From the IMG/VR virus record IMGVR_UViG_2895427314_000003, positions 24,745 to 88,744 of that record: a stretch of 64,000 nucleotides of DNA; one strand, written 5' to 3'. This document shows positions 1-64,000 of this stretch, one piece after another (the stretch's first letter is position 1; each line of letters starts with the position of its first letter). A program made the translations under genes and the position numbers. The notes beneath the pieces are model-generated. The model was not told the DNA's origin. It searched no databases and saw only the letters and a program-made list of their open reading frames with translations. This stretch comes from a virus (lineage: Duplodnaviria > Caudoviricetes).

Positions 1-269
1 CGCTGGCGAAGATGGCCCGCGGGTTCGCGCTGCCCAGGCAGATCACGGCCAAGGTGGAGCCGTCCACGGAGTACCTCGAGATCCGAGGTGTCGACCACGA
101 CCCGCTTCGCGTCGCTGCGATCCGCGTGTCGTGCCCATGGCCGCCATGCCGGGCGGTGCCCGGCGCTGTGTGCGTAGACGCGGATGGCCGCAGGCTGACT
201 GCTCCGGCGCACGAGGCCCGGCTGAAGGCCGCTGGCGTCGGCGACGACGAGCACCGGGTGTCGGGGTGA
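1..269 (+). CDS. Phage protein with C-terminal Cys/His zinc-finger-like domain (probably 5' truncated by window)
   Basis: CPWPPC...C...H motif; open frame from window start. Confidence 0.6.
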   Translation, partial: LAKMARGFALPRQITAKVEPSTEYLEIRGVDHDPLRVAAIRVSCPWPPCRAVPGAVCVDADGRRLTAPAHEARLKAAGVGDDEHRVSG

Positions 270-275
270 GGTGCC

Positions 276-557
276 GTGACCACCGCCGACCTACGCGACC
301 TGGACGAGGCGACAAGGGCTGCTGTCGCTGCCCTGGCGCACAGGGTCCGGGAGCGGGAAGCCCTCGCTGAACGCCCCGACGCCGAACTGTTCGCTGGTGA
401 GTTCATGACCGCGCTCCGCGGGCAGGGCTGGCGGCCGACCGCGGCCCGGCCTGCGCGACCGTGGCAGCAGCAGATCGGCCCTCCGCCCCGCCCGGAGATC
501 GCCCACCGCGGCGCCGAACTCGCCCGGCGAGCCATGGCAGGCGAGGAGGTGCCGTGA
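276..557 (+). CDS. Hypothetical phage protein
   Basis: GAGGTG RBS, GTG start, coupled to next ORF. Confidence 0.7.
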   Translation: MTTADLRDLDEATRAAVAALAHRVREREALAERPDAELFAGEFMTALRGQGWRPTAARPARPWQQQIGPPPRPEIAHRGAELARRAMAGEEVP

Positions 558-760
558 ACCCGGAGTTGGAAGCCCGCCTGTGGTCGCTGGAAGCGGAGCG
601 GCTGCGCCCTGTCCCGCCGAAGCCGCCTACGACCGGGATGGACCGGCGGGCGATCGAGAGGGTCATCGACTCTCTGGTGGCGCTCGGCCTGGACGACGAA
701 GACGAGGCGCCCGACTCTGACCAGGACGTTCACGACGGCCCGAGGGAGAACCCGCAATGA
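554..760 (+). CDS. Hypothetical phage protein
   Basis: GTGA overlap, acidic C-terminus. Confidence 0.6.
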   Translation: MNPELEARLWSLEAERLRPVPPKPPTTGMDRRAIERVIDSLVALGLDDEDEAPDSDQDVHDGPRENPQ

Positions 761-1062
761 CGTGCATCGCGTTCGGTCACGACGACGCGCAGGAGGCGCT
801 CCGCCAGTTCCTGTCAGGTGACGACAACGGCAGGTGGTGTACCGGCCGGCGGATCGCCCGCTACATCGCCCGCCCAGACGATCGAGGTCTGGCGGCCGTG
901 ATCGTGGACCCGGGCGAGTACGAGGACCTCCAGGAGGCGCAGGCGGCGCTGAACGCGATGCGGCAGGTGCTCGGCCGCTACCCCGAAACCGACGTCGGCG
1001 AGCCCGCCTCTCCCGTCCCCGTCCCGACACTCACCGAGCCTGAGGAGGCCCGTAAGCCATGA
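757..1062 (+). CDS. Hypothetical phage protein
   Basis: ATGA overlaps on both sides. Confidence 0.65.
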   Translation: MTCIAFGHDDAQEALRQFLSGDDNGRWCTGRRIARYIARPDDRGLAAVIVDPGEYEDLQEAQAALNAMRQVLGRYPETDVGEPASPVPVPTLTEPEEARKP

Positions 1063-1562
1063 GTGACACCAAGACCGAGATCCGCGTCCCGTGCGGCAAC
1101 GAGGACCACGACGAGCCCACCCCGGCGGTCGCTCGCCTGTCGTGGCCGGACGGCCGCTTCCGGCCGGTGCTCGCCTGCCAGGAGGACTTCGAGGAGGCGC
1201 TGGCGCAGCAGGCCGAGGAGCGGCTGACGCTTCTGATCGAGCCGATCAAGCCTGAGGGTGAGCGTAAGGGCCCGAAGGACTACACCGAGGCGATCCGGCA
1301 GGTGGAGCGCGCCTTCCGATACGCCTACGCCGAGCCGGTGAAGGCGATCCTGCTGGAGGCTCCCGACAAGCCGTGCCTGGAGGAGCTTCCTGAGACGCTG
1401 GAGGAGCGGCAGAAGCTTCCGGCCCGCTTCCACACCCCGCACTGGCTGGGCGACTGCATCCCGAAGGCGTGGGTGTGCAACGTCTGCTGGGACGAGGGCT
1501 CGGTGACGCGGTGGCCGTGCAAGGCCGCTGCTGAGTTCGGGGGCGAGGTGTTCGCCCGATGA
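1059..1562 (+). CDS. Hypothetical phage protein, Cys-containing
   Basis: Coupled ORF; C-terminal WVCNVC...WPC motif. Confidence 0.7.
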   Translation: MSDTKTEIRVPCGNEDHDEPTPAVARLSWPDGRFRPVLACQEDFEEALAQQAEERLTLLIEPIKPEGERKGPKDYTEAIRQVERAFRYAYAEPVKAILLEAPDKPCLEELPETLEERQKLPARFHTPHWLGDCIPKAWVCNVCWDEGSVTRWPCKAAAEFGGEVFAR

Positions 1563-1846
1563 GCACCGAGACCGCGCTGTCCGTGGAAGCCGAAGTCCGA
1601 GCCGCTGCCGTCAAGATCCGCACCGACAAGGGCCACCCGAACGGCGAACTCGTCGCTGAACTGCTGGACCACCTCGCGTTCGAGATGGAGTGCGAGGACG
1701 CCGAAGAGCAGGATTTTCCCGAGCATGTTCCGCAGTGGCGGCGGATGGTGGTCGACCACCGGGGAGAGGGCAGCTTCGCGTGGACGACCGCGCTGGTGCT
1801 CGCCCGGGTCGTCAACGGGACAGGGCAGGAGGTGGCCTCGCGATGA
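1559..1846 (+). CDS. Hypothetical phage protein
   Basis: ATGA overlaps. Confidence 0.7.
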   Translation: MSTETALSVEAEVRAAAVKIRTDKGHPNGELVAELLDHLAFEMECEDAEEQDFPEHVPQWRRMVVDHRGEGSFAWTTALVLARVVNGTGQEVASR

Positions 1847-2211
1847 GTCCCGTAGACGTGTGCGGAGCGGTGAGCGAGCACGGGGACGTGTGCGGCCTCC
1901 CGCCCCACCGCACGGGCCTCTGCCGGTCGAACGGTCCTCGCAAGCATGTGTCCTCGCCAGAGAAGGCGTCCAAGCCGTGGCGCTGGTACAAGAACGCCGC
2001 CGTCGCCTGGAACACGGTTCACCCGGTCGGCACGCCGGTCCTGGCATGGCCAGGCGCCCGCGACGACGAGCCGCTGGTGACCCGTACCCGGACGCCAGCG
2101 TGGACGCTCGGCCACGGTGCTGCCGTGGTGTCGGTCGAAGGCCGGTCGGGCGGTATCGCCCTCACCCACATCGAGCCCGTCGAAGCTTCCGAGGAAGTGG
2201 TCTCCCGATGA
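1843..2211 (+). CDS. Hypothetical phage protein
   Basis: ATGA overlap; WNTVHPVGTPV motif of a kind common in actinophage small genes. Confidence 0.7.
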   Translation: MSPVDVCGAVSEHGDVCGLPPHRTGLCRSNGPRKHVSSPEKASKPWRWYKNAAVAWNTVHPVGTPVLAWPGARDDEPLVTRTRTPAWTLGHGAAVVSVEGRSGGIALTHIEPVEASEEVVSR

Positions 2212-3008
2212 GCGACACCACCACACGGCAGCTCATGGACGCGCTGCTCGCCCACTACCGCAAGCCCGGCACCGACCAGGACGGTGAGGTACTCATCCCT
2301 GAAGTGGCCGCCCCTGGCTCCAGCCGCCGCGCCGATCTCGTACGGGTCGGACTGTGGTCGAGCAGGGGGTACGGCATCGACGTGCACGAGCTGAAGGTCA
2401 GCCGCGCGGACTGGCTGCGCGAACTCGACGACCCAGCGAAGGCGGAAGCCTGGTGGGAGCACTCCAGCCGCTTTTGGATCGTCGCCCCGCCGAACATGAT
2501 CCAGCCGTCCGAACTGCCGACCGGCTGGGGCCTGATGGTGCCGCCCACGTCAGCGAACCATCGCCGCTTCAAGGTGGTGGTGAAACCCGCCGAGCGCCAG
2601 CCGAAGCTGACGCTGGCGCTGATGACCGAACTGGTGCGGCGGGCCGACAACATCCGCGCCGGTGAGATCTGGCAGATCAAGCAGGAGCACCGCAACGCCC
2701 TCTACGAGCAGGAGCAGAAGATCCGGCAGGAGATCGGCTCTTCCCGACTCGACTACGAGACCCAGGAGCGCCTGGAACTGTTGGACAAGATCGAGGCTGC
2801 GATGGGGATGCAGATCACGCGGTACGCGTCCCGCAGGGACGAGCGTTTCGTGGGCGTGGAGGAGTGGGTGGCGGCCGTCGCTGAGTTTACGCCCGATCAC
2901 GTCGCGCTCCAGCGGCACCGCCGCGAACTGGACGGCATGGAGGATCGGATCCGCCGCGCTGCGAACTTCGCGCTGACCAACCTCCCGGAGCGAGGCGACC
3001 ATGGCTGA
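2208..3008 (+). CDS. MmcB-like PD-(D/E)XK nuclease family protein
   Basis: EV...RRADLV...HELKVSRADWLREL..P.KA..W....RFWIVAP pattern. Confidence 0.7.
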   Translation: MSDTTTRQLMDALLAHYRKPGTDQDGEVLIPEVAAPGSSRRADLVRVGLWSSRGYGIDVHELKVSRADWLRELDDPAKAEAWWEHSSRFWIVAPPNMIQPSELPTGWGLMVPPTSANHRRFKVVVKPAERQPKLTLALMTELVRRADNIRAGEIWQIKQEHRNALYEQEQKIRQEIGSSRLDYETQERLELLDKIEAAMGMQITRYASRRDERFVGVEEWVAAVAEFTPDHVALQRHRRELDGMEDRIRRAANFALTNLPERGDHG

Positions 3009-3462
3009 CACCACCGAGAAAACGATCGCGTCCGAACTGCGAGAGGCGGCGGCGAGAGCGCGCGAGCACCTGTTGTCGCATGTGGTCGCTGAGGTGCTTC
3101 CGCAGACCGCGATTGTGGTGCTGTGCGGCAGCGTCCACGAGGAGTCGGCGGTGACCTGCCGCAACTGTGTCCTGTTCGACGTGAAGGACCGGGTGCTGGC
3201 CCGCTTGGTGGCGACGCTGATCAACGCCCGTGAGCCTCTCGCTTCCTGGCTGGAGCAGGTGGCGGAGGTCTTCGACAAGGAGGTCATCTGCGACCAGCCG
3301 GAGTGCCCCGCATGCGGTGACGGCTGCCATGTCGATCACGGCACGCTCCTCGTCCATGACGGCGGCTGCGGAGGTGTCCTGCTCGATGTGGGTGAGGACC
3401 GGTGCTCCTGCTTTGCGGGCGGGATGGCTGTGGCTCGTGTCCTGAACGGAACCTCCCGGTGA
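3001..3462 (+). CDS. Hypothetical Cys-rich phage protein
   Basis: Overlapping ORF, several CxxC-like motifs. Confidence 0.65.
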   Translation: MADTTEKTIASELREAAARAREHLLSHVVAEVLPQTAIVVLCGSVHEESAVTCRNCVLFDVKDRVLARLVATLINAREPLASWLEQVAEVFDKEVICDQPECPACGDGCHVDHGTLLVHDGGCGGVLLDVGEDRCSCFAGGMAVARVLNGTSR

Positions 3463-3710
3463 GCCGCGTGGATGACATCTTCTACGAGCTGGTGTGGCGG
3501 CCTCGCTGGACTGGCCCGTTGGTCGAGACGTCTCCTCCTGCGCCCGCCAGGCGCGTGGAGGTCCTGCCGAAAACCGACTGGGCGGAGACTGCCGAAGAGG
3601 TGGCCGACGAAGCCGAGTCCGAGCGTGTGCGGCTCGCCGATCTGGTTGCTGCGGGCTTGTCTCCGCTGGAGGCTGCCCGGCTGCTGTTCGCCGAAGGGAC
3701 CGCGTCGTGA
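3459..3710 (+). CDS. Hypothetical phage protein
   Basis: GTGA overlap. Confidence 0.55.
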   Translation: MSRVDDIFYELVWRPRWTGPLVETSPPAPARRVEVLPKTDWAETAEEVADEAESERVRLADLVAAGLSPLEAARLLFAEGTAS

Positions 3711-3835
3711 CCCGCCGGGACTGGTACTTGAAGACGCTCGCCCTGATGGAGGCGGCGGCCGTCGTCGAGACGGACCCGCGACGCGAGGACGCCCCCGTTC
3801 AGACGATCGACGAGGAGGCCACCGATGTGGCGTAG
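3707..3835 (+). CDS. Small hypothetical protein (42 aa)
   Basis: GTGA overlap; fills the gap before DUF397. Confidence 0.45.
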   Translation: MTRRDWYLKTLALMEAAAVVETDPRREDAPVQTIDEEATDVA

Positions 3836-4103
3836 GTCCAGCTTCTGCAACGGCGCTACCGCGTGTGTGGAGGTGGCGGAGGTCGAGGGCTTGGTGGCGT
3901 TACGGGACTCGAAGGAGCCGGACGGCCCGGTGCTGCTCTACAGCCGCCTTGAGTGGGAGGCGTTCCTGGCGGGCGTCCGAGCCGGAGAGTTTGATCTGGC
4001 GGTCCTTTGCGCTTCGGCGGGGGACGGCTCGGACGGAGATGCCCGCGCTCGCGCCTCAGAGGCCCCTACGGCGCGAGAAGACGCGTCTCAGGTCTCCGTG
4101 TAG
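3825..4103 (+). CDS. DUF397 domain protein (BldB/Scr2-like family)
   Basis: WRRSSFC....CVEVA....VALRDSK.PDGPVL......W.AFLAGVRAGEFD signature. Confidence 0.9.
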   Translation: MWRRSSFCNGATACVEVAEVEGLVALRDSKEPDGPVLLYSRLEWEAFLAGVRAGEFDLAVLCASAGDGSDGDARARASEAPTAREDASQVSV

Positions 4104-4220
4104 CGCCCGCCCCGTCTCGCGGGGCTCTGGGGTACCTACAGCCCCGCGAGGCGAACTCCAGTTCCCAGCAAGATCGAAATATGCAGCTTCAAGATCAATG
4201 TTCGATAGGAGATCCGAACG

Positions 4221-4565
4221 ATGCGAGGCATCAACGAGCCGCCCGTGAAGGTCTGGCTGGTGTGGTCCAACGAGCACGACGCCTGGTGGGGGCCCGCAAG
4301 GCGGGGCTACACGCACGACGTGTGGGCCGCAGGCCGTTACGCCGAGACGGACGCGGCCGTGATCTGCCGGAGGGCGGCGTATGGCTGGCGTGAGGGCGCG
4401 CTCCCGCCCGAGGTGATGGTCTCCGCGCCGGAGAACGACCAGGACAAGTTCTCCGTGGACGACCTGCGTCACATGCCCGAGCGGATGGCTGCGAGAGCTG
4501 AGGAGGTCACCCGGGAGGCGATCGCCAAGAGGCGGGCCGAGCAGGACAGCGAGGTGTCCCGCTGA
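4221..4565 (+). CDS. Hypothetical phage protein
   Basis: WLVWSNEH.AWW....GYT motif; AGGAG RBS. Confidence 0.7.
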   Translation: MRGINEPPVKVWLVWSNEHDAWWGPARRGYTHDVWAAGRYAETDAAVICRRAAYGWREGALPPEVMVSAPENDQDKFSVDDLRHMPERMAARAEEVTREAIAKRRAEQDSEVSR

Positions 4566-4852
4566 TGGCCCGCTACCGCAAGACGATCGAGGTCGAGGCC
4601 GTCCAGTGGACGGGAGACAACCGCGATGAGGTGCTCGCCCTCGTCGGCTCGTTCAGATCGAGGACGACCTTCACCAGCCACGAGCCGTCGCTGGTGCAGA
4701 TCTGGATGACTGAGTGGCACCGGATGGAGGTCCCTGTCGGCGACTGGATCGCTGAGGAGCCGATGGGCGACACGATGGCCCTTCGCCATGTGTGGGTGTC
4801 CGAGTTCGCCGCTGGCTACCAGCCCGTCCAGGACATCGAGGCTGCCCAGTGA
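4565..4852 (+). CDS. Hypothetical phage protein (YRK..EVEAVQW family)
   Basis: N-terminal MARYRKTIEVEAVQWTG motif widespread in phages. Confidence 0.75.
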   Translation: MARYRKTIEVEAVQWTGDNRDEVLALVGSFRSRTTFTSHEPSLVQIWMTEWHRMEVPVGDWIAEEPMGDTMALRHVWVSEFAAGYQPVQDIEAAQ

Positions 4853-5271
4853 GCAGCGTCTACCGCGTCCTCTGCCTCTCCCACGACCCGGCCATCATCC
4901 TCTCCGAGGTCGAGTACCACCGACCCGAGGCGGCCGTCTCGGATATCGCTGCAGGCATCGACGGCCACGCAGAGTGTGATCTGCTGATCGGCCGGTACTC
5001 GTACCCGCTGATCGAGGTCGGCTGCCCGCCCGCCACCGGCCCTGAACGGTCAGGCCGCCCCCGCTGCTCCACCCACTCCACGACGGAGTGGGTGGACGTG
5101 GCATGGCTGCGGATCCTCCTCGCCGTGCACCGCAACGGCACCAAGGAGATGCAGGAACTGGTCGGTGCCACGCAGCTCCGCCACTGGTCGTACGAGCGGT
5201 TGCGACGCCTCCGCGACGAACTCGGCATCGACGCGGACGAGCCCGCCGACCAGTCTGGGGAAGGCCGGTGA
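4849..5271 (+). CDS. Hypothetical phage protein
   Basis: GTGA overlap, long ORF with coding-like composition. Confidence 0.7.
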   Translation: MSSVYRVLCLSHDPAIILSEVEYHRPEAAVSDIAAGIDGHAECDLLIGRYSYPLIEVGCPPATGPERSGRPRCSTHSTTEWVDVAWLRILLAVHRNGTKEMQELVGATQLRHWSYERLRRLRDELGIDADEPADQSGEGR

Positions 5272-5275
5272 ACGG

Positions 5276-5548
5276 CTACTCGGCGGCGGTCTCGGGTTCG
5301 CCGGCGTGCTGCTTTCGGGGGCGTCCAGGGTGCATGCGGGCGCGGCGCTCTGCCAGCTCCTGCTCGGCTGCCGCGAGCTTGTCCAGCTGGGCCTCGCCTC
5401 CATGGCGGTTGATCTGCCGTCGCATGTGGTCGAGCAGGTCGGCGGTTCGGTTGGTTCCGAGCTGCTTGCACACCTCGCCGTATGCCTCCCAGAGGACTTC
5501 AGGCACCCGGATTGGGCGGGGCTTGGTGACCTGGTCGTCGCTGCTCAT
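5276..5548 (-). CDS. Ribbon-helix-helix-like DNA-binding protein
   Basis: TKPRPIRVPEVLWEAYGEVC...RTADLLDHMRRQI fits the RHH beta-strand/helix/helix pattern; C-terminal GRPRK. Confidence 0.7.
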   Translation of the reverse strand: MSSDDQVTKPRPIRVPEVLWEAYGEVCKQLGTNRTADLLDHMRRQINRHGGEAQLDKLAAAEQELAERRARMHPGRPRKQHAGEPETAAE

Positions 5549-5562
5549 GGCGTCCCTTCGCT

Positions 5563-5631
5563 GTGTATCTACAGAAATCTTCTCAGAGGTATTGCGTATC
5601 TACAAGCATGAGAGTTAATCTGTAGATACAC
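5563..5631. promoter_or_regulatory. Divergent promoter region with three GTATCTACA operator-like boxes
   Basis: gtgtatctacag 5563-5574, gcgtatctacaa 5594-5605, inverted ctgtagatacac 5620-5631 in an AT-rich gap. Confidence 0.7.
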
Positions 5632-5654
5632 AACAGGACGCCAGGGAGAACAAG

Positions 5655-5795
5655 ATGACTTTCGCCCAGATCCTCGCCGCAGACCCGAACACCACCGACG
5701 CCGACATCGAGGACTTCACCTCCTACATGAGCGACGCGGACGCGGACCGCTTCTGGAGGCAGGTCCGCGAGACCCGGGACGCGCTCCGCAAGTAG
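5655..5795 (+). CDS. Small acidic hypothetical protein (46 aa, MTFAQILAADPN...)
   Basis: GGGAG RBS, ATG 5655, TAG 5793-5795; hairpin follows; below ORF-track cutoff. Confidence 0.65.
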   Translation: MTFAQILAADPNTTDADIEDFTSYMSDADADRFWRQVRETRDALRK

Positions 5796-5885
5796 GACCT
5801 CAGAGCCCCGGGAAGACCGGGGCTCACCCCCCCTCTCCCTGAACCCGACCGGAAGATCCCGCGACCAGCGCCACGGAGGACCGAG

Positions 5886-6071
5886 ATGACCGCTCCCACC
5901 GCCCCGCACTCCGACAACCGGTGCACCGCCACCGCTGAGACGTGGGGAATGACCTTCCGCTGCACACGCCCCGCCGACCATCCCGGCTCGATGCACAGCC
6001 TGAACATGTCCGAGCCCGAGCAGCCCGCCCCTGCCACTCCCCGATCTTGTCCGCCCCTGCCGCTGCCGTAG
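5886..6071 (+). CDS. Small Cys/His protein
   Basis: GGAGG RBS; C...C...H.G.H motif. Confidence 0.55.
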   Translation: MTAPTAPHSDNRCTATAETWGMTFRCTRPADHPGSMHSLNMSEPEQPAPATPRSCPPLPLP

Positions 6072-6079
6072 GAGCACCG

Positions 6080-6478
6080 ATGACCACCCAGCCCAAGCCG
6101 GTCTCCCCGTCCGGCATCTCCCGCCAGTTGCGCAACGCCGGATACCCCGTCATCGGGGTCGGTATCGGCACCGGCCGCCGCCTGCCCGGCGTGTACGTGT
6201 CGGGCAGGCGGAAGTTCGGCTCCGTGACGGTGATGGTCAGGAACGACGACAACCCGGGGCGGCGTGCCGAACTGGCGGCCGAGGTGGCGGAGTTCCTGCG
6301 GAAGGCGGGGCGCTTCGTGGACCACACGCCTGGCAAGTGGGTGTTCAGCGTCCGCGCCACCGGCCCCGCCCCGGGACGCCTCGTCAAGGCGTTGCGTGAG
6401 GCCGCCGCCAACTTTCCGCCGATGGAGCCGGACCCGCACGTGTGCGAGACCGACTGTGAGTGCCAGAACGACGACTGA
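6080..6478 (+). CDS. Hypothetical phage protein
   Basis: AGGAG RBS before ATG 6080. Confidence 0.65.
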   Translation: MTTQPKPVSPSGISRQLRNAGYPVIGVGIGTGRRLPGVYVSGRRKFGSVTVMVRNDDNPGRRAELAAEVAEFLRKAGRFVDHTPGKWVFSVRATGPAPGRLVKALREAAANFPPMEPDPHVCETDCECQNDD

Positions 6479-6501
6479 CCGCCCCTGACGTAGGAGACCT
6501 G

Positions 6502-6786
6502 ATGAGAACCACGCTCTCGCCCGAACGTCTCGCTGTTCTCGCCGCCGAAGGGAAGGCGGAGGCAGCGAAGAGTCGTTTCGTGGATCCGTGCGCCGCCGCT
6601 CAGTCGAAGAAGCTGCTGCGCGAGCGTGGCGAGGAGTGGGCGGCGAGCGTCCTCATGCGGGACCTATCGCGCCGCTCCCTCGCCTTCCCGCACCTGCCGT
6701 GGCTGGAGGATGGCGAGATCGAGACGCTGATTCTCGCCGACCGCGCCGAATGGGAGCAGATCACCCGCGCGTTCGAGAGCGCCTGA
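6502..6786 (+). CDS. Hypothetical phage protein
   Basis: AGGAG RBS before ATG 6502. Confidence 0.7.
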   Translation: MRTTLSPERLAVLAAEGKAEAAKSRFVDPCAAAQSKKLLRERGEEWAASVLMRDLSRRSLAFPHLPWLEDGEIETLILADRAEWEQITRAFESA

Positions 6787-6857
6787 CCTCTCCCTCTCCC
6801 CGGTACCTCCTGCCGGGGACCGGGACACCCAACCCCTCAACGACCAAGGAGTTCCCC

Positions 6858-7070
6858 GTGAGTGACAACGAAGAGACCGTGAAGCTGAAGGTGAACGTCA
6901 GCCTGATCACCTCGGTGCGCAGCAACACCGAGAGCGTCATCGACACGGGCGAGACCCGCGAGGACTGGGACGCCATGACCAAAGCCGAGCAAGAGAAGCT
7001 CGGCAACGAGCTGTACAGCGAGTGGGTCGCCACCATGACGTCCGGCGGCTGGGAAGTTGTGGAGGACTGA
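6858..7070 (+). CDS. Small acidic hypothetical protein
   Basis: AAGGAG RBS before GTG 6858. Confidence 0.7.
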   Translation: MSDNEETVKLKVNVSLITSVRSNTESVIDTGETREDWDAMTKAEQEKLGNELYSEWVATMTSGGWEVVED

Positions 7071-7073
7071 CCG

Positions 7074-7529
7074 ATGAGCGAAGAGAAGCACCAGGGGTGC
7101 CGGGCCTGCGACCGTACCGACGTGAGCTTGAAGGCGGACGGGACGTTACGCATGCACGTCCGCAGCAAGGGCGGCAACGCCTGGCTCGCCCCGGGCGGGA
7201 ACCGCTGCCACGGCGCTGGTGAACCGCCCAAGGGCGTGCTCGGCCACTACGCGAAGCAGGTGATCGCAACCCTGCTGCCGTACTTCTCCGACCTGAAGAA
7301 GCCGTACGTGGCCGAGGTGATCGGCGAGGCGGTCCAGAAGCACCACGCCAGCCCCAGCGAGACGTTCGAGGCGATCCTCGACGGCGGCTCGGCCAACTGG
7401 CGGCTCAAGCCGGACGGGCGCAACACCGGACGGGTCAGGCTGGCCTGCTACCGGCTCAACGAGCGCCCTGAGGACCTGGCCCTGGAGGAGCGGGTAAATG
7501 CCGCCCTCGCAGAGATCCGCTACCGCTGA
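7074..7529 (+). CDS. Hypothetical phage protein with N-terminal CxxC/H motif
   Basis: CRAC...H...C; GGAGGA RBS. Confidence 0.7.
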   Translation: MSEEKHQGCRACDRTDVSLKADGTLRMHVRSKGGNAWLAPGGNRCHGAGEPPKGVLGHYAKQVIATLLPYFSDLKKPYVAEVIGEAVQKHHASPSETFEAILDGGSANWRLKPDGRNTGRVRLACYRLNERPEDLALEERVNAALAEIRYR

Positions 7530-7576
7530 CCATCCAGCCCTGTCTCTCCGGTACCTGGCGAGACAGGGCGGTAATC

Positions 7577-7625
7577 CACAAGACCAGATCGACAACGGCA
7601 GATCTACAAGACCAGATCCACAAGA
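7577..7625 (+). repeat. 14-bp tandem repeat (NACAAGACCAGATC), three copies plus a partial
   Basis: cacaagaccagatc, gacaacggcagatc, tacaagaccagatc, cacaaga. Confidence 0.8.
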
Positions 7626-7638
7626 GGAGCCCTCGAAC

Positions 7639-7911
7639 ATGGCCAGCGAGCAGTTCCCTGACCGTCTCCTCCGCCACGGCTACGACAGCGAACGAACCCG
7701 GGCGAGAAGCAACTTGGAGATCGAACTTCGTGACGCCCGAGCGGTCCTGGACCAGCTCACCGAGATCGTGAAGGACGACACCGCGACCATTGTCGGCTCC
7801 ACGGCGGCGCGACTGGGCCGCACCGTCGCCGATCTGGTCGCCTACGCGAACGCTCTGGACATGGCCAACCGTCTGGCGTTCCTCTGCCCACCCGCCCCCG
7901 AGGAAGGTTGA
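7639..7911 (+). CDS. Hypothetical phage protein
   Basis: GAGGAG RBS before ATG 7639. Confidence 0.7.
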   Translation: MASEQFPDRLLRHGYDSERTRARSNLEIELRDARAVLDQLTEIVKDDTATIVGSTAARLGRTVADLVAYANALDMANRLAFLCPPAPEEG

Positions 7912-7916
7912 TCCCG

Positions 7917-8069
7917 ATGCCTGACGTAACCGTCCCCGACTGGCTGTTGCAGTCCGCTCTCTCCTCCTGGCGGCGGGATCCGAGCCTCTGCCTGGAGGAG
8001 CGGATGCGGGCCGTCCTCGTTGACGCCCTCACCGAGTACCGGATCGTCTACGGGCCGGAGGAGGGCTGA
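7917..8069 (+). CDS. Small hypothetical protein (50 aa)
   Basis: Translated by hand: MPDVTVPDWLLQSAL...; GGAAGG RBS. Confidence 0.55.
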   Translation: MPDVTVPDWLLQSALSSWRRDPSLCLEERMRAVLVDALTEYRIVYGPEEG

Positions 8070-8075
8070 TCCCCG

Positions 8076-8342
8076 ATGGCTTTGATCACTGACACCCCGT
8101 ACGGGCGTAACGCCGTAGACGCCCTGAGCGCCGCTGTCGCGCTCGAACGCGACTTCCCCGGCTGGCTGGCCGCGACCCTCGCCACCGTCGCCGCCTCCCA
8201 GCCTCACGGCTCCTACGACCTCACCGCAGGACGGCCCGGCTCGTGGGAGGCAGACCTAGTTCGGCGGCTGCTGGCCGGCACTGTGGGCGAGGACGACGAA
8301 TACCTCGGCATGTACCGGGAGGGTGGCAGCGATGATGAGTGA
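8076..8342 (+). CDS. Hypothetical phage protein
   Basis: GGAGG RBS; coupled ORF. Confidence 0.7.
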   Translation: MALITDTPYGRNAVDALSAAVALERDFPGWLAATLATVAASQPHGSYDLTAGRPGSWEADLVRRLLAGTVGEDDEYLGMYREGGSDDE

Positions 8343-8844
8343 GACCGCTGACTGGCCGTACGACGCCGACCAGCATGACCCGCTCACCAAGCTCCGCATC
8401 CCGGTGACGTGCTTCGTTCCGCGCTGGAAGTACGCGGCGTCGTTCGACCGGGAGTCTGAGGTGCGGCCCACCGACTGGGAGGCTGCGCAGCTCGTCTCGT
8501 TCATCGACGAGTATCGCGAGCACTGGTTCAACGAGACGTGGAAGGCGAAGCTCGCCGAGCGGCCGTTCGATATCGACAGCGGCAATCCCACCAGGATCTT
8601 CCACAAGTGGGCGGACGGTGACTGGTCCTACCGGGTGGTGACGTGGCAGTACGGGCCGGTGTGGGTGCCGGTCTTCCCTCGCCTGCGCGGCACGCACCTT
8701 GACGACCGTCCGAACTGGGCAGGCCCGATGACGCTGGTGCAGGTGATGGACCGCATCTACACCGTCGGTGGCGAGACGTTCAAGCACTGGACGGACTGGA
8801 AGGCCGCCCACCCTGAGATCTTCGGCGAGGTAAGCCGTGGCTGA
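8332..8844 (+). CDS. Hypothetical Trp-rich phage protein
   Basis: Overlapping ORF, coding-like composition. Confidence 0.7.
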   Translation: MMSETADWPYDADQHDPLTKLRIPVTCFVPRWKYAASFDRESEVRPTDWEAAQLVSFIDEYREHWFNETWKAKLAERPFDIDSGNPTRIFHKWADGDWSYRVVTWQYGPVWVPVFPRLRGTHLDDRPNWAGPMTLVQVMDRIYTVGGETFKHWTDWKAAHPEIFGEVSRG

Positions 8845-9061
8845 TCAGGAGAATCCACTCACCTGCGAGTACTTCCCGAACCACCCAGCAACGCAGGTGC
8901 TCTCCGCTGATCTCTTCGGCATGGGCAGGCACACCACGTTCTGCTGCGCCCAATGCGGCGACGAGCAGGAGGGGCACGTTCGCCGCATCGACCCGCACGC
9001 CGTCGTGTGGCGGTTCACCATCACCCCGATCACCCCGATCAAGGAGAAGGCTGATGCCTGA
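8837..9061 (+). CDS. Small Cys-containing protein
   Basis: Overlaps; C...H...CCAQC. Confidence 0.6.
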   Translation: MADQENPLTCEYFPNHPATQVLSADLFGMGRHTTFCCAQCGDEQEGHVRRIDPHAVVWRFTITPITPIKEKADA

Positions 9062-9323
9062 TGATCTGCACGTGCTGATCCGCCGAGCCATCAACGACCC
9101 CGGAACGTTCACCACGCGGCGGGAGGGCGAGACGGTTGGTGACTGGGCGGCGAGAGCGGTTCCGATCTCGCTTCGCTCGGGCGACGACGACATGGTGACC
9201 GTGATGGCCGGCGACATCGCGATCGCGCTGGCGTTCATGAAGCACGCTGGGGACGCCCCCAGAGACGTGGTACGGCGTCTCGCTACGGCCCTGGCAGAGC
9301 AGGGGATGACAGACCGTGCCTGA
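9054..9323 (+). CDS. Hypothetical phage protein
   Basis: Overlaps, AGGAG RBS. Confidence 0.65.
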   Translation: MPDDLHVLIRRAINDPGTFTTRREGETVGDWAARAVPISLRSGDDDMVTVMAGDIAIALAFMKHAGDAPRDVVRRLATALAEQGMTDRA

Positions 9324-9855
9324 CCTTCCCGAGGAAGCCGTCCAGGCCGCTGCGTCAGCGATCTCGCGGATGCTGTTCTCTGGCCAGCCGGAGTACGGGA
9401 CGTGGATGGAGCACGACGAAGACCTCGCCCGCGCGGCTGTCGAGGCTGCTGCTCCTGTCCTCGCCGCCCAGGCCTGTGTTGGTGAGCGAGCCCGCTGTAT
9501 CGCCGACCTCCGCGCCCGTGCCGCTACCGAGCGGGCGCTCCCGCAGGAGAGGCGCGCGGCAGGAGAACCGACCGTCGTCGCAGACCTATGGCAAGGCCAC
9601 GATCGGGCGATGAGTCTGGAGTGGGCGGCCGAGGTCCTCGCCACCGAGAACGGGGGAGCCCGTGATGGTGGCGAGCACGAGCACCGGCAGGCGGCTGAGC
9701 GTCTGCTGGACCTTGTCGACCCGAAGCGCCCCGGCTATGACCCTGACCGCTTCGACGCCTTCCTTGCCGACCACGGACTCGTCTACCACCCGCGCATGAG
9801 AGACACCCTGAAGGCGGCAGCTCACCTGATCGGAGGAGCCCATGAACCCCGCTGA
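9316..9855 (+). CDS. Hypothetical phage protein
   Basis: Overlaps; MPDLPEEAVQAA start. Confidence 0.65.
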   Translation: MPDLPEEAVQAAASAISRMLFSGQPEYGTWMEHDEDLARAAVEAAAPVLAAQACVGERARCIADLRARAATERALPQERRAAGEPTVVADLWQGHDRAMSLEWAAEVLATENGGARDGGEHEHRQAAERLLDLVDPKRPGYDPDRFDAFLADHGLVYHPRMRDTLKAAAHLIGGAHEPR

Positions 9856-10114
9856 GGTGATCGCTGAGGCTCGTATCGCCGCGTTTGAGGAACGCTGGGG
9901 TGACGGCTCCGCCTCCCGGGAGACGTTCTTTAAGGAGGCGCAGCGAGACCTGGACGCGTTGGCCGGCGCAGGCATGGTCGTCGTCTCCGCTGAGGACCTC
10001 CGCGCCGCCATCGAGGTCCTGGAAGCGGTGAACGACCCGTGGCGGTACATCACAGAGGAGCCGGACCTGCTCAACCGCCTCCGTGCCGCCCTACCCGAGA
10101 GGAGCGACCCGTGA
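9842..10114 (+). CDS. Hypothetical phage protein
   Basis: GGAGG RBS. Confidence 0.65.
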   Translation: MNPAEVIAEARIAAFEERWGDGSASRETFFKEAQRDLDALAGAGMVVVSAEDLRAAIEVLEAVNDPWRYITEEPDLLNRLRAALPERSDP

Positions 10115-10263
10115 GGTATGTGATCCAAGAGCACTACGACGACCTGCGACAGGTGTGCACCAACACAGGAGACTGCGACTGGCGCGGCGGCGTCAATGAC
10201 GAGCCGTGGAAGGTGTGCCCTCGCTGCTTCTCCGGGCTCGAGGCGGTGGGTCCTGGTGCCTGA
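10111..10263 (+). CDS. Small zinc-ribbon-like protein
   Basis: C....CDW...CPRC; GTGA overlap. Confidence 0.55.
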   Translation: MRYVIQEHYDDLRQVCTNTGDCDWRGGVNDEPWKVCPRCFSGLEAVGPGA

Positions 10264-10492
10264 GACGCTGCTTGACGATCTCCCGCTGGGCCTTTTCACC
10301 GTTGAGTGCGACGGAAGCGCCTGCGGGTCCGGCTCCGCCTTCGGCTGGCACGTCCACCTGGAGCAGCACGGCAGGGCTCCACTGGGGCGAGTCCGTGTCA
10401 CCGAGGGCAGACGCACCTACCTGACGGAGGTGCGGGAGCTGCCGACATCCGACGCCTTGCTTCTGGCGATTCAGGGAGCCGTCCGTGCCTGA
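10256..10492 (+). CDS. Hypothetical phage protein
   Basis: 8-nt overlaps with neighbours. Confidence 0.55.
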   Translation: MPETLLDDLPLGLFTVECDGSACGSGSAFGWHVHLEQHGRAPLGRVRVTEGRRTYLTEVRELPTSDALLLAIQGAVRA

Positions 10493-10697
10493 CTTCACCG
10501 CCGAGATCCGTCAACTCGTCACCCTGAAAGATGACGACCTGCAAGAGCGCGTTTACGTGGCCCGCCAGGTCCTGAATCGGGCGCACCGAGAAGGCTACGA
10601 GGAGGGCTACGAGCAGGCGATGCGGGACCGAGGGTTGGCCGACGTGATCGCCCGCCTCGAAACGCACGCCGCCCAACGTGAGGAGAACGATGTCTGA
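10485..10697 (+). CDS. Hypothetical phage protein
   Basis: GGGAG RBS, overlap. Confidence 0.6.
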   Translation: MPDFTAEIRQLVTLKDDDLQERVYVARQVLNRAHREGYEEGYEQAMRDRGLADVIARLETHAAQREENDV

Positions 10698-10968
10698 GCC
10701 CATCACCGTCTACATCGCTGAAGTGATCTGGTTCAGCGGTAACCCCGTGGACGGGCGTAAGCGCGTGGCCGTGGGTGCCAGCCTCGAAGCAGCCTTGAAC
10801 GCCCTCCGTACCGACGACATCTTCGGTGGCGACCTCGTGGCCACGACGGTCAACAATGCCGCTCTGGGGACCAAGGGAGCACGCACGTGGGCGGTGCACG
10901 AGCGCGACGAGGAACCCGACGACGAGGGCTGCCTGTGGATCACCGAGGAGAAGGTGACCCATGACTGA
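10690..10968 (+). CDS. Hypothetical phage protein
   Basis: GAGGAG RBS. Confidence 0.65.
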   Translation: MSEPITVYIAEVIWFSGNPVDGRKRVAVGASLEAALNALRTDDIFGGDLVATTVNNAALGTKGARTWAVHERDEEPDDEGCLWITEEKVTHD

Positions 10969-11506
10969 CGACTCCGTACAGCTCCGGGATGTCCTGAAGA
11001 GGGGCTACCAGAAGGCCGTTGCCGCCGAGTTGACCAGGCAGCGCACCCGTGCCGAGGAAGCCGAGCAGGACCGCGACCACTGGCGGGAACGTGCCGAAAA
11101 GGCCGAGCGCCGCCTGATCGAGATCCGCCGCTACATCGACGAGGACTTCCGGTTCTGGTGTTCCCCTAACGGCGTGGCAGGCCGGTACGCGAGAGACCTG
11201 GTCGCCTACATCGACCGCCTCGACGGGAGAGGGGAGGACGCCTACAGCATCGTCCGAGCCCAGTTGAAGGCCATCCGCGAGGAAGCCGCCGGCCTCGCTG
11301 CCAAGCTGGGCGAGGCCGAACTGGCGCTCGCCCGCATGGAGAACCTCAGGGACAAGTGGCTGGCGTGGCCGCCGGACGACATGCACCACGCGGCAGGGCT
11401 CATGCTGTCCAAGTACCTGGACGGCACCGCGTACGGCTCTGATGAGCCACGGCCTGACCCGCCCAGCCTGCCCCCTGAGACGACAGCCACCGAGGAGGAG
11501 ACGTGA
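10961..11506 (+). CDS. Coiled-coil hypothetical phage protein
   Basis: Heptad-rich segments; coupled. Confidence 0.65.
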   Translation: MTDDSVQLRDVLKRGYQKAVAAELTRQRTRAEEAEQDRDHWRERAEKAERRLIEIRRYIDEDFRFWCSPNGVAGRYARDLVAYIDRLDGRGEDAYSIVRAQLKAIREEAAGLAAKLGEAELALARMENLRDKWLAWPPDDMHHAAGLMLSKYLDGTAYGSDEPRPDPPSLPPETTATEEET

Positions 11507-11700
11507 CCACCGCTGAGGATCGCTGGCACTCCCGCCAGTGCGCCTACGGCCGGACCGGCGACCCAGAGGACGAGTGCCACTGCCCCGACCCGATCACCCC
11601 GGACGCGCCCCGCAAGACGTGCGGGCACACGATGGACACCTACTGCACCTGCTACCTGCTGGAGTACGTGAACCCGGACGACTACGGGCCGTTCGAGTGA
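11503..11700 (+). CDS. Small Cys-rich protein
   Basis: Multiple Cys/His; GTGA overlaps. Confidence 0.6.
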   Translation: MTTAEDRWHSRQCAYGRTGDPEDECHCPDPITPDAPRKTCGHTMDTYCTCYLLEYVNPDDYGPFE

Positions 11701-12086
11701 ACCTCCTCAACCTTGACGCCCCTCCCTTGTCGCCGATGCTGTGTCTGGGAGGCTGTGGCCGTCACCTGACTGCGCCGGAGTCGAGAAGGCGCGGTTTCGG
11801 GCCGGAGTGTGCCGAGAAGCTCGGGATCATCGACCCGCCAGGCCCGCGCTTCTCCCGCCGTTCTGGTGGATGCTGCGAGGGACAGGCCAACCTCCTGGAG
11901 GAAGCCATGCTGTACATCACCACGGACGCGAGCGACTTCTACCACCGCGACCAGGAATGTCCTGCCTTCCAGCGCGGACGCAACGCCAGCGCACCGAACA
12001 ACTACGAGAGCCACCCCATCCGCGAGGTCTCCGAAGAGGAGACAGCGAAGATGAGGCCCTGTACGACCTGCCTGGGGGAGACGTGA
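11697..12086 (+). CDS. DUF6011-like protein with extra C-terminal Cys/His domain
   Basis: C..CGR.LT.PESRRRGFGPECA signature. Confidence 0.7.
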   Translation: MNLLNLDAPPLSPMLCLGGCGRHLTAPESRRRGFGPECAEKLGIIDPPGPRFSRRSGGCCEGQANLLEEAMLYITTDASDFYHRDQECPAFQRGRNASAPNNYESHPIREVSEEETAKMRPCTTCLGET

Positions 12087-12457
12087 CCGACACGCGCGCC
12101 CAACTCCAGTACTGCCCTGAAGCGTTCGTCAGGATGCGCCTGGACGAGCGCGAGAAGGACGCCTGCGGGGCTCTTGAGATCAACCAGAAGGCCCGCGACG
12201 CCGGTCTGATGGGCTCGACCCTGTGGGAAGAGGAGGACGCAGCGATGCACGCCGTCCTCGCCGACGTGAAGTCGAAGCGGTGGATCCTCGACATCATCCA
12301 GCCCGACCTCGACGCGGGTACGCAGGTGTTCGGCCCTGATCGTGACGGGTTCGAGCGGTGGGGCAAGGCGTACCTGATCGCGTGCGCCCTCGCTGAGCCG
12401 TGGGCCGACCATGAGGACTACAGCCACAAGTGGGCGAAAGGGGAAGTCGAGCCGTGA
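12083..12457 (+). CDS. DUF6221-like protein
   Basis: VLADVKSKRWIL...LAEPWADHEDY..W pattern. Confidence 0.7.
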   Translation: MTDTRAQLQYCPEAFVRMRLDEREKDACGALEINQKARDAGLMGSTLWEEEDAAMHAVLADVKSKRWILDIIQPDLDAGTQVFGPDRDGFERWGKAYLIACALAEPWADHEDYSHKWAKGEVEP

Positions 12458-12816
12458 CTGACCGCGCGAAGGAACTCCAGGAGGCGATCGACTCCGCCAA
12501 CGAGGAGGGCTTCGCCTCCCTCGACCAGGCCGCCGCCGACGAACTGATGCGCCTGTGGGGAGACCTTCACGAGCAGATCCGCTTCGCCTACAACGGTTGT
12601 TGGTCAGCAGGGTGCGAGGATGTCGCCCGCCGAATCGCGGTCCTCACCCGAGCGCTGGGCAGGGCCACACCCTGGCAGCAGGTCCAGATCGAACTCGTGG
12701 AGACGGGCATCTACCAGAAGCTGCACGACCTGTTGGGGATCCCGTACGAGCAGCCCGACATGCAGGCGGTAGTCGAGGTGCGGGCCGAGCGGGAAGCGAG
12801 CCTCGCCGCGAACTGA
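12454..12816 (+). CDS. Hypothetical phage protein
   Basis: GTGA overlap. Confidence 0.7.
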   Translation: MTDRAKELQEAIDSANEEGFASLDQAAADELMRLWGDLHEQIRFAYNGCWSAGCEDVARRIAVLTRALGRATPWQQVQIELVETGIYQKLHDLLGIPYEQPDMQAVVEVRAEREASLAAN

Positions 12817-12966
12817 GGTGTCACCTGCACATACGTGGCATATTTGACCTTGGAAGCGAAGACGGCCCTCCACCCCCATGGAGAGCCGCCCCGTCCCACT
12901 ACCCTCGCTGAGCCTCATCCACCGCAGAACGAAGCCTCCCGTAAGCGTACATTCGGGGAGGCCGAA

Positions 12967-13752
12967 ATGTCCCAGCGCACCTACGACCTCGAACGCCTGT
13001 GTGCCGGCGCCTGCATGAACGGCTACCGGCGTAAGGTCCGCTCCTACGAGCACGCCTACGCCGTCTACCGCGCCGCCCATACGGAATGGCAGGCCGACGC
13101 CGCGGCGTGGCATGCCCCGCTCGTGTGGCCAGACGAGCCCGCCGAGCCGGAGGAGCCGCGCCTCCCGTACCGGATCGAGGGTGACCCGGTGTTCTGCCCG
13201 GACTGCGTGTACGCCTGCAAGTCGAAGCTGTCGAAGCTGGACGGCGCCGCCTGCGTGTACCTGCGGGAAGCGGACGGATTCCGAGGCCAGTCCGACCAGG
13301 CGAAGGTGTCGTCCAAGGGCAGCGAGCCGCCGTCGCTGTCGCCGGCCGTCGAGGACATCGACGAACTGGACGGGTGGCTGCGCGACTGGAAAGCCGCCTA
13401 CCTGGGGGCGGAGACGATGGCCAGGCAGGGCATGCTCGCCGACTCCGTCACCCTGGGAACGGCATGGCTGGTGGTGCGAGCGGAACGCATCCTCGCCCAC
13501 CCGGACCTGGCGCCCGCGTTCGGCGAGGAGGTCAACCGCTGGCACGGCAGGCTCGTCCGCTACGACCCGTCAGACGTTGTCGTCGAACCGCTCAGGGGAG
13601 CGCGCTGCGCGGAATGCAACGGTCTCACCCTGGAGCGGAAGGTGGGCGAGGACAAGGTGACGTGCCGGCGCCGTACCTGCGAGCGGGTCCTGAAGTGGTC
13701 GGAGTACCAGGAGTTGGTGGACGAGGCCAAGAAGGTACGTAAGGCATCGTGA
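12967..13752 (+). CDS. Phage protein with Cys clusters and C-terminal zinc ribbon, putative late-gene regulator
   Basis: CPDC, CAEC...C...C motifs; position at end of early operon next to an HTH gene. Confidence 0.65.
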   Translation: MSQRTYDLERLCAGACMNGYRRKVRSYEHAYAVYRAAHTEWQADAAAWHAPLVWPDEPAEPEEPRLPYRIEGDPVFCPDCVYACKSKLSKLDGAACVYLREADGFRGQSDQAKVSSKGSEPPSLSPAVEDIDELDGWLRDWKAAYLGAETMARQGMLADSVTLGTAWLVVRAERILAHPDLAPAFGEEVNRWHGRLVRYDPSDVVVEPLRGARCAECNGLTLERKVGEDKVTCRRRTCERVLKWSEYQELVDEAKKVRKAS

Positions 13753-13931
13753 TTGTGAACGCCTCCCCGAACTCTCCTCTCGATGTCGTGCGCATGCCCA
13801 ACGGGGATGTTCTGCTGCTGCCTGCAGTGTGGCCCGTGCGCCTCACGCCGGAGCAGCGTAAGGACCTCTGTGAACGGTTGTGCGGCGAGTCGCCTGGACA
13901 GGATTGGACAAGTCCATCGCGAGCGGTCTAA
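13749..13931 (+). CDS. Small hypothetical protein
   Basis: GTGA overlap. Confidence 0.5.
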   Translation: MIVNASPNSPLDVVRMPNGDVLLLPAVWPVRLTPEQRKDLCERLCGESPGQDWTSPSRAV

Positions 13932-14008
13932 CGTTGGGAAACAGCGGACGATCTATGCCCCGGAACGCTTCCAGCGCCGGGGCTTTCGCGTGTCTGGGGG
14001 TGGCCCGG

Positions 14009-14254
14009 ATGCGCTTCCACTACGACCCCGACGGCGAACCGTGCGTCACCCGGCAGCAAGCCGCCGATCTCAAAGGCGTGAAGCCGGCAACGGTGGATCG
14101 GTGGGTTCGCATCGGCTACCTCGCCCCGGTCCCCGGCTGTCCGCCGCGCCGGCGCTTGTTCAAGGTCGCTGACGTGGATGAGGCGGATCGCATGGCGTAC
14201 GAGGCTGCGGTCCGTACGTCGGGCAGCGGCAAGCGGGTCACCCGCGCAGCCTAG
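14009..14254 (+). CDS. MerR-like/excisionase-like helix-turn-helix protein
   Basis: VTRQQAADLKGVKPATVDRWVRIGYL...LFKVADV. Confidence 0.8.
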   Translation: MRFHYDPDGEPCVTRQQAADLKGVKPATVDRWVRIGYLAPVPGCPPRRRLFKVADVDEADRMAYEAAVRTSGSGKRVTRAA

Positions 14255-14485
14255 ACAGCCGTAGAGATTCCCATAGACGCGCGTCCCTTCGGTGCTGAGG
14301 GAGACGCGCGGCTCCGCAGGACGTGCCCCCATGGCCTGTGTCGAGCCCTCCCCAGGTCGCCCGGTCCCGTGTCTGCGAGGGTCGCGGGCCGGGCGGCCAA
14401 CCCCTCATCGTGCGGCCTGCCTCTTCCGGGGGGTTGGTGGCGGGCCGCACCACAACCCCCTGTACAGCCCCCTTGGAGATCACCG

Positions 14486-15127
14486 ATGAAGGTGTACGCC
14501 GCGATCAGCAACTACGACTCCTACGACTACGACGGTGGCTACGAAGTGGTCGGCGTATTTGCCGACCGGGTCGACGCCGAGCAGTGCGAACTCGCAGATG
14601 GAGTGCTGGCATTCGACGTGTTGGACGGCCCGGCGTACGTGCGGGACCGGCACGTGGTGACCCTGTACGACAGTCTTTTCCGTGGCCCCGAGCGGACGTC
14701 TTACCGCCGCATCGACACAGGCAACGGCGACACGCTGGAGGAGCACGGCTGGCGGGCCGTGTTCGAGACGTTCGACTCAGGTCGCGCGGACGCGAAGATG
14801 GCCGAGTGGCAGGCCGAACATAAGCGGCGCGCCGCCGAGTTCGTCGCCTCGCTGGACCGTATCGACGTGAAGGTCTGGTACGAGCCAGGTGACGGATATG
14901 CGTTGGTGCTGACGCCGCTGCACCTGCCGGAGAGAGCGCTGCGGGTGTCGCGTGACTTGATCACCGACCAGGCGGGCATGCCGCGAGGAGCGACCCTGCA
15001 TGCCCAGTGGTTCACCGTGGACACGTTGACGCTGGACCACATCGACGGGTTCAAGGTGTGCCGGGCCCCGGCCAAAGACGGGCTTGCGACGCTACCGACC
15101 GCGACCGCTTCCAGGGCGAGTTCCTGA
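14486..15127 (+). CDS. Hypothetical phage protein
   Basis: GGAG RBS before ATG 14486. Confidence 0.65.
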   Translation: MKVYAAISNYDSYDYDGGYEVVGVFADRVDAEQCELADGVLAFDVLDGPAYVRDRHVVTLYDSLFRGPERTSYRRIDTGNGDTLEEHGWRAVFETFDSGRADAKMAEWQAEHKRRAAEFVASLDRIDVKVWYEPGDGYALVLTPLHLPERALRVSRDLITDQAGMPRGATLHAQWFTVDTLTLDHIDGFKVCRAPAKDGLATLPTATASRASS

Positions 15128-15597
15128 TGGCCTCCGACGAGATGCTGTCCTGGCTGAAGGCGACGATCGAGGGCGACAAGGCGCTAGCCGAGGAGAACTT
15201 GGGTGAGGTCTGGGCCGCCGCCGACGACCGTGACGAAGGGTTCTTCATCGAGATCGAGGACGCCGGGGCTTTCGGCAAAGCCTGCGGGTGCTGCATAACC
15301 GGCACCCTGTGCGAGGTCGAAGCGAAGCACGTCGCTCTCCACGACCCGCGCGACACGATCGCCCGGTGTGAGGCCGAATTGTCGGTACTGGATCTCTTCG
15401 AGAAGCACGGCTACGCGCTCGGAGGGGCCTACTTTGGCGCGCTGCATGATGCGTTGGGCCGCCTGGTGGTGGGCTACCGCCACCGCGCCTGCCGACGGGA
15501 CACGCTTCGGAGGAAGCGGAAGAGGAAGAGATGTACTGGGACTACGACCCGGAGCAGGGCATGCGCCTCTGGGGTCCAGACTCGGAAGAGCCGATAG
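15127..15597 (+). CDS. DUF6221-like protein, C-terminus apparently out of frame or chimeric
   Basis: WLKATIEGD...HVALHDPRDTIARCEAE...YRHR then an atypical basic tail. Confidence 0.6.
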   Translation: MASDEMLSWLKATIEGDKALAEENLGEVWAAADDRDEGFFIEIEDAGAFGKACGCCITGTLCEVEAKHVALHDPRDTIARCEAELSVLDLFEKHGYALGGAYFGALHDALGRLVVGYRHRACRRDTLRRKRKRKRCTGTTTRSRACASGVQTRKSR

Positions 15598-15743
15598 AGG
15601 TTATCCCGCCCGCCCAATGCTGGCGCTGATCCCGTAGACCTCCGGGCGGGCTTGGTACGGCTTCTCTCACAACGATCAGCCGCACGCCTTCGCTTGGGCT
15701 TCCCTGGCCCGCCCGGACATCAACCACGCGGCTGCGGACTCAC

Positions 15744-15759
15744 TCGAATAGTCGTTCGA
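15744..15759. promoter_or_regulatory. Actinobacterial LexA (SOS) box candidate
   Basis: TCGAATAGTCGTTCGA, one mismatch to TCGAAC-N4-GTTCGA, just upstream of a TAGGCT -10-like hexamer and ATG 15782. Confidence 0.6.
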
Positions 15760-15781
15760 CCTCGCGGGTAGGCTCGCCCAC

Positions 15782-16009
15782 ATGCAAGACCCGCCCTCCG
15801 TACGTCTCCCTCACCACCCCGCCGGCGCAGGGCTCCTCCACCAGTGGAGAAAAACCCGGACGGGCCAGTGGGAAGCGCTGGTGGAGTACGTGCTGGACGT
15901 CCCCGGCTACAAGGGTGGGCTGGAACCCCACCGGTCCTGGCTGCAGGCGTACGAGGTAGAGCCGATCAAGGGCGTCGACTACTCACGGGTACCACGCTCG
16001 CGCGCCTGA
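15782..16009 (+). CDS. Small hypothetical protein, probably SOS-controlled
   Basis: ORF after SOS-like box. Confidence 0.65.
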   Translation: MQDPPSVRLPHHPAGAGLLHQWRKTRTGQWEALVEYVLDVPGYKGGLEPHRSWLQAYEVEPIKGVDYSRVPRSRA

Positions 16010-16013
16010 CCAC

Positions 16014-16322
16014 TCACTCAGCCACTGCAGCGCACCGGCAAGGCACCGTCACCAGAGTCCCGGCCTCTTCGTCGATGTGGGCGAGCTGACCGGATCCGAA
16101 GCACAACCGGCACAGGAATGCCCTGGCGATGAGCGGGTCCGTCCACACCTTGTGGTCGGTCGCGGTCGGCGGTGGAGGAGGCGGCTTCTCGCTCCGCTCG
16201 GCAGGCTCGTTGTCGCCTCCCACGGTGCCTTGCCCGCCGCAGAAGCGGCACGCCAGAAACAGCGGCCCGAACTGCTGCCCGCGCCGGCCTCCGCACTCCG
16301 GGCACGTGATGGGGTCGGTCAC
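16014..16322 (-). CDS. DnaJ-type zinc-finger small protein
   Basis: CPECGGRRG, CRFCGGQG, CRLCFGSG repeats. Confidence 0.7.
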   Translation of the reverse strand: MTDPITCPECGGRRGQQFGPLFLACRFCGGQGTVGGDNEPAERSEKPPPPPPTATDHKVWTDPLIARAFLCRLCFGSGQLAHIDEEAGTLVTVPCRCAAVAE

Positions 16323-16323
16323 G

Positions 16324-16473
16324 TCACGCCCGGCCGGTTCCGTTGCAGGTGTCGCACGCCACCCACTGGCGGTTGGCGCCCTTCTTGCCGTTCATCTCCA
16401 TCCACTCCCCGCCCGCACCGAGGCAGGTACCGCACACCGGGGGCGCTTCGTCGTCGTCACCTTGCTTCGCCAT
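16324..16473 (-). CDS. DnaJ-type zinc-finger mini-protein (49 aa)
   Basis: CGTCLGAGG and CDTCNGTG. Confidence 0.7.
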   Translation of the reverse strand: MAKQGDDDEAPPVCGTCLGAGGEWMEMNGKKGANRQWVACDTCNGTGRA

Positions 16474-16600
16474 GCCCGCACCGTAACGGCGCAGGCACAC
16501 GCTGTCTGTGACTACTGAGTTCGACACCTGTACTGCCAACACAGCCGCGTCCGAAGGCCCGCCACTGTGCGGGCCTCCGTCATGTCCGGAGGTGATCGGC

Positions 16601-16888
16601 GTGCGCGAGGAGTACAACCCCGCAGTTCACGGCTCCTACGCGTCTTGGCTCCGCAACAAGGGAGTCCAGACCCGCGCCAGCGGATGGACGAACGCCACCC
16701 ACGACCAGGTGACGGAAGGCCGTGACCGGTTCGGCCAGCGCTTCAAGCGCACCACCGACCAGCTCGGCCATGACGTCATCCAGCACGGCAACGACCAGCA
16801 GTCCGTCATCGCGCGCATCCAAACCGTCCGCGCACACGTTCCCGCCTCCGCGTCGAAGAGGGAGATCACCGATGTCATCGAGCGCTGA
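16601..16888 (+). CDS. Small phage protein, paralog of 40018-40248
   Basis: GGAGGT RBS; SYA..LR.KG.Q.R..GWT.AT.DQV......G.RFKRTTDQ.GH shared. Confidence 0.75.
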   Translation: MREEYNPAVHGSYASWLRNKGVQTRASGWTNATHDQVTEGRDRFGQRFKRTTDQLGHDVIQHGNDQQSVIARIQTVRAHVPASASKREITDVIER

Positions 16889-17096
16889 GCGCGCCGCCGA
16901 ACTACGAGCACAGGCCGACGCTCTCGACGCGATGGCCGGCCTCGAAAACGACCTCCTGGCCGCGAAGGAGAGCGGCGACAAGGCCGCCATCCGGGAGGCG
17001 TCTCTCGCGCTGCGGGAGGCCCGATCCCAGACCCGCACCGAGGGCACGACGGTCGGCGGCGACGCCTTCGTCAGCCCCACTTCTGAGGAGGTCTGA
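16872..17096 (+). CDS. Small helical phage protein
   Basis: GGGAG RBS, ATG 16872. Confidence 0.7.
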   Translation: MSSSAERAAELRAQADALDAMAGLENDLLAAKESGDKAAIREASLALREARSQTRTEGTTVGGDAFVSPTSEEV

Positions 17097-17098
17097 TC

Positions 17099-17551
17099 AT
17101 GGCTGTCACCGCTTCGGGCATCTACATCGCCACGATCGTGGACGTGTTCGACGACACCCAGCTCGGCCTGGACCTGTCGTCGGAGACACAGCTCAAGGTC
17201 GCCCTCTTCACGAATTCGATCACACCCAACTTCAGCTCGGACACCGCGTACGGCGTGTCCCCGTACAACGCGAACGAAGTCAGCGGCACCGGCTACACCG
17301 CCGGTGGGGCAACGCTCACCACCACCACATTCACGGGCAGCTCCGGCTCGACCACGTTCGACGCGGCCGACTCCTCCTGGGCGTCTTCGACGATCACGAA
17401 CGCCCGCGCCGCCCTCATCTACGCCGACGGCCTGGCGGGCGACAACGCGGTGGTACTCCTCAACCTGGGCCAGGATTACAGCACGTCAGCGGGCACGTTC
17501 CTCCTGCAGTACAGCGGGTCCGGCATCTTCACGGTCGATTGGACGCCGTGA
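17099..17551 (+). CDS. Putative virion structural protein, paralog of 40260-40727
   Basis: K.ALFT.S..P.F.....AYG.SP.N..E.SG.GYTAGG..L shared. Confidence 0.75.
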   Translation: MAVTASGIYIATIVDVFDDTQLGLDLSSETQLKVALFTNSITPNFSSDTAYGVSPYNANEVSGTGYTAGGATLTTTTFTGSSGSTTFDAADSSWASSTITNARAALIYADGLAGDNAVVLLNLGQDYSTSAGTFLLQYSGSGIFTVDWTP

Positions 17552-17619
17552 CCACCTGCCGCTGACACCCACCCGACCCTCACCGCCTCCGGGCGGTTTT
17601 CTGCTGTTCGGGGGCGGGC

Positions 17620-20505
17620 GTGGCGATTGCGATCGACTCCTCTTCGCCTGCCCTGGTCACCGACACTGACGCCGTCACCACGGCGAGTTTCACCGCGCCC
17701 GCCAACAGTCTCCTGGTGGCGTTGTGTGCCTCCAACTCCGGAGCGGTCACCCACACCGTGACCAACTCGGGGACCGCGTTGACGTGGACGTCGCGGGTGC
17801 GGCGGATGCTGGGCGACGACGCGGGCGCGTACACGCCGGCGGTGGAGATTTTCACCGCCCCCGCTGCCGCGTCGGCGGCCCGCACCGTCACCCTGACGAG
17901 CAGCAACGGCGGAGACTTCGTCGTCTTGAAGCTGCTGGTGGTGACGGGTGCGGACCTGGCGTCTCCTGTGGGGAACGTCGGCGAAGGCAGCTCGGCCACC
18001 AGCAGCATCACCCCGGCTGTCTACACCTCCAGCGTCGCGGGTTCCCGAGCGGTCGGCATCGCGGTGGACGCCCTCGAATCGGGCGCCGTCACCAGCAGCG
18101 ACACGGGCTTCCCGTGGGATGAGTTCTTCCAGACTGCCGGGATAGCGGTCCACAAGGCCGCCAACACGGGGTCTTCTGGCACGTCAGTCACCCTGAACTT
18201 CAATGGTGGCGGCCTGTCGCGCGAGTGGAACTGGGCGGCGGCGGAGATCAAACCGTCTGCGGGTACGGGCGCGACCGCGACCCCTGCTGCGGTGTCGGCT
18301 ACCGCGTCGGTCCCGTCCCCGGCGGTGTCGGTGACCGCGACGGCGACTCCTGCGGTGGTGCCGGCTTCGGCGGCCGTTCCGGCTCCTTCCCCCCGTACGG
18401 GCTCAACCGCCACCCCGGCCGTGGTGGCGGCGACGGCGGCGATTCCCGCCCCGTTGGTGTCAGCCAGCGCGACACCCTCGCCCGCAACGGTGGCAGCGAC
18501 CGCATCCGTCCCGGCTGCGACCGTGTCGGCGCAGGCGTCAGCGACCGCAACCCCGCCAGTGGTCGCGGCTACCGCTGTCGTGCCCGCCCCGGCAGTGTCC
18601 ACCAGCGCGGCCGTCGAGTTCGTCGACGCCGCCCACTCCGAATCCACCATCGGTAACCTGCCCGTCGGCATCCAGGAAGGCGACGTCCTCCTCGCGATCG
18701 TCCAAGACGCGGAACTCCTGGACGGGCCTGACGGTTGGACGGAGATCGGCGTCGGCCGGGTGGGCCAGCAATTCGACGGCAACGCCTGGACCACGACCGT
18801 CACCGGCGACCCGACCGACCACACCTGGATCGGGTCCAGCAGCGGCCCCATCATCGACATCCTCGCCTACCGCGGTACGACCGCGCCGGCCATCTACGCC
18901 CAGTCCGACGCCGCCGACCCGGTAGCGCCATCGGTGACCACCGTCACGGCGAACTCGCTGCTGGTGGTCCTGTACGCGGACGAGTCGTCGCAGGATTTGA
19001 CCGCCCCAGCCGGGATGACCGACCGGACCCCGCTGTCCGCGCAGGCCTACAACGCCGAAGCGGATCAGGTCGTCGCCTCTCCCGGCGCCACGGGCACGCG
19101 CACGTTCGGCGGTGTCGGTGACGCGATCGGCGCCTGGTCGATCGTGCTGGAGCCCGCCGCCCCGGACGGGAACGCCACCGCCAGCCCGCCCGCCGTCTCC
19201 GCCACCGCGGCGATCCCGGCCCCTGCATCAAGCACGAGCTCTGCGGCTTCGCCGGCTGTGGTGGCCGCGCTGGCGAGCATCCCGTCGCCGTCCACACGAA
19301 CGGGCTCGGCTGCAGGCCCGGCTACTGTCCCCGCCGCGGCGTCCATCCCTGCCCCGGGCGTCGCGGCGGGCTCCACCCCAACCCCTGCCGCCGTCCAGGC
19401 CGCCGCGTCCATCCCCGCCCTTGCCATTTCCACCGGCTCTACAGCCGCCACGAACGTCGTCGCAGCCACGGCGACGATCCCGGCGCCCACCACCACGGCC
19501 GGGGCGACCGCGGCTCCTGACGTGGTTCCAGCGACCACCACCGTCCCGCAGGCGACCACCACGACGGGCTCAACGGCGAGCCCCTCCGTTGTCGCCGGCA
19601 CAACACAGACCCCCGCTCCAGCCGTCTCAGCGGGCGCTACGGTCACAGCCGGCGCGGTCCAGGCCGTAGCGTCTGTTCCTCAGCCGGCCGTCGCCACCGG
19701 TCAGGTTGCGCAACCTGCGACCGTCACCGCGACGGCCGCCATCCCGGCGCCCACCGTTTCGTACGGGCAGACCGTCACCCCTGCCGTCGTCGCTGCTTTC
19801 GCTTCAGTTCCGGCGCCGAGCATCCAGACGGGCTCCAGCTCCACCGCCACCCCGGACACGGTGACCGCCGCCGCGGCGATCGCGTCTCCGGCCGTGACGA
19901 CTGGAGCGACCGCGCAGCCTCCTGTGGCGGCTGCTACAGCGTCCGTGAGCGCCCCTCAGGTGTCGGCAGGCTCCACCGCCCCGCCGGACCCCGTGGAAGC
20001 GTCTGCGTCGATTCCAGCGCCAACCGTCAGCGCGGGAGCGACCGCAACGCCCGGCACCGTCCAGGCGAGCACCAGCATCCCGGCCCCGACTGTCGAAGCC
20101 GACGGGAACGCCGCCGCCACACCAGCGACGGTCACCGCCGCGGCGAGCATCCCGTCCCCGGCCACGGGCACCAGCTCCACGGCCACGCCGGCCGTCGTGC
20201 TCGCCACCGCTGCCGTGCCCACGCCGACGACCTCGGTCCTGGTTGCTGCCACGCCCGCGGCTGTGCAGGCCTTCGCCACGATCCCCGCGGCCCTGGTGTC
20301 GACGACAGCACGTCCTCCCGCCGTGGCTGCGGTCGCGTCCATCTCGGCGCCGTCCGTGTCCGCGGGAGCGTCTCCCGATCATCTACCCCCAAGGCTCGGC
20401 GGCGCTCTGGTCGCCCAGCACAGCCTGGGCGGCTCCCGAATCGAAGGCCATGGTCTCGGCGGCTCCAAGGTCACCACGGGTCAGCTCGGCGGATCTCTCA
20501 CGTGA
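17620..20505 (+). CDS. Long fibre/minor tail-like protein with about 23 Ala/Thr/Pro/Val 22-aa repeats and two globular domains
   Basis: Repeat consensus GSTATPAVVAATASIPAPxVSA; beta-rich N-terminal and internal domains. Confidence 0.75.
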   Translation: MAIAIDSSSPALVTDTDAVTTASFTAPANSLLVALCASNSGAVTHTVTNSGTALTWTSRVRRMLGDDAGAYTPAVEIFTAPAAASAARTVTLTSSNGGDFVVLKLLVVTGADLASPVGNVGEGSSATSSITPAVYTSSVAGSRAVGIAVDALESGAVTSSDTGFPWDEFFQTAGIAVHKAANTGSSGTSVTLNFNGGGLSREWNWAAAEIKPSAGTGATATPAAVSATASVPSPAVSVTATATPAVVPASAAVPAPSPRTGSTATPAVVAATAAIPAPLVSASATPSPATVAATASVPAATVSAQASATATPPVVAATAVVPAPAVSTSAAVEFVDAAHSESTIGNLPVGIQEGDVLLAIVQDAELLDGPDGWTEIGVGRVGQQFDGNAWTTTVTGDPTDHTWIGSSSGPIIDILAYRGTTAPAIYAQSDAADPVAPSVTTVTANSLLVVLYADESSQDLTAPAGMTDRTPLSAQAYNAEADQVVASPGATGTRTFGGVGDAIGAWSIVLEPAAPDGNATASPPAVSATAAIPAPASSTSSAASPAVVAALASIPSPSTRTGSAAGPATVPAAASIPAPGVAAGSTPTPAAVQAAASIPALAISTGSTAATNVVAATATIPAPTTTAGATAAPDVVPATTTVPQATTTTGSTASPSVVAGTTQTPAPAVSAGATVTAGAVQAVASVPQPAVATGQVAQPATVTATAAIPAPTVSYGQTVTPAVVAAFASVPAPSIQTGSSSTATPDTVTAAAAIASPAVTTGATAQPPVAAATASVSAPQVSAGSTAPPDPVEASASIPAPTVSAGATATPGTVQASTSIPAPTVEADGNAAATPATVTAAASIPSPATGTSSTATPAVVLATAAVPTPTTSVLVAATPAAVQAFATIPAALVSTTARPPAVAAVASISAPSVSAGASPDHLPPRLGGALVAQHSLGGSRIEGHGLGGSKVTTGQLGGSLT

Positions 20506-20518
20506 GGAGGTGGACGCG

Positions 20519-20866
20519 GTGCCGGACTTCGTCAACTTGACGCTGGTGGAGGACGACAACGAGTCCGCGTCCTTCCGCATCGTCGACGACTCGGGGACCG
20601 CTCTCAGCCTCACGGGCGCGGACGTGTTCGCTGTCATCAAGGCGAGCCAGGCTGTGGAGGACGACGCCTCGACGGGCGTGTTCACGCTGACCGAGGGCGA
20701 CGGCGTCACGATCGACGACGCAGCCCAAGGCCTGATCACGCTCACCTTCCCCGAGAGTGTGACCGAGTCGCCGGGCGTCTGGTTCTACAAGATCAGAGTG
20801 ACTCGCGGATCCCCATCGGCTACCAAGACAGCCATCGAGGGGTGGCTGTCCGTCGCCGATGCCTAG
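20519..20866 (+). CDS. BppU N-terminal/Ig-like structural protein
   Basis: LSLTGADV...IK....DD......LT...GVTI.DAAQG.ITL.F pattern; GAGGAGG RBS. Confidence 0.6.
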   Translation: MPDFVNLTLVEDDNESASFRIVDDSGTALSLTGADVFAVIKASQAVEDDASTGVFTLTEGDGVTIDDAAQGLITLTFPESVTESPGVWFYKIRVTRGSPSATKTAIEGWLSVADA

Positions 20867-21221
20867 GCGGGCAGCGTCGGTCTGTAGCACGCCGGGCTGC
20901 CCGAACCTGTGCGACGGCGGCCGGTGCCCGGAGTGCCGTAGCGCTGCTGAGAAGGCTCGTGGCAGCGCCTCACAGCGCGGCTACGGCTCCCGCCATCGTG
21001 ATCGGTTCCGTACGGGCGTGCTGGCGAAGCACCCCACGTGCGTGCTGTGTGGAGCCGCACGGAGCACCGTGGCGGACCATCACCCGATGGACCGCCGAGA
21101 GCTGGTAGCCCGAGGGCTGGACCCGGACGACCCGAAGTACGGGCGCGGCCTGTGTGCCTCATGTCACGGCAAGGCCACACAGGCGAACGAGAGCCAAAAG
21201 GGCGGCTGGAACGCCCGATAG
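20859..21221 (+). CDS. Packaging-associated HNH endonuclease
   Basis: C..PGCP...CP.C, RGYG..H...R..VL...P.C..C...ADH...LC..CH..AT. Confidence 0.9.
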   Translation: MPRRAASVCSTPGCPNLCDGGRCPECRSAAEKARGSASQRGYGSRHRDRFRTGVLAKHPTCVLCGAARSTVADHHPMDRRELVARGLDPDDPKYGRGLCASCHGKATQANESQKGGWNAR

Positions 21222-21333
21222 TAACTCTCCGTGCACGTCGTCCTGACGTGCACAAAGTCAGCCTCTCGCACGGGCGGGTAACCGTCGAAGCGCCCGCCCA
21301 TGTTACGCACCGTTGCCACGAAGGAGTTCGGTC

Positions 21334-21486
21334 ATGAACGTCCCCGACCTCTTCACTCTTCTCGCCCTGATCGCTTTCCTCGCAGCCTCCGTAGTGGGCT
21401 TCGTCCACAAGTCGTGGGTCGCAGCCCTGTTCTGCCTCGGCTTCGCCTTCCTCGTGCTGGCCGGCGCCGACCTGATCAACCCTTGA
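21334..21486 (+). CDS. Small two-TM membrane protein (50 aa)
   Basis: Translated by hand: MNVPDLFTLLALIAFLAASVVGFVHKSWVAALFCLGFAFLVLAGADLINP; AAGGAG RBS. Confidence 0.65.
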   Translation: MNVPDLFTLLALIAFLAASVVGFVHKSWVAALFCLGFAFLVLAGADLINP

Positions 21487-21576
21487 CCCACACAAGATCC
21501 TCCCGTTCGCGGCGGGAGGTAGACGGCCCCTGAGATCTCCCTGACTCAGGGGCCGTCGCCACACCAGGGAGAAACC

Positions 21577-21843
21577 ATGCAAGAGCGCGAACTGTCCATC
21601 ACCGGACCGGTCTTCGGCCCGACAGTGAAGCTCGGCGACCATGAACTGAGCCGAGCCCTGCGCGGTCTGACGATCCGCTTCCAAGCAGGCGAACGCCCGG
21701 CCGTCGAGGCTGAACTCCTCATCGACGCCATCGAGGTGGCCGATCTCGGCGTCCGAGACTCCGAGGTCGTCCTGTCCATGCCCGACGCAGCGCGAGACGC
21801 GCTGATCGCTCTCGGCTGGACTCCTCCGGCAGGTGACCGATGA
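21577..21843 (+). CDS. Hypothetical phage protein
   Basis: GGGAG RBS. Confidence 0.7.
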   Translation: MQERELSITGPVFGPTVKLGDHELSRALRGLTIRFQAGERPAVEAELLIDAIEVADLGVRDSEVVLSMPDAARDALIALGWTPPAGDR

Positions 21844-22142
21844 CCACGGTCCGCGTCTCCTGGGTCCCCGCTACCGGCGAGCCTGTCGAGCTCGGAGAAA
21901 CCGTGTCGGACCTGAAGTTCGTCACCGGCCCGCCTACGCCGATCGAGATGCTGTCCAAGACTCAACGGTTCCTCGTGGTCTCTCCGTCGCTCCTGGAGCG
22001 GACGGGACCGTACACGCTCAAGCTGCGAGGCCGCCTGCTCTGGTCCGGCTACCGGCTGGTGTTCGGCCGCACGAGCCCGCGCTCCCGCAGGGCGAAGACG
22101 GAGTACCACCGCCGCTCCCGCTCGCGGGGGAGGAAGCGGTGA
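21840..22142 (+). CDS. Hypothetical basic protein
   Basis: ATGA overlap. Confidence 0.55.
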   Translation: MTTVRVSWVPATGEPVELGETVSDLKFVTGPPTPIEMLSKTQRFLVVSPSLLERTGPYTLKLRGRLLWSGYRLVFGRTSPRSRRAKTEYHRRSRSRGRKR

Positions 22143-22636
22143 GCGCCCGCGTCGTCCACGCCGTGAGGTGCGCCCCCGACTCGACCTCGCCAGTGAAGAT
22201 GTTCTGGCGCTGCTCCTGTGGCGGTGACGGCCATGATGTGCCAGGAGCGCAGCTTCCCTGCCCTTCCTGCGGCGAGACGATCCGCGTGCCCGAGACGCCA
22301 ACGGACGCGCCCGTCTCCTCCCCCGAACTCATCGCTGGCGTGGAGCGGGCCACGCAGGAAGCCCTGTCCAGAGACATGCGCTTCGATCTTCGTGAACTCG
22401 CCTACCGCATCCTCATCAACCCGGACCTGGTCTTGTTCGGGCAGAGAGGCGGAGGCGTCGGCATGTACTGCCGGGCCTGCACGCCGATAGCTCATGAGAC
22501 GATCGCCTACCTCGGAGCGAAGGAAGGCGAGCAAGCAGCGAACACGGGCATCACCTTCGCCACGTCCGTCTCCGGGCTGTGGAGCCAGGCCCTCATCCAC
22601 CTCGCCATTCACCACCCGGCAGCAGGTGACCGATGA
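22139..22636 (+). CDS. Cys/His-containing protein
   Basis: CSC, CPSC, GGVGMYCRAC...GLW....HLA.HH. Confidence 0.6.
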   Translation: MSARVVHAVRCAPDSTSPVKMFWRCSCGGDGHDVPGAQLPCPSCGETIRVPETPTDAPVSSPELIAGVERATQEALSRDMRFDLRELAYRILINPDLVLFGQRGGGVGMYCRACTPIAHETIAYLGAKEGEQAANTGITFATSVSGLWSQALIHLAIHHPAAGDR

Positions 22637-22932
22637 GCATCGTCCCTGTCCCGATAGACGAGACGCAACGCACCATCGACCTGCCACCAGGCCCGGCCCT
22701 GCTGTACGTGACCGAGGGCGACAACCCGACGATCACCATCCTGGACCGCGCCCCCATCGGGAACCTGCCCGCAGGCCGTGATCGAGTAGTGTGCCTTGCC
22801 TTGCTCGGGTACGTCATCGAACAACTTCACGCGCCCAGGCTGCACATCGAGAACTGCGAGCCCGGCTCTCCCGAAGACCTCGCCGCTCGCAAACGGTTCG
22901 GCCTCAGGACGCCCACCCGCGAGAGAGAATGA
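22633..22932 (+). CDS. Hypothetical phage protein
   Basis: ATGA overlaps. Confidence 0.6.
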   Translation: MSIVPVPIDETQRTIDLPPGPALLYVTEGDNPTITILDRAPIGNLPAGRDRVVCLALLGYVIEQLHAPRLHIENCEPGSPEDLAARKRFGLRTPTRERE

Positions 22933-23270
22933 CGGGCATGGAGATCGCCGCCACCGTCACCTATCAGGGACAGGCCATGCTCATCCCGAAGAGCGACGGC
23001 CGGGACTATCCGTGCCAGGCGCGAGTCCGCGTCTACCACGACATCCCCGACCTTGGCGGTGACCGGCCATACATCAGGGATGCGCACAGGTGGGACGCGG
23101 ACATCACCGGCGATCTACTGACGGACGCACGCCCACCCTACGGCGAGGCCACGCTGCGCCTCCCCGACGGCAGCACCGGCGACGCCATGTTCCAGGCGAC
23201 CGCACCGCGAGTCGGTTCACTGACGTGGGACGGCGCACTCACCGGCCTCGGACGGTCGCCCACCGAGTAG
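22929..23270 (+). CDS. DUF4873-like protein
   Basis: Y.G.A.LI...ARVRVY...W...ITG...GEATLRLPDG..G pattern. Confidence 0.5.
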   Translation: MTGMEIAATVTYQGQAMLIPKSDGRDYPCQARVRVYHDIPDLGGDRPYIRDAHRWDADITGDLLTDARPPYGEATLRLPDGSTGDAMFQATAPRVGSLTWDGALTGLGRSPTE

Positions 23271-23282
23271 CGCGGTAAGGAG

Positions 23283-23555
23283 GTGCTGGTGACAGTGGAC
23301 CAGAACCTCCATGACCGAGCGCCTGTCGATGCTCTCCTCGAAGCCCTGACCCACCCGTCCCTCTACCTCCTGGGTGGCGAGGACGGAGGAGTAGGGCTCC
23401 ACTGCCGCGACCACCATGACGGCGGCCGGCCTCTCGCCTACTACGACCGGACCGGTAGCACGTACCCAGACCCGTGCGTGGCCAACATCGCCACCATCCC
23501 GGGCCTATGGGCTCACGCCATAGACCACCTGGCAGCCCAGCACCAGCAGCCCTGA
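23283..23555 (+). CDS. Hypothetical protein, paralog of the C-terminal part of 22139-22636
   Basis: GGVGLHCR...LAYY...GLWAHAIDHLAAQH; AAGGAGG RBS. Confidence 0.65.
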   Translation: MLVTVDQNLHDRAPVDALLEALTHPSLYLLGGEDGGVGLHCRDHHDGGRPLAYYDRTGSTYPDPCVANIATIPGLWAHAIDHLAAQHQQP

Positions 23556-23556
23556 C

Positions 23557-23904
23557 CTACCTGTGCTTCAGCCTGGTGAGCTTCAGGTCCTCACCCTCAC
23601 CTGCTGCGAGCACCACCACGTACGGCGTGGCATCCACGCCACCACCGACGAACACACCGCGGAACGTACGGCCGGCATCCATGTCCCTCGCCACCCGTGA
23701 TGCTGCGCCCTTGGCCAGGTAGCCGATCGACACAGGGATCTCACCCTGGCTCGGCACCACAGCCAACACCCGCACCGCGTCCGAGTCGTAAGGATTGTCC
23801 GGCTCACGCACCAGCTCGACCTCAGAGCCTGCCTTCACATACCTCGCGAGATCGCCCTGGTACTTCGCTCCACGCAACTTCACTGCGGAGTACTCGACAT
23901 GCAT
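23557..23904 (-). CDS. Stand-alone HIRAN domain protein
   Basis: V.L.G.KY...VELVREPDNPYDSDAVRV...IGYL.K..A..VA..MD. Confidence 0.85.
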   Translation of the reverse strand: MHVEYSAVKLRGAKYQGDLARYVKAGSEVELVREPDNPYDSDAVRVLAVVPSQGEIPVSIGYLAKGAASRVARDMDAGRTFRGVFVGGGVDATPYVVVLAAGEGEDLKLTRLKHR

Positions 23905-24129
23905 GCGAAACAGCAGACCACCTCATGATCCGCGCGAACACGCGAGCGAGGTAACTGTCCGTATCTGGACACGGTGCCGGGGTGGGGCATGACCTGCTAC
24001 AAACATGCTAAAACGAGGACCGCGGGGGAGGCGGCTCCGAGGTCCGCCAGGTCAGAGAGTCCTTGATCAACTTCAGGTGGTGACGCAAGGTGACCATCGC
24101 CCGATGCCGCGCAACGCGGCTGAGGAGTA

Positions 24130-24609
24130 GTGAGTGCTATGCCGAGAGGCGGACACGCCGCGTCCGGTCCTGCGCCTGATCCGAACGCGCTCCGGCGCAG
24201 TCGGCCCGCGGACGCAGCCACGTGGACCACCCTTCCTTCTGAGGGACGGGATGGAGACCCTCCCGAGTGGCCTCTGCTCGAACCGGACGGCCGCGAGTGG
24301 GAGCTGTGGACGGACTTCTGGTCCCGCCCGCAGGCGCTGATGTGGGAGAAGATGGGCCAGCTTTACGAGGTCGCGATGTGCGTGCGCATGCTGGCCCGCG
24401 CCGAGCAGCCGAAGTCGTCGATCGAGCTGCAGAAGGTGGTCCGGCAGTACTTCGACTCGCTCGGGCTGTCCACGCAGGGCATGCTGCGCAACCGGTGGCG
24501 GCTGTCGGATGCGGCGCCGGCCGAGCCGTCGAAGGCGCAGAAGGCTCCGCTGCGTAGGTCGGCGAGGAGTCGTCTCACGGTGATCTCGGGCGATGCCTCC
24601 GGCGAGTGA
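24130..24609 (+). CDS. terS: Terminase small subunit
   Basis: GG..SGPAPDPNALRR...PPEWPL...W...W..PQA..W; overlaps terL. Confidence 0.85.
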   Translation: MSAMPRGGHAASGPAPDPNALRRSRPADAATWTTLPSEGRDGDPPEWPLLEPDGREWELWTDFWSRPQALMWEKMGQLYEVAMCVRMLARAEQPKSSIELQKVVRQYFDSLGLSTQGMLRNRWRLSDAAPAEPSKAQKAPLRRSARSRLTVISGDASGE

Positions 24610-26233
24610 GTTCGTCGTCGACTTTCCGACGCTGTGGGTGGCGATCGACTGGATCGAGGAGCATTGCAGCGTCCCGGACGGGTTCCGCAAGGGCGACCGG
24701 TTCGAGATGTACGACTGGCAGCTCTGGTGCACGGCCAACCATTACCGGGTCAAGCCGGCCGCCACGCTGGGCCAGTTGGCTCCTGCGTTCCACAATCGGC
24801 GCTCGCAGGTCATCGCTCCGCAGAAGACCGGCAAGGGGCCGTGGTCGGCGTCGATCATCTGTCTTGAGGCTGTCGGGCCTGCCGTGTTCGCGGGCTGGGC
24901 CACGGGCCATGAGGTGTACGACTGCCGCGACTACGGGTGCGGGTGCGGCTGGTCGTACGAGTACGAGCCGGGCGAGCCGATGGGCATGCCGTGGCCGACA
25001 CCGCTGATCCAGCTCCTGGCCACGTCCGAAGACCAGGTCGACAACGTGTACCGGCCGCTGCAGGCGATGGCCAAGTCGGGGCCGCTCGCGGATCTGATGC
25101 GGACGGGCGAGGAGTTCATCCGGCTGCCGAACGATGGCCGGATCGACGTCGTCACCTCGTCGGCGACGTCACGGCTGGGTAACCCGATCACGTTCGCGAT
25201 GCAGGACGAGACGGGCCTGTACACGAAGACGAACAAGATGGTGCGCGTCGCCGAGACGCAGCGGCGCGGCGCCGCCGGCATGGGCGGGCGGACGATGGAG
25301 ACGTCGAATGCCTGGGACCCGTCCGAGGAGTCGGTAGCGCAGAGGACGTCGGAGTCGCAGCGGCCGGACATCTTCAAGTTCCACCGCGTCCCGCCTGCCC
25401 ACCTGTCGTACAAGAACAAGGCCGAGCGGGCGAAGATTCACCGGTTCGTGTACCGCGGCTCCACTCACGTTGACCTTGACGCGATCGAAGCCGAGGCAGC
25501 GGAGCTGCTGGAGAAGGACCCGGCGCAGGCCGAACGGTTCTTCGGCAACAGGGTCGTGTACGGCCAGGGCGGCTACATCGACGGCGACGTTTGGGACGGT
25601 CGGGAGGCGCCCCGCGAGGTCCCCGACGGTACGCCGATCGTGCTCGGCTTCGACGGCAGCGATGTGGACGACTGGACGGGCATCCGCGCGGAGACCGCGG
25701 ACGGCTACCAGTTCACCCCCACGTACGGGCCTGACAAGGTGCCGACGGTGTGGGATCCGGCGGCGTTCAGCGGCCAGGTGCCGCGGCTTGAAGTGTCTGC
25801 CGCTGTGGACGAGCTCATGACGCGTTTCCAGGTGGTGCGCATGTACGCGGATCCGCCGGACTGGAAGTCGGAGATCGACGCCTGGGTGGAGAAGTACGGC
25901 GAGAAGGTCGTCATCCGGTGGGCGACGTACCGGCCGGTGCAGATGCACGCCGCGTGTCAGCGGCTGCTGGTCGATGTCGGCAAGGCAGGGTCGCCGTTCA
26001 CGCATGACGGCTGCCCGACGACCGCGATCCACCAGCGGAACACGCGAAAAGCGCCACGGCCTGGCCAGCGGTACGTGCTGGCGAAGGCGTCCCCCACTCA
26101 GAAGATCGACCTGACCGTGTGCTCCGTTCTCGCGCACGAGGCGTACGGTGACGCGCTTGCTGCGGGCCTGTTCACGGTCGAGAAACCCGCGGAGAACCTG
26201 ATCTACACGGCGTCATCGACACGGCGGAGGTGA
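24593..26233 (+). CDS. terL: Terminase large subunit
   Basis: PQKTGKGP Walker A variant, FAMQDETG Walker B, LGFDGS..DDWT nuclease motif, KIDL. Confidence 0.95.
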   Translation: MPPASEFVVDFPTLWVAIDWIEEHCSVPDGFRKGDRFEMYDWQLWCTANHYRVKPAATLGQLAPAFHNRRSQVIAPQKTGKGPWSASIICLEAVGPAVFAGWATGHEVYDCRDYGCGCGWSYEYEPGEPMGMPWPTPLIQLLATSEDQVDNVYRPLQAMAKSGPLADLMRTGEEFIRLPNDGRIDVVTSSATSRLGNPITFAMQDETGLYTKTNKMVRVAETQRRGAAGMGGRTMETSNAWDPSEESVAQRTSESQRPDIFKFHRVPPAHLSYKNKAERAKIHRFVYRGSTHVDLDAIEAEAAELLEKDPAQAERFFGNRVVYGQGGYIDGDVWDGREAPREVPDGTPIVLGFDGSDVDDWTGIRAETADGYQFTPTYGPDKVPTVWDPAAFSGQVPRLEVSAAVDELMTRFQVVRMYADPPDWKSEIDAWVEKYGEKVVIRWATYRPVQMHAACQRLLVDVGKAGSPFTHDGCPTTAIHQRNTRKAPRPGQRYVLAKASPTQKIDLTVCSVLAHEAYGDALAAGLFTVEKPAENLIYTASSTRRR

Positions 26234-26239
26234 CGCCCG

Positions 26240-27784
26240 GTGGCCATGCCCCTGCCTGTCTCGGACATGACGGCCTCGGATGAGGCGCGCAAGGCGGTCA
26301 ACCTACTGAATCGGCTCGCCGACGAGCTGCGCAGGCGGGAGACGGAAACCACGCGGCGGCTTGACTACTACAAGGGCAAGCACAAGCTCTGCTACGCCTC
26401 CCCGGAGTTCCGCGACTATTTCGCGGACCGGTTCAAGGGGTTCTCCGACAACTGGACCGCGCCCGTGGCGGCGGCGCCGGCCGAACGCATGAACGTGCTC
26501 GGGATCCGGCTGGACCCGGACGAGCGCACTGCGGACAAGGGTCTGTCGGAGGCGTGGAAGGTCGCCGACTGCGAACGCACCTCATCCGAAGCGTTCGTCG
26601 TCACGCTGGCTGCGGCCCGCTCGTACTGCCTGGTGTGGGGCAACCCTGCCAACGAGGAAGAGCCGCGGGTGACGTGGGAGCGCCCGGATCAGGCCATCGT
26701 GGGTTACGACTCCGACACCGGGGAACGGTCGGCGGCGCTGAAGCTGTGGGCGGACGACACGCTGGAGTACGCCACCTTGTACACCCGCACCGAGGTGTGG
26801 AAGTTCTCCAGGCCGCGGTATGCCCGCACCGGGTACAGCGTGTCTGGGCTGATCGTCCCCGCGGGGAGCGACGTGGTGCGGAACGCGGGCCCGTACGGCT
26901 GGCAGCCGCGCCAGGGCGACCTCGACACCACGTGGCCGATCCCGAATCCGATGGGTGTCGTCCCGATGGTGGAGCTGCGGAACCAGACGCTCCTCGACGA
27001 TGAGCCGCTGTCCGACATTTCGGGTGTGATGGCCATGCAGGACGCCATCAACCTGACCTGGGCGTACCTGATGAACGCCTTGGATTTCGCGAGTTTGCCG
27101 CAGCGGGTCGTCATGGGCGCGGACGTGCCCAAGGTGCCGATCCTCGACGACAGCGGGCAGAAGGTCGGTGAACGCCCGATCGAGTTGGACACGCTCATCA
27201 ACGAGCGGATCCTGTGGCTGACCGGGGACGCCAGCATCGGGTCGTGGCCGGCAGCGGATCTCGCGGCGTACAGCAACGTGATCGAGCGGGCGATCGAACA
27301 CATCGCCGCCCAGACCCGGACCCCGCCGCACTACCTGATCGGCAAGGTCGCCAACCTGTCCGCTGAGGCGCTCACCGCAGCGGAGACCGGCCTGGTGTCG
27401 AAGACGGGCGAGCGGATCGTCTACGTCAACTCCTCCATCCGCGAGATCCACTCCCTCATGGCCAACGCCATGGGCCACGAAGGCAAGGCCAAGGCGTGCC
27501 AGCGCGGCACCGTCATGTGGGCCGATACCCAGTTCCGGGCGCTCGGCCAGAAGGTTGACGCGCTGATGAAGCTGAAGACGATCGGCTTCCCGCTGCCGTG
27601 GATCGCCGAACAGTACGGGCTCGAACCGCCTGAGGTGGAGCGGGTCATGCGCATGGCAGAAGAGATGGCGCAAATGGACCCGATCAACCAGGCGATGAAC
27701 GGCGGCGTCCAGCCGATCGCCGCCACCTCGGCAGCAGCGCAGGGCGAGGACCTGGCTGAGGTCGCGCCGGAACCGGTCAGGTAG
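26240..27784 (+). CDS. Portal protein (SPP1-like)
   Basis: 514 aa after terL; DYY.G.H..., NW...V....ER, PQR...G, TPPHYL, NLSAEAL.AAE..L..K. Confidence 0.92.
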   Translation: MAMPLPVSDMTASDEARKAVNLLNRLADELRRRETETTRRLDYYKGKHKLCYASPEFRDYFADRFKGFSDNWTAPVAAAPAERMNVLGIRLDPDERTADKGLSEAWKVADCERTSSEAFVVTLAAARSYCLVWGNPANEEEPRVTWERPDQAIVGYDSDTGERSAALKLWADDTLEYATLYTRTEVWKFSRPRYARTGYSVSGLIVPAGSDVVRNAGPYGWQPRQGDLDTTWPIPNPMGVVPMVELRNQTLLDDEPLSDISGVMAMQDAINLTWAYLMNALDFASLPQRVVMGADVPKVPILDDSGQKVGERPIELDTLINERILWLTGDASIGSWPAADLAAYSNVIERAIEHIAAQTRTPPHYLIGKVANLSAEALTAAETGLVSKTGERIVYVNSSIREIHSLMANAMGHEGKAKACQRGTVMWADTQFRALGQKVDALMKLKTIGFPLPWIAEQYGLEPPEVERVMRMAEEMAQMDPINQAMNGGVQPIAATSAAAQGEDLAEVAPEPVR

Positions 27785-27787
27785 CCG

Positions 27788-28819
27788 GTGGCGACCCCGC
27801 AGGAGATAGCGGTCGCCCACCAGCAGCGCCAGCGGAGCATCATCCTGGCGTTGATCGCGATGATTCTCGGCTGGTGGCGGCGCCTCGACCGGGCCAGGCT
27901 GACGGAGTCGTGGCAGGCCGGTGTCGGGCCGTCGATTGTGCAGACGATGGCCAGAGCCCAGACCGACATCGCCTCACTGGTGCCGTTCTACCTGCGAGAT
28001 GTGGCGCAGGCTCAGGGCATCGAACCGCCCGAACACGAGGTGGTGCCGTCGGCGTTCTCCGGCGTCGCGTCGGATGGCCGCCCGCTGGAGTCGTTGATGT
28101 ACCAGCCGGTCATCGCGCTCAAGCGGCTCCTAGCCGAAGGCGTGCCGATCGACGAGGCGATGCGCCGGGCGACCGCCCACCTGGCGATGATCGCCGCCAC
28201 TCAGGCGGCCGACGCTGGCCGCGGCGCTGTCGAGGCCGGCATGACCGCGAACCGGCAGTGGGTCATGTACGTGCGGGTGGTGAACCTGCCCGCCTGCTCC
28301 AGGTGCATCATCCTGGCGGGCCGCGTGTATTCGCACTCGACAGGCTTTCTGCGCCACCCGAACTGCGACTGCAGCATGATGCCCGTCACCGGCGACGACG
28401 TGGCCGTCCTGTCGCCGCGAGAGCTGTTCGAGCAGATGTCGGAAGAGGAGCAGGACCGCCGTTTCGGTAAGGCCGGCGCCGAATCCATCCGTCTCGGAGC
28501 CGATCTCGGCCAGGTCGTCAATGCCCGCCGCGGAATGCAGCAGGCCAGCGTGTTCGGCAGGCAGACGCTCATCACGACCGAAGGCACAACGCGTCGCGGC
28601 GTGGCCGGACGTCGGCTGATCGAGCAGGGCGCACCCACCGTACGGGTGGTCGAGGAGTTCGCCACTCGCATCACCAGGCAAGGCCGCGAGCAGCGGCAGG
28701 TCCGACGGGAGCGAGTCCGCACACCGAGGCTCATGCCTGAGGCGATTCTGCAGGCCGCGAACGGCAACCGCGACGAAGCGATCCGGCTCCTGCAGCGCTT
28801 CGGATTCATCACCAGCTAA
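27788..28819 (+). CDS. Minor head/capsid maturation (MuF-like) protein
   Basis: YVRV....ACSRC.ILAGR.Y....F.RHPNCDC. Confidence 0.85.
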   Translation: MATPQEIAVAHQQRQRSIILALIAMILGWWRRLDRARLTESWQAGVGPSIVQTMARAQTDIASLVPFYLRDVAQAQGIEPPEHEVVPSAFSGVASDGRPLESLMYQPVIALKRLLAEGVPIDEAMRRATAHLAMIAATQAADAGRGAVEAGMTANRQWVMYVRVVNLPACSRCIILAGRVYSHSTGFLRHPNCDCSMMPVTGDDVAVLSPRELFEQMSEEEQDRRFGKAGAESIRLGADLGQVVNARRGMQQASVFGRQTLITTEGTTRRGVAGRRLIEQGAPTVRVVEEFATRITRQGREQRQVRRERVRTPRLMPEAILQAANGNRDEAIRLLQRFGFITS

Positions 28820-28902
28820 CCGGGCCTCGCCGGGGTTTGGCAGTCCCTACACCCCTGCGCAACGCCGGGGCTTCACCTTCACCCGCAACGGGAGATACCC
28901 GC

Positions 28903-29742
28903 ATGACCGACCTCACCCTGCCCTTCCACCCTCGTACCGGCCTTCAGGCGATCGGGCTCCGCCGCAACGGTGTGCCGATCTGGCCTGTGCTCGGCGGGGC
29001 GGAAGACGACGACGTCATCGTCTCTGACGCCGACGACGACGCTGCCGACGCCGGCATTGGCGACGACAGCGATGACGATTCCGGCGATGGCGACGCCGGC
29101 GCGCCAGACGACGGCAAGGACGATGACTCCGACGACAAGCCGCTCGGGCCGAAGGGCGAGAAGGCGCTCCAGGCGGAGAAGGACCGGCGCCGGGAAGCGG
29201 ACAGGCTGCGCAGGCAGGCGGCACGGGAACGCGATGAGGCTCTCGCCGAACTGGAGCGGCTGCGCAAGGCGGCCGAGCAGAAGCCCGCCGACGGCGACAC
29301 GGCTGCCGACAAGGGCCCGGACCTGGACGCTATCCGCAAGGAAGCGGAGGAGCAGGCCAAGGCCGCGGTCAAGGCGGAAGTGCTGAGGGACCGCGTCAGC
29401 GACAAGATCGAAGTGATCGCCGCCAAGCGCGCCCAGGACCCCGACGTGGTCCGCACGCTGCTGCTGGCCGGCAACGAGATCGCAGACTTCCTCGACGGCG
29501 ACAAGATCGACGCCGAGGCCATCAAGGAAGCTCTCGACGAGCTTCTCGAAAAGAAGCCCTACCTGGCTGTGGCAGCGCAAAGCGCCAAGCGATTCCAGGG
29601 CTCAGGGGACGGCGGTGCCCGCAAGGGGCCCCAGAAACCGGCCCAGCTCACTCAGGACGACCTCCGCCGGATGTCGCCCGAGCAGATCGTTCAGGCGCAG
29701 GACGAAGGACGTTTCGACGACCTCATGGGCCTGACGCGCTAG
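28903..29742 (+). CDS. Capsid scaffolding protein
   Basis: Acidic linker, LG..GEKALQAEK..RREA coiled coil, precedes major capsid. Confidence 0.85.
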   Translation: MTDLTLPFHPRTGLQAIGLRRNGVPIWPVLGGAEDDDVIVSDADDDAADAGIGDDSDDDSGDGDAGAPDDGKDDDSDDKPLGPKGEKALQAEKDRRREADRLRRQAARERDEALAELERLRKAAEQKPADGDTAADKGPDLDAIRKEAEEQAKAAVKAEVLRDRVSDKIEVIAAKRAQDPDVVRTLLLAGNEIADFLDGDKIDAEAIKEALDELLEKKPYLAVAAQSAKRFQGSGDGGARKGPQKPAQLTQDDLRRMSPEQIVQAQDEGRFDDLMGLTR

Positions 29743-29764
29743 CTCATCAACAAGGAAGGCTGAA

Positions 29765-30637
29765 ATGTCCATCAGGCGTTTTGTGCCGGAAATCTGGAGT
29801 GCGCGGCTGCTGGTCGCCCTCCGGAAGCGGCTCGTGTATGCGGGCCCCGGCGTTGTGAATCGCGACTACGAAGGCGAGATCGCGGAGGCTGGTGACACGG
29901 TCCGGATCACGTCGATCTCCGACCCGACCGTGGGGACCTATGTTCCGAACGTCACCTCGATCACTCCGGAGGAGCTGACCGACGCTCAGCGCACTCTGGT
30001 GATCGACCAGTGCAAGTACTTCGCGTTCAAGGTCGATGACGTGGACGCCCGGCAGGCCAAGGGCGACGTCATCCCCGAGGCGATGTCGCGGGCCGCGTAC
30101 AAGCTGGCCGACGTCGCGGACCAGTACGTGGCGTCGCTCTACACCGGCATCCCTGCGGCAAACGTCGCTTCCGCAGTGACGATCGACACGTCCAGCCCCA
30201 CCTCGTGGGCGACCGAGTCGGCGAAGGCGTACAACGACGTCCTCATCCCGCTCAAGGTCAAGCTGGACGAGGCCAACGTGCCCACCGAGGGCCGCTACTG
30301 CGTCGTCCCGCCCGTCTTTCACGGCGTGCTGCTGCGCGACGACCGGTTCATCCGGCTCGACGCGTCCGGCACCACCGAGGGCCTGCGCAACGGCATGGTC
30401 GGCCGGGCCGCTGGCTTCGACATCCTCGTGTCGAACAACACGCCGGTCCCGGGCGCGAACCAGAACGTCGTCACCGCGGGCATCGACATGGCGATCTCCT
30501 TCGCCGAGCAGATCAACAAGACGGAGGCGTACCGGCCCGAGGGCGGCTTCAGCGACGCCGTCAAGGGCCTCACGCTGTACGGCGCCAAGCTCGTTCGCCC
30601 CGAAGCGCTCGCGTCCTGCACCGTCACCACGGGCTGA
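29765..30637 (+). CDS. Major capsid protein (P22 gp5-like family)
   Basis: F.PEIWSA.LL..L...., NRDYEGEI...GDTV.I, D.VKGL.LYGAK..RP. Confidence 0.92.
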   Translation: MSIRRFVPEIWSARLLVALRKRLVYAGPGVVNRDYEGEIAEAGDTVRITSISDPTVGTYVPNVTSITPEELTDAQRTLVIDQCKYFAFKVDDVDARQAKGDVIPEAMSRAAYKLADVADQYVASLYTGIPAANVASAVTIDTSSPTSWATESAKAYNDVLIPLKVKLDEANVPTEGRYCVVPPVFHGVLLRDDRFIRLDASGTTEGLRNGMVGRAAGFDILVSNNTPVPGANQNVVTAGIDMAISFAEQINKTEAYRPEGGFSDAVKGLTLYGAKLVRPEALASCTVTTG

Positions 30638-30652
30638 TCGGAGGAATGAATC

Positions 30653-31033
30653 ATGGCTCGTACCGCTGTGACCCCGCGCGCACTGGTCGCGAACGGGGGC
30701 CTCAACGGCGCCACCGGCGCCACCACCATCGACTCCACCCTCGTCACCAACGGCGTCGTCATCAACAGCGCCGATCCGGAGCACATCCTGATCCGGGTGA
30801 CCAACACCGAGGGCTCGACGAACGTCGTGACCGTCCGCGCGGGCGACTACCCGCCAGCGTGGGCGGCCGGCCAGGGTGACCTCGCGGTCACCGTGGCGGC
30901 CACGACCGGCGTGCAGTTCATCGGCCCGTTCGAAAGCGGCCGGTTCCTGCAGGGCAACGGGTCGATGGAGATCGACTTCGAGACCGGCATGACCGGCGCC
31001 ATCGACGTCCTGCTCATCCCGAGGGCCACCTGA
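30653..31033 (+). CDS. Putative head decoration protein
   Basis: Directly after capsid; beta-rich; paralog of 33192-33524. Confidence 0.65.
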   Translation: MARTAVTPRALVANGGLNGATGATTIDSTLVTNGVVINSADPEHILIRVTNTEGSTNVVTVRAGDYPPAWAAGQGDLAVTVAATTGVQFIGPFESGRFLQGNGSMEIDFETGMTGAIDVLLIPRAT

Positions 31034-31350
31034 TGGGTGACCAGCCGACCGGATGGTTCCGCGGGGAGGGCGGTGTCATCTGGCCGATGACGCTGCCGCT
31101 GTCCGAGGTGATGGCCGAGAAGCTGGTCAAGGGCTATCTGACGCGGGTGAACGCCGACGGCACCCCGTACGTGGATCCCGGCGCGGAAGGCGAGGACCCC
31201 GGCGAGCCTTCCGCTGAGGAGGCGCCGCCAGCGAACGCCAACAAGGCGGCGTGGATCGGCTACGCGCACCGCGTCCACGGCGTTCCCCTCGACGAGGCGG
31301 AAGCCCTCACCAAGCACGACCTGATGGAACTGTACGGCTCCAAGAGCTGA
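31033..31350 (+). CDS. Small head-region protein with C-terminal helix-extension-helix-like motif
   Basis: PPANANKAAWIGYA...AEALTKHDLMELY. Confidence 0.7.
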   Translation: MGDQPTGWFRGEGGVIWPMTLPLSEVMAEKLVKGYLTRVNADGTPYVDPGAEGEDPGEPSAEEAPPANANKAAWIGYAHRVHGVPLDEAEALTKHDLMELYGSKS

Positions 31351-31361
31351 GGAGGTAGTTG

Positions 31362-31934
31362 ATGCCTCCTCTCCCTCTGGCGTCCCCTGCTGACGCTGCC
31401 AGGCTCGGCTACTCGCTCCCTGCGGGGCGGGAGATGGAGTTCCTGGCCCGCGCCTCCGCCCGGCTGCGGAGGGAGGCAGGTCGTCCCATCTCCTCCACCG
31501 TCTCGACGGTGCGCCGGCGTGTCGACGGCGGCGCGGTCCTGCTCCCCGGGGGGCCGATCACCGCCGTGGCCACCGTCGCACGGCTGGCCGAGGACGGCGG
31601 CGCCACCCTCACCGGGTGGCGGTGGGACGGCATGGAGCACATCCACTGCATCCCGCTGGCGAGCGGGGACGTCAACGTCACCTACACGCACGGCCTGACC
31701 GTCATCCCGGACGAGCTGCTCGACCTCGTCTGCTCCGTCGCCTCACGGCTGTCCGCAACGGACGAAGCCGCAGGAATGGAAGCCGGCATCAGGTCGGAGT
31801 CCATCGACGACTACCAGGTCACCTACGCCGCCGAAGCCGTAGAGACGGCGTCCGGCCTGCTGCCGGGTGAGTGCTCGTCCCTTGCTGGGTTCCTCGGTTC
31901 GGCACCGGGCGCGTACGTGGTGAGGCCGCGGTGA
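31362..31934 (+). CDS. Head-to-tail adaptor
   Basis: LAS..D...L..., V.VTYTHG...IPD....LVC.VA.R, ESIDDYQVTY. Confidence 0.85.
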   Translation: MPPLPLASPADAARLGYSLPAGREMEFLARASARLRREAGRPISSTVSTVRRRVDGGAVLLPGGPITAVATVARLAEDGGATLTGWRWDGMEHIHCIPLASGDVNVTYTHGLTVIPDELLDLVCSVASRLSATDEAAGMEAGIRSESIDDYQVTYAAEAVETASGLLPGECSSLAGFLGSAPGAYVVRPR

Positions 31935-32323
31935 GCGTCTCCGGAGTCCTCGCCCGAGGGCGCGCGGCAGCACTGCAGTTGATGCGGGACACCTGCACGG
32001 TGGAACGCAAGTCGGGGGAGCCGGTGCTCAATGAGGAGACCGGCCTGCTTGAGCAGTCGTGGAGCACCGTCTACACAGGTGCCTGTCGGGTCAAACCGCG
32101 GACCTCGAGAGAGGCCGAGTGGGGCGAACGCGAGGTCAGTCTGGGCTCCTACATCGCTGTACTGCCGTGGGACACCACATCGGAAATCCAGCGGGAGGAC
32201 CGGCTCCGTGTCACTGCTTCCGATGACACCTGGCTGATTGGGCGCGACCTCGAAGTGGTTGGCATTTCCCTCGCTGGGACCGCCACGGCCCGGCGGCTCC
32301 TCGTCGAAGACCGGGAGGGATGA
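31931..32323 (+). CDS. Head closure/stopper protein (DUF6093-like)
   Basis: LMRDTCTVER...VYTG.CRVK...D...V. Confidence 0.85.
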   Translation: MSVSGVLARGRAAALQLMRDTCTVERKSGEPVLNEETGLLEQSWSTVYTGACRVKPRTSREAEWGEREVSLGSYIAVLPWDTTSEIQREDRLRVTASDDTWLIGRDLEVVGISLAGTATARRLLVEDREG

Positions 32324-32326
32324 ACG

Positions 32327-32704
32327 TTGCTTAACTGGGACACCTCCGAGGCCGAGAAGCTGGAATCCGATCTGCTCGAATCAGCTGTCCACGCCCACAT
32401 TGGGGCGTCGGACGTCGTCCATGAGCAGGCCGTCAGGTTCCGCAACGACTGGCGAGACAACGCCCGCAAGTCCGCAGGCAAGCATGGCAAGCACTACCCA
32501 TCGTCAATCACCCTGGAGCAGGTCGGCGGTGAGGCTGTCTACGAGGTCGGCCCCGACACAACGTTGCCTCAGGGCGGGATGGGTCGCGGCTTCGAGTGGG
32601 GCGGCGTCAACCAACCTCCCCACAACGACATGGGACAAGCCATCGTTGCCGTGCCCGACCGGTTCGAGGCCGCAGTGAAGACGTGGTCGGAGAAGCTGCT
32701 GTGA
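32327..32704 (+). CDS. HK97 gp10-like tail completion protein
   Basis: Position; GKHYPSSIT...EVGPD...QG.MG..FEWG..N.PPH. Confidence 0.75.
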   Translation: MLNWDTSEAEKLESDLLESAVHAHIGASDVVHEQAVRFRNDWRDNARKSAGKHGKHYPSSITLEQVGGEAVYEVGPDTTLPQGGMGRGFEWGGVNQPPHNDMGQAIVAVPDRFEAAVKTWSEKLL

Positions 32705-33117
32705 CCGCGACAACACTCGACTCCAGGCCGCTCGTCCTAGCAGTTGTCGCCATGCTCGACGCTGCGTTCCCGAACACCATCGGCATCTACTGGGGTGGCG
32801 CTCCAGCCGGGGCGGCGCGACCGTATGCGGTCATGTACCCCGACATCGGCATGGAATCCACTGCGGACAGGGCCTTGTCGGATGACGTTCCGAACGATCT
32901 TCGCTTCCAGATCACGTCAGTGGGAGATTCGGCTGAGCAGGCGCTGCTCGTCGCAGACAAAGCGAATCGGGCGCTGCTCACCAGCTTGCTGACAGTGCCT
33001 GGTCGCCGGGTGAGGCCCATCCGGCAAGAGGCGGCACAGCCGGTCCGCCGCGACGACGAATCCAGCGCGCTCTGGCTGGCCACCGCCCAGTACCTGGTGC
33101 GCTCCGACCCCACCTAA
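32701..33117 (+). CDS. Tail terminator protein
   Basis: Position; PYAVMYP...RFQITSVG.S.EQA..VADKA. Confidence 0.8.
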   Translation: MTATTLDSRPLVLAVVAMLDAAFPNTIGIYWGGAPAGAARPYAVMYPDIGMESTADRALSDDVPNDLRFQITSVGDSAEQALLVADKANRALLTSLLTVPGRRVRPIRQEAAQPVRRDDESSALWLATAQYLVRSDPT

Positions 33118-33191
33118 CCCTTCCTCCGCTTTCTCGTAGCCCGCCACCCCCAGGTGACCGGGCTCTTTCGCATGCCCGAAAGGAGCCCGTA

Positions 33192-33524
33192 GTGGCTACC
33201 CGCACAGCTCAGGCGGTCACGGTGGCTGGCGTCACGCCGACCTACCACGCAGCGACCGCCACCACCGGGGACAAGGTCCTCGCCGACGGCAGGACGTTCA
33301 TCCACGTCAAGAACGGTTCCGGCGGGTCGATCACCTGCACCATCTCCGGCGCCGGTCAGACCGCCTACCTGGTGGACAACCCCGACAAGGCGTACACGAT
33401 CGGCACCGGCGCCGAGATGTGGATCCCGATGCTGCCGGAGTTCGGCGACCCGAACGACGGACGGCTGGTCACGTTCGTCTGCTCCTCGGTGACCAGCGTG
33501 ACTTTCGCGGCGGTGCGCATCTGA
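33192..33524 (+). CDS. Small structural protein, paralog of 30653-31033
   Basis: DG..FIHVKNG...ITCTI...D..YTI...WI...F....G.... Confidence 0.65.
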   Translation: MATRTAQAVTVAGVTPTYHAATATTGDKVLADGRTFIHVKNGSGGSITCTISGAGQTAYLVDNPDKAYTIGTGAEMWIPMLPEFGDPNDGRLVTFVCSSVTSVTFAAVRI

Positions 33525-33730
33525 TGGCCCGCCCCACTGTCCTCGTCCGCTCCAGGATCACCGGCCACACGGCGCTGGTTTCGCCGGACGCCCTGCGCCA
33601 CTTCCCCGACTTCGAGCCGGTCGACGCCGCCACTGACGCGCCGTCAACGGTTCCTGCGCCGCCGTCCGAGGCGGACACCCCCAAGCCCACCACGACGCGC
33701 CGCGCCGCGGCCAAGAACGACGAGGAGTAG
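33524..33730 (+). CDS. Small tail-region protein
   Basis: TGATG overlap; basic/Pro-rich tail. Confidence 0.6.
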   Translation: MARPTVLVRSRITGHTALVSPDALRHFPDFEPVDAATDAPSTVPAPPSEADTPKPTTTRRAAAKNDEE

Positions 33731-33733
33731 GCC

Positions 33734-34222
33734 ATGGCTGGCGCCGACCTGTTGGGTGATGGCAACGTCAAGGTGACGTTCTGCCTCACCATCGCCAACG
33801 TCAACGCCCCGACCGCCGCAGAGCTGAACGCGGGCGTCGACTTGCAGGAGTTCATCACCAAGGACGGGCTCGGCATCTCCCCCGAGCAGGCAGCGGTGGA
33901 CAACACCGCGCTCGCGTCCCGCGATGAGACCGAAGACGCGGGAACGGTCAAGTACTCGATCGAGCTGACCGTCAAGCGCAAGGAGATCGCAGCCGAGGAC
34001 ATCGGCTGGAACACGCTGGTGGACCGGCAGCTCGGCTATCTCGCGGTGCGCCGCAACATGGCCCACGAGACCGCATGGGCAGCCGACCAGAAGGGCGAGG
34101 TGTACCCGGTCCGCTGCGGTCGGCCCAACATGCAGCCGCCCGAGCTCAACGCGGCGCAGCGGTTCGTGTCCAAGCTGTTCAACCACACTGCGGCTGACGC
34201 CGACGTGACGGTGGCCGCGTAG
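33734..34222 (+). CDS. Major tail (tube) protein
   Basis: DGNVKV.F...IANVNAPTAAELNAG.DL...IT.DG. Confidence 0.9.
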   Translation: MAGADLLGDGNVKVTFCLTIANVNAPTAAELNAGVDLQEFITKDGLGISPEQAAVDNTALASRDETEDAGTVKYSIELTVKRKEIAAEDIGWNTLVDRQLGYLAVRRNMAHETAWAADQKGEVYPVRCGRPNMQPPELNAAQRFVSKLFNHTAADADVTVAA

Positions 34223-34746
34223 TGGCCAGCATCGACGACCTGCTCGGGCAGATGCGTCTGCCCGAGCGGACCTTCAACCTGTGCACGAGGGCGGACCTTC
34301 AGGGCGAGTGGGAACAGGCCGAGCAGACGCTCGCCCGCGCCGAACTGCAGGCCCGTGACTCGCTGGTGGGCAACTCCGCTGAGGTGCGGGAACTCGCGTC
34401 CCGCGTCCAGGACTTGGAAGCGGAGATGGCCGCCCACACGGTGGCGATCAAGCTGCGGGCGCGCACCCACAAGGAGTGGATGGACCTGCTCGCCAAGCAC
34501 CCGCCACGCGAGGGCAATGACAACGACGGCGCCTTCAACAGCGCCACGTTCGGGCCTGCTCTGCTGGCGGAGTGCGCGGTCGATCCGGTGATGAGCGAGG
34601 AGCAGGCCGGCAAGCTGGTCGACTCGATGAGCACCGGCCAGTGGAACGACCTGTTCAACACGCTGTGGGGACTCAACCGGTCCGGTGTTGACGTCCCAAA
34701 ATCCAGGAGAGCCTCCGAAGCTCTCCAGAGCTCGCCGAAGAAGTAG
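34222..34746 (+). CDS. Tail assembly chaperone (gpG-like)
   Basis: Follows tail tube; slippery heptamer near 3' end. Confidence 0.85.
   Translation: MASIDDLLGQMRLPERTFNLCTRADLQGEWEQAEQTLARAELQARDSLVGNSAEVRELASRVQDLEAEMAAHTVAIKLRARTHKEWMDLLAKHPPREGNDNDGAFNSATFGPALLAECAVDPVMSEEQAGKLVDSMSTGQWNDLFNTLWGLNRSGVDVPKSRRASEALQSSPKK
34695..34701 (+). other. Programmed -1 frameshift site C CCA AAA
   Basis: In-frame X XXY YYZ; -1 frame reads IQESLRSSPELAEEVALAAAYRVPRSMLLG... into the 34767-35117 ORF without a stop. Confidence 0.85.
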
Positions 34747-34766
34747 CGCTTGCCGCGGCGTATAGG

Positions 34767-35117
34767 GTGCCGCGGTCGATGCTGCTGGGCCGTCAGCGCC
34801 GCTCGGTCACCGTGTACGAGTACGAGGACGGGCGGCTGGCCCGGTCAGTCACCACGCACGACGCCGAATGGCTGGGCGAGGACCTCGGCTATGCGAAAGG
34901 CCAGCGTCGTAACGACCTGGACAAATGCCCTGGGTGCGGACTGCCGCTCAGCGAGACCACCGACCCGGAGAACGAAGGCCGATACGAGGCGCCGCCCCCG
35001 ATGCGGTGCCACGCCTGCACCCCGCTGGAGCACCGGAAGGGCGAGTACACGCAGTCGCCGCCCGGGTTGCTGTTCAGGGTGTACTTGAAGGTGAAGAAGA
35101 CGCTGGCCAGGACGTGA
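34767..35117 (+). CDS. Tail assembly chaperone C-terminal part (gpT-like), likely made by frameshift
   Basis: CPGCG..L.ETT...C.AC; no RBS; continuous with -1 frame of upstream gene. Confidence 0.8.
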   Translation: MPRSMLLGRQRRSVTVYEYEDGRLARSVTTHDAEWLGEDLGYAKGQRRNDLDKCPGCGLPLSETTDPENEGRYEAPPPMRCHACTPLEHRKGEYTQSPPGLLFRVYLKVKKTLART

Positions 35118-35588
35118 CTACTCCCAGCCGGCGCACTCCAAGACCTTCTCTGGGTTCGCGGCGATGCACTCCTGCAACGCCTTCTGCCGGTCCGCGTCCG
35201 ACTCCGCGGACTCGGTTGCCCACATGTACATGAGCAAAGCCACCGGCAAGGACAGCATCGCCAGCACCAGCCCGGTCACAGCGAACATCGTGCCGCCCTG
35301 ACTTCTGGCGGCCAAGGCGATGATCGCGAGGACCGCGGTGACCAGCCCGACCAGCAGGCCGATCCCGCGCAGCGGGGTGGCGGCCAGGATGATCGCGACG
35401 ATGCCGAGGGCGACCGTCGTGATGGCTAACCCCTGGCTGCGTTGCGCTGCACGGTGGTTCGCCGGCACGGGCGTGTAGGACGGCTGCTGCTGTGGCGCGT
35501 ACCGCTGCCCGTACGGGTTCGGCGGCGGCTGAGGCGGCCCGTACGGCTGGGATCCGGGCGGCTGCTCGCCGTATGGCCATGGCTGCAT
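35118..35588 (-). CDS. DUF4190-like membrane protein (antisense moron)
   Basis: Pro/Gln/Tyr-rich N-terminus, GLAI..V.LGIVA..., three hydrophobic segments, C-terminal Cys pair. Confidence 0.8.
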   Translation of the reverse strand: MQPWPYGEQPPGSQPYGPPQPPPNPYGQRYAPQQQPSYTPVPANHRAAQRSQGLAITTVALGIVAIILAATPLRGIGLLVGLVTAVLAIIALAARSQGGTMFAVTGLVLAMLSLPVALLMYMWATESAESDADRQKALQECIAANPEKVLECAGWE

Positions 35589-35716
35589 TGTGTGGCTCCT
35601 GAGGCAGTAGATGGGCGCGCAGTAGACGCGCCGGAAGGTGACGCGGTTTGCACCGTGCCACGACGTGATGCATGTAGGCCACTTCTTCGGCCGGGATTGG
35701 GCCCCTTCGATCGGAG

Positions 35717-38700
35717 GTGAGTCCGATCGCCGACAGGTCTGTAACGGTCGTCTTGAAGGGCGACGTCAAGCCGTTCGTTGCCGAGATGAGCAAGGCCGCC
35801 CTCGCCGCGAGCAAGTTCCGCGACTCGCTCGGCAAGCCGTTGCCCGTCAACCTCGACGCGGCCAGCGCGCAGGCGAAGATTCTGCAACTCGAGCGGGACC
35901 TGGCCAAGCTGCGGGATCGCCGCGACCCCATCCGGCCAGACGTTGACACCGCGCAGGCTCAGGCGAGTATCGCGGAGTTGCAGCGTCGAATGGCGGATCT
36001 GTCGTCACGCACCATCGGCGTGGACCTCGACGCTGGAGCCGCCAAGGCGGAGATTGCTGCGATTCAGCGGGAGTTGGAGGCTCTGAACCGGTCCTCTGCC
36101 GACATCGACGTCCGGGTGGACACGATGCGGGCGCTTGCCGATCTGCGCACCCTTGAGGCGCAGATGACTTCGGTGTCCAGCAGGTCGGCCCGGGTCAAGG
36201 TGGACGCAGACGTCGGCGGGGCGCTCGCCGGCATCGCCATGGTCGGCGCGGCCCTGGCAGGCCTGCCTGCGGTGACGAGCATCGCTGTCGGGGTCGGCGC
36301 GCTAGGCGGCGCATTTGCCGCGGCGGGGGCTGGGGCGGCAGGCTTCGCCGCCGTCGCGGTCCCGAGCCTCGGTCGCATCAACGAGGCGCTTCAGCAGCAG
36401 GCGTCTGCCGCTGGCGGAGCGGGAGGGGCCACCAAGAGCGCCGCACAGTCCGCAGCCGAGGCGGCGTCGCGGGCTCTGCAGTTGGAGCAGGCGGAGCGCC
36501 GTGTCGCGGACGCGCAGAAGAGCGTCAAGGCTGCCCAGGAAGATCTCACCCGGGCGAGGCAGGACGCTAAGCGCGCCCTTGAGGACTACGCCTTCAGCGT
36601 CAAGGACGCCGCCCTTGCCGAAGAAGATGCCGCTCTGTCTGTGGAGGAGGCCGCGAGGCGGCTGGCTGAGGTGCAGGCCGACGACAAGTCCACGGACCTG
36701 GAGATCAGGCGCGCCGAGCTGGCTCACCGGCAGGCGATGGCGCGACTGGAGGAGCAGCAGACCCGCACCAAGCGCCTGAAGGAGGACAAGGCCGAAGCGG
36801 ACCGGAAGGGCGTCGAAGGGTCGGACCAGGTTCGCGCCGCCCAGGACAAGTTGCTCAAGTCGCAGCAGGATCTGGTTGAGGCGCAGAAGCAACTGACGGT
36901 CACCCAGTTGCAGCAGAAGGCTGCGATGGAGCAGGCGGGCGGCGCCGCTGGCGGGGCTGCGTCGAAGTTCGCCGAACTCAGCAAGCGTGAGCAGGCGCTC
37001 GCCAAGGACATCAAGAAGTTCCAGGACTCCTACGTCGCTTGGCAGCGGTCGTTGCAGCCGGACGTGTTTCCTGTGATCAGGTCCGGCATGGATCTCATGT
37101 CGACCGGCATGAAACTGTCCACGCCGCTGATCAAGTCGTCGTCGAAGGCGTTCAACGAACTCCTCAAGGAACTGAACACCGAACTGAAGTCGCAGGAATG
37201 GAAGGACTTCTTCGACGACCTGGCCGAAACGGCTCCGACAGCGATCGACAAGCTGGGCAACTCGGCGATCAACGTGGGGAACGGGCTGCGGGGAGTGTTC
37301 TCGGCGGTCCTGCCAGAGTCGACCGAACTGCTCGGCGTGGTCGAAAGGCTGACGCAGCGATTCGAGGACTGGGGCGAGAACCTCGAAGGGTCGCCAGAGT
37401 TCGAGGAGTTCCTCGCCTACGTGCGGGAGAACGGCCCGAAGGTGGCGGAGATCTTCGGGAATCTGGCCACGTTCGCGGGCAAGCTCGTGGACGTCGGTGC
37501 GGACCTCGGGCCTGGCGTGCTGGACTTCATGGTCGTCCTGTCCGACCGGCTCGCGAATCTTGAGCCTGGCCAGATCCAGGCGATCGCCACCGGCATCGGA
37601 TTGATCTTCGCGGCGGCCAAGGCGGGCACCACCCTCAAGCTGGGGGCCTTCGTTCTGCTCGCCGAGCTGCTGTCGGACATGTCGCCGGGCCAGATCCAGG
37701 CGCTCGCGGTGGCGATCGCCGCCGTGGTGACCGCGGTGAAGGGCTTCCAGGCGGTCACGGGGGCGGCGGAGTTCTTCCGCGGCCTTTCCGGCAGCATGGA
37801 CGCGGCAGGCAAGAGCGCGGACGGAGCCAAGGGCAAACTGACCAACCTGGCAGGGCTGCTCGGCAAAGGCGGCGTCATCGCTGCTGCCGCGGCCGGCACC
37901 GCCCTCGCCGTCGATCAGGTGACTGATTCGCTGGACGGCCTCAACCCGAGCATCGACAAGGTCGCCGATGGGCTCGCCGACTTCGGCCGGGGTGCCGCGC
38001 CGACCGGTGAACTGCTGGACCAGCTCGACCCGAAGCTGCAGAGCCTAGTGGGCCGGTTCGAGACGTTCGGTGACTCGGCGCGCCGGCTGGCGTCGGACAA
38101 CCCGTTCGACGAGCTCGGACGTAGCCTCAGCGGCATCATCGACGACTCGTTCGGCGTCCAGCTTGATGGCGGGCGGCAAGCCATCGACAACCTGGACCAG
38201 GCGCTCGTGCAACTGGTCCAGTCGGGCCGTCCCGAGGAAGCGGCGGGCGCCTTCAACCGTCTCGCCACTCAGGCGCAGGACGCCGGCGTGCCCGTGGACA
38301 AGCTGCGGGAACTGTTCCCGCAGTATGCGGCGAGCCTTGACGGCGCGATCCCGCAGACCGACGCGATGCGGGACGCCATGGGCCTGCTCAAGACCGAAGT
38401 CGATCCGACGGCGGTCGCCATGCAGGCCTTCAACACCTCGCTGGACACCTTCAATGCCAAGACGGACGTCGCGCAGCGGACACTCGAACTGCGGGACGCC
38501 TTCAACGAGGCGAAGAGGGCCGTCGAGGAGGCGGGCGGCAAGCTCGACCTCACGGCCGGGATGACGGACAAGCAGCGTCAGGCCGTCGTCAAGGCGCGGG
38601 ACGAGTTCTCCGGCTACATCACGAAGGTCCTCGAAGCCGCGCGAGCGGCCGGCGAACTCGGGGGCAAGACGGGAGAGGCGGCCCTCAAGAGCGACGAGGC

Positions 38701-39976
38701 CAGAGACGCGTTCATCCGCCAACTGCCACAGTTGTTCGAGCTGGCGGGCAAGTCGTCCGAGGCCAAGGCGCAGATCTACAACCTGGCTGAAGGGTTCGGC
38801 GTCAACCGTGCCCAGGCCGACAAGGCAGCCACCGGCGTCAAGGGCGTCAAGGATGTCATTGGCGAGCTGAAGTCCAAGAAGGTGGATATCGGCGCGGACG
38901 TCTCTGGGGCCATGTCGGCGCTGGGGACGCTGGGCAAGAACATCGCCGCCTTCTTCTCCAAGACGTACACCATCCAGGTCCGCACAGAGCTGCAAGAGCA
39001 TGGGGCTCGGGCGTCGTGGCAGAAGAATGCGAAGGGCGCGATCAACCGGTACGCGCAAGGCGGGATCGAGCGGTACGCCGCCGGCGGTGTGCGGTCCATG
39101 CGCCCACACCTGGCCACCCGGCCCACCATCTTGTACGGGGAGGGCGCGGATGACGAGGCCTTCATCCCGTATGAGGCGAGGTACCGCGAAGAAGCGACCG
39201 CGCTGCTGGGCCAGGTCGCGAACGATTTCGGGCTCAGCCTCAACAACGAGCAGGCGGCTCGCGGGCTTGCGAAGTTGAGCGTCACGATCGACGACTCCGG
39301 CCTGGTGATCAGCGACAAGCTGTCCGGCGTCATGGGCTCCCTAGAGGAGACGATGGGGCAGGCCGGGTCGCTGACGTCCAGCATCAACGGGGTGGCCACG
39401 ACAGCCGAGCAGCTCACCGCGACGGTGGGTGACACGTCGGCTGCCGTGACCGACGCCGTGTCGAGCGTGGCCACCGTGACCGCCGATTCGGTGACGGTCA
39501 TGTCGACGAGCGTGGATGCGCTGACGGTGTCGGTAAAGGACCTGATGACGGCGCTCGCTGAAGGGAAGGCGGGCGGCGGGTCCGGCAAGTCGGGGTCGGC
39601 GAAGAGTTCCGCGCTGAACTTGCTGCTGGAGGCGGCGAAGGGCGTCACTGGTAAGGGCGGCTCGGTCAAGGGCAGTACCCCGGTGGACATGATCGCTGGC
39701 GATTACGGGTCGGGCGGCTACCTGCGAGGCGATTCAGCGCTCACGTACGGCTCGCCGGCCAACGCCTCCAGGGTGTCGGCTCCGCAGCAGATGTCGGCCA
39801 GCAGTAGCACCACCTATGAGTCGCCCGGGGCAACGTCGGGGTCCGGCTCGGGCGGGTCCGGGTCGGGGTCTGGTGGCGGCCCGCTGGTCGCCATGTACGG
39901 GACGACCATCCACCGCGAAGCGGACGCTGACGTTCTCGTGGCGCAGATCGGCGTGCGGGTGGATTCGCGCGGCTGA
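35717..39976 (+). CDS. Tape measure protein
   Basis: 1419 aa, Ala-rich helical/coiled-coil, membrane-like segments, YA.GG...GE...EAFIP motif. Confidence 0.93.
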   Translation: MSPIADRSVTVVLKGDVKPFVAEMSKAALAASKFRDSLGKPLPVNLDAASAQAKILQLERDLAKLRDRRDPIRPDVDTAQAQASIAELQRRMADLSSRTIGVDLDAGAAKAEIAAIQRELEALNRSSADIDVRVDTMRALADLRTLEAQMTSVSSRSARVKVDADVGGALAGIAMVGAALAGLPAVTSIAVGVGALGGAFAAAGAGAAGFAAVAVPSLGRINEALQQQASAAGGAGGATKSAAQSAAEAASRALQLEQAERRVADAQKSVKAAQEDLTRARQDAKRALEDYAFSVKDAALAEEDAALSVEEAARRLAEVQADDKSTDLEIRRAELAHRQAMARLEEQQTRTKRLKEDKAEADRKGVEGSDQVRAAQDKLLKSQQDLVEAQKQLTVTQLQQKAAMEQAGGAAGGAASKFAELSKREQALAKDIKKFQDSYVAWQRSLQPDVFPVIRSGMDLMSTGMKLSTPLIKSSSKAFNELLKELNTELKSQEWKDFFDDLAETAPTAIDKLGNSAINVGNGLRGVFSAVLPESTELLGVVERLTQRFEDWGENLEGSPEFEEFLAYVRENGPKVAEIFGNLATFAGKLVDVGADLGPGVLDFMVVLSDRLANLEPGQIQAIATGIGLIFAAAKAGTTLKLGAFVLLAELLSDMSPGQIQALAVAIAAVVTAVKGFQAVTGAAEFFRGLSGSMDAAGKSADGAKGKLTNLAGLLGKGGVIAAAAAGTALAVDQVTDSLDGLNPSIDKVADGLADFGRGAAPTGELLDQLDPKLQSLVGRFETFGDSARRLASDNPFDELGRSLSGIIDDSFGVQLDGGRQAIDNLDQALVQLVQSGRPEEAAGAFNRLATQAQDAGVPVDKLRELFPQYAASLDGAIPQTDAMRDAMGLLKTEVDPTAVAMQAFNTSLDTFNAKTDVAQRTLELRDAFNEAKRAVEEAGGKLDLTAGMTDKQRQAVVKARDEFSGYITKVLEAARAAGELGGKTGEAALKSDEARDAFIRQLPQLFELAGKSSEAKAQIYNLAEGFGVNRAQADKAATGVKGVKDVIGELKSKKVDIGADVSGAMSALGTLGKNIAAFFSKTYTIQVRTELQEHGARASWQKNAKGAINRYAQGGIERYAAGGVRSMRPHLATRPTILYGEGADDEAFIPYEARYREEATALLGQVANDFGLSLNNEQAARGLAKLSVTIDDSGLVISDKLSGVMGSLEETMGQAGSLTSSINGVATTAEQLTATVGDTSAAVTDAVSSVATVTADSVTVMSTSVDALTVSVKDLMTALAEGKAGGGSGKSGSAKSSALNLLLEAAKGVTGKGGSVKGSTPVDMIAGDYGSGGYLRGDSALTYGSPANASRVSAPQQMSASSSTTYESPGATSGSGSGGSGSGSGGGPLVAMYGTTIHREADADVLVAQIGVRVDSRG

Positions 39977-40017
39977 GCCCGCTCAACATCAACACGGATT
40001 GGAGGGCGGGCTTCGCC

Positions 40018-40248
40018 ATGCCTGAACAGCCCGATGAGGGCCTCTCATATGCGGAGCAGTTGCGCCGCAAGGGCATCCAGGTCCGGACGACGGGCTGGAC
40101 GTGGGCCACCCGGGACCAGGTGGCGGAGTGGACCGGCGCTGACGGTGGCCGCTTCAAGCGGACCACGGACCAGGCGGGCCATGAGACCACGCAGGAAACC
40201 ACCCCGGACGGCCACGAGAAGCAGCACGTCCGCGTCAACCTCAGATAG
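40018..40248 (+). CDS. Small phage protein, paralog of 16601-16888
   Basis: Clear by-eye alignment over about 50 aa. Confidence 0.75.
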   Translation: MPEQPDEGLSYAEQLRRKGIQVRTTGWTWATRDQVAEWTGADGGRFKRTTDQAGHETTQETTPDGHEKQHVRVNLR

Positions 40249-40259
40249 GAGCGGACGGC

Positions 40260-40727
40260 ATGGCGATCACGCAGGACGCCTGGTTCGTGGACACCTACGC
40301 CAAGGTCATGCGCCAGACGACGACCATTGATGTGGGCAGCACGACGCCGGGCCTGTTCAAGGGGGCGCTCTTCACGGGGAGCGTCGTGCCGGACTTCAAC
40401 CAGACGAACCCGGCCTATGGGTCGTCGCCGCTCAACAGTGGCGAGTCGTCAGGGCCGGGTTATACGGCGGGCGGGCAGGACCTGACCGTCGCCTCGTTCG
40501 GGACGCTGACGGCGACGAACAAGGTCGGGTGGCGGTTCGCCACCGTCACGTGGGAGGCCACGACGCTGAGCGCGGAGGGGCTGCTCATTTACGCGCCCGG
40601 CTTGTCGAACAAGGCGTTCGTGCTGCGGTCCTTCGACGGAGTCAAGACCACGGCGGACGGCACGTTCGAGATTTCCTTCGACTCCGAGGGCGGGGCGTGG
40701 CGTGTCGTGCTCCGCAACACCGCCTGA
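40260..40727 (+). CDS. Putative virion structural protein, paralog of 17099-17551
   Basis: Shared ALFT..PDF..AYG.SP.N..E.SG.GYTAGG. Confidence 0.75.
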   Translation: MAITQDAWFVDTYAKVMRQTTTIDVGSTTPGLFKGALFTGSVVPDFNQTNPAYGSSPLNSGESSGPGYTAGGQDLTVASFGTLTATNKVGWRFATVTWEATTLSAEGLLIYAPGLSNKAFVLRSFDGVKTTADGTFEISFDSEGGAWRVVLRNTA

Positions 40728-40787
40728 CCTGGTTTCCGACCTCAGCCCCGCCGGCGTGCGGGGCTTTCGCATGAAAGGGGCCAGGTC

Positions 40788-41234
40788 ATGGCTCGATACA
40801 CGGCCGCCGTCGAAGGTGTCGCCTCCGGCACGGCCGCCAAGACGCTGCTGCAGATCGTCGCGGGCACGCAGCGGTGCGGCGTGTACGGCATCCGCGTCTC
40901 CTGTAAGGGCACCAGCTCGATCGCGGAGCCGGTACGGTTCCGGCTGGTCCGGCAGACGACGGCGGGCACCTCGGGCGGTACGGCGTCGATCGGGTCGGTG
41001 GACTCCTCAGGCGTCTCAGCGACCGCGACGGCGAACATCACCTTCTCCTCCACCGAACCCACCTCTGGTGATCTGCTGTTCAGTCAGGAGGTGCACCCGC
41101 AGACCGGGATGGCCGAATACATTCCGCTCGGCGACGAGATCGTGATCCCGGCATCCGGTCGGCTCGGCCTGACGGTGACCGCCGCCGCGACCGTCAACTG
41201 CACCGTCCAACTGTACTGGCGCGAAGGCCACTGA
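40788..41234 (+). CDS. Beta-rich minor tail-like protein
   Basis: Ser/Thr/Gly-rich; in tail operon. Confidence 0.7.
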   Translation: MARYTAAVEGVASGTAAKTLLQIVAGTQRCGVYGIRVSCKGTSSIAEPVRFRLVRQTTAGTSGGTASIGSVDSSGVSATATANITFSSTEPTSGDLLFSQEVHPQTGMAEYIPLGDEIVIPASGRLGLTVTAAATVNCTVQLYWREGH

Positions 41235-41238
41235 ACTC

Positions 41239-41913
41239 GTGGCGACACTGCGTAACAACTTCAACGGCGGCAGCAACGGCACCGAGATCACGACAGGCAA
41301 TTCTGGGGGTGTCTCCGGGGACGCCGTGCAGCACATCGTTGGCGCGCCCACCTTCAGCAACACTCAGGCTCACTCCGGAACGTTGTCGTGCGCGACTGTC
41401 GCCTCCGACTTCTCCGGGGTCGGGTTCGAACTGGCAGGGGCGACCTTCTGGGTGCGGTTCTACGCCTACCTGACGCAGCACGTGGCCGGGAGTCTGCTGC
41501 GGCTGTGGGACAACGTGGACGCCAGCGGCGCCTACCAGGGCGGCATCGAAACCAAAGCGAACGGCTTTCTCGACCTGGTATGCGGCGGCGCCACGGTCAA
41601 CGTGGCCGGCGCGGCGGTGACGCTCAACCAGTGGGTGCGCGTCGAAGCCATGTTCTCCACCACGAACGGCGCGTCGGCACAGTTGTACAACTCGTCCGAT
41701 TCGGGCACGGTGTCGGCGTCGGCGTCCACCGCGTCCGACCTTGGCGGCACATGCCGGACGCAGGAGATTCTCCGGCCGTCCGACGTGACGGTCGTCCAGT
41801 ATTTCGACGATTTCGCGGTCTCCACCGACGGTCCCCTGGGTCCTGCTGTCGATCCTGCCCCGCGCCCCACGCTGGTGGCTGCGACTGCCGTCCACCGCGC
41901 GTCTCGCTGGTAG
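41239..41913 (+). CDS. Minor tail protein with concanavalin/LamG-like beta-sandwich
   Basis: N.F.GG.NGT.IT..NSGG, W.RFY.Y, LNQWVRVE, YFDDFAVS. Confidence 0.7.
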   Translation: MATLRNNFNGGSNGTEITTGNSGGVSGDAVQHIVGAPTFSNTQAHSGTLSCATVASDFSGVGFELAGATFWVRFYAYLTQHVAGSLLRLWDNVDASGAYQGGIETKANGFLDLVCGGATVNVAGAAVTLNQWVRVEAMFSTTNGASAQLYNSSDSGTVSASASTASDLGGTCRTQEILRPSDVTVVQYFDDFAVSTDGPLGPAVDPAPRPTLVAATAVHRASRW

Positions 41914-41925
41914 GGGGGAGGCCGG

Positions 41926-43008
41926 GTGTCCCGGTACGGTCGCGCCTTTCCGGCCCCGCAACGCCGGACCGTCCCCTCCTACCGGGGCGTTCCGCAGCAG
42001 TTCACCCTCCCGGTTTTCGAATCGGTCAGCGAGTGGCCCAACCTTGAGGTCATCACGCCGAACGTGAACGTGCTGCTCGCACCGTTCGAGTCGGCGTCGG
42101 AGTGGCCCGCCCTGACGTTGCGCTTCGAGCAGCGGTTCACCTTGGCCCCGTTTGAGTCGCTGTCGGAATGGCCGCCGCTGGCGGTGACGATCCCGGTCAA
42201 GCCCGGTGACAGCCTCACCGGCGCGAACGGCGAGGTCGAATGGAACGGCACCCTGTGGGGGCCCGCCACCGATGTGCGGGTGCTGCTGCCTGTGGAGGGG
42301 TGGCTGGGCAGCCCGAGCATTGACAACCTGAACGTTGAGAGGCCGGGCAGGCACGGCGCGTGGGATGCCCGCAAAGTCGCCAAGCAGCGCATCGTCTCCA
42401 TCAGGTTGCAGCCGAACTCGGCCGCCGACCCCACCCAGGTGCAGGACCTGATCGACCAGGTTCTGGCGGTGACCGGCATCCCTGAGGATGAGGCGCCGCT
42501 CCCGCTGGTGATCAAAGCGTACGGGGCGCCGAAACTCGCGTACGGGCAGGTCGTGGACCGGCCGCTCACCCTGGACGGCGACTACAACGTGGGCATGCCC
42601 ACGATGGGCGTGGTCATCGCGTGCGCGGACCCGCGCCTGTACAGCCTGGAGCGGGCAGGCGTCACCGTCCCGGTCGGCTTGCCGACCACGCTGGCCAACA
42701 CCGGCAACGCCTCCAGCCACCCGGTCATCCGCATCGAAGGGCCGGCGACGAACCCGGTCCTGACCAACCAGACACTCGGCCGCACCCTGCAGTTCGCCAT
42801 CACGCTCGGCGAAGGCGACCTGATGGAGATCGACACCGACTTCGGGACGGCGACCGTCGCCGACGAGAACGTGATGTCCACCCTGGCAGGCTCGTCGGTG
42901 CCGGTCTCCGACTTCGTGCTGAAGGCGGGCTCCAACACCATCACCTACGCCGTCACCTCCGGCGGCGGCGAAGGCGCCGACTTCCTGTGGCGGCACGCCA
43001 CCCTCTAG
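41926..43008 (+). CDS. Distal tail protein (Dit) with N-terminal three-repeat extension
   Basis: FES.SEWP x3, then GW...P..D....RPG.HG, DP..YS, N.GN....PVI.I.GP.TNP, L..G.N.I. Confidence 0.8.
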   Translation: MSRYGRAFPAPQRRTVPSYRGVPQQFTLPVFESVSEWPNLEVITPNVNVLLAPFESASEWPALTLRFEQRFTLAPFESLSEWPPLAVTIPVKPGDSLTGANGEVEWNGTLWGPATDVRVLLPVEGWLGSPSIDNLNVERPGRHGAWDARKVAKQRIVSIRLQPNSAADPTQVQDLIDQVLAVTGIPEDEAPLPLVIKAYGAPKLAYGQVVDRPLTLDGDYNVGMPTMGVVIACADPRLYSLERAGVTVPVGLPTTLANTGNASSHPVIRIEGPATNPVLTNQTLGRTLQFAITLGEGDLMEIDTDFGTATVADENVMSTLAGSSVPVSDFVLKAGSNTITYAVTSGGGEGADFLWRHATL

Positions 43009-43055
43009 TCCTCCACCTCTTCCCCTGCTGACCGCCCGAGAGGGGAGGCGCAGGG

Positions 43056-44888
43056 ATGACCGCTGGTGTCCGCTCCGTGAAGGTCACCCACATCAACGGC
43101 GGCAACGGCGAAGCAGCCCGGGGAGCGGCCTCGCCCGGCGACGTGCTGGTGGCGTTCATGTCGGCGGACTCCGGCGGGAACTTCGCCATGAGCCTGGGCG
43201 GCGCCTGGATTTTTGGCGGCAGCATGCCGGGCGGCGTCTGGCCGGGCTCCAACAGCGGCACCTGGGCGGGCACGAAGATCTACACGAAGGTGTGCGAGGC
43301 TGGCGAGCCCGCCACCTACCAGGCGTTCGGCGGCGCGGTCGCGGACACGATGGTCACGATCGTCGCGGTCGCCGCCGCGCAGACCGACAACGTCGTCATC
43401 CAGCTCGGCGCGAACGGATCCTCGTTCGCCCCGGGCGCGACGCCTGCCGAAGCGTCCGGCCTGCAACTGCGGTACATGGCGGGGGTGCCGTCGCCGCCTG
43501 GCGCGTCAGTGTCATGGTCGGTCCCGGCCGGGTTCACGGAGCTGGTGGACGAGCAGGGCGATTTTTTCACCTCGGTGATGGTGGCGTCGGCGCCGGTCGT
43601 GTCGTCGCTGGATGTGCCGTTCGTGACGTTCTCCTCCTCGCCTTCTCTGGCGGCGGTGCACGGCATCACGGTGCTGATCGCGTCCACGACGCCGCCGGTG
43701 CCGGATCCGCCGGTGGTGCAGCCGTACGCGCCCGGCAAAGGCTCCTCCCAGTACCGGTATGTGGTGACGGACCTGCGATCACGGCAGTACATGGGCGACC
43801 TGGAGCTGGAGAACGTCTCCTTCGACAAACGGATCCTGCAAGCCGGATCTTTCTCGGCGACGATCCCGATCCCGTCGCGGCGGGTGGGCGACCAGATCGC
43901 CGAGATCATCCCCCGGGATGAGACGTACCTGGACAGAGGGCCGGGTGTGATCACGGTGCAGATCTTCCGTGAGGGAGAGCCGTGGGGCGAGTACTGGATC
44001 ACCTCCGCGCAGCCGTCCCGCAGCCGCCGCGGCACCCCGGAGATCCAGCTACGCGGCTCCACGCTGGAGGCCTACCTGTCCCGGGTCGAGATCCAGTCGG
44101 ATCTCTTCTACACGGGCACCGACCAGGTGGAGATCGCCCGGTCGCTGCTGTCCGACCTCATGTCCGACGACCACGCGGGGATCGGCCTCAACCTGCAGTC
44201 CGGCAACTCCGGCGTCGCCCGGGACCGCGTCTACCTCGACACCGAAGGCGGCACCTACGGGCAGCGGCTCATCGAGCTGGCACAGGTCGATGACGGCTTC
44301 GAATGGATGATCAACTTCGAGCTGGTGGACGGCTCGCTGGTCCGCAACTGGGTGTGGGGCTACCCGCGGCTCGGCGTCCAGGACCCGCCCCCGCACCTGT
44401 TCGCCGACGGCCGGTCAGGCGGCGACATCCTCGAATGGAGCGAGGAGATCGACGCGCTGCGCGGCGCGACCAGGTGGCGGGCGCGCGGCTCCTCTTCCAG
44501 CGGAGACGCGTCCGTCGCCGCAACCCCGCTCATCTCCGCGGTGCACGAGGCGACCGCCCACCTCGAAGCGGGCTGGCCCCGACTGGACAAAACCCTGTCG
44601 TACTCGACAGTGACCGAGCAGGCCACGCTCGACGACTACGCCGCCTTCTGGGCACAACGAGCTGCCGGCGCCTTGCGCGTCGACCAGGTGACCGTCACGT
44701 TCGGCAAGAACCCGTCCCTCACCCCGAACAACCTGGGCGACGCGGCGAGGCTGTACTTCAACAACGAATGGCATCTGCCGCACTGGCGGACCCGCCGCGT
44801 CATCGGCATCGGCATCACCCCCACCTCCCGCGCCAGCGGCAAAGAAGAAGCCCGATTGGTGCTCGAAGGACAGGAGGCGCCCACCTGA
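43056..44888 (+). CDS. Baseplate hub/Tal-like minor tail protein with N-terminal beta-sandwich
   Basis: YRYVVTDLRS...GDL.L..V.F...I...G.FSATI, W.YP.LG, GWP.LD. Confidence 0.8.
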   Translation: MTAGVRSVKVTHINGGNGEAARGAASPGDVLVAFMSADSGGNFAMSLGGAWIFGGSMPGGVWPGSNSGTWAGTKIYTKVCEAGEPATYQAFGGAVADTMVTIVAVAAAQTDNVVIQLGANGSSFAPGATPAEASGLQLRYMAGVPSPPGASVSWSVPAGFTELVDEQGDFFTSVMVASAPVVSSLDVPFVTFSSSPSLAAVHGITVLIASTTPPVPDPPVVQPYAPGKGSSQYRYVVTDLRSRQYMGDLELENVSFDKRILQAGSFSATIPIPSRRVGDQIAEIIPRDETYLDRGPGVITVQIFREGEPWGEYWITSAQPSRSRRGTPEIQLRGSTLEAYLSRVEIQSDLFYTGTDQVEIARSLLSDLMSDDHAGIGLNLQSGNSGVARDRVYLDTEGGTYGQRLIELAQVDDGFEWMINFELVDGSLVRNWVWGYPRLGVQDPPPHLFADGRSGGDILEWSEEIDALRGATRWRARGSSSSGDASVAATPLISAVHEATAHLEAGWPRLDKTLSYSTVTEQATLDDYAAFWAQRAAGALRVDQVTVTFGKNPSLTPNNLGDAARLYFNNEWHLPHWRTRRVIGIGITPTSRASGKEEARLVLEGQEAPT

Positions 44889-45271
44889 TGCCTGACGTCT
44901 ATCCCACCGACCTGACCCAGCGGATCCGCGACCTGGAGAAAGCCGTCGAGGAACTCCGGGCGGGAGCGTCCCGCGAGGCGCTCACCGAGGCGTCGCAGGG
45001 CTGGGTGCTGAGAGAGATGGCCACCCCCAGCGTGCCGCCCACCGGCGACATCCACATCTACGCCCAAGGCGGCCAACTGTATGCCCGCTCCAGCTTCGGG
45101 ACGATCGCGTTGAACGACCAGGCGAAAGCGGGCTTCGTGCAGGCGGTCGGCGCCGCGAACGCGGGCACCACGTACACGACGTCCGAGCAGGATCTGCTGA
45201 ACCAGTTGAAGGACCGCGTCAACCTGATCATCACCAACATGAAGATCGCCGGGCTGATGGACACCATCTAG
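44888..45271 (+). CDS. Small tail-tip protein
   Basis: DL..RI.DLE..VEEL coiled start; TGATG overlap. Confidence 0.7.
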   Translation: MPDVYPTDLTQRIRDLEKAVEELRAGASREALTEASQGWVLREMATPSVPPTGDIHIYAQGGQLYARSSFGTIALNDQAKAGFVQAVGAANAGTTYTTSEQDLLNQLKDRVNLIITNMKIAGLMDTI

Positions 45272-45365
45272 CCCGCCCTAATGCGTGGCCGTCCGCGTAC
45301 CGGAATCCAGCCCTGAGGGTGTGCTGGGACGCGTCGGTAGAGGGAGCGCGGGCGGCCATCCCTTG

Positions 45366-45608
45366 CTAGTCAGAGCTGCTGTTCCTGCGTTCCCGCCAGG
45401 CGCGAAAGAGAAGTCCGACAACCACGACGGCAACGGAACCGGCACCGGTCAGCAACGCGTCGGAGATGTCCCCGTGGAGAAGGAACGGAACCACTGCCAG
45501 GGCGGCTGACGTGATCGCTGCCACCACCACCAGAATCAGCGCGGCCAGCCCATACCGCAACGCCCTCTTCAAGACCTCGCCCCCATGCGCGGAGTCTAGC
45601 CGCGCCAT
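45366..45608 (-). CDS. Small two-TM membrane protein (antisense)
   Basis: Two long hydrophobic stretches, basic C-terminus. Confidence 0.55.
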   Translation of the reverse strand: MARLDSAHGGEVLKRALRYGLAALILVVVAAITSAALAVVPFLLHGDISDALLTGAGSVAVVVVGLLFRAWRERRNSSSD

Positions 45609-45685
45609 TTGTCTCCTTGATCGGTGCCGCCCGTTCCTGAGGATGCGCACGGGCGGCACCCCAACCTCCGCGAGAGAGGAACGCG

Positions 45686-46117
45686 TTGAAACGGTTCGTC
45701 CCCCTCGCGGAACATCCCTTCGAACTACTCGTCGGCCTGGCCGCGTTCCTGTCCGGTGCTGCCCTCGTGTTCGGGGCAGGACCACCCACCAGCCTGAACG
45801 CCACCCTCCCGCCAGCGGTCGCGTGGGCGTGGGGTGGCATCCAACTCCTGGCAGGGGCGCTCATCATCGTCGGCATCGTCATCCGCTACTGGCGTCCCGC
45901 CCTGCTCATCGTCGGATTCCGGATGGAAAGAGCCGGCCTGTGGCCGCTCGCCGCCGCCGCGACTGTGTACGGGATCGTCGTCGTCGGCTACGCCGGCGTC
46001 CGCGCCATCTACCCTGCGGGCGTCCTGGTGGCAGTGGCTGTCGCGTGCGCTGCCCGTGCTGTCGCGGTGTCCCGTCTGGAGAAGACCATCCGCAAACACA
46101 CGGGAGGCACCGATTGA
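45686..46117 (+). CDS. Four-TM membrane protein of lysis module
   Basis: HPFE....., four hydrophobic helices, upstream of endolysin. Confidence 0.75.
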   Translation: MKRFVPLAEHPFELLVGLAAFLSGAALVFGAGPPTSLNATLPPAVAWAWGGIQLLAGALIIVGIVIRYWRPALLIVGFRMERAGLWPLAAAATVYGIVVVGYAGVRAIYPAGVLVAVAVACAARAVAVSRLEKTIRKHTGGTD

Positions 46118-46515
46118 CCGAGTGGCTGACACCGGCGGTCATCACCCTGCTGGCCGGAGGACTGATGTCAGCCCTCGGAGTCCTCGTCAAAGCCCGCATC
46201 GACCTGCGGAAAGCCAAACTCGACGAGGAACGCCAGCCGGTAGAGCTGGAGAACGTGTTCATCGGCGGCGCCGAGAAAGCGGTGGCCGCTTTGCAGGTGG
46301 CGCTGGACCGCGCCGAATCCACGATCAACCGGCTCGAGCAGGCGCTGACGGAACGCGACCAGAAGCTGCAGGAGCGGGATCAGCGGATCGCCGAACTTGA
46401 GCTTGAGGTGACCAGGACGCTCGCCAGGCTGGCCAGGCTGCAGGAGCAGTGCGAAAAGCTCCAGACCCGCCTCGCCGACCTGAGAGTTGACCCGCGTGAG
46501 GGGGAGACCTTCTGA
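46114..46515 (+). CDS. Single-TM coiled-coil protein of lysis module
   Basis: GGGAGG RBS, TTG start, N-terminal TM then long heptad repeat. Confidence 0.75.
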   Translation: MTEWLTPAVITLLAGGLMSALGVLVKARIDLRKAKLDEERQPVELENVFIGGAEKAVAALQVALDRAESTINRLEQALTERDQKLQERDQRIAELELEVTRTLARLARLQEQCEKLQTRLADLRVDPREGETF

Positions 46516-47315
46516 TGCCGTACCTGACGCAACTCGCCAAGGTGGCCCGACGCACGGGCTGCCCGGTGACGGAGGTGAGCGGTTGGAAGACGCGCGGCCA
46601 CGGCCCGTTGACCGAGGTCGATGGGGTGGTTTGTCACCACACTGCGGGCTGGAACGACATGCACGTGGTCCGGGACGGGCGGCCCGGTCTGGACGGCCCT
46701 CTGTCGCAGATCTGGTTGAGGCGTGACGGGCGGATCTTCATCGTGGCTGCGGGCCGGTGCTGGCACAACGCGCCGAGCCTGTCGCTCGGCCACACCAACA
46801 GCCGGTCGATCGGCATCGAGGCCGAGAACGACGGCAAGGCGCCGTGGCCAGCGGTGCAGCTCGACGCCTACAAGCGGCTGTGTGCCGAACTGTGCCGCGA
46901 GTTCGGGCTGCCGGTGTCCACGGTGAAGGGCCACAAGGAGGTCAACGCCTCCAAGCCCGACCCCCACAGCATCAACATGAACGCCTTCCGGAAGGACGTG
47001 GCCGCCCTGCTGAAGGGCGAACCCGCGGCGCCGGCCGACACCTCATGGACGGAGACCCTGGTGAAGGACCTGCCCCTGCTCCGGCCCGGAGACGACAACT
47101 ACGACGTCAAGACGGCACGGCACCTGCTGCGCTCCCGCGGCTACCTGCCCGAGACCGTGTACGCCGGCGCGGGGCTGGAGTCCTGGCTGGACCGCACCAG
47201 GTACGACGACGAGTTCGCCGGCCTCATCAAGGGGTTTCAGAAGCTGAAGAAGCTGGACGCAGACTCGCTGATCGGCCCCCAGACGTGGGCGGCGCTGGTG
47301 CGAGTCGCCTCGTGA
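46515..47315 (+). CDS. Endolysin: N-acetylmuramoyl-L-alanine amidase (Amidase_2) with peptidoglycan-binding domain
   Basis: VVCHHTAG, CWH, SIGIEAEN, GHKE..KPDP, L.PGD...VK..FQK...L.AD..IGP.TWAAL. Confidence 0.92.
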   Translation: MPYLTQLAKVARRTGCPVTEVSGWKTRGHGPLTEVDGVVCHHTAGWNDMHVVRDGRPGLDGPLSQIWLRRDGRIFIVAAGRCWHNAPSLSLGHTNSRSIGIEAENDGKAPWPAVQLDAYKRLCAELCREFGLPVSTVKGHKEVNASKPDPHSINMNAFRKDVAALLKGEPAAPADTSWTETLVKDLPLLRPGDDNYDVKTARHLLRSRGYLPETVYAGAGLESWLDRTRYDDEFAGLIKGFQKLKKLDADSLIGPQTWAALVRVAS

Positions 47316-47537
47316 GCGACGGCCTGTGGCTGCGCTGGTGGCACACCCTGTACCCATCCTTGCTTCCGCGGCATCCCGAGCCCGCGGACGAGGGCACGCC
47401 TGAGCGCGTGCCGGGCCTCTTCGACGAGGCCAACTGAGCGAACTATTTCCAATTTTCGGAAAGAGTTCGCCCCCGAAGCGCCCCGCCCGATGCGGAGGCG
47501 CTTCTTTCATGTCACCTCCCTGTAGGAGAGCATCCTC

Positions 47538-48080
47538 ATGCGTCTCAACAAGAGCGCGCTTCTGTTCGCTGCCGTCGTCGCCGCTGCTGGCCTCGCGGGC
47601 AGCCCGGCCTCGGCCTCCAGTTCCGCCCTCGATCTGCCTGTGGGCGCGCTGACGATCGTCGAGGTCGGCACCGACGCGATGGGCAGCGACACCTTCGCGA
47701 ACCGGAACCGCGAGTTCGTCACCTTCAAGGTCACGGGCGGCGGCCCGGTGGACATCGATGGCCTGGTGGTTCAGGACAACTGGTCGAAGAACAACGGCAG
47801 CCCGCACACCTGCAACAAGTACGTGATCACCGGCCTGCCGGGTCAGGGCTCCGCCGCCTTGCTCGCCGCGGGCGAGACCGTGACCGTCTACAACGGCTCC
47901 CGGTGGGGCGGCAACTACAAGGACGGCTCCGCGTACCGGCTGTACGCCAAGAGCGACGTGGACTGTGGCGCCTCCGGCCACTTCCTGAACAACGACGCCG
48001 ACTCTGTCTGGCTGACCTCCGGCGCCACGCAGGTGGCCAGCAAGAGCTGGGACTGGAACGGCGGATACACCGTCAACTAG
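47538..48080 (+). CDS. Secreted lamin-tail-domain-like protein
   Basis: Signal peptide ending ASA; N.EFV.F......VDI.G..V.D...L.AGETVTVY.G...LY...LNND.D.V.L. Confidence 0.7.
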   Translation: MRLNKSALLFAAVVAAAGLAGSPASASSSALDLPVGALTIVEVGTDAMGSDTFANRNREFVTFKVTGGGPVDIDGLVVQDNWSKNNGSPHTCNKYVITGLPGQGSAALLAAGETVTVYNGSRWGGNYKDGSAYRLYAKSDVDCGASGHFLNNDADSVWLTSGATQVASKSWDWNGGYTVN

Positions 48081-48089
48081 GAGGTCGTC

Positions 48090-48443
48090 ATGCAGTTCAA
48101 GCTGTTCGGCCGCGACCCTGCGGCCATCCTGTACGGCCTTCAGTCGCTGCTCGCGGTGCTGGTCGCGTTCGGGACGCTGACCGGTGACGCCGCCGACTAC
48201 ACGATGGTGGTGGCGAACGGTGTGATGGCGCTGATCGTGGCGCTCACCACCCGCCCGGTCGTCGTCGCCGCCATCACTGGTGCCGCGCAGACGATCCTGA
48301 CCGGGATCGTCGCGTTCGGGCTGCCCGGCCTCACCTTCACCACGGAGCAGCAGGGCGTCATCGTCGCCGCCCTGTCTGCGGTGCTGGGCCTGATGCTGAG
48401 GCAGAACCAGGAGCCGAAGGAGACGGCGGTCACCAGCGCCTGA
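48090..48443 (+). CDS. Holin
   Basis: MQFKLFGRDPA.. start typical of actinophage holins; multiple TMs. Confidence 0.8.
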   Translation: MQFKLFGRDPAAILYGLQSLLAVLVAFGTLTGDAADYTMVVANGVMALIVALTTRPVVVAAITGAAQTILTGIVAFGLPGLTFTTEQQGVIVAALSAVLGLMLRQNQEPKETAVTSA

Positions 48444-48474
48444 TCCTGTCGGTCCCGTTCGTTAGCGTGGCGGG

Positions 48475-48645
48475 GTGGATCGGTGGATATGGGTGTCCCT
48501 CACGTACGCAACCTTCGCGGTCGTCGTCAGGGATGGCCGTGTCGTCGATGCCGCCCCGATCGCCCGCTGGTCCATCGGTAAGCCGGAGCAGCGGGTGGCC
48601 GACTACTACAAGCGGAAGGGCGCGGAGTTCGTGCCGCTACCCTGA
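48475..48645 (+). CDS. Small hypothetical protein (56 aa)
   Basis: Translated by hand: VDRWIWVSLTYATFAVVVRDGRVVDAAPIARWSIGKP...; below ORF-track cutoff. Confidence 0.6.
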   Translation: MDRWIWVSLTYATFAVVVRDGRVVDAAPIARWSIGKPEQRVADYYKRKGAEFVPLP

Positions 48646-48873
48646 CAGTGTGGTCTCGCCCCGGTATGGCCGGGTGCCGGGACTGCCCCGATCCCGGAGC
48701 ACGACAGAGCCCGAATCCGGGATCCCGTAGGCCTGCCGTCCCTGTTGGCGGTAGGAGCCGGTGAGAGGTCCAGGGCGCCCTCAACACCCGGCGATCTCGC
48801 CTTGAGCCCCCGCCATGGTGCGGGGGCTCTCGTGCGTTTCGAGGCCAGCCAGGGGCGCTACGGTGCCGTCTGG

Positions 48874-48991
48874 ATTGGGAGTCCAGTGCCCGACTGACCG
48901 CCCAGGCCAGGGCGGCAGGGACAAGTGGGCTGTGAAGGGTGGAGAACCCCGGGGCCTGATGTCTCGGTTAGTAACTCGCTGGACTCTCGAT
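48874..48991 (+). ncRNA. Candidate structured RNA (unknown family)
   Basis: 15-bp closing helix 48874-48888/48977-48991 with three G-U pairs, enclosing internal hairpins. Confidence 0.4.
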
Positions 48992-49063
48992 GAGGGCCGG
49001 GTCATCCTTCGGGATGGCCCGGCCCCTCCTCCTCGTCGAGGAGGACGTTAGGAGGATGGCGAG

Positions 49064-49267
49064 ATGGAGCACCAGCCACCCACTGTCGTCAGATGGCATG
49101 ACGGGCGCGACGTGTACGTCTACCCGGACGGGGTTCGCCTGTACGTTGATGAGGTCCAGGCGATGCTGGCCGGCGCGGAGGAGCGGCGCATGCAGCAGCT
49201 CACGGTGGACGACCTCGACGAGGTGAGAGCAAAGATCGAGGAACTTCGAGCAGCACGGGAGGCGTAG
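49064..49267 (+). CDS. Small hypothetical protein
   Basis: AGGAGG upstream; coding-like composition. Confidence 0.7.
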   Translation: MEHQPPTVVRWHDGRDVYVYPDGVRLYVDEVQAMLAGAEERRMQQLTVDDLDEVRAKIEELRAAREA

Positions 49268-49416
49268 TGGCGAGAACCGCTCTGGACTTCTACGAAGACG
49301 AAGACCCGAACGAACTGCTGGCCATCTTCGACGCCAGAGAGAACGGCGTCACCACCTGCCCGACGTCGGCGCTGCCGCACATGCTGCTGTCTCCTACGGC
49401 TACCGAAACAAGCTGA
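49267..49416 (+). CDS. Small acidic protein (49 aa, MARTALDFYEDEDPNELLAIF...)
   Basis: TAGTG 1-nt overlap with previous gene. Confidence 0.55.
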   Translation: MARTALDFYEDEDPNELLAIFDARENGVTTCPTSALPHMLLSPTATETS

Positions 49417-49471
49417 TCACACGTATCGTCAACCTCAGGCCGGTCCCCTCGGGACGCCGCTGCCTGGGCTT

Positions 49472-49509
49472 AGAGGCCCTCGCTCTCCTCCGGGAGGGCG
49501 AGGGCCTCT
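49472..49509. terminator. Bidirectional intrinsic terminator
   Basis: 17-bp stem agaggccctcgctctcc/ggagggcgagggcctct between convergent genes. Confidence 0.75.
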
Positions 49510-49524
49510 TCGGATTGTCGGCCC

Positions 49525-50121
49525 CTACTCGGACTCCGCCACGAGTCGCTTGAATTCGGCCCAGAATTCCGGGCTGCTGTTCGCCTGCAGGCTTCGTAGC
49601 GCTGATGATGCGTTGTCGAGGCGGACAGGGATGCGGCGCCGACGGAAGCCGGCCGCGACAGCAGCCGCGTGGATCGACTTCTCGCCGCGCTGTACGGCTT
49701 CAAACTCTTCTGGCGCCTCTGCTGCCAAACGGGCTGCCGTGTATTCGGTGGACTCTCCCTGGATGGAAAACCCATTAGATTCTAATGGGTTTTCTGCATC
49801 AGCTCTGGGTCGGCCTGGCGTGCCCGCCTTGGCCTCGCGCAGGAGGATCAGGAGATCGGGATCGTCCGTGCCAACGATGCGATCGATTAGCTCGATGGAC
49901 GCGCCCAACCCTTCAGTGGCCGGCGTCGTGACGAACTCCATGAAGCTCTTGAACATCACCACGGTCCTGGATTTGACGTCGTACCGCTCCCGCCATGCTT
50001 CCGTCTCCAGCAAGCGCTTCAGGAGCCGCGGCACGTACGCCAGGCCTGATTCACCGTTATGAACGGCGCCACGAAGGTCCGTTACGAGGTGGTCGTGTTC
50101 CACCCGCGGATCGACCGTCAT
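49525..50121 (-). CDS. Putative DNA-binding protein coupled to the HNH-helicase
   Basis: ATGA overlap; FMEFVTTP..EGLG, PGRPR AT-hook-like, RL....PE.F..V.RGE.SIHAAA..AG helical motif. Confidence 0.8.
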   Translation of the reverse strand: MTVDPRVEHDHLVTDLRGAVHNGESGLAYVPRLLKRLLETEAWRERYDVKSRTVVMFKSFMEFVTTPATEGLGASIELIDRIVGTDDPDLLILLREAKAGTPGRPRADAENPLESNGFSIQGESTEYTAARLAAEAPEEFEAVQRGEKSIHAAAVAAGFRRRRIPVRLDNASSALRSLQANSSPEFWAEFKRLVAESE

Positions 50122-52010
50122 TCGCCCTCCCGTGCGCCGGGAGCTACGCCGGTGGCCAGCCACTGCTTCGCGAACTGCAGACGCCTCTCAAGCTGTTCCT
50201 CGCTGCACTGACGGACTCCCCGTGACACGGGCACGCCAACGAGCTGGTTGAGGCGCCCGTTCACGGTGCCGTAAGGGATGCCGTAGGCACGCGCGACCCG
50301 CTGCGCGGCGGTGTTGTTCTGCTTCTTCAGCTTCTCCTTACGCTCGAACGGCGCGTCGGCGGCCTCCGAGGGGGGAACGGGCTGGGCCGTTGTGAAGGTG
50401 GCGCCTGCGTTGCGCAGGAGCTTGGCCACCAACGCGGTCGGCATGGCGGTGGTTGTCGGGTCCATCCGCTTGACCTGCTCGGCGTTAGCCAGCTCGGCCG
50501 GCGTGATGGTGTCGGAGTCGACGATGACGCCCTCGTCCGTTGGCGTCGCCGAGATGGGGGAAAACAGCGAGAAGAGCGGCTGCTCGCCCGACGGCCCAGA
50601 GCTTTCCCCGCCCGAGTCTCCGAGCAGTTCGGCGTCCTGCTGGTCGAGGATGTGGTCACGCTGTTGCTTGATCTGTGCGGCCATGGCCCGCAGCCTTGAG
50701 TCGTCGGGGATGTAGAGGTAGGCGGTCGGGTCGTCCTCGCCGGGGCGGATTCGTACGAGCCTGCCGACGACCTGGCGGAAGAACAACTCGGTGATCCACG
50801 GTGTGGCGTAGACGCCGACCCGGAGTCGGGGGATGTCCACGCCTTCGCTGACCTTGCGTATCGTGACGATCCACGGAGCGGTCGACGACTTGAAGGTCTT
50901 GATCCGGCCGTCCGCCTCCGGCTCATCGGAGATCGCGAGAACGGGCGTCTGGCCTAGCGCGGTGAGCAGCTTGACCACTTCGCGGGCGGTGTAGGAGTCC
51001 TCGCAGAAGACGATGCCGCCGGCTTCGGGGTCGCTGGTGCGCACTTCGGCGAGCTGCGTGTTGGCCTCTTTGAGGACGGATGGCAGCCATTCGCCGGTGG
51101 GCGAGAGCGCGGTGCGCAGCCGGTGGGCGGCGTCGCGGTCATTGAGTTCATCCTCGAAGGTGGCGCTGCGGTTGGCGCCATTGGGAGCGGTCCACTCCAT
51201 GAGTCCGCCGCGGCGGGGGAAGAAGACGGCACGGACGACGCCGTCGGCCAGAGCCCGGTCGTAGCCGTAGCGGAAGTCCGGCGCGCCAACCCCGTCGACG
51301 TAGTTGACGAACGGGATCTCGTCGTTGTCGGACCGGAAGGGTGTGCCGGACAGCAGGAGCTTGGCCACGGCTGGCTCGAAGGCGGTTCGTGCTCCAGCGC
51401 CCCAGGCGCGCTCTTCTCCGCCGCAGTGGTGGATCTCGTCGAGGATGACCAGCGTCGGCTTCTCGGAGACGAGCTTGCGGTAGATCTGCGGCTGCTTGGC
51501 GATCTCGGCGTAGGTTGCGGCGCACCCTTGCTCGTCAGTGGCGAGGCGGCCATCGGCGGCGTGCCAGCCGGGGTTGATGCTGATGCCCTGTCTGCTGAAC
51601 TCTTCGGCCCATTGGCTTTCGAGGCGTGCGGTCGGTACGGCGGCCACGATGCGTTGGACGCGCCCCGAGGCGAGCGCTCGGCGGGCGATTTCGATCGCCA
51701 GCCTGGTCTTGCCTGCGCCCGGGGTGGCTTCGACCAGAAAGCCGTTGCCTTCGCGCGGAATCCACAGGGTGTACTCCCTGAGGGCGTCCTCCTGCCAGGC
51801 CCGGAGCTGACTCATGCGATCCCCCTTCTGGAGATTGCATTCGGGACACAACGCTTCCCCGTTGCTCACGTCCGTTGCCCCTCCGTGGGAGTAGGGCATG
51901 ACGTGATCTCCGTGCCAGCCCGGCTGGAGATCGACTCCGCAGCGACTGCAGCGTCCATCGTTGGCCAGGAAGAGAGCGGCCCGTTGGGATTGGTTGAAAC
52001 GGCGGCTCAT
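50118..52010 (-). CDS. HNH nuclease fused to superfamily-2 (DExH) helicase
   Basis: CSRC..HGDH..P...GG.T...N...LC..CN..K then ATPGAGKT, LDEIHH, LSGTP, SEGVDIP, QVVGR. Confidence 0.9.
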   Translation of the reverse strand: MSRRFNQSQRAALFLANDGRCSRCGVDLQPGWHGDHVMPYSHGGATDVSNGEALCPECNLQKGDRMSQLRAWQEDALREYTLWIPREGNGFLVEATPGAGKTRLAIEIARRALASGRVQRIVAAVPTARLESQWAEEFSRQGISINPGWHAADGRLATDEQGCAATYAEIAKQPQIYRKLVSEKPTLVILDEIHHCGGEERAWGAGARTAFEPAVAKLLLSGTPFRSDNDEIPFVNYVDGVGAPDFRYGYDRALADGVVRAVFFPRRGGLMEWTAPNGANRSATFEDELNDRDAAHRLRTALSPTGEWLPSVLKEANTQLAEVRTSDPEAGGIVFCEDSYTAREVVKLLTALGQTPVLAISDEPEADGRIKTFKSSTAPWIVTIRKVSEGVDIPRLRVGVYATPWITELFFRQVVGRLVRIRPGEDDPTAYLYIPDDSRLRAMAAQIKQQRDHILDQQDAELLGDSGGESSGPSGEQPLFSLFSPISATPTDEGVIVDSDTITPAELANAEQVKRMDPTTTAMPTALVAKLLRNAGATFTTAQPVPPSEAADAPFERKEKLKKQNNTAAQRVARAYGIPYGTVNGRLNQLVGVPVSRGVRQCSEEQLERRLQFAKQWLATGVAPGAREGE

Positions 52011-52318
52011 CCGCACGCCTCCCCCGAAGCATGGCGCGGCGGCGTCCCCATTAACGCACAGTGAACCGCGCGGATCCGTGAGCAGAAGCGTGCCCTATTC
52101 GAATCCGCTGCGTAGTGATTCAGCGCCTATTGCGAAGAGTTCTCGCATCAATACGGACAGCGATTACAGCACCGTGAAAGCGCCATCCAAAGATCATTGT
52201 TATGAAGATGATGGCAGAGTGTGATGCGGATCACTTGAATGCGCGATGGATTCATTAGATGATGCCCGCTTTCACTCGTTTGCCCTCATGTGATGGAATT
52301 CTCCACAGTCGGTTGACA

Positions 52319-52471
52319 TCACCCAACGGGATGCTCTCGAAACAAGTCCCGCACGGCCTGGCTCGCCTCGGGCGGCACCTCCTCCGTGGCGAGGATGTGC
52401 TCCTCCATCTCCCTGCGTAGCCGTACTTCCGCCAAGCGCTGCTCAACCTCTTCCGGGTCCATGGCCGACAT
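52319..52471 (-). CDS. Small acidic protein (about 50 aa, MSAMDPEEVEQRLAE...)
   Basis: Translated by hand; GGTGAGG RBS. Confidence 0.5.
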   Translation of the reverse strand: MSAMDPEEVEQRLAEVRLRREMEEHILATEEVPPEASQAVRDLFREHPVG

Positions 52472-52542
52472 CCTCACCCCGGTACGTGATCACCCGCAGC
52501 GATGTCCGTATCATCCCCTCGAACCACTATCGGGGGAGCGTC

Positions 52543-52860
52543 ATGGCGGATCGTGAAGTACCGAGTGACCTGCTGGAACTCAAGAAGGAGTTCCTCAAGG
52601 CCGAGGCGGAATGCGAGAGGATCAGCAGGGCGCTGCCATCCAGCGTCGACGTCGTAGCGCTCGAAGCAGAACGAGACACCGAACTGGAGCAGCAGCTCAA
52701 CGAGGCGCGGGCGTGGAGGCTGAAACTGGTGGACGCCATCTACCGGCGCCCGGCCATGGCGAAAGGCGCGGAGGACCGGCTCAGGACCAGCCTGGGACTG
52801 ACACAGGCCGCCAAGGACGCCCTCGCCGCGGAGGCTGGCGACGGGTCCCCGCCCCCATGA
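52543..52860 (+). CDS. Helical hypothetical protein
   Basis: GGGGAG RBS before ATG 52543. Confidence 0.7.
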   Translation: MADREVPSDLLELKKEFLKAEAECERISRALPSSVDVVALEAERDTELEQQLNEARAWRLKLVDAIYRRPAMAKGAEDRLRTSLGLTQAAKDALAAEAGDGSPPP

Positions 52861-52985
52861 CAACGCCCCGGCTGTGGGGAAGCAGCCGGGGCGTTCCCAC
52901 ATACCCCCCACGGCGCGGCGGTCCGCCGAGAAAAGCAGGGAACCTCGCGACACCAGTGCGACACAGCGGTGCTCCACTGACCGGC

Positions 52986-53183
52986 ATGACGAACACCTAC
53001 GAGATGCCAGACGGCGGCATCGAACGCGTCGGCGGCCACCCCGTCCTGCACGACGAAGCGGAAATCGACACCGCGTTCGCCGTCCGCTCCCTGCTGGAGT
53101 CGCAGTCCAGCGCGGAGGCGCGGCACCGTGTTCTCGCGTGGGTGGCCGCGAGCACTCTGGATGAAGACTCCACCCCAGTCTGA
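52986..53183 (+). CDS. Small hypothetical protein
   Basis: ORF between two related hairpins. Confidence 0.55.
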   Translation: MTNTYEMPDGGIERVGGHPVLHDEAEIDTAFAVRSLLESQSSAEARHRVLAWVAASTLDEDSTPV

Positions 53184-53190
53184 ACAGTCA

Positions 53191-53231
53191 GACGCCCCCG
53201 GTCATGGGGAAGCGACCGGGGGCGTTCTTTT
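53191..53231. terminator. Intrinsic terminator between convergent genes
   Basis: 13-bp stem followed by CTTTT. Confidence 0.7.
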
Positions 53232-53242
53232 GTGCGCAGACG

Positions 53243-53515
53243 TCAGTAGATCTGCATGAGGTGCCGGTCCTCCCCGCCGATGCGGACCGCCGCGTCACGG
53301 TACTCGGGATCAGCCAGCCTGTGGCGGTTGGACTCGGGTTCCAGACTGACGTTCTCCGTGTTGAGCAGGTGAAGGAGGGCCGCGTCTACCTCGGCCCGCG
53401 TCCACGCGCCCAGCCTGGCGCGGATCTCGTTCAGCCGAACCCAGTTGTTCTGTCGCGGGGCTGCCCTGTACGCGGCGATGATCTCCGCTATCAGGGCCCG
53501 GTCCGGGCGGCTCAC
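53243..53515 (-). CDS. Winged-helix-like small protein
   Basis: WVRL.EIR..L....RAEVDAAL..L....V.L.PESN...L......AAVRIGGEDRH. Confidence 0.7.
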   Translation of the reverse strand: MSRPDRALIAEIIAAYRAAPRQNNWVRLNEIRARLGAWTRAEVDAALLHLLNTENVSLEPESNRHRLADPEYRDAAVRIGGEDRHLMQIY

Positions 53516-53823
53516 GTGTTCACCGCCTCTTGTGCCTCCCCGGTGGATCGTGTGGCCCCTGATGGGTTGACGGGGATCACCTTCACCTTGCTAGAGGGTG
53601 GCACTCCGTGTGCGTCCGTGTCTGTCTCGATTTCGACGACCACCAGCGGCGGCCCGTCGTCGGCGGTGTGGTCCACGTTCAGGATGAGCGGCCAGCGCCC
53701 GCCTGCTCGCGGTGGGTGCCAGCCGTTCATGGACACCAGCCGGTACATGCTGCCGCCCCTATACCGCATCTCCAGCTCGGACGCCGGCATCGTGATGGTG
53801 ATGTCCTCCGCCATGGAAGGCAC
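53512..53823 (-). CDS. Hypothetical protein
   Basis: GTGA overlap, GGAGG RBS. Confidence 0.6.
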   Translation of the reverse strand: MPSMAEDITITMPASELEMRYRGGSMYRLVSMNGWHPPRAGGRWPLILNVDHTADDGPPLVVVEIETDTDAHGVPPSSKVKVIPVNPSGATRSTGEAQEAVNT

Positions 53824-53920
53824 CTCCTTGTAGGTGTGGGAAGGGAATGTGGGCCCCGGCCGCGAGGTTCGGGCAGCCGGAGCCGGATGGGTGGGACACC
53901 CTCAACGGGTGTGGGATTAG

Positions 53921-54130
53921 TCAGTCGTTCACCAGCGAGAACGGGGGACGACCAGTGCCGGGCTTCCACCGGCCGACAACCAACTGCTGCGCGTTCGGGT
54001 ACTTAACCCTCCTGTCGATGACGACGTCACCGTCAGGCAGGAGGCGTACCTCGTCGGGGCGGAGGTTCTCTTCCGGGTACTGGTCGATGAACCTCTGCTT
54101 GATCTGCGAGGTCTCGTCGGGGCGAGTCAT
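53921..54130 (-). CDS. Small hypothetical protein
   Basis: ATGA overlap with upstream gene. Confidence 0.6.
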   Translation of the reverse strand: MTRPDETSQIKQRFIDQYPEENLRPDEVRLLPDGDVVIDRRVKYPNAQQLVVGRWKPGTGRPPFSLVND

Positions 54131-54288
54131 CTGCGTCCTCGGAACAGCGCCGTGAGCAGCGTGTGCTCCTGCTCCGGTGTGGCGTCGGCCCATGTGCGCC
54201 CGTTCCACACCCACGCGGCTGCGGGCTGCTGTCGTGGCTGCTGTCTGCGGGTGTACAGCCGGTTCCTGTCTTGCTTCCGTTTGTTCAT
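54127..54288 (-). CDS. Small basic hypothetical protein
   Basis: AAGGAG RBS before ATG 54288. Confidence 0.55.
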   Translation of the reverse strand: MNKRKQDRNRLYTRRQQPRQQPAAAWVWNGRTWADATPEQEHTLLTALFRGRR

Positions 54289-54329
54289 GCCGGTTCTCCT
54301 TGGTTGGTTGCCGGATGAGATGGCTGTGC

Positions 54330-56654
54330 TCACGGCGCTTTCTGCGTCGCGCGGAGATTGCCGAGGAGGTCGGGCAGGTCGTCGGGCTTGACGAGCACCT
54401 CGCGTGCTTTAGAGCCCTCGCTTGGACCGACCGCGTTCCGGCTCTCCAGCAGGTCCATCAGCCGCCCCGCCTTGGCGAACCCGACCCGCAGCTTGCGCTG
54501 CAGCATCGAGGTCGAGCCGAACTGCGTGGTCACGATCAGCTCGGCCGCCTGGATCAGCAGGTCGAGGTCGTCGCCGATGTCGAGCGCCTGCTTGGGGGCG
54601 GGCGCGGCCGGTTCGAGGTCTCGGTAGGCGGCGGCGCCCTGCTTCTTGCAGTGGGCGACGATCTGCTGCACCTCTTGCTCGGTGACCATGGGGCTCTGCA
54701 ACCGGATGGGCTTGTTCTCGCCCGCGGGCAGATACAGGCCGTCGCCCTTGCCGATGAGGTTTTCTGCGCCCGGTTGGTCGAGGATGACCCGCGAGTCGGT
54801 GAGGCTGGAGACGGCGAAGGCGAGCCTGGACGGCACGTTCGCCTTGATCAGGCCGGTGACGACGTCCACCGACGGCCGCTGCGTGGCGATTACCAGGTGG
54901 ATGCCCGCCGCGCGGGCGAGCTGGGTGATGCGCACGATCGAGTCCTCGACGTCGCGCGGGGCCACCATCATCAGGTCGGCCAGCTCGTCCACGATCACCA
55001 GCAGGTACGGGTACGGCTGGTAGACCCGCTCGCTGCCCGGCGGCGGCTGCAGCTTGCCCGCCCGCACGGCCTTGTTGAACTCGTCCACGTGCCGGAACCC
55101 CGACGCCGCCAGGTCGTCGTAGCGCCGATCCATCTCGCCCACGACCCATTCGAGGGCCTCGGCGGCCTTCTTCGGGTTGGTGATGACCGGGGTGATGAGG
55201 TGCGGGATGCCGTTGTAGACGGCGAGTTCGACCCGCTTGGGGTCGATGAGCACCATGCGGACTTCCTCCGGGGTGGCGCGGAGCAGGACGCTGGCGATCA
55301 GGTCGTGGACGCAGATGGATTTGCCGGCGCCGGTGGCGCCAGCGATGAGCAGGTGCGGTGTTCCGGCCAGGTTGGCGACGATCGGCTTGTTCTCGATGTC
55401 GGCGCCGAGCGCGACCGTCAGCGGGTGCTTGCGGGCCTTCGCCTCCGCCGAGTTGAGGATGTCGCCCAGCCGGATCAGGTCTCGCTCGGCGTTGGGGACG
55501 TCGATGCCGACCGCGTCGCGGCCGGGCGCGGGAGCGTGGATCTGTACCTGGTCGCATTTCGTGGCCACGCGGAAGTTCTTCAACAGGCCGGTGATCTTCT
55601 CGACTTTGACGCCGGGGCCGAGCGTCACGAAGTAGCGGGTGACTTGCGGGCCGCGAACGAAGTCGTCCACGGCGGCATCGATGTCGAACTCGGCCAGTAC
55701 CCGGGAGAGCGCTTCGACGACGGCATCGGTTGCCCTGGTGCGCGGCCGGGCGGTGCTGCCCTGCTTGAGCATGCGCGGGTCGGCGGGCACGTACGAGGCG
55801 GGCGTGCGCGTGTTCCCTGGGGCTGCGAACTCTTGCGGTGGCCCGTCATCGGCGGAGGCCGGCTCAGGTTCGCCGGCGGCTTCGTCGGACGTCTCGTCGG
55901 TGCGGTCCGGCTCCGTCTCTGGTGGTTCCTGGTCGCCTTCGGGCGGGCTCTCTTGCGCGCCGACTGCGACCGGTGCGGCGAACCGGCTGCGGACGGCGGC
56001 GGCCCGCTCGGGGATGTCGCGCGGATGGACGCCGCCCGCGATGAACAGCGCCAGGAGTCCTGCCGCGGCAAGGATCGGCACGTCCGCGTCCGGGATGTGG
56101 GAGGTCAGCCAGGCTGCCGCCGCGTATCCGGCCAGGCCGCCCGTCTCTGGGGACGCGACACCGCCGCCGTGGACGGCGTGCGCGATGCCCGCCCAGGCGG
56201 CCAGCGCGACCGCCCAGCCCGACAGCAGGCGGGTCATGGGCCGGTCCGGGTGGCGGAAGCGCCGCCACGCCGCCACCATCACGGCAGGCGGGACGGCGAC
56301 CGCCGCAGACCCGACCAGGGCGCGCGTCAGCGTCGCAGCCGCGGCAGCGAACATGTTGTCCCACAGGTTCCACACGCCGGCCGCGAGCAGCAGCCCGGCA
56401 GCGAGAACGGCCAGGGCGGCGTTGTCGTGGTGAGCGGTGGCGGCGTCTGCGGGTTCGCGGCGGATGCTTCGGCCCACCCGGTGGGCGCTTCTGGTCCACG
56501 CCGCGGACAGCAGCCGCTTGGTCTTGCGGGCGATCCACGCGGCCGGGTCCTTGCTCGCGGTCCGTGCCTTGCGGGCAGGGAGCGCCGTACGGGCTGGTTT
56601 CGCGGGAGCGCGCCGGGCGGCTGGCCGGCGTGTCCTTCTGGTGGCGGCCATCAC
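54330..56654 (-). CDS. ftsK: DNA translocase FtsK/SpoIIIE, chromosome-type (N-terminal TMs, linker, motor, gamma domain)
   Basis: [49 protein letters not shown], gamma domain [25 protein letters not shown]. Confidence 0.92.
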
Positions 56655-56842
56655 CGTCTGCCGATCTCGCCGCGGCGGTTGCAGCGCGGGCACGCCCGGT
56701 ACCGGTTCGGCCAGAACCGCGCCGATAACTGGCCGCTGCCCTTGCAGCGGGGGCAGCGTGACAGCCGGTTGCGCTGGTAGTCGATGACCACCCAGGCGGT
56801 GAACGCGAGAGCGGCGAGAATCAGGAAGGCTTCCATGGTCAT
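56651..56842 (-). CDS. Small membrane protein with DnaJ-type zinc finger
   Basis: N-terminal [10 protein letters not shown]...CPRCNRRG. Confidence 0.75.
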
Positions 56843-57381
56843 GACCCCGCTTCGGTGAGCCATCGGCCGTTGACCGGCAGGACGTGGCCTTGGTTGACGA
56901 ACCGGTAGATGGCCTCATACCGCTCCCCCAACTCGGTGGGAATGGCTGAGAGGCGGCGGCGGGCGTAGCGGAGCCGGGCGAGGCCGCTCTGGACGATGGT
57001 TTCGGCGTTGAGGCAGTCGGCGAGCCAGGCGCGGGTGGCGTCGGACATACCGCCCGAGGCGTTCGCTTCGGCGTGGGCCTGCTCCTGTGCGTGCCGATAC
57101 GACGCGGCGATCTTGGACTGGAAGGTGGTCAGGCGGGCCGCCCGCCCGCGCAGTTCGTGTTCGAGGCCGACAACGGCAGAGACAAGATCACGGTCGGCTG
57201 GCCAGGGAACCGCCCAGGACGCGATCTCCTCATGTCCGAGGGTCAGCGCCACACCTGCCAGGCCGCTGTAGGAGACCGGGTCGAGACCGGCCGCACGGCA
57301 GCGAGCGTGCATGATCGCTGCCGTGGAGGCGGCGTCAGTGAAGTCGGTGTGCGCCGCGGCGGCACTCGTGTGCGTCATCAC
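56839..57381 (-). CDS. Hypothetical helical protein
   Basis: ATGA overlap; coding-like composition. Confidence 0.7.
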
Positions 57382-57429
57382 GCACCCCCGCGGGTGTCAC
57401 GGATTGTGAGGGTGGTGGAGCGCCGCGGA

Positions 57430-57516
57430 AATGTCCGGCAGGGGCTGTCTGGTCTCTCATATACGGGGGCCGGGGGAGGGGGTCCGGACATTCTTCCGGA
57501 CAATCCACCGGACATT
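57430..57516. repeat. CCGGACA(T/A)T repeats: three direct copies at 12-bp period plus one inverted (clt-like)
   Basis: 57484-57492, 57496-57504, 57508-57516; inverted 57430-57438. Confidence 0.8.
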
Positions 57517-57522
57517 TCTTCG

Positions 57523-59676
57523 TCACACAGCGTTACCATTTGGGGTGTCCTCCTCGTCGGGCTCGGACGGCGCCAGCCGCCAGATCGAGCCGCGGCCCTT
57601 GCCCTCCCGCACCGCCACGCCTTCGGCGTGCAAGCGGGTCAGGCACTCGTGCACCTTCCACCGGCTCACCCCGAGGTCCTCCAGCGCCTCCGCCGCGGGC
57701 CGCACCGTCGTGCCGTCGGCGAGCAGGTCCAGCAGCCGCGCGCGGACCTGCTCGGACATGTCGACCTGTTCGGCCATCTGCCGGGAGCGTTCCTCCGCCG
57801 ACTGCGCCAGCGCCGCGGCCACCTCCGGGTCGGGTTCGGCCAGCGGCGACAACGAGGCGAGGTAGGTCCGGGTCTCGTCGATCTTCTCGGTGGCCTTGTC
57901 GAGCCCGTTGTCCTGCTGGCCGACCGGGCTCGTTTCCGGGCTCGCGTCCGGGGCCGTGTTGTTCGGCGTAGTCCCGGCCTGCTGCGCAGCAGGCCGGGAC
58001 TCCTTGAGATCGCGGGCATGCATCTCACCGGGGCCGGGCTCGGAGGCCAGCAGCCGCTCCAGCTTCACACCCAAGTGCGCGGTCAGGAGCGGCTCCAGCC
58101 GGGACGGGCGACGGCCCTCGGCCACCCGGTCGATGTCGACCAGCTCGCGCAGGTTGAACGTGCGGCCGATCTCGTAGTCGCCGCCCAACTGCGCGATGCA
58201 CGCCACACCCTTGTGGCCCTCGCCGTAGGTGGCCATGTCCGGCAGCGTCAACCCCAGGTCACCAGCCGCGTTGAACGCCTCGTTACCGGCGCCGAGCTGC
58301 AGGAACACGAAGTTGCGGATCTGGGTGCGGATGTCGGTCGACCCGATCCACTCCTGGGTGCCGCGCTGACCGGCCAGGATGAGCGCGAACCCCTCCGACG
58401 GGCCCTTGCTGGCGATGTCGACGACGCACTGCCGGATGGCGTGGCCGATGTTGTCGTTGTGGCCGAGCAGCGCGTCCATCTCGTCCACCTCGATCACCCA
58501 CAGGGGGCGGCCGGCGCGCGGTTCGAACACCGTCTCGTCGCCGTGGTTGGCGCCGCGCCACTCCATGCCGTCGCGGACCAGCTCGAGGATGCGCAGCGCA
58601 CGCACCCGCTCCTTGGGGCCGCACGCCGACAGGGCGAACGCCTTGCGCCACCGGTACATCTCGGGCGCCTTGATGCCGACGTTGATCCCGATGGGGAAGA
58701 CGTTGTCGGCGGCGGTGAGCCGCTCGTTGATGTTGCTGAGCAGCACGGTCTTGCCCGACCGGTTGATGGCGACGATCAGCGTGTGCAGGCCGCCGTCTTG
58801 GTTGCAGACCGTCAGCGTCAGCGGTCTGCCCGTCTCCGGATCGACCCCGACCGGCTGCGGCTTGCGGATGTCGGCCACCTCCGGCAGCACGATCTCCGGG
58901 TTGTCGTCCAGGACGGGGTGCGGAATCGGCTGCGCCCACGGGTCGGTGTACCGGATGGAGATCCACAGGCGTCCGGCGATGGAGTCAGGCCGGCACCTGA
59001 CCCGCTCCCGGGGCAGGCCGAGCTTCTCGGCGATCAGCTCTTCCTGGCTCGGGGTCGCGAACGCCGAAGCGCGCTGCCCGGTGCCCTGCGTGTCGATGAG
59101 GAACCGTTCACCCAGCCGGGTCGGCTCGTGATACAGCAGGTGAGAGCCGCGCATCCCGAACTTCGGGCCCAACTGGTGCCAGCCGGTCTTCTGCTCCCGC
59201 CACACGATCTTCTTCTGGACGGCGACATCGCCCCGGTACACCCAGTAGGCGACCCCGTAGGCGGCCATGTACAGCCACGTGAGCGCCCCGTACGGGCCCC
59301 ACGTCGGGCCGACGGCGGAACTGAGCGCCATCCACCCGCCGGCCCCGGCCACGCCGGCGGCGAGCCGGAACGCCCGGTCCTCACCGCCGATGTTGCGCAC
59401 CCCCACCAGGTAGGTGACCACAGCGGCGGCAACGCCGCCCGCGGCCAGCCACGGCGACGACCAGTCCAGCCCGTACCCGGCCCAACCGGCCCCGTACAGG
59501 CCGGCCCCGACGGGCAGCGGAATGCGCTCGGCGGGCTTCTGGCGGACCCACCGGACCAGGCCCAGGCCGCGCGGGCGCTTCACCGCCTCCTGCCCCTGCG
59601 GGGTCGTCTCGGCGCCGTCCTTCGGGCGGCGGCGGGAGAACGCCTCGCGGAGCGTCGGCTTGGGCTGCATGGTCAC
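57523..59676 (-). CDS. traB: TraB-like conjugative DNA translocase (TMs, FtsK-like ATPase, C-terminal winged helix)
   Basis: HTLIVAINRSGKT Walker A variant, VIEVDE Walker B, LAGQR, C-terminal GVSRWKVHECL..L..EG....GKGR...W. Confidence 0.7.
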   Translation of the reverse strand: MTMQPKPTLREAFSRRRPKDGAETTPQGQEAVKRPRGLGLVRWVRQKPAERIPLPVGAGLYGAGWAGYGLDWSSPWLAAGGVAAAVVTYLVGVRNIGGEDRAFRLAAGVAGAGGWMALSSAVGPTWGPYGALTWLYMAAYGVAYWVYRGDVAVQKKIVWREQKTGWHQLGPKFGMRGSHLLYHEPTRLGERFLIDTQGTGQRASAFATPSQEELIAEKLGLPRERVRCRPDSIAGRLWISIRYTDPWAQPIPHPVLDDNPEIVLPEVADIRKPQPVGVDPETGRPLTLTVCNQDGGLHTLIVAINRSGKTVLLSNINERLTAADNVFPIGINVGIKAPEMYRWRKAFALSACGPKERVRALRILELVRDGMEWRGANHGDETVFEPRAGRPLWVIEVDEMDALLGHNDNIGHAIRQCVVDIASKGPSEGFALILAGQRGTQEWIGSTDIRTQIRNFVFLQLGAGNEAFNAAGDLGLTLPDMATYGEGHKGVACIAQLGGDYEIGRTFNLRELVDIDRVAEGRRPSRLEPLLTAHLGVKLERLLASEPGPGEMHARDLKESRPAAQQAGTTPNNTAPDASPETSPVGQQDNGLDKATEKIDETRTYLASLSPLAEPDPEVAAALAQSAEERSRQMAEQVDMSEQVRARLLDLLADGTTVRPAAEALEDLGVSRWKVHECLTRLHAEGVAVREGKGRGSIWRLAPSEPDEEDTPNGNAV

Positions 59677-59713
59677 CTCACAACAGGCCTGGACAGGGGA
59701 CGTGGGCAGAGGG

Positions 59714-60757
59714 CTATCCGGCGCGGCCGGTGGTGAAGAAGCGGCCCTTGAACGGCATGATCACGCCGGAGCGGACCGCGCGCAGGATCTCCTCGTAGAC
59801 CGCCCGCCACCGCTTGTGCGCGCCGGCCATCGCCGCTCCCGCGTCGCCTGCCGCCATGGCGTAGTCGGCGATGCCCTGCACGGAGGCCGGGTCGAGGCCG
59901 AGCGCGCCGACGCACGTGCCGTGCACGTTCTTCAACGCCTCCGCGTAGGCGATCATCCCGGTCATCTCGCCGAGCATGAAGCGCTCCAGCGCGATGTCGC
60001 TGCCCGGTTCCAGGTTGCCGACCCGTCGGATCAGCATCTGCCAGTCGGGGGGCGGCGGCAGCGGCAGCCCGTTCGAGGCAGTGGGGGCGGCGGCGGGTTG
60101 CGAGGTGGTGTCGGGGGTTGTCATGGCTTCTCCAGAGGTGGGCGGGGGCGCGAGCCGGAGCAGGCGGGTCGGAGGGGCGGGCGGAACCACGGGAGCGGCA
60201 GGCGCTACGGTCGGAGGGGTGTCGGGCGGGGTGCCTGCGCGGCGCCACGGCCGATGCCGGTGCAGCCAGCCGCGGACCCGGCTCATCCGGCCCGAGGTGC
60301 CGGCCCGTCCGGCCGGGCGTTCGCGGCGGCGGAACAGCCGCGGCTCGCGATCAGCGGCCTTGGCGTCCCAGCGGCGGCCCATCCGCCGCATCGCGGAGCG
60401 GCGAAGCCGGGCCGTGACGCGGGCGGTCTTCTTGGCAGGGGCAACGAAGGTGGTGCTCACCGTCCACGCGGCGATCCTGCCGCCTGCCTTCGCAGCAGGC
60501 AGGATGCCCTTGCGTCCCGTCCAGATGGCGGACCGCTTGCCGCCGCGCAGGGCGCTGCCGATGGCGCGGCCTGACAGGCCCGTGACCGCGTCGCCGAACG
60601 TGGTCCCTTGCAGTTCACGGGCGCCACTGGCGTTCCACGTGCGGATCAGCCAGTTGGCCGTCTTGGGGCGGTCCGCCGGCTGCGACATGCGTCTGGCTGT
60701 CCCAGCGAGGACCGCGATCACGACGGCGGCGATGACGAACTCGAGGCCGCTCATCAC
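59714..60757 (-). CDS. Membrane-anchored Arg-rich protein with C-terminal helical domain (Spd-like)
   Basis: N-terminal TM; position upstream of traB. Confidence 0.7.
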   Translation of the reverse strand: MMSGLEFVIAAVVIAVLAGTARRMSQPADRPKTANWLIRTWNASGARELQGTTFGDAVTGLSGRAIGSALRGGKRSAIWTGRKGILPAAKAGGRIAAWTVSTTFVAPAKKTARVTARLRRSAMRRMGRRWDAKAADREPRLFRRRERPAGRAGTSGRMSRVRGWLHRHRPWRRAGTPPDTPPTVAPAAPVVPPAPPTRLLRLAPPPTSGEAMTTPDTTSQPAAAPTASNGLPLPPPPDWQMLIRRVGNLEPGSDIALERFMLGEMTGMIAYAEALKNVHGTCVGALGLDPASVQGIADYAMAAGDAGAAMAGAHKRWRAVYEEILRAVRSGVIMPFKGRFFTTGRAG

Positions 60758-60785
60758 CGCTCCTGGCGTGCGGGCAGGCCATCCA

Positions 60786-60974
60786 TCAAAAAATCGCCCC
60801 CCACAGGTTCTCGAAGGCGAGCCCGCCGGGCGTCGTCACGCCCGCCAGCAGGGTGGCGGTCAAGAACCCGAACGAGCCGATGAACAGCAGCTCGTACCAG
60901 CGGGTCACTTTGACGATCACGCAGGTGGTGATCACGCCCAGAAGGACGAGCCACGCAACCACCATCCAAGACAT
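60786..60974 (-). CDS. Small membrane protein (Spd-like)
   Basis: Two to three hydrophobic segments; AAGGAG RBS. Confidence 0.7.
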   Translation of the reverse strand: MSWMVVAWLVLLGVITTCVIVKVTRWYELLFIGSFGFLTATLLAGVTTPGGLAFENLWGAIF

Positions 60975-60985
60975 GTCACATCTCC

Positions 60986-61144
60986 TTACGTGGGTGTTGA
61001 CTGCACCGCGCACGGCGGGTTGGCGACGGACTGGATGCACTCCTGGCAGCGAGGCGAGTAGCCGTCCCTACCGTGGACGGAACAGAAAGGCTTGGCCTCG
61101 TCCGGGTGGAAGCACTGGCAGAGCGGACACTGGTAGCGGCCCAT
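60986..61144 (-). CDS. Small Cys-rich zinc-finger protein
   Basis: CPLC..FH...FC..H...RCQEC; TGATG overlap. Confidence 0.65.
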   Translation of the reverse strand: MGRYQCPLCQCFHPDEAKPFCSVHGRDGYSPRCQECIQSVANPPCAVQSTPT

Positions 61145-62607
61145 CAGGCGCTCCTTTCGCGCCGCGTGGCGTTCAGCAGGCGGCGGCGTGTGCGGACGTC
61201 CAACTGGCCGAGCCATTCGTTGCGCTTGCGCCGGCCGTAGGAGTCGACACATCCGCCCTCTCTGGCCAGGTCGGCGCCGGTGGGCAAGTCGCCTCTGTCG
61301 ATGGCGTCCTGCCAGTAGCGCCACATCGCTTCGGTGGCGCTCGCGGTGGCGGTCACGGTGTCGTCGCCGTCGTCGTCGGGTTCCTCGCGGAGCTGCCGCA
61401 GCACCTCTTCCGCTTCGAGATCCGCCACCTCGTCCGCTACCTCGTCCGCCACTGGATGATCGGTAGCGGCACGAGTAGCGGTCCAAGTGTCGGTTGCGGT
61501 GTCGCCAGGCAGGGGCGGGACGGGCCGCAGCGCCACTCGACCCGCCACTAGATCCGCTACCGTCGGCGCCACCTCACCCGAGGTGGCGCTACCAGGTGGC
61601 GGGATGCGCCGGCCGACGAGCATGGAGGCGAGCATTTTGATCGTCGCGGCGGAGTCCGGGTCGCGTCCTTGGAGGACGGCCTCGGTCAGCTTCTGTATCT
61701 CGGCCGCGAGCCGGGCGGCTTCACTGAGCCGCTTCTGGCCGTTGACGGCCGGATGGTCGAGGTCCCGCCACGGCGCCAGCGCGGTGGACAGCACAACAGA
61801 TAGGTCCTCCCCGCCACCGAGCGTGCGCAGCACGGCCAGCAGCGTCTCTTGAGTACGCGGGTTGGTGGCCAGGTCGGTGTGGGCGACAGCGAGATCGAGC
61901 ATCCTGTCTCGCCTGCCGATCGCCGCAGCCACCTTCTTGGCTTTGGCGTTCGCCTCGCGCATCTGGTCCACGCGCTTGGCGGCCAGCGCCACCCTTTTGA
62001 GCCTGCGGTGCGTGTCCACCTCGGAGGCGGTACGGTCACGGGCTTCCGCCAGGCCAGCCCACACCAGGAGCCGTTCGGGTGTGAGCCGCCAGTTGATGCC
62101 GGCCTTGCCGCGCTGGCGCCGCCGCTCCAGCCGCATGCCGCGTTCCCACATCCACGCCGCCACCAGCGGGGCGGCAAGCCGGAAGACGACCTCAGCGGGC
62201 GCCTTGGCGTCCATGCTCGACAGGACAGCGGTCAGGCACGCCAGCGCCCACACAGCGATCCCATCGAGGCCGGCAGAGCCGTGCTCGCGCATGTTGCGGC
62301 GGGCCCGCACGGCCTCGGTCACCATGGACAGCTCGATGAACGCGAACAACGCGATCTGCAGCGGGCCGTCCAGCTTGAGCACGTCGCGGGTGAATCGCCA
62401 CATGCCTTCCGCGGACACGCCGGTCGCAATGGCGGCCACGCCGCGGGTCAGCCAGTCCTCGACCGGGCTGGAGGAGGAGGCATCCCTCCTACGGTTCTTG
62501 CGCGTCCCGTAGATCACGGCCAGGGGTACGCTGGCCGCAGCGATCGTGAGAAGCGCACCAACCGCCCACACCACTTCGGCGGGCGGCAGATACAGGTTCC
62601 AGTCCAT
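61144..62607 (-). CDS. DUF2637/SpdB-like multi-TM transfer protein with C-terminal helix-turn-helix
   Basis: Four TM segments, RLAAPLVAA..WE, C-terminal PTGADLAREGG...SYGRR. Confidence 0.7.
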   Translation of the reverse strand: MDWNLYLPPAEVVWAVGALLTIAAASVPLAVIYGTRKNRRRDASSSSPVEDWLTRGVAAIATGVSAEGMWRFTRDVLKLDGPLQIALFAFIELSMVTEAVRARRNMREHGSAGLDGIAVWALACLTAVLSSMDAKAPAEVVFRLAAPLVAAWMWERGMRLERRRQRGKAGINWRLTPERLLVWAGLAEARDRTASEVDTHRRLKRVALAAKRVDQMREANAKAKKVAAAIGRRDRMLDLAVAHTDLATNPRTQETLLAVLRTLGGGEDLSVVLSTALAPWRDLDHPAVNGQKRLSEAARLAAEIQKLTEAVLQGRDPDSAATIKMLASMLVGRRIPPPGSATSGEVAPTVADLVAGRVALRPVPPLPGDTATDTWTATRAATDHPVADEVADEVADLEAEEVLRQLREEPDDDGDDTVTATASATEAMWRYWQDAIDRGDLPTGADLAREGGCVDSYGRRKRNEWLGQLDVRTRRRLLNATRRERSA

Positions 62608-62975
62608 CAGGCGGCGACCTCCATCGGCACAAGCTGGGCAGTGGCGTCGAGGAAGGCCCGCAGCACGACGGCGTCGGCGTAGTAGCCGCGAGCCTGCTCG
62701 CCCATCGGGAGGGTGACGATGAGCCAGTCGGGCCGGGCGTGCGGCCCTACGGTGAACGTGCCGTCGCTGGCCGGGCGAACCAGTCCTGCGGCGAGCACCG
62801 CCCTGGCCACCAGGTAGCTGCTGCACGAGTCGCTGCCGTCGTGGCGGGTGAAGACGACCTCGACTGTGTTCGGGCAGTCCTTTCCGTAGGCGAGGAACGC
62901 GGCGTGCACCTCGATCTGGTCGCCGGTTCCCCACAGGGTGAAGGGCTGGTGGACGAAGTCCGTCGCGCTGGTCAT
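62607..62975 (-). CDS. SsgA-like (SALP family) protein
   Basis: LAYGKDCPNTVEVVF / VARAVLAAGLVRPASDGTFTVGP / VLRAFLDATAQLVP parallel the SsgA motifs L.Y...DP.AV...F / FARELL..G...P.G.GDV.VWP / V..FL.RT..LVP. Confidence 0.7.
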   Translation of the reverse strand: MTSATDFVHQPFTLWGTGDQIEVHAAFLAYGKDCPNTVEVVFTRHDGSDSCSSYLVARAVLAAGLVRPASDGTFTVGPHARPDWLIVTLPMGEQARGYYADAVVLRAFLDATAQLVPMEVAA

Positions 62976-63139
62976 CGCGTACTCCTGGTGGATCGGGTGG
63001 GAAGTTGTTGAGCCCCCGCCCGGGGCGAAGAGGGTTGGATTCCGTGCACGTTCGCAGGCGGGGGGAGTAAAGGGGCCCGTCCAGGATCCGGCGGCTGGGA
63101 TGATGTGGGGCCGCGGCCCCTGGACGGGAGATCATCGGG

Positions 63140-63301
63140 TCAGCCGGCGTTCTTCGCCTGCGCGTGGTCGCCGTGCGCCCTCTTCGCCTGCGCCTCGGTG
63201 GCGAAGAACGCCTGACTCGCCTCGTTGCTGCACGAACAGGACCACCGGTACTGGCGGGACGGGGTAGGGACGGGAACCAGGGTGAAGGTGTGGGCAGTCA
63301 T
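63140..63301 (-). CDS. Small Cys/His protein
   Basis: WSCSC...A.RAH.DH. Confidence 0.6.
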   Translation of the reverse strand: MTAHTFTLVPVPTPSRQYRWSCSCSNEASQAFFATEAQAKRAHGDHAQAKNAG

Positions 63302-63381
63302 GCCGATCTCCAGACGGGGGTTGAGGGAAGGGCCCGCCCACCGCCTGCGAGGGTGGGAGAGATGCGGTGGGCGGGCCGTGG

Positions 63382-63636
63382 TCATCGGGCCGTCCTCCGC
63401 CAGAGGCGGCGACGGCGAGGGCAGGCCAGCGTCTTCACAGCGTTGTGGACGTCGGAGTGGATCTGCTGCAACGTGGTGGCGATGGCGATCAGCGCCAGCG
63501 TCTTCGCAAGCTCCACGTCCCGAAGCGCGTGCTCTTCCCGCATGTCGCTCGGCCGGTAGCGGTTGAGTTCCTTGCTGGCGGACTCGAACAGCTCGGTTGC
63601 GCGGGCGGCGAAGTCAGAGGGTGCGGTGTCGGTCAT
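63382..63636 (-). CDS. Hypothetical protein
   Basis: ATGA overlap; GGAGG RBS. Confidence 0.6.
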   Translation of the reverse strand: MTDTAPSDFAARATELFESASKELNRYRPSDMREEHALRDVELAKTLALIAIATTLQQIHSDVHNAVKTLACPRRRRLWRRTAR

Positions 63637-63776
63637 CGAGCTGCCCTCCGAGAACAGGACGAGCAGCGGACATCCGTGCACCGGCCCCGGTCCAGCGTGT
63701 GCGGGAGAGCACGCGGTGGAGACTTCATCTCCCGTTCAAGGGCCGAGAGCGTGGCGCGGATCTCAGGGACGGTCAT
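63633..63776 (-). CDS. Small hypothetical protein (47 aa)
   Basis: Translated by hand, ATGA overlaps both sides. Confidence 0.5.
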   Translation of the reverse strand: MTVPEIRATLSALEREMKSPPRALPHTLDRGRCTDVRCSSCSRRAAR

Positions 63777-64000
63777 CGCTGTACCGCCTGACGGGAACGG
63801 AAGTCCGCGAGGGAGAACACGTTCGACAGGGGTGTGGCTGACGGGGGCGTGGCTGACGGCTGTCCGGTGGCGAGGCCGGCCACGATCAGGAGGTTGTCCG
63901 CATCCTGTACGTGGCCTCTCGACCGCCAGGCGTCGGCGGTGACCTGGACCGCTTGCAGCCTCTCCTGGGAGAGAGTGGTGTTGAACGCGGGCTGTGTCAT
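63773..64000 (-). CDS. Hypothetical protein (may extend beyond window)
   Basis: ATG at 64000, coupled to downstream gene. Confidence 0.55.
   Translation of the reverse strand: MTQPAFNTTLSQERLQAVQVTADAWRSRGHVQDADNLLIVAGLATGQPSATPPSATPLSNVFSLADFRSRQAVQR

Follow-up and report, generated by a model that had tools for sequence, protein, structure and literature searches.

What a nuclease fused to a helicase does in a prophage, when its gene is coupled to that of a partner without relatives of known function, is the question raised by a two-gene cassette that lies antisense to the late genes of the prophage analysed here. The analysis covered the window (the whole 64-kb stretch of DNA), the 88.7-kb record from which it derives and related loci. 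An earlier note had proposed an undescribed anti-phage defence system: the coupled, undescribed module and a variant of it in one defence island (L007) uphold that proposal in part, whereas the early-operon context of its relatives and a palindrome inside the partner gene point elsewhere. The new observation is this palindrome, which is conserved and covarying and lies in the DNA encoding the linker of the partner. The evidence on the cassette favours a DNA-initiation device no less than anti-phage defence. The features of the cassette, by position in the window, are as follows.

49472–49509, unstranded: inverted repeat of 17 nt with a 4-nt loop, 94% complementary, 15 nt past the partner stop
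49525–50121, minus strand: partner gene, 198 aa, with an ATGA overlap with the helicase gene; AlphaFold model
49766–49794, unstranded: perfect 14+1+14 palindrome GAAAACCCATTAGAATCTAATGGGTTTTC, AT-rich, containing a TTA codon, at partner residues 110–119
50118–52016, minus strand: HNH-SF2 helicase gene, 632 aa from the GTG at 52016 (open reading frame, translation, Pfam, GC3 of 0.84)
50151–50351, minus strand: C-terminal three-helix tail of the helicase, residues about 556–622 (predicted model, tblastn)
50685–51809, minus strand: SF2 DExH motor with two RecA-like lobes, residues about 70–444 (ResIII, phrog_16, PDB profile, Foldseek)
51813–51815, minus strand: internal ATG (Met68), with AAGGGGG at 51821–51827 ahead of the codon
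51816–51950, minus strand: HNH nuclease domain, residues 23–67, ββα-Me type with a CxxC...CxxC zinc finger (PF01844, 1e-11)
52017–52520, minus strand: AT-richer upstream region, holding a 52-aa minus-strand open reading frame (52319–52477)

Architecture of the nuclease-helicase and its partner

The enzyme probably starts at the ATG at 52010, which has GGAGG 7 nt ahead of it and gives a protein of 630 aa; homologues with an HNH domain are 620–630 aa long. An intact HNH motif is fused in frame to a DExH helicase, as had been read from the sequence: Pfam detects both HNH and ResIII (PF04851, 1.5e-14, residues 70–228), and the catalytic residues are invariant in 31 aligned homologues. In the HNH domain these invariant positions are C23, C26, D37, H38, N52, C57, C60 and N61; in the motor they are G102, K103 and T104 of Walker A, D193, E194, H196 and H197 of the DEIHH motif, the SGTP stretch (223–226) and Q415, G418, R419 and R422 of motif VI. 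The HNH domain also matches phrog_2118 (HNH, 4.7e-13) and phrog_1035 (endonuclease VII, 1e-9), and the Pfam Endonuclease_7 model reaches 0.049. For the motor, phrog_16 (DNA helicase) scores 4.6e-32 and Helicase_C is matched weakly (19.7 bits, cutoff 23.5).

The nearest solved motors, by profile and by fold, are XPB-Bax1, RadD and the motors of type I and type ISP restriction enzymes. The PDB profile search gave XPBII (9.8e-20), RadD (2.3e-11) and an HsdR fragment (2e-10), with UvsW and RecG as weak matches, and Foldseek placed RadD (E of 2.6e-14, TM-score of 0.40–0.47), type ISP LlaBIII, XPB-Bax1 and HsdR at the top for the motor model. XPB also acts together with a nuclease. The present enzyme differs from all of these in its HNH domain, fused in cis, and in its distinct C-terminal tail. 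In NCBIfam it stays far below the cutoffs for RadD (35.5 against 720 bits) and for the type I R subunit (29–37 against 550–729 bits).

The tail comprises helices 556–578, 582–592 and 606–622 in the predicted model, at a pLDDT of about 87–94. Its likeness to a helicase-only actinobacterial family, putatively the Rv2917-like one suggested earlier, is borne out. These paralogues, which account for 75 of the best 80 genome loci, align from about residue 70 to about residue 620 at 35–46% identity, and tblastn matches extend to residues 619–622, the tail included. They lack a full HNH domain, the partner is found within 10 kb of none of the 75, and their neighbours are ordinary (MFS, IclR and AlgH-like genes at three loci). 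Rv2917 appears in a published table as an SF2 helicase. A helicase-only isoform of the present enzyme, also proposed earlier, has mixed support: the ATG at 51815 and its AAGGGGG are present, and some public gene calls start at Met68-type internal codons and so lack the HNH domain (P0003, 565 aa; P0005, 562 aa; P0006, 558 aa), but Met68 is not conserved, being Met in few of the 31 aligned rows. The HNH domain is a separate frame in five viral loci (L120, L121, L123, L134 and L135).

The partner gene begins within the end of the helicase gene, the helicase stop TGA (50120–50118) overlapping the partner ATG (50121–50119), in agreement with the coupling described earlier. Its AlphaFold model (overall pLDDT of 86.1, falling below 50 at residues 104–106 and 109–121) has an N-terminal α/β domain of three helices and a β-hairpin, joined by a disordered linker to a helical domain at the C-terminus. 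The protein matched nothing in Pfam, PADLOC, PHROG or NCBIfam. Searches of its fold against the PDB gave a best E of 2.8 in Foldseek and a best Z of 4.6 in VIA-align, with no standout row, and the PDB sequence profile gave nothing but annexin rows at chance level (E of 0.17 and above). DNA binding by the partner is thus putative. The family is large (508 representative clusters at E ≤ 1e-30, rising to 4,980 at E ≤ 0.001), and 61–90% of its clusters are viral, which indicates a mainly phage-borne family; large and mostly viral as it is, it has no name, Pfam model or fold match.

Setting in the prophage and conservation of the pair

The pair is on the minus strand and the late genes, terminase through holin, are on the plus strand; the antisense placement noted earlier thus holds, as does the AT-richer region upstream (GC content of 0.627 at 52001–53000, against 0.67–0.68 nearby). 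GC content is likewise reduced at 49001–50000 (0.633). In a collinear prophage in genome G054, blastn aligns 49476–52517 at 77.7% identity, the upstream region being kept with the pair. A promoter scan upstream of the pair found no sigma-70-like consensus. Of the bidirectional terminator once claimed, what stands is a terminator-like inverted repeat in the gap where the late genes and the pair converge; it lacks a T-run, however, and is unlisted in a T-run scan.

Assignment of the pair to a post-lysis hotspot proved sound, in that it occupies a variable region after the lysis genes in this phage lineage. The relative L158 has other cargo at the same place, including a STIV_B116/Csx16-like gene, and the comparison shows a replaced block of 6 kb with no clean insertion. 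Three phage records whose lysis cassette is homologous (G114, G115 and G116) all lack the partner family. Beyond the tail and lysis modules G116 has little in common with this phage, so the absence there says little about any need for the pair, and the pair-less relatives are too mosaic for its dispensability to be judged. An FtsK-like gene (54330–56918) was considered as host DNA and rejected, because relatives carry FtsK/SpoIIIE-like and DUF2637 genes there; together with a 717-aa neighbour found in only 7 of 110 genomes, this indicates that the DNA rightward of the pair is accessory too. The right end of the prophage was not found, and no tRNA is present. Here the cassette forms an accessory insert in a variable post-lysis arm, with its own upstream region and a terminator-like hairpin.

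Conservation of the gene pair was confirmed. Among 84 loci compared, seven bear an HNH-containing helicase (the record itself, phage PIS 136, L005, L006, L007, L017 and L082), and the partner lies directly downstream in all seven. Of 54 viral loci, at least 43 likewise have the partner after the HNH-helicase; in three further viral loci the helicase is cut by a contig end or another open reading frame was picked by the script. These two genes alone are widely shared, occurring in 44 and 42 of the loci compared, the next families reaching five. From these comparisons the pair is judged to be a real, conserved and widespread two-gene module, and our search of the literature on HNH-helicases, Streptomyces prophage defence and PIS 136 found no description of it.

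The viral setting is usually, as far as gene content indicates, an early operon beside replication and recombination genes. Pfam analysis of 144 neighbours at 18 viral loci placed DnaB directly upstream in L091 and L093 and AAA_25 or DUF5906 primase-helicase-like genes directly downstream in L111, L125 and L134, with ERF, YqaJ, RecT-like, PD-(D/E)XK, VRR-NUC, endonuclease VII and HTH_36 genes near the pair; many junctions with co-oriented neighbours overlap by 1–4 nt. In phage PIS 136 the pair lies amid DNA-metabolism genes. It is also found on three Streptomyces plasmids, beside integrases (L104 and L136) and beside transposase or TnpB genes (L007, L093, L155 and L156), in genomes whose GC content ranges from 0.39 to 0.71.

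A defence-island neighbourhood, which the earlier note led one to expect, was found at one place. In Kitasatospora (L007), a variant pair is flanked on one side by an Mrr nuclease with a complete Septu system (PtuA, 3.6e-183; PtuB, 1e-80) and on the other by a pPIWI-RE system (PprPIWI, 6.5e-98; PprDinG, 6e-180). This variant, like that of L006, lacks the C-terminal domain of the partner and the AT-rich palindrome. Elsewhere the expectation failed: only 5 of 69 neighbour proteins at the 18 viral loci match PADLOC at 1e-5, and none of the 10 small open reading frames flanking the pair in the window does.

A covarying palindrome in the linker-coding DNA of the partner gene

The palindrome is unique in the window and in the whole 88.7-kb record, and its arms are single-copy in all 16 loci or records checked. 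A role as a promoter operator is unlikely, the half-site having no second copy in either the window or the record. Of 50 distinct partner genes, 34 have their highest-scoring palindrome within the linker-coding stretch (null expectation 14.5%, binomial p = 1.3e-17), and 16 have no clear palindrome there. A palindrome score of at least 8 is reached by 25 of 50 linkers, against 20 of 1,335 windows of equal size from the adjoining helicase genes. The mean GC content of the linkers is 0.526, compared with 0.591 for the whole partner gene. Scanning for hairpin energy is misleading here, since the AT-rich palindrome is less stable when folded than GC-rich stretches are; the most stable 40-nt hairpin lies in the linker in only 8 of the 50 genes, and palindrome scoring was used instead.

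The arms vary between loci yet remain complementary. Across 48 aligned sites of 14 pairs each, 79.4% of cells are paired, against 49.9% after shuffling and 34–43% after sliding; changes on both sides are seen in 203 cells against 70, a value that none of 500 shuffles reaches, and G-U pairs are rare. The collinear prophage in G054, whose partner is 77% identical, has a different perfect palindrome (12+1+12) with an identical centre. Across the family, the palindrome is centred on the middle base of an Asn codon in 25 of the 32 cases, and the copy in the window lies in another reading frame, which implies that what is conserved is the DNA and not the peptide. The palindrome is absent from all nine helicase-less partner paralogues, on Nonomuraea chromosomes; by this comparison of sequences it is tied to the helicase-coupled form of the partner. 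Rfam gave no match at E ≤ 1 across 49300–52600. This combination of conservation, single copy and covariation suggests that the palindrome is a cis-acting DNA site. Such a site is not predicted by a defence reading and so points away from defence.

Candidate functions of the cassette

Our leading interpretation, held with somewhat less than even confidence, is a nick-and-unwind module that is guided by the partner, acts on its own hairpin and is origin-like. Its parts would be an endonuclease-VII-like HNH domain, an XPB/RadD/type-I-like SF2 motor, the coupled partner and the single-copy palindrome as a hairpin or cruciform. The partner would mark or bind the palindrome and recruit the enzyme, the HNH domain would nick or cut the extruded hairpin, and the motor would open DNA outward from the cut, so that replication, or recombination-dependent replication, could enter at the opened DNA. 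Held a little more loosely is the fuller proposal of a self-specifying start site traded among phages, plasmids and prophages, in which the HNH-SF2 enzyme is guided to a fast-evolving cruciform in the partner linker. Binding, cleavage, unwinding and origin activity are all what we infer from this layout.

The origin of phage λ lies in gene O and that of P2 in gene A. The cassette likewise has a candidate cis element in the gene of a candidate DNA-binding protein, in linker-coding, AT-rich DNA coupled to a helicase. By analogy, the layout resembles these two and the rep1 (iteron) and rep2 (helicase) genes of Streptomyces linear plasmids, as described in a preprint. It differs from λ-type origins in its helicase, which is of SF2 with an HNH domain, and in having one palindrome and no iterons, which counts against an origin. 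So do the failure of fold searches to match the partner, whose DNA binding is itself putative, the nuclease-motor fusion known from defence effectors, with the helicase part of PbeA as best PADLOC match, the 16 partner genes without a clear linker palindrome, the position of the cassette outside the early region, antisense and solitary like accessory genes expressed in lysogens, and the L007 variant between Septu and pPIWI-RE. The absence of the pair from G114, G115 and G116 also weighs against an origin, weakly so given the divergence of G116. No gene named for plasmid replication was seen among the best 40 of 70 plasmid records matching the helicase.

Anti-phage defence or superinfection exclusion, in which the partner senses foreign DNA, the motor translocates and the HNH domain cuts, with expression in the lysogen and the palindrome as a regulatory or self-marking element, is a serious rival that we hold somewhat less firmly than the leading interpretation. 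Many defence effectors join a nuclease to an SF2 motor, and type ISP and type I restriction motors are among the nearest structures; the pair, however, has no methyltransferase or specificity subunit, and none adjoins it in the window. The patchy spread of the partner, matched in 12 of 110 genomes of the genus, its solitary, antisense, post-lysis position, where L158 has other cargo, and the variant amid Mrr, Septu and pPIWI-RE also speak for defence, but that variant, for want of the C-terminal domain and palindrome, may not represent the phage form. The best PADLOC match of the enzyme is PbeA (7.7e-20), with residues 63–428 on profile positions 245–622 of 672. PbeA, of the PbeABCD system centred on a CxC ABC ATPase and DndE, likewise has a nuclease N-terminal to a related SF2 helicase. 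Its published description gives that nuclease as HKD; only the helicase part aligns, and the N-terminus differs. By PADLOC, moreover, none of the 10 small open reading frames flanking the pair is a gene for PbeB, PbeC (the CxC ABC ATPase) or PbeD (DndE), and the partner is unrelated. What the pair has in common with Hachiman, Nhi and Hna is only the general scheme, in which nuclease and helicase act together: the 25 listed of 26 PADLOC matches of the enzyme (2023 library) include neither HamA/HamB nor Nhi, the partner has none, and the Hachiman arrangement, in which HamA (a DUF1837 nuclease) adjoins the HamB helicase, is not found. Neither protein matches a whole defence family, and Pfam, PADLOC, PHROG and NCBIfam gave no match to a characterised family of either kind, defence or non-defence; a match to the latter kind was one finding that, by the earlier note, would overturn its proposal. 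The near-lack of PADLOC matches among neighbours and the mostly early replication and recombination operons, with their overlapping junctions, disfavour defence, and a restriction-like nuclease is not expected to carry a conserved single-copy hairpin in its own gene.

An accessory of phage recombination or repair, with a branch-migration motor and a junction-cutting HNH domain (like T4 UvsW with endonuclease VII, or RuvAB with RuvC) and the partner as DNA-binding cofactor, appears improbable. It would accord with the endonuclease VII models, with UvsW and RecG among the weak profile matches, with the ERF, YqaJ, RecT-like, VRR-NUC and PD-(D/E)XK neighbours, and with the stand-alone host paralogues that both proteins have. 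The palindrome would then serve only to adjust partner expression, perhaps through a hairpin in the mRNA or the DNA; yet it is missing from every solo paralogue, its arms change wholly between close relatives and stay complementary, which exceeds what expression tuning needs, the rarity of G-U pairs disfavours a role in RNA only, and Rfam has no such element. Less probable again is a selfish mobile cassette, homing-like or Helitron-like, with the nuclease-helicase as mobility enzyme and the hairpin as its cis signal. Two genes alone are common to very different genomes, in early operons, on plasmids and near integrases, transposase or TnpB, and the HNH domain can split off as its own frame, as such a cassette might. 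However, neither conserved ends nor target duplications were seen, L158 shows block replacement, and the hairpin is internal to the element, not terminal. Unlike homing genes, the cassette does not lie within a conserved host gene, and it departs from HNH homing endonucleases in that its HNH domain is fused to a helicase and its flanks vary.

The nick-and-unwind interpretation bears on actinophage biology, where, to our knowledge, replication origins are largely unmapped: an origin-like site would represent a new type of initiator for actinophages and a portable replicon part that actinomycete genetics could use. Were the cassette instead a defence system, it would be a new one with an unusual self-encoded DNA element. 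The covarying hairpin in coding DNA offers a testable handle on the function of a common phage nuclease-helicase, one whose HNH domain public annotation often severs from the helicase.

The provirus and its nuclease–helicase gene

The full IMG/VR provirus record comprises 88,744 bases (CheckV completeness of 90), of which the window covers 24745–88744, with its nearest protein relatives in Nonomuraea (87% and 82% identity). It starts with a tyrosine integrase truncated by the record end and an HTH repressor on the minus strand; after the repressor come early genes for YqaJ, RecT, an HNH protein, methyltransferases and a 904-aa SNF2-like protein. The plus strand of the window encodes the small and large terminase, portal, capsid, tail tube and tape measure.

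Features of the window
23557–23904, minus: HIRAN-domain protein (5.7e-13), immediately ahead of the small terminase and oppositely oriented
46515–47315, plus: amidase
47538–48080, plus: lamin-tail-domain protein, between amidase and holin
48090–48443, plus: holin
49472–49509: 17-nt inverted repeat, 3′ of the partner gene
49525–50121, minus: partner gene, 198 aa
49766–49794: palindrome within the partner gene
50118–52016, minus: HNH–SF2 helicase gene
54330–56918, minus: FtsK-like gene, 862 aa
57523–59676, minus: 717-aa protein
61144–63135, minus: 663-aa protein

The architecture described in the earlier note was confirmed: an intact HNH domain (PF01844, 1e-11, residues 23–67) is fused to an SF2 motor (ResIII, 1.5e-14), the helicase stop shares bases with the ATG of the partner gene in an ATGA overlap (50121–50118), the inverted repeat is present, and GC content falls to 0.63 on either side of the pair. 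The ATG at 52010, 7 nt after GGAGG, is the likelier start. Across 31 aligned homologues there is no variation in the zinc-finger cysteines, the HNH D-H and N, or helicase motifs I, II, III and VI, so the protein probably retains both its nuclease and its helicase activity. The internal ATG at 51815, proposed as the start of a helicase-only isoform, exists with its AAGGGGG, but its methionine is not conserved among the 31 homologues. Owing to this ATG, some public gene calls are only 558–565 aa long and lack the HNH domain; those for this helicase and its closest relatives begin at the internal methionine (565, 562 and 558 aa, with loss of 51813–52016), a misannotation that conceals the nuclease. 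In five viral loci (L120, L121, L123, L134 and L135), the HNH domain occupies a separate reading frame or ORF overlapping the helicase start, perhaps through gene splitting or a frameshift.

Model matches to the helicase are generic or partial only. They include PHROG 16 'DNA helicase' (4.6e-32) and the helicase half of PADLOC PbeA (7.7e-20); scores against NCBIfam restriction, RadD and Dnd models fall far under their cutoffs. The nearest motor by PDB profile search is archaeal XPBII (9.8e-20), and the predicted model (pLDDT 79.6) has RadD, the type ISP enzyme LlaBIII, XPB–Bax1 and HsdR as its nearest folds.

The partner and conservation of the pair

The partner has no match in Pfam, PHROGs, NCBIfam or PADLOC. 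Its confident model (pLDDT 86.1) predicts an N-terminal domain of three helices and a β-hairpin, a disordered linker (residues 104–121) and a helical C-terminal domain; searches of solved structures by fold and PDB sequence profile gave no convincing resemblance. Its C-terminal motif may resemble the ParB DNA-binding region. The family comprises 4980, 2337 and 508 representative clusters at E ≤ 0.001, 1e-10 and 1e-30, respectively, and the nearest Atlas clusters are 61–90% viral.

In a genome scan with the helicase, 5 of the best 80 loci (591 confirmed) match from residues 3–5 and so have the HNH domain, whereas the remaining 75 begin at residue 38 or later, mostly 67–71; these helicase-only loci are common in Actinobacteria. 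The helicase-only paralogue (L038, L043, L068 and approximately 72 more loci) carries the same C-terminal tail, has MFS, IclR or AlgH-like neighbours in the three loci examined, and its function appears unstudied. The partner profile matches only the HNH-bearing loci, the locus of phage PIS 136 and the record itself (seven loci), with no match in the 75 helicase-only loci, which bears out the pair as a conserved unit. IMG/VR holds 54 loci with a partner relative, at least 43 of them with an HNH–helicase directly upstream on the same strand, and the pair is likewise found on three Streptomyces plasmids. When 1288 called proteins were clustered all against all, the partner family spanned 44 loci and the helicase family 42, with every other family in five or fewer. 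At locus L107 (7338–9926, plus), a partner gene with a linker palindrome is preceded by an 863-aa protein, of which only the N terminus resembles the profile's HNH end, and weakly (E 1.9e-4); enzymes other than the HNH–helicase may thus be coupled to the partner.

In the genus of genome G001, which contains the Nonomuraea locus L068, partner matches occur in 12 of 110 genomes. On Nonomuraea chromosomes, nine partner paralogues are solo, lacking any helicase within 10 kb, and have ordinary metabolic and regulatory neighbours. Solo paralogues at L161, L162 and L166 (genomes G023, G099 and G097) share a recurring neighbourhood of ArsR-type regulator, glyoxalase and FAD monooxygenase, with a two-component system also beside L161 and L162; this suggests a family of host DNA-binding proteins that may be the source of the phage partner.

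Neighbourhoods were surveyed with Pfam on 144 neighbours from 18 viral loci. DnaB lies directly upstream of the pair in L091 and L093, AAA_25 or DUF5906 primase–helicase-like genes directly downstream in L111, L125 and L134, and an integrase close by in L104 and L136. ERF, YqaJ, PD-(D/E)XK, VRR-NUC, endonuclease VII and HTH_36 genes are also nearby, 1–4-nt overlaps with co-oriented neighbours are frequent, and in PIS 136 the pair sits among DNA-metabolism genes.

A palindrome in the linker-coding DNA

The partner gene contains a perfect 14+1+14 palindrome, AT-rich amid 67% GC DNA, that encodes residues 110–119 of the disordered linker. For 34 of 50 distinct partner genes, the highest-scoring palindrome anywhere in the gene lies within the linker-coding DNA (14.5% expected by length; p 1.3e-17). 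A score of at least 8 is reached by 25 of 50 linkers; among windows of equal size in neighbouring helicase genes, 20 of 1335 reach it. Perfect palindromes with arms of at least 10 are seven times denser in partner genes (11 in 37.7 kb) than in other locus DNA (34 in 829 kb).

Arm sequences vary between loci while complementarity is kept. At 48 aligned sites, 79.4% of cells pair (49.9% when shuffled, 34–43% in slid controls) and 203 cells, against 70, show changes on both sides, a level reached by 0 of 500 shuffles, although these figures are inflated because the alignment register came from the palindrome search itself. In a collinear prophage of genome G054 (77.7% DNA identity over 49476–52517), the partner is 77% identical, yet carries a wholly different perfect 12+1+12 palindrome at the same centre. 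In 25 of 32 cases, however, the register set by that search lands on an Asn codon that is conserved; the window's palindrome shares this centre at the DNA level but is translated in another frame, which points to selection on nucleic acid rather than peptide. G–U pairs are rare in the arms and mismatches, by eye, are non-wobble, making a role at the DNA level more likely than one in RNA. The arms are single-copy in all 16 loci or records checked.

All nine solo paralogues lack the linker palindrome, which thus goes with the helicase-coupled form. No AT-rich linker palindrome was found in the partner gene of L007 (11884–13284, plus; a Kitasatospora defence island) or L006, where the product is a 466–495-aa fusion that retains the N-terminal domain alone. 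Its unrelated part of approximately 350 aa has no Pfam match and was placed near DUF6192 clusters by the protein atlas (0.96, a lead only).

The palindrome imposes a TTA leucine codon on the partner gene (49781–49783, minus). High-GC actinomycetes use TTA very rarely, and Streptomyces needs the bldA tRNA to read it; the codon could gate partner translation developmentally.

Possible functions, the post-lysis site and the genes to its right

Within this phage lineage, gene content varies at the site that follows the lysis genes: the pair is present in L157 and absent from L158–L160, whose entire records lack the partner family. G116 has only tail and lysis modules in common with this phage, and the pair's absence there is therefore poor evidence on whether it is needed. 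At the pair's site in L158 (12493–13029, minus) lies an STIV_B116/Csx16-like gene (Pfam 4.5e-24, PADLOC Csx16 2e-19), which we take to belong to a family of viral ring nucleases countering type III CRISPR.

These facts best fit a three-part device in which the two proteins act on their own hairpin. In the preferred mechanism, the partner would guide the enzyme to the hairpin of its own gene, where nicking and unwinding would give replication, or recombination-dependent replication, a point of entry. The layout recalls origins placed within initiator genes and the Streptomyces rep1/rep2 replicons. We hold this reading tentatively, because there are no iterons, the cassette here is placed like a lysogen-expressed accessory gene and the activity is predicted. 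Anti-phage defence, which the earlier note had proposed as an undescribed two-gene system at a prophage moron hotspot, remains a serious though somewhat less likely rival. The effector-like design, the variable locus and one defence island speak for it; in that island (L007) the pair stands between Mrr with a complete Septu and pPIWI-RE, but PADLOC matches only 5 of 69 proteins across the 18 viral loci. Among 137 neighbour proteins, PADLOC matched 19, six of them in L007, and none of the 10 ORFs around the window's pair. That the pair is a general junction-processing helicase–nuclease seems improbable, and that it is a selfish mobile cassette more improbable still.

Literature searches found no published account of the pair or its palindrome. 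The partner lacks a family model, and there is a real chance that the pair is an initiator of a new kind.

To the right of the pair, inside the 'provirus', the FtsK-like gene (FtsK_SpoIIIE, 5.8e-67) has alpha and gamma domains and a weak 4TM. Relatives have weaker FtsK/SpoIIIE-like genes and DUF2637 in the same place (L159, 17355–19748; L160, 16988–19039). These genes suggest a conjugative-element-like module joined to the prophage. The large 717-aa and 663-aa proteins have no Pfam match. The former occurs in 7 of the 110 genomes of the genus and adjoins a full-length relative of the latter in at least two; the middle 250 aa of the 663-aa protein are approximately 60% identical to a protein of approximately 413 aa present in all 110.

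Follow-up and report, generated by a model that had tools for sequence, protein, structure and literature searches.

The right-hand end of the 64,000-nucleotide stretch of viral DNA analysed here (the window), from 53.2 to 64.0 kb, is occupied by a single leftward, largely translationally coupled operon. From our comparative analysis, it is probably a GntR-controlled operon for DNA transfer and spreading, belonging to a temperate plasmid-phage of ~94 kb, or conjugative prophage, that resides in a tRNA-Thr gene of a Nonomuraea-like host; the "plasmid" half of this label is putative. The core of the module consists of a membrane protein, p347, an FtsK-fold ATPase and p180, while SsgA and FtsK are its dispensable accessories. 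Because the kit recurs on related plasmids and prophages, it is real, and it is not unique to this element.

Borders and phage modules of the element

An exact 47-bp repeat of the 3′ end of tRNA-Thr(GGT) forms both borders of the element, and a repeat search found no third copy within the 94 kb. The only tyrosine integrase lies at the left end, on the arm opposite the transfer operon. Directly to the right of the right repeat follow the host genes PBP, tRNA-Met, rpmG and MurB. A siphovirus late module (24130..48645, plus strand; PHROGs, Terminase_7) encodes small and large terminase, portal, protease, major head, major tail, tape measure, Dit, minor tail, endolysin and holin, and is convergent with the minus-strand transfer operon. 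Since the repeat is confined to the two borders, the integrase is single and the virion and lysis module is complete, all of this constitutes one element, hosted by a Nonomuraea-like actinomycete. The preliminary description had compared the region with AICEs and noted that no RepSA/RepAM was visible in the window. A separate AICE was rejected, the operon being instead one arm of the att-bounded ~94-kb prophage with the integrase at its other end.

Between the transfer operon and the lysis genes lies a pair on the minus strand (49525..52016; Pfam) encoding an HNH-SF2 helicase (632 aa) and a coupled 198-aa protein. This pair adjoins FtsK in the Nonomuraea element L040 (84% and 71% identity, respectively) and accompanies lysis genes in the related provirus L041 (87% and 75%). 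No replication or partition genes were identified in the element.

Organization of the transfer operon

The operon starts ~340 bp past the end of the window, with an HTH_17/BldC-like gene that diverges from a neighbouring GntR/UTRA gene, and ends at about 53243 with four coupled small ORFs of 53, 69, 100 and 90 aa (53243..54288, minus strand; gene calls at L003 15383-16428, GC3 scan). It exceeds the range 54330-62975 first assigned to it, within which every named gene lies on the minus strand where it had been placed. Its portrayal as a mostly coupled leftward operon holds good: neighbouring genes overlap by 1 or 4 nt, as in the database gene calls for the p180 gene (there p179) and p63, for p63 and FtsK, and for the small ORFs past FtsK. 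None of the operon ORFs is disrupted; their starts are coupled and their GC3 lies at 0.82-0.94. Two small minus-strand ORFs near the beginning, 63382..63681 (99 aa in the longest form; 84 aa in the database call, 63382-63636, L003 6035-6289) and 63140..63385 (81 aa in the longest form; 53 aa in the database call, 63140-63301), have no Pfam, NCBIfam or PHROG match.

The TraB-like ATPase and its repeats

A candidate TraB-like dsDNA translocase of 717 aa (57523..59676, minus strand) was recognized by its AF2 fold, family profile and conserved motifs. It comprises an N-terminal helical membrane domain (residues ~39-173), an FtsK-fold P-loop motor (~179-545) and a C-terminal winged helix (~640-701). 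In Foldseek, its AF2 model (pLDDT 83.6) matches the FtsK motor (6t8o/6t8b/2iut; E 1e-11, TM 0.64) and further TcpA and EccC, and the family profile searched against the PDB finds FtsK 2ius at E 8e-5 as well as wHTH regulators. The family has 106 homologs, the named ones all from Streptosporangiaceae, and G308 K309, D398 E399 and R438 are invariant across 34 of them. The protein reaches no Pfam or NCBIfam family at E<=0.01 and none of the curated TraB or FtsK_SpoIIIE models, NF041214 plasmid_TraB and PF01580 included, and tblastn against 72,556 plasmids and 50,697 phages gave no match; it is therefore not a sequence relative of the tested TraB proteins. The initial assignment as a TraB-like translocase with adjacent repeats is borne out by the FtsK fold, the wHTH and the repeat cluster, but not by any TraB family model.

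A clt-like repeat cluster (57432..57514, unstranded) starts 9 bp past the stop codon of this gene. On the coding strand (A)TGTCCGG occurs three times with a 12-bp spacing, followed by a spacer of the form CCCCTCCCCC...GTATA and then by one inverted copy. Four of the 14 TGTCCGG matches in the window fall within these 83 bp (57432-57514), and over the whole window the motif is not in excess. The same layout follows the TraB-like gene in 9/9 relatives, with motifs that differ and are lineage-specific, and the repeat motif does not cleanly track the recognition helix of the wHTH. With a promoter-like GTATA element between them, the repeats could just as well act as an operator for p180-ftsK.

Membrane proteins and p180

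The membrane proteins of the operon had been called DUF2637/Spd-like. Hydropathy identifies p487 (61144..62607, minus strand; 487 aa) as a polytopic membrane protein that has a long tail in the cytoplasm, and its homologs in L009, L011, L015, L040 and L044 share 38-53% identity. Only its position and its language-model features (0.95 to DUF2637 clusters) agree with that name; the DUF2637 HMM gives no match even at E<=10 and the profile-profile test failed (hhalign, 7.5%). A genuine DUF2637 gene occupies the operon position of p487 in L016, L043 and pSROS01. We regard p487 as a positional equivalent of DUF2637/SpdB-type proteins, as language-model features and gene position suggest.

Downstream, p84 (60786..61040, minus strand; 84 aa in the longest form, 62 aa in the database call) has two transmembrane helices and homologs in L009, L011 and L015. 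Hydropathy and homologs define p347 (59714..60757, minus strand; 347 aa), in which a membrane anchor at the N-terminus and a low-complexity middle precede a conserved C-terminal stretch of ~100 aa (40-48% identity in 10/10 related loci), and which is always immediately upstream of the TraB-like gene. The 180-aa partner p180 (56839..57381, minus strand), likewise defined by its homologs, always follows that gene, is conserved at 30-38% identity in 10/10 related loci and belongs to no family, with no Pfam match and no usable atlas match.

The SsgA-like protein and FtsK

The 122-aa product of 62607..62975 (minus strand) is an SsgA-family (SALP) protein, as had been proposed. It scores 44.8 bits against PF04686 in a Pfam search (cut-off 25) and matches SsgB 3cm1 in sequence at E 5e-4, and the top eight PDB fold matches of its AF2 model (pLDDT 90) are all SsgB (TM 0.71-0.76). 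With the Pfam SsgA model, chromosomal SsgB scores ~115 bits and element copies 45-90; the NCBIfam SsgD equivalog gives 22.9 bits, below its cut-off of 185. In alignment with element-borne SALPs, the protein is short, without the C-terminal ~20-aa tail of other SALPs. An ortholog with 59% identity in N. bangladeshensis adjoins a TraB-like gene, and tblastn gave no match among 50,697 phage records. The stop codon overlaps the ATG of p487 by 1 nt; the gene is coupled to transfer-type membrane genes and not to ftsK. The conservation of synteny argues for joint action of the SsgA-like gene and the transfer genes.

The description of the second translocase as a full housekeeping-type FtsK was correct. 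The gene (54330..56918, minus strand; longest ORF 862 aa; Pfam, NCBIfam, PHROG) encodes a TM region, alpha, beta and gamma, with Pfam scores of 69.9 (FtsK_alpha), 225.8 (FtsK_SpoIIIE) and 74.7 bits (FtsK_gamma) and intact Walker A and B motifs. In the database call the protein starts at 56651 and has 773 aa, with a 63-aa ORF (p63) at 56651-56842 ahead of it. Region-wise identity and trees mark it as a mosaic with Nonomuraea chromosomal ftsK: the distal motor and gamma are 97-98% identical to the chromosomal protein, whereas the alpha/proximal motor is only ~51% identical, the alpha/proximal-beta part forming a very long branch. The last 1 kb of the gene has 87.8% nucleotide identity to N. gerenzanensis chromosomal ftsK. 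FtsK is found in 0/9 other loci of the window's own TraB-like family and elsewhere occurs only beside the distant pSROS01/pNon2-type ATPase. About 13/151 genomes hold a second gamma-domain FtsK copy.

Recurrence in related elements

An equivalent module sits at the same position in related prophages, at least seven of which keep its arrangement. In three prophages of Sphaerisporangium and Nonomuraea, homologs of Dit, minor tail and endolysin (37-67%) converge on the same TraB-like module. Four IMG/VR proviruses with endolysins 86-89% identical each have a leftward P-loop ATPase of 600-800 aa with a sub-threshold FtsK_SpoIIIE match, neighboured by a DUF2637 gene in one and a p487 homolog in another. 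A 13-kb AICE of Microbispora that has NUDIX, Xis and Int also shows the operon order, and pSROS01, pNon2 and PhiNon1 share the order GntR divergent from BldC/HTH_17, membrane protein, SsgA, ~660-790-aa ATPase, with or without FtsK.

SsgA is present in 5/10 close relatives and FtsK in few. The co-occurrence survey found SsgA, a TraB-like ATPase and FtsK together on pSROS01, on its near copy in genome G101:C29 and on S. jomthongense contig C13, as in the window element; on pSROS01 and in other Streptosporangiaceae, DUF2637 and a distant TraB-like ATPase accompany SsgA and FtsK. SsgA occurs without FtsK in L012, L013, L014, L036, pNon2 and PhiNon1; the reverse holds for L040 and for an A. graeca plasmid, which has regulators and FtsK in common with the module and has no such ATPase. 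The three-part combination, which the preliminary description did not know from AICEs, had precedents in pSROS01 and in the ssgA genes already noted on PhiNon1/pNon2 (PMC5431353).

Possible mode of action and alternative explanations

From gene content, folds, motifs, repeats, borders and synteny, we infer how the operon may act. By analogy with Streptomyces TraB/Spd, the 717-aa ATPase would form a membrane ring, its C-terminal winged helix would read the 8-bp repeats directly behind its own gene, and the motor would drive the element, as double-stranded DNA, through cross-walls or into an adjacent hypha, with p180 and the membrane proteins p487, p84 and p347 as helpers. An optional part would be the SsgA-like protein, which most likely guides the apparatus, or local remodelling of the wall, to tips or cross-walls. 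The full FtsK may serve as a second optional pump, its gamma domain perhaps kept host-like through recombination with chromosomal ftsK; because gamma is host-like, it probably acts on septal DNA like host FtsK, whether by clearing the element, by moving it or by aiding the resolution of its multimers.

An alternative that we consider unlikely is that the SsgA-like gene, and perhaps FtsK, are phage auxiliary genes altering septation, fragmentation or sporulation for phage production or dispersal, independently of the ATPase/membrane module. [quoted passage not shown] However, the SsgA-like gene is translationally coupled to p487, lacks tblastn matches in phage records, and recurs at an unchanged operon position on an AICE and on plasmids that are not phages, elements that gain nothing from phage dispersal. 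More doubtful still is a function in spores, as first suggested, in which the SsgA-like protein and FtsK place or create sporulation septa and pump or retain the element in prespores, with spore inheritance instead of transfer as the selected function. The confirmed SALP fold and family, a gamma domain 97% identical to that of host-type FtsK, which acts at septa, the co-occurrence of both genes, and the suggestion of D'Argenio et al. (PMC5431353) of a part in morphological differentiation for element-borne ssgA genes are consistent with this; yet each gene is found without the other, the SsgA-like gene is coupled to the membrane genes rather than to ftsK, and an integrated prophage is inherited with the chromosome, leaving loading unneeded. 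Least probable is that the operon is a passive or decaying remnant of an AICE or plasmid, which the phage arm captured or which fused with it once both had integrated in tandem. In favour of this reading, the operon has no Rep or Int of its own, its parts (ATPase type, SsgA, FtsK) come and go among relatives and the alpha/proximal-beta part of FtsK is on a very long branch; intact ORFs with coupled starts and high GC3, intact catalytic motifs in both pumps, the absence of an internal att copy and the arrangement kept among related prophages all oppose it.

Comparison with known systems

PhiNon1, a 59-kb plasmid-phage of N. gerenzanensis (PMC5431353), resembles the window element in being a temperate tailed phage with a tyrosine integrase and a tRNA-gene 3′-end site, and in grouping together the genes for an SsgA-family protein, a DUF2637 membrane protein and a P-loop ATPase of 654 aa that is a distant relative of the window's TraB-like family (hhalign 94%). 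It is nevertheless a different phage, with only two small proteins matching, tRNA-Val instead of tRNA-Thr as its site, 59 instead of 94 kb, and no FtsK; circular/plasmid forms have been shown for it. The ssgA-like genes of PhiNon1 and pNon2 were pointed out in 2016, with the suggestion that they join in morphological differentiation (D'Argenio et al., PMC5431353); that paper leaves TraB and FtsK unmentioned and the transfer-like module undiscussed. [quoted passage not shown]

The 28.2-kb circular plasmid pSROS01 of Streptosporangium roseum DSM 43021 (NC_013596.1) follows the same operon logic and holds the full combination: GntR divergent from a BldC-family HTH, DUF2637, SsgA-family, a 724-aa ATPase (hhalign 86% to the TraB-like profile), a small protein and an 811-aa FtsK with gamma. 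Its HTH_17 protein and FtsK are each 52% identical to those of the window, but its ATPase and DUF2637 protein are beyond BLAST reach. It further differs in being a free plasmid that encodes ParA and an additional HATPase_c_2-like "ATP-binding protein" and carries no phage genes. Sequenced in 2010, pSROS01 has automatic annotation only, and a literature search found no study of its transfer-operon genes.

The SsgA-like protein shares Pfam family and fold with SsgA/SsgB of sporulating actinomycetes, but it is encoded within a transfer operon; the ssgA homolog of Streptomyces phage Dagobah is a precedent for a phage-borne copy (PMC7650747). The Streptomyces TraB/Spd systems (pSVH1, pIJ101, pSG5; Thoma et al. 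2015, PMC4447253) differ in that the 717-aa protein lies outside TraB by sequence (NF041214 and PF01580 unreached), that neither a SALP nor a second gamma-bearing FtsK has been described on those plasmids, and that the window system sits in a phage genome. They are alike in a GntR regulator beside a coupled small-membrane-protein operon, in a hexameric FtsK-like pump whose N-terminus lies in the membrane and whose C-terminus is a wHTH (PMC4447253), and in direct repeats of 8 bp (clt) that lie behind the pump gene or at its 3′ end (PMC4447253, PMC3583192). The features published for TraB, clt, TraR and coupled spd operons match those of the window (PMC4447253, PMC3583192).

A prophage with a plasmid-type transfer arm

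The operon belongs to a prophage, of which it forms a plasmid-type transfer arm; the element is not an AICE (an integrative element of the pSAM2/SLP1 type). The window covers the rightmost 64 kb of a provirus record of 88.7 kb in IMG/VR, and identical DNA is present on a 413-kb contig of assembly GCA_008086045.1, whose host flank is nearest to Nonomuraea (82–84% nucleotide identity to N. bangladeshensis; 74–79% to other genera for most pieces). The left edge of the record falls on the stop codon of a tyrosine integrase (583 aa), just beyond which lies an intact tRNA-Thr(GGT). The 3' end of this tRNA gene is repeated exactly over 47 bp, inside 103 bp of 84% identity, 5.2 kb past the window end. 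The direct-repeat borders are placed at 9848–9894 of locus L007 (tRNA-Thr c9851–9924) and at 9642–9688 of locus L004, the latter corresponding to window coordinates 69187–69233. Host genes (PBP, tRNA-Met, rpmG and MurB) follow straight after the right repeat, and no further copy of the 47-bp core occurs within the 94 kb. Between the repeats are the integrase, RecT/YqaJ, methylases, a complete siphovirus late and lysis module, an HNH-helicase pair, the transfer operon and a GntR block; no second integrase, Rep or host gene separates the phage genes from the operon. The IMG/VR provirus call starts 95 bp inside the left border and ends ~5.2 kb short on the right, where it misses the HTH_17 gene, the GntR/UTRA gene, DUF6247 and two further GntR genes.

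An AICE is taken here to span 9–24 kb and to carry int-xis, a RepSA/RepAM-type replication gene, tra/spd genes and its own att sites. The preliminary description had viewed the operon in the light of such elements, a reading that does not hold, as the sole att pair encloses 94 kb with a full phage. Its observation that no RepSA/RepAM is visible in the window agrees with the searches: no rep gene was found in database gene calls and Pfam scans, and neither ParA, ParB nor Rep was recognised by Pfam in the large early-region and inter-module proteins scanned (~20 early genes). Complete virion and lysis genes are joined in one replicon with genes of the plasmid transfer type, one of two marks of an actinomycete plasmid-phage such as pZL12 or PhiNon1; the other would be an autonomous plasmid state.

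The link to phages extends to relatives. The TraB-like module converges on Dit, minor tail and endolysin homologs (37–67%) in Sphaerisporangium sp. TRM90804, S. melleum and N. bangladeshensis. Four IMG/VR proviruses with endolysins 86–89% identical carry, after the lysis genes, a leftward gene for a 600–800-aa P-loop ATPase with a sub-threshold FtsK_SpoIIIE match, which adjoins a DUF2637 gene (53.9 bits) in one of them and a homolog (49%) of p487, an operon protein of 487 aa, in another.

Other genes accompany these modules. The HNH-SF2 helicase gene and its coupled 198-aa gene (window 49525–52016) recur at 84–87% and 71–75% identity, near FtsK in a Nonomuraea element (L040 18851–21330) and directly after the lysis genes in a related provirus (L041 12536–15000); the two genes travel as a unit among these elements. 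A Sphaerisporangium relative has a XerC-like recombinase gene (320 aa) and an HU gene between transfer module and lysis genes (L016 13045–14435), and an HU gene likewise accompanies the ATPase in provirus L041.

Layout of the operon

The leftward gene string was defined by a GC3 scan, ORF lists and database gene calls. On the minus strand it comprises two small ORFs (63382–63681 and 63140–63385), the SsgA-like gene (62607–62975), p487 (61144–62607), p84 (60786–61040), p347 (59714–60757), the gene of the TraB-like 717-aa protein (57523–59676), p180 (56839–57381) and ftsK (54330–56651 or 54330–56918). The gene calls add a possible 63-aa ORF between p180 and ftsK, as well as four small ORFs that end the operon and reach down to 53243. 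The stop codon of the SsgA-like gene shares 1 base with the start of p487, and overlaps of 1 or 4 bases occur at several further junctions, so that the description as a mostly coupled leftward operon is correct. The observation itself is real and non-random. The operon starts outside the window, where an HTH_17/BldC-like gene ~340 bp past the window end diverges from a 253-aa GntR/UTRA gene.

Hydropathy identifies p487, p84 and p347 as membrane proteins, and an atlas search with p180 gave no usable match. A 216-aa high-GC3 open frame antisense to p487 (window 61862–62512, plus strand) is a shadow ORF and no gene: the conservation of p487 alone accounts for its "matches" in relatives.

The SsgA-like protein

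The SsgA-like protein belongs to the SALP family (PF04686), which it matches with 44.8 bits against a cut-off of 25, residues 27–119 aligning to profile positions 4–96 of 98; a six-frame search reproduces this result. The sequence also matches SsgB 3cm1, and its AF2 model (pLDDT 90, pTM 0.82) finds SsgB in all of its best 8 Foldseek matches in the PDB (6slc, 6suj and 3cm1; TM 0.71–0.76). Family score and SsgB-type fold together uphold the original call for 62607–62975. Orthology to a named SALP (SsgA, SsgB or SsgD) was rejected, the best NCBIfam score, for SsgD, being 22.9 bits where 185 are required; on PF04686, chromosomal SsgB reaches ~115 bits. The protein is short, ending ~20 aa before other element-borne SALPs and without their C-terminal tail (alignment A5). 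An ssgA gene on phage Dagobah has been noted (Hardy et al., 2020, PMC7650747), but tblastn found nothing similar among the collected phages and plasmids, and therefore the known phage SsgA is not a close relative of the protein studied here.

The genes next to SsgA vary from locus to locus. Element-borne SsgA-family genes are often paired, in tandem or at both module ends (L035 6787–7700; L036 14070–14893; L013 7035–7801; L014 7524–7919 and 14657–15094). In several elements an "ATP-binding protein" of the HATPase_c_2 type, anti-sigma-kinase-like, is encoded within ~1 kb after them.

The TraB-like ATPase and its membrane partners

At E≤0.01 the 717-aa protein falls into none of the families of NCBIfam or Pfam. 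It misses both the curated TraB model NF041214 and the FtsK_SpoIIIE model PF01580, the latter being absent even at E≤10. Tblastn of the plasmid and phage collections gave no match, and classical Streptomyces TraB is therefore not a close relative; single-protein scans of viral and genome contigs likewise found no close relatives of the gene. The AF2 model (pLDDT 83.6) begins with a membrane-helix bundle (39–173), continues with a P-loop domain of alpha/beta type and ends in a winged helix-turn-helix (wHTH, 642–701); hydropathy agrees with a membrane-associated N-terminus. Foldseek aligns the middle part with FtsK motors (6t8o, 6t8b and 2iut; E 1e-11, TM 0.64–0.65 over ~410 columns), followed by the pCW3 coupling protein TcpA and then EccC. 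A profile of 34 homologs compared with the PDB recovers FtsK 2ius at E 8e-5 and wHTH regulators at positions 589–678, while Walker A G308 and K309, Walker B D398 and E399, and R438 are invariant in the 34 sequences. This 34-sequence alignment was too diverse for a pattern search; a 10-sequence alignment gave 6 loci. With a motor fold, a membrane N-terminus and a wHTH but no curated family, the name "TraB-like" is thus right as architecture and wrong as family membership. Because the family is invisible to current HMMs, its elements are missed by AICE/ICE finders and lumped into provirus calls.

A similar division applies to the supposed DUF2637/Spd-like proteins, whose membrane nature stands by hydropathy, whereas p487 fails the sequence tests for DUF2637: hmmscan gave no PF10935 match at E≤10, and hhalign of p487 homologs against DUF2637 proteins returned a probability of 7.5%. 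The protein nevertheless fills the operon slot held by a true DUF2637 gene in relatives, and its hydropathy suggests a polytopic N-terminus with a cytoplasmic tail. Its positional equivalents score 27.3 bits (Streptosporangium roseum plasmid pSROS01), 24.3 bits (N. gerenzanensis plasmid-phage PhiNon1) and 53.9 bits (locus L043) on PF10935. Language-model features of p487 place it at 0.95 with DUF2637 clusters and at 0.87 with the HTH_SpdB_C cluster, evidence at the level of a lead.

Repeats behind the TraB-like gene

Repeats adjacent to the TraB-like gene had been reported, and they are present directly behind it. They begin 9 bp past the stop and, on the coding strand, consist of three copies of (A)TGTCCGG at 12-bp spacing, a CCCCTCCCCC...GTATA stretch and then one inverted copy. 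These 83 bp hold 4 of the window's 14 TGTCCGG sites, and the motif is not in excess over the window as a whole. An equivalent layout occurs at the same place in all nine related loci (10/10 with the window), with differing motifs that include TGTCCCA, ATCGTTCC, TTGGACC, CGTTTCA and CCCTTCA. By analogy with Streptomyces clt loci, whose direct repeats are likewise short (PMC4447253, PMC3583192), they may form a clt; they could equally well surround a promoter of p180-ftsK and serve as its operator. The motif does not cleanly follow the recognition helix of the wHTH: some pairs suggest covariation, which L011 versus L009 contradicts, and it is therefore not claimed.

The accessory FtsK is a mosaic

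The element FtsK has alpha (PF17854, 69.9 bits), beta (PF01580, 225.8 bits) and gamma (PF09397, 74.7 bits) domains, and its motor motifs are intact. Its N-terminus scores 16.2 bits on the 4TM model PF13491, below the cut-off of 23.1, and hydropathy gives 4–5 hydrophobic segments at 167–298. That the gene might be the housekeeping copy at a conserved chromosomal locus was rejected: it lies inside the att-bounded element, and in five related genomes and in N. gerenzanensis the chromosomal ftsK genes share a synteny that the element locus lacks. Of the "full housekeeping-type FtsK" first described, the alpha, beta and gamma domains stand.

A search for homologs of the element FtsK listed FtsK proteins of other Nonomuraea only. 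Compared with Nonomuraea chromosomal FtsK, residues 1–370 are 15–40% identical, residues 387–520 (alpha and proximal beta) ~51% (against all copies in the comparison), residues 560–700 98%, residues 707–775 ~58% and gamma (patch 785–862) 97%, whereas the chromosomal orthologs are 93–100% identical among themselves over the whole motor. In region trees, 560–700 groups with Nonomuraea chromosomes, and 387–520 sits on a long branch among mobile copies. The host-like patch contains a loop that differs between genera, and the last 1 kb of the gene has 87.8% nucleotide identity to the N. gerenzanensis chromosomal gene. The pattern suggests patchwise recombination or gene conversion between the mobile and the housekeeping paralog, of which this patchwise identity to the host-type gene would be a clean example.

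The same operon on other elements

The preliminary description did not know the three-part combination from described AICEs and proposed a survey of co-occurrence. The combination already exists in sequenced, partly published elements. The 28-kb circular pSROS01 has a GntR gene divergent from a BldC-family regulator, then a hypothetical gene, DUF2637, SsgA family, ATP-binding protein, a 724-aa protein, a 166-aa protein and FtsK, and contig G101:C29 holds a near copy of this module with two tandem SsgA genes; in both, SsgA, pump and FtsK stand together. In S. jomthongense, SsgA and an FtsK 69% identical to that of the window share a 15-kb contig. The 724-aa protein is a distant TraB-like relative (hhalign 86%), and its C-terminal ~140 aa are duplicated as the next 166-aa gene at 66–68% identity (L031 2838–3338 and 3361–5535).

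Partial versions are also found. A Microbispora rosea AICE encodes NUDIX, GntR/UTRA, WhiB, SsgA, p347, a TraB-like protein (50% identical), p180, a second SsgA, Xis and Int, and a Nonomuraea sp. element encodes p487, a 786-aa ATPase, FtsK (65%) and the HNH-helicase pair (84%/71%) and no SsgA. Ten loci have the window's own TraB-like family: p347 and p180 accompany it in all ten and SsgA in five, and FtsK occurs in the window only. SsgA and FtsK are optional add-ons of the transfer module.

The TraB-like profile finds a match at E≤1e-10 in 55 of the 151 genomes from the GTDB family, with about ten being close. A single high-scoring SsgB is present in nearly all genomes; ~18 carry extra lower-scoring SALPs, and ~13 a second gamma-bearing FtsK; these tallies take in one unpublished genome (G129), on which no conclusion rests. 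Two genomes have their sole high-scoring gene of the SsgB type ~3 kb away from a distant TraB-like gene (G076:C68 31046–35770 and G091:C1 168713–173381). This arrangement resembles the reported integration of PhiNon1 beside ssgB; instead of a functional link, it may reflect a hot spot of integration. The 11.85-Mb N. gerenzanensis chromosome (NZ_LT559118.1) is labelled "plasmid I" in the plasmid collection, and chromosomal genes can therefore show as plasmid matches.

Implications and comparison with known systems

The original interpretation is partly supported: the tie between the SsgA-like gene and the transfer genes survives, by synteny, while the AICE setting and the novelty of the combination do not. 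Spore loading would be a speculative reading of results that fit ordinary transfer and spreading just as well. A speculative reading, which we hold to be rather improbable, is that a lineage of Streptosporangiaceae temperate siphoviruses spreads through mycelium as virion-free dsDNA by a TraB/Spd-like apparatus, with the SALP as a working part and the accessory FtsK as a second septal pump. The SALP would direct the pump, or a remodelling of the wall, to hyphal tips or cross-walls, and the FtsK, kept host-like by gene conversion, would serve the element at septa. If so, SALPs would have a new, non-sporulation role as a translocation part. Should the operon work in DNA transfer as proposed, tailed prophages of mycelial actinomycetes would spread in two ways, by virions and by plasmid-like dsDNA transfer, and the boundary between phages and conjugative elements would be blurred in important antibiotic producers. 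The recurrence of an SsgA-family gene in transfer operons of plasmids, an AICE and prophages is a concrete, testable lead, linking proteins of cell-wall and septum positioning to DNA passage across hyphal walls, a still poorly understood step of Streptomyces-type conjugation.

The TraB/Spd/TraR/clt system has been described, and SpdB2 homologs occur on actinophages (Thoma et al., 2015, PMC4447253). Literature searches that combined SsgA with conjugation, AICEs, pSROS01 or DUF2637 brought up no publication on the operon. The closest account concerns N. gerenzanensis, in which PhiNon1 is a tRNA-integrating plasmid-phage reminiscent of pZL12, and the ssgA-family genes on PhiNon1 and the plasmid pNon2 were read as a hint of a role in differentiation; TraB and FtsK are not mentioned there (D'Argenio et al., 2016, PMC5431353). 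The 654-aa ATPase of PhiNon1 matches the TraB-like profile (hhalign 94%), and the 662-aa ATPase of pNon2 is 25% identical to the pSROS01 724-aa protein (tblastn). Although they differ from the window in having no FtsK, both pNon2 and PhiNon1 thus resemble it in combining SsgA with such an ATPase.
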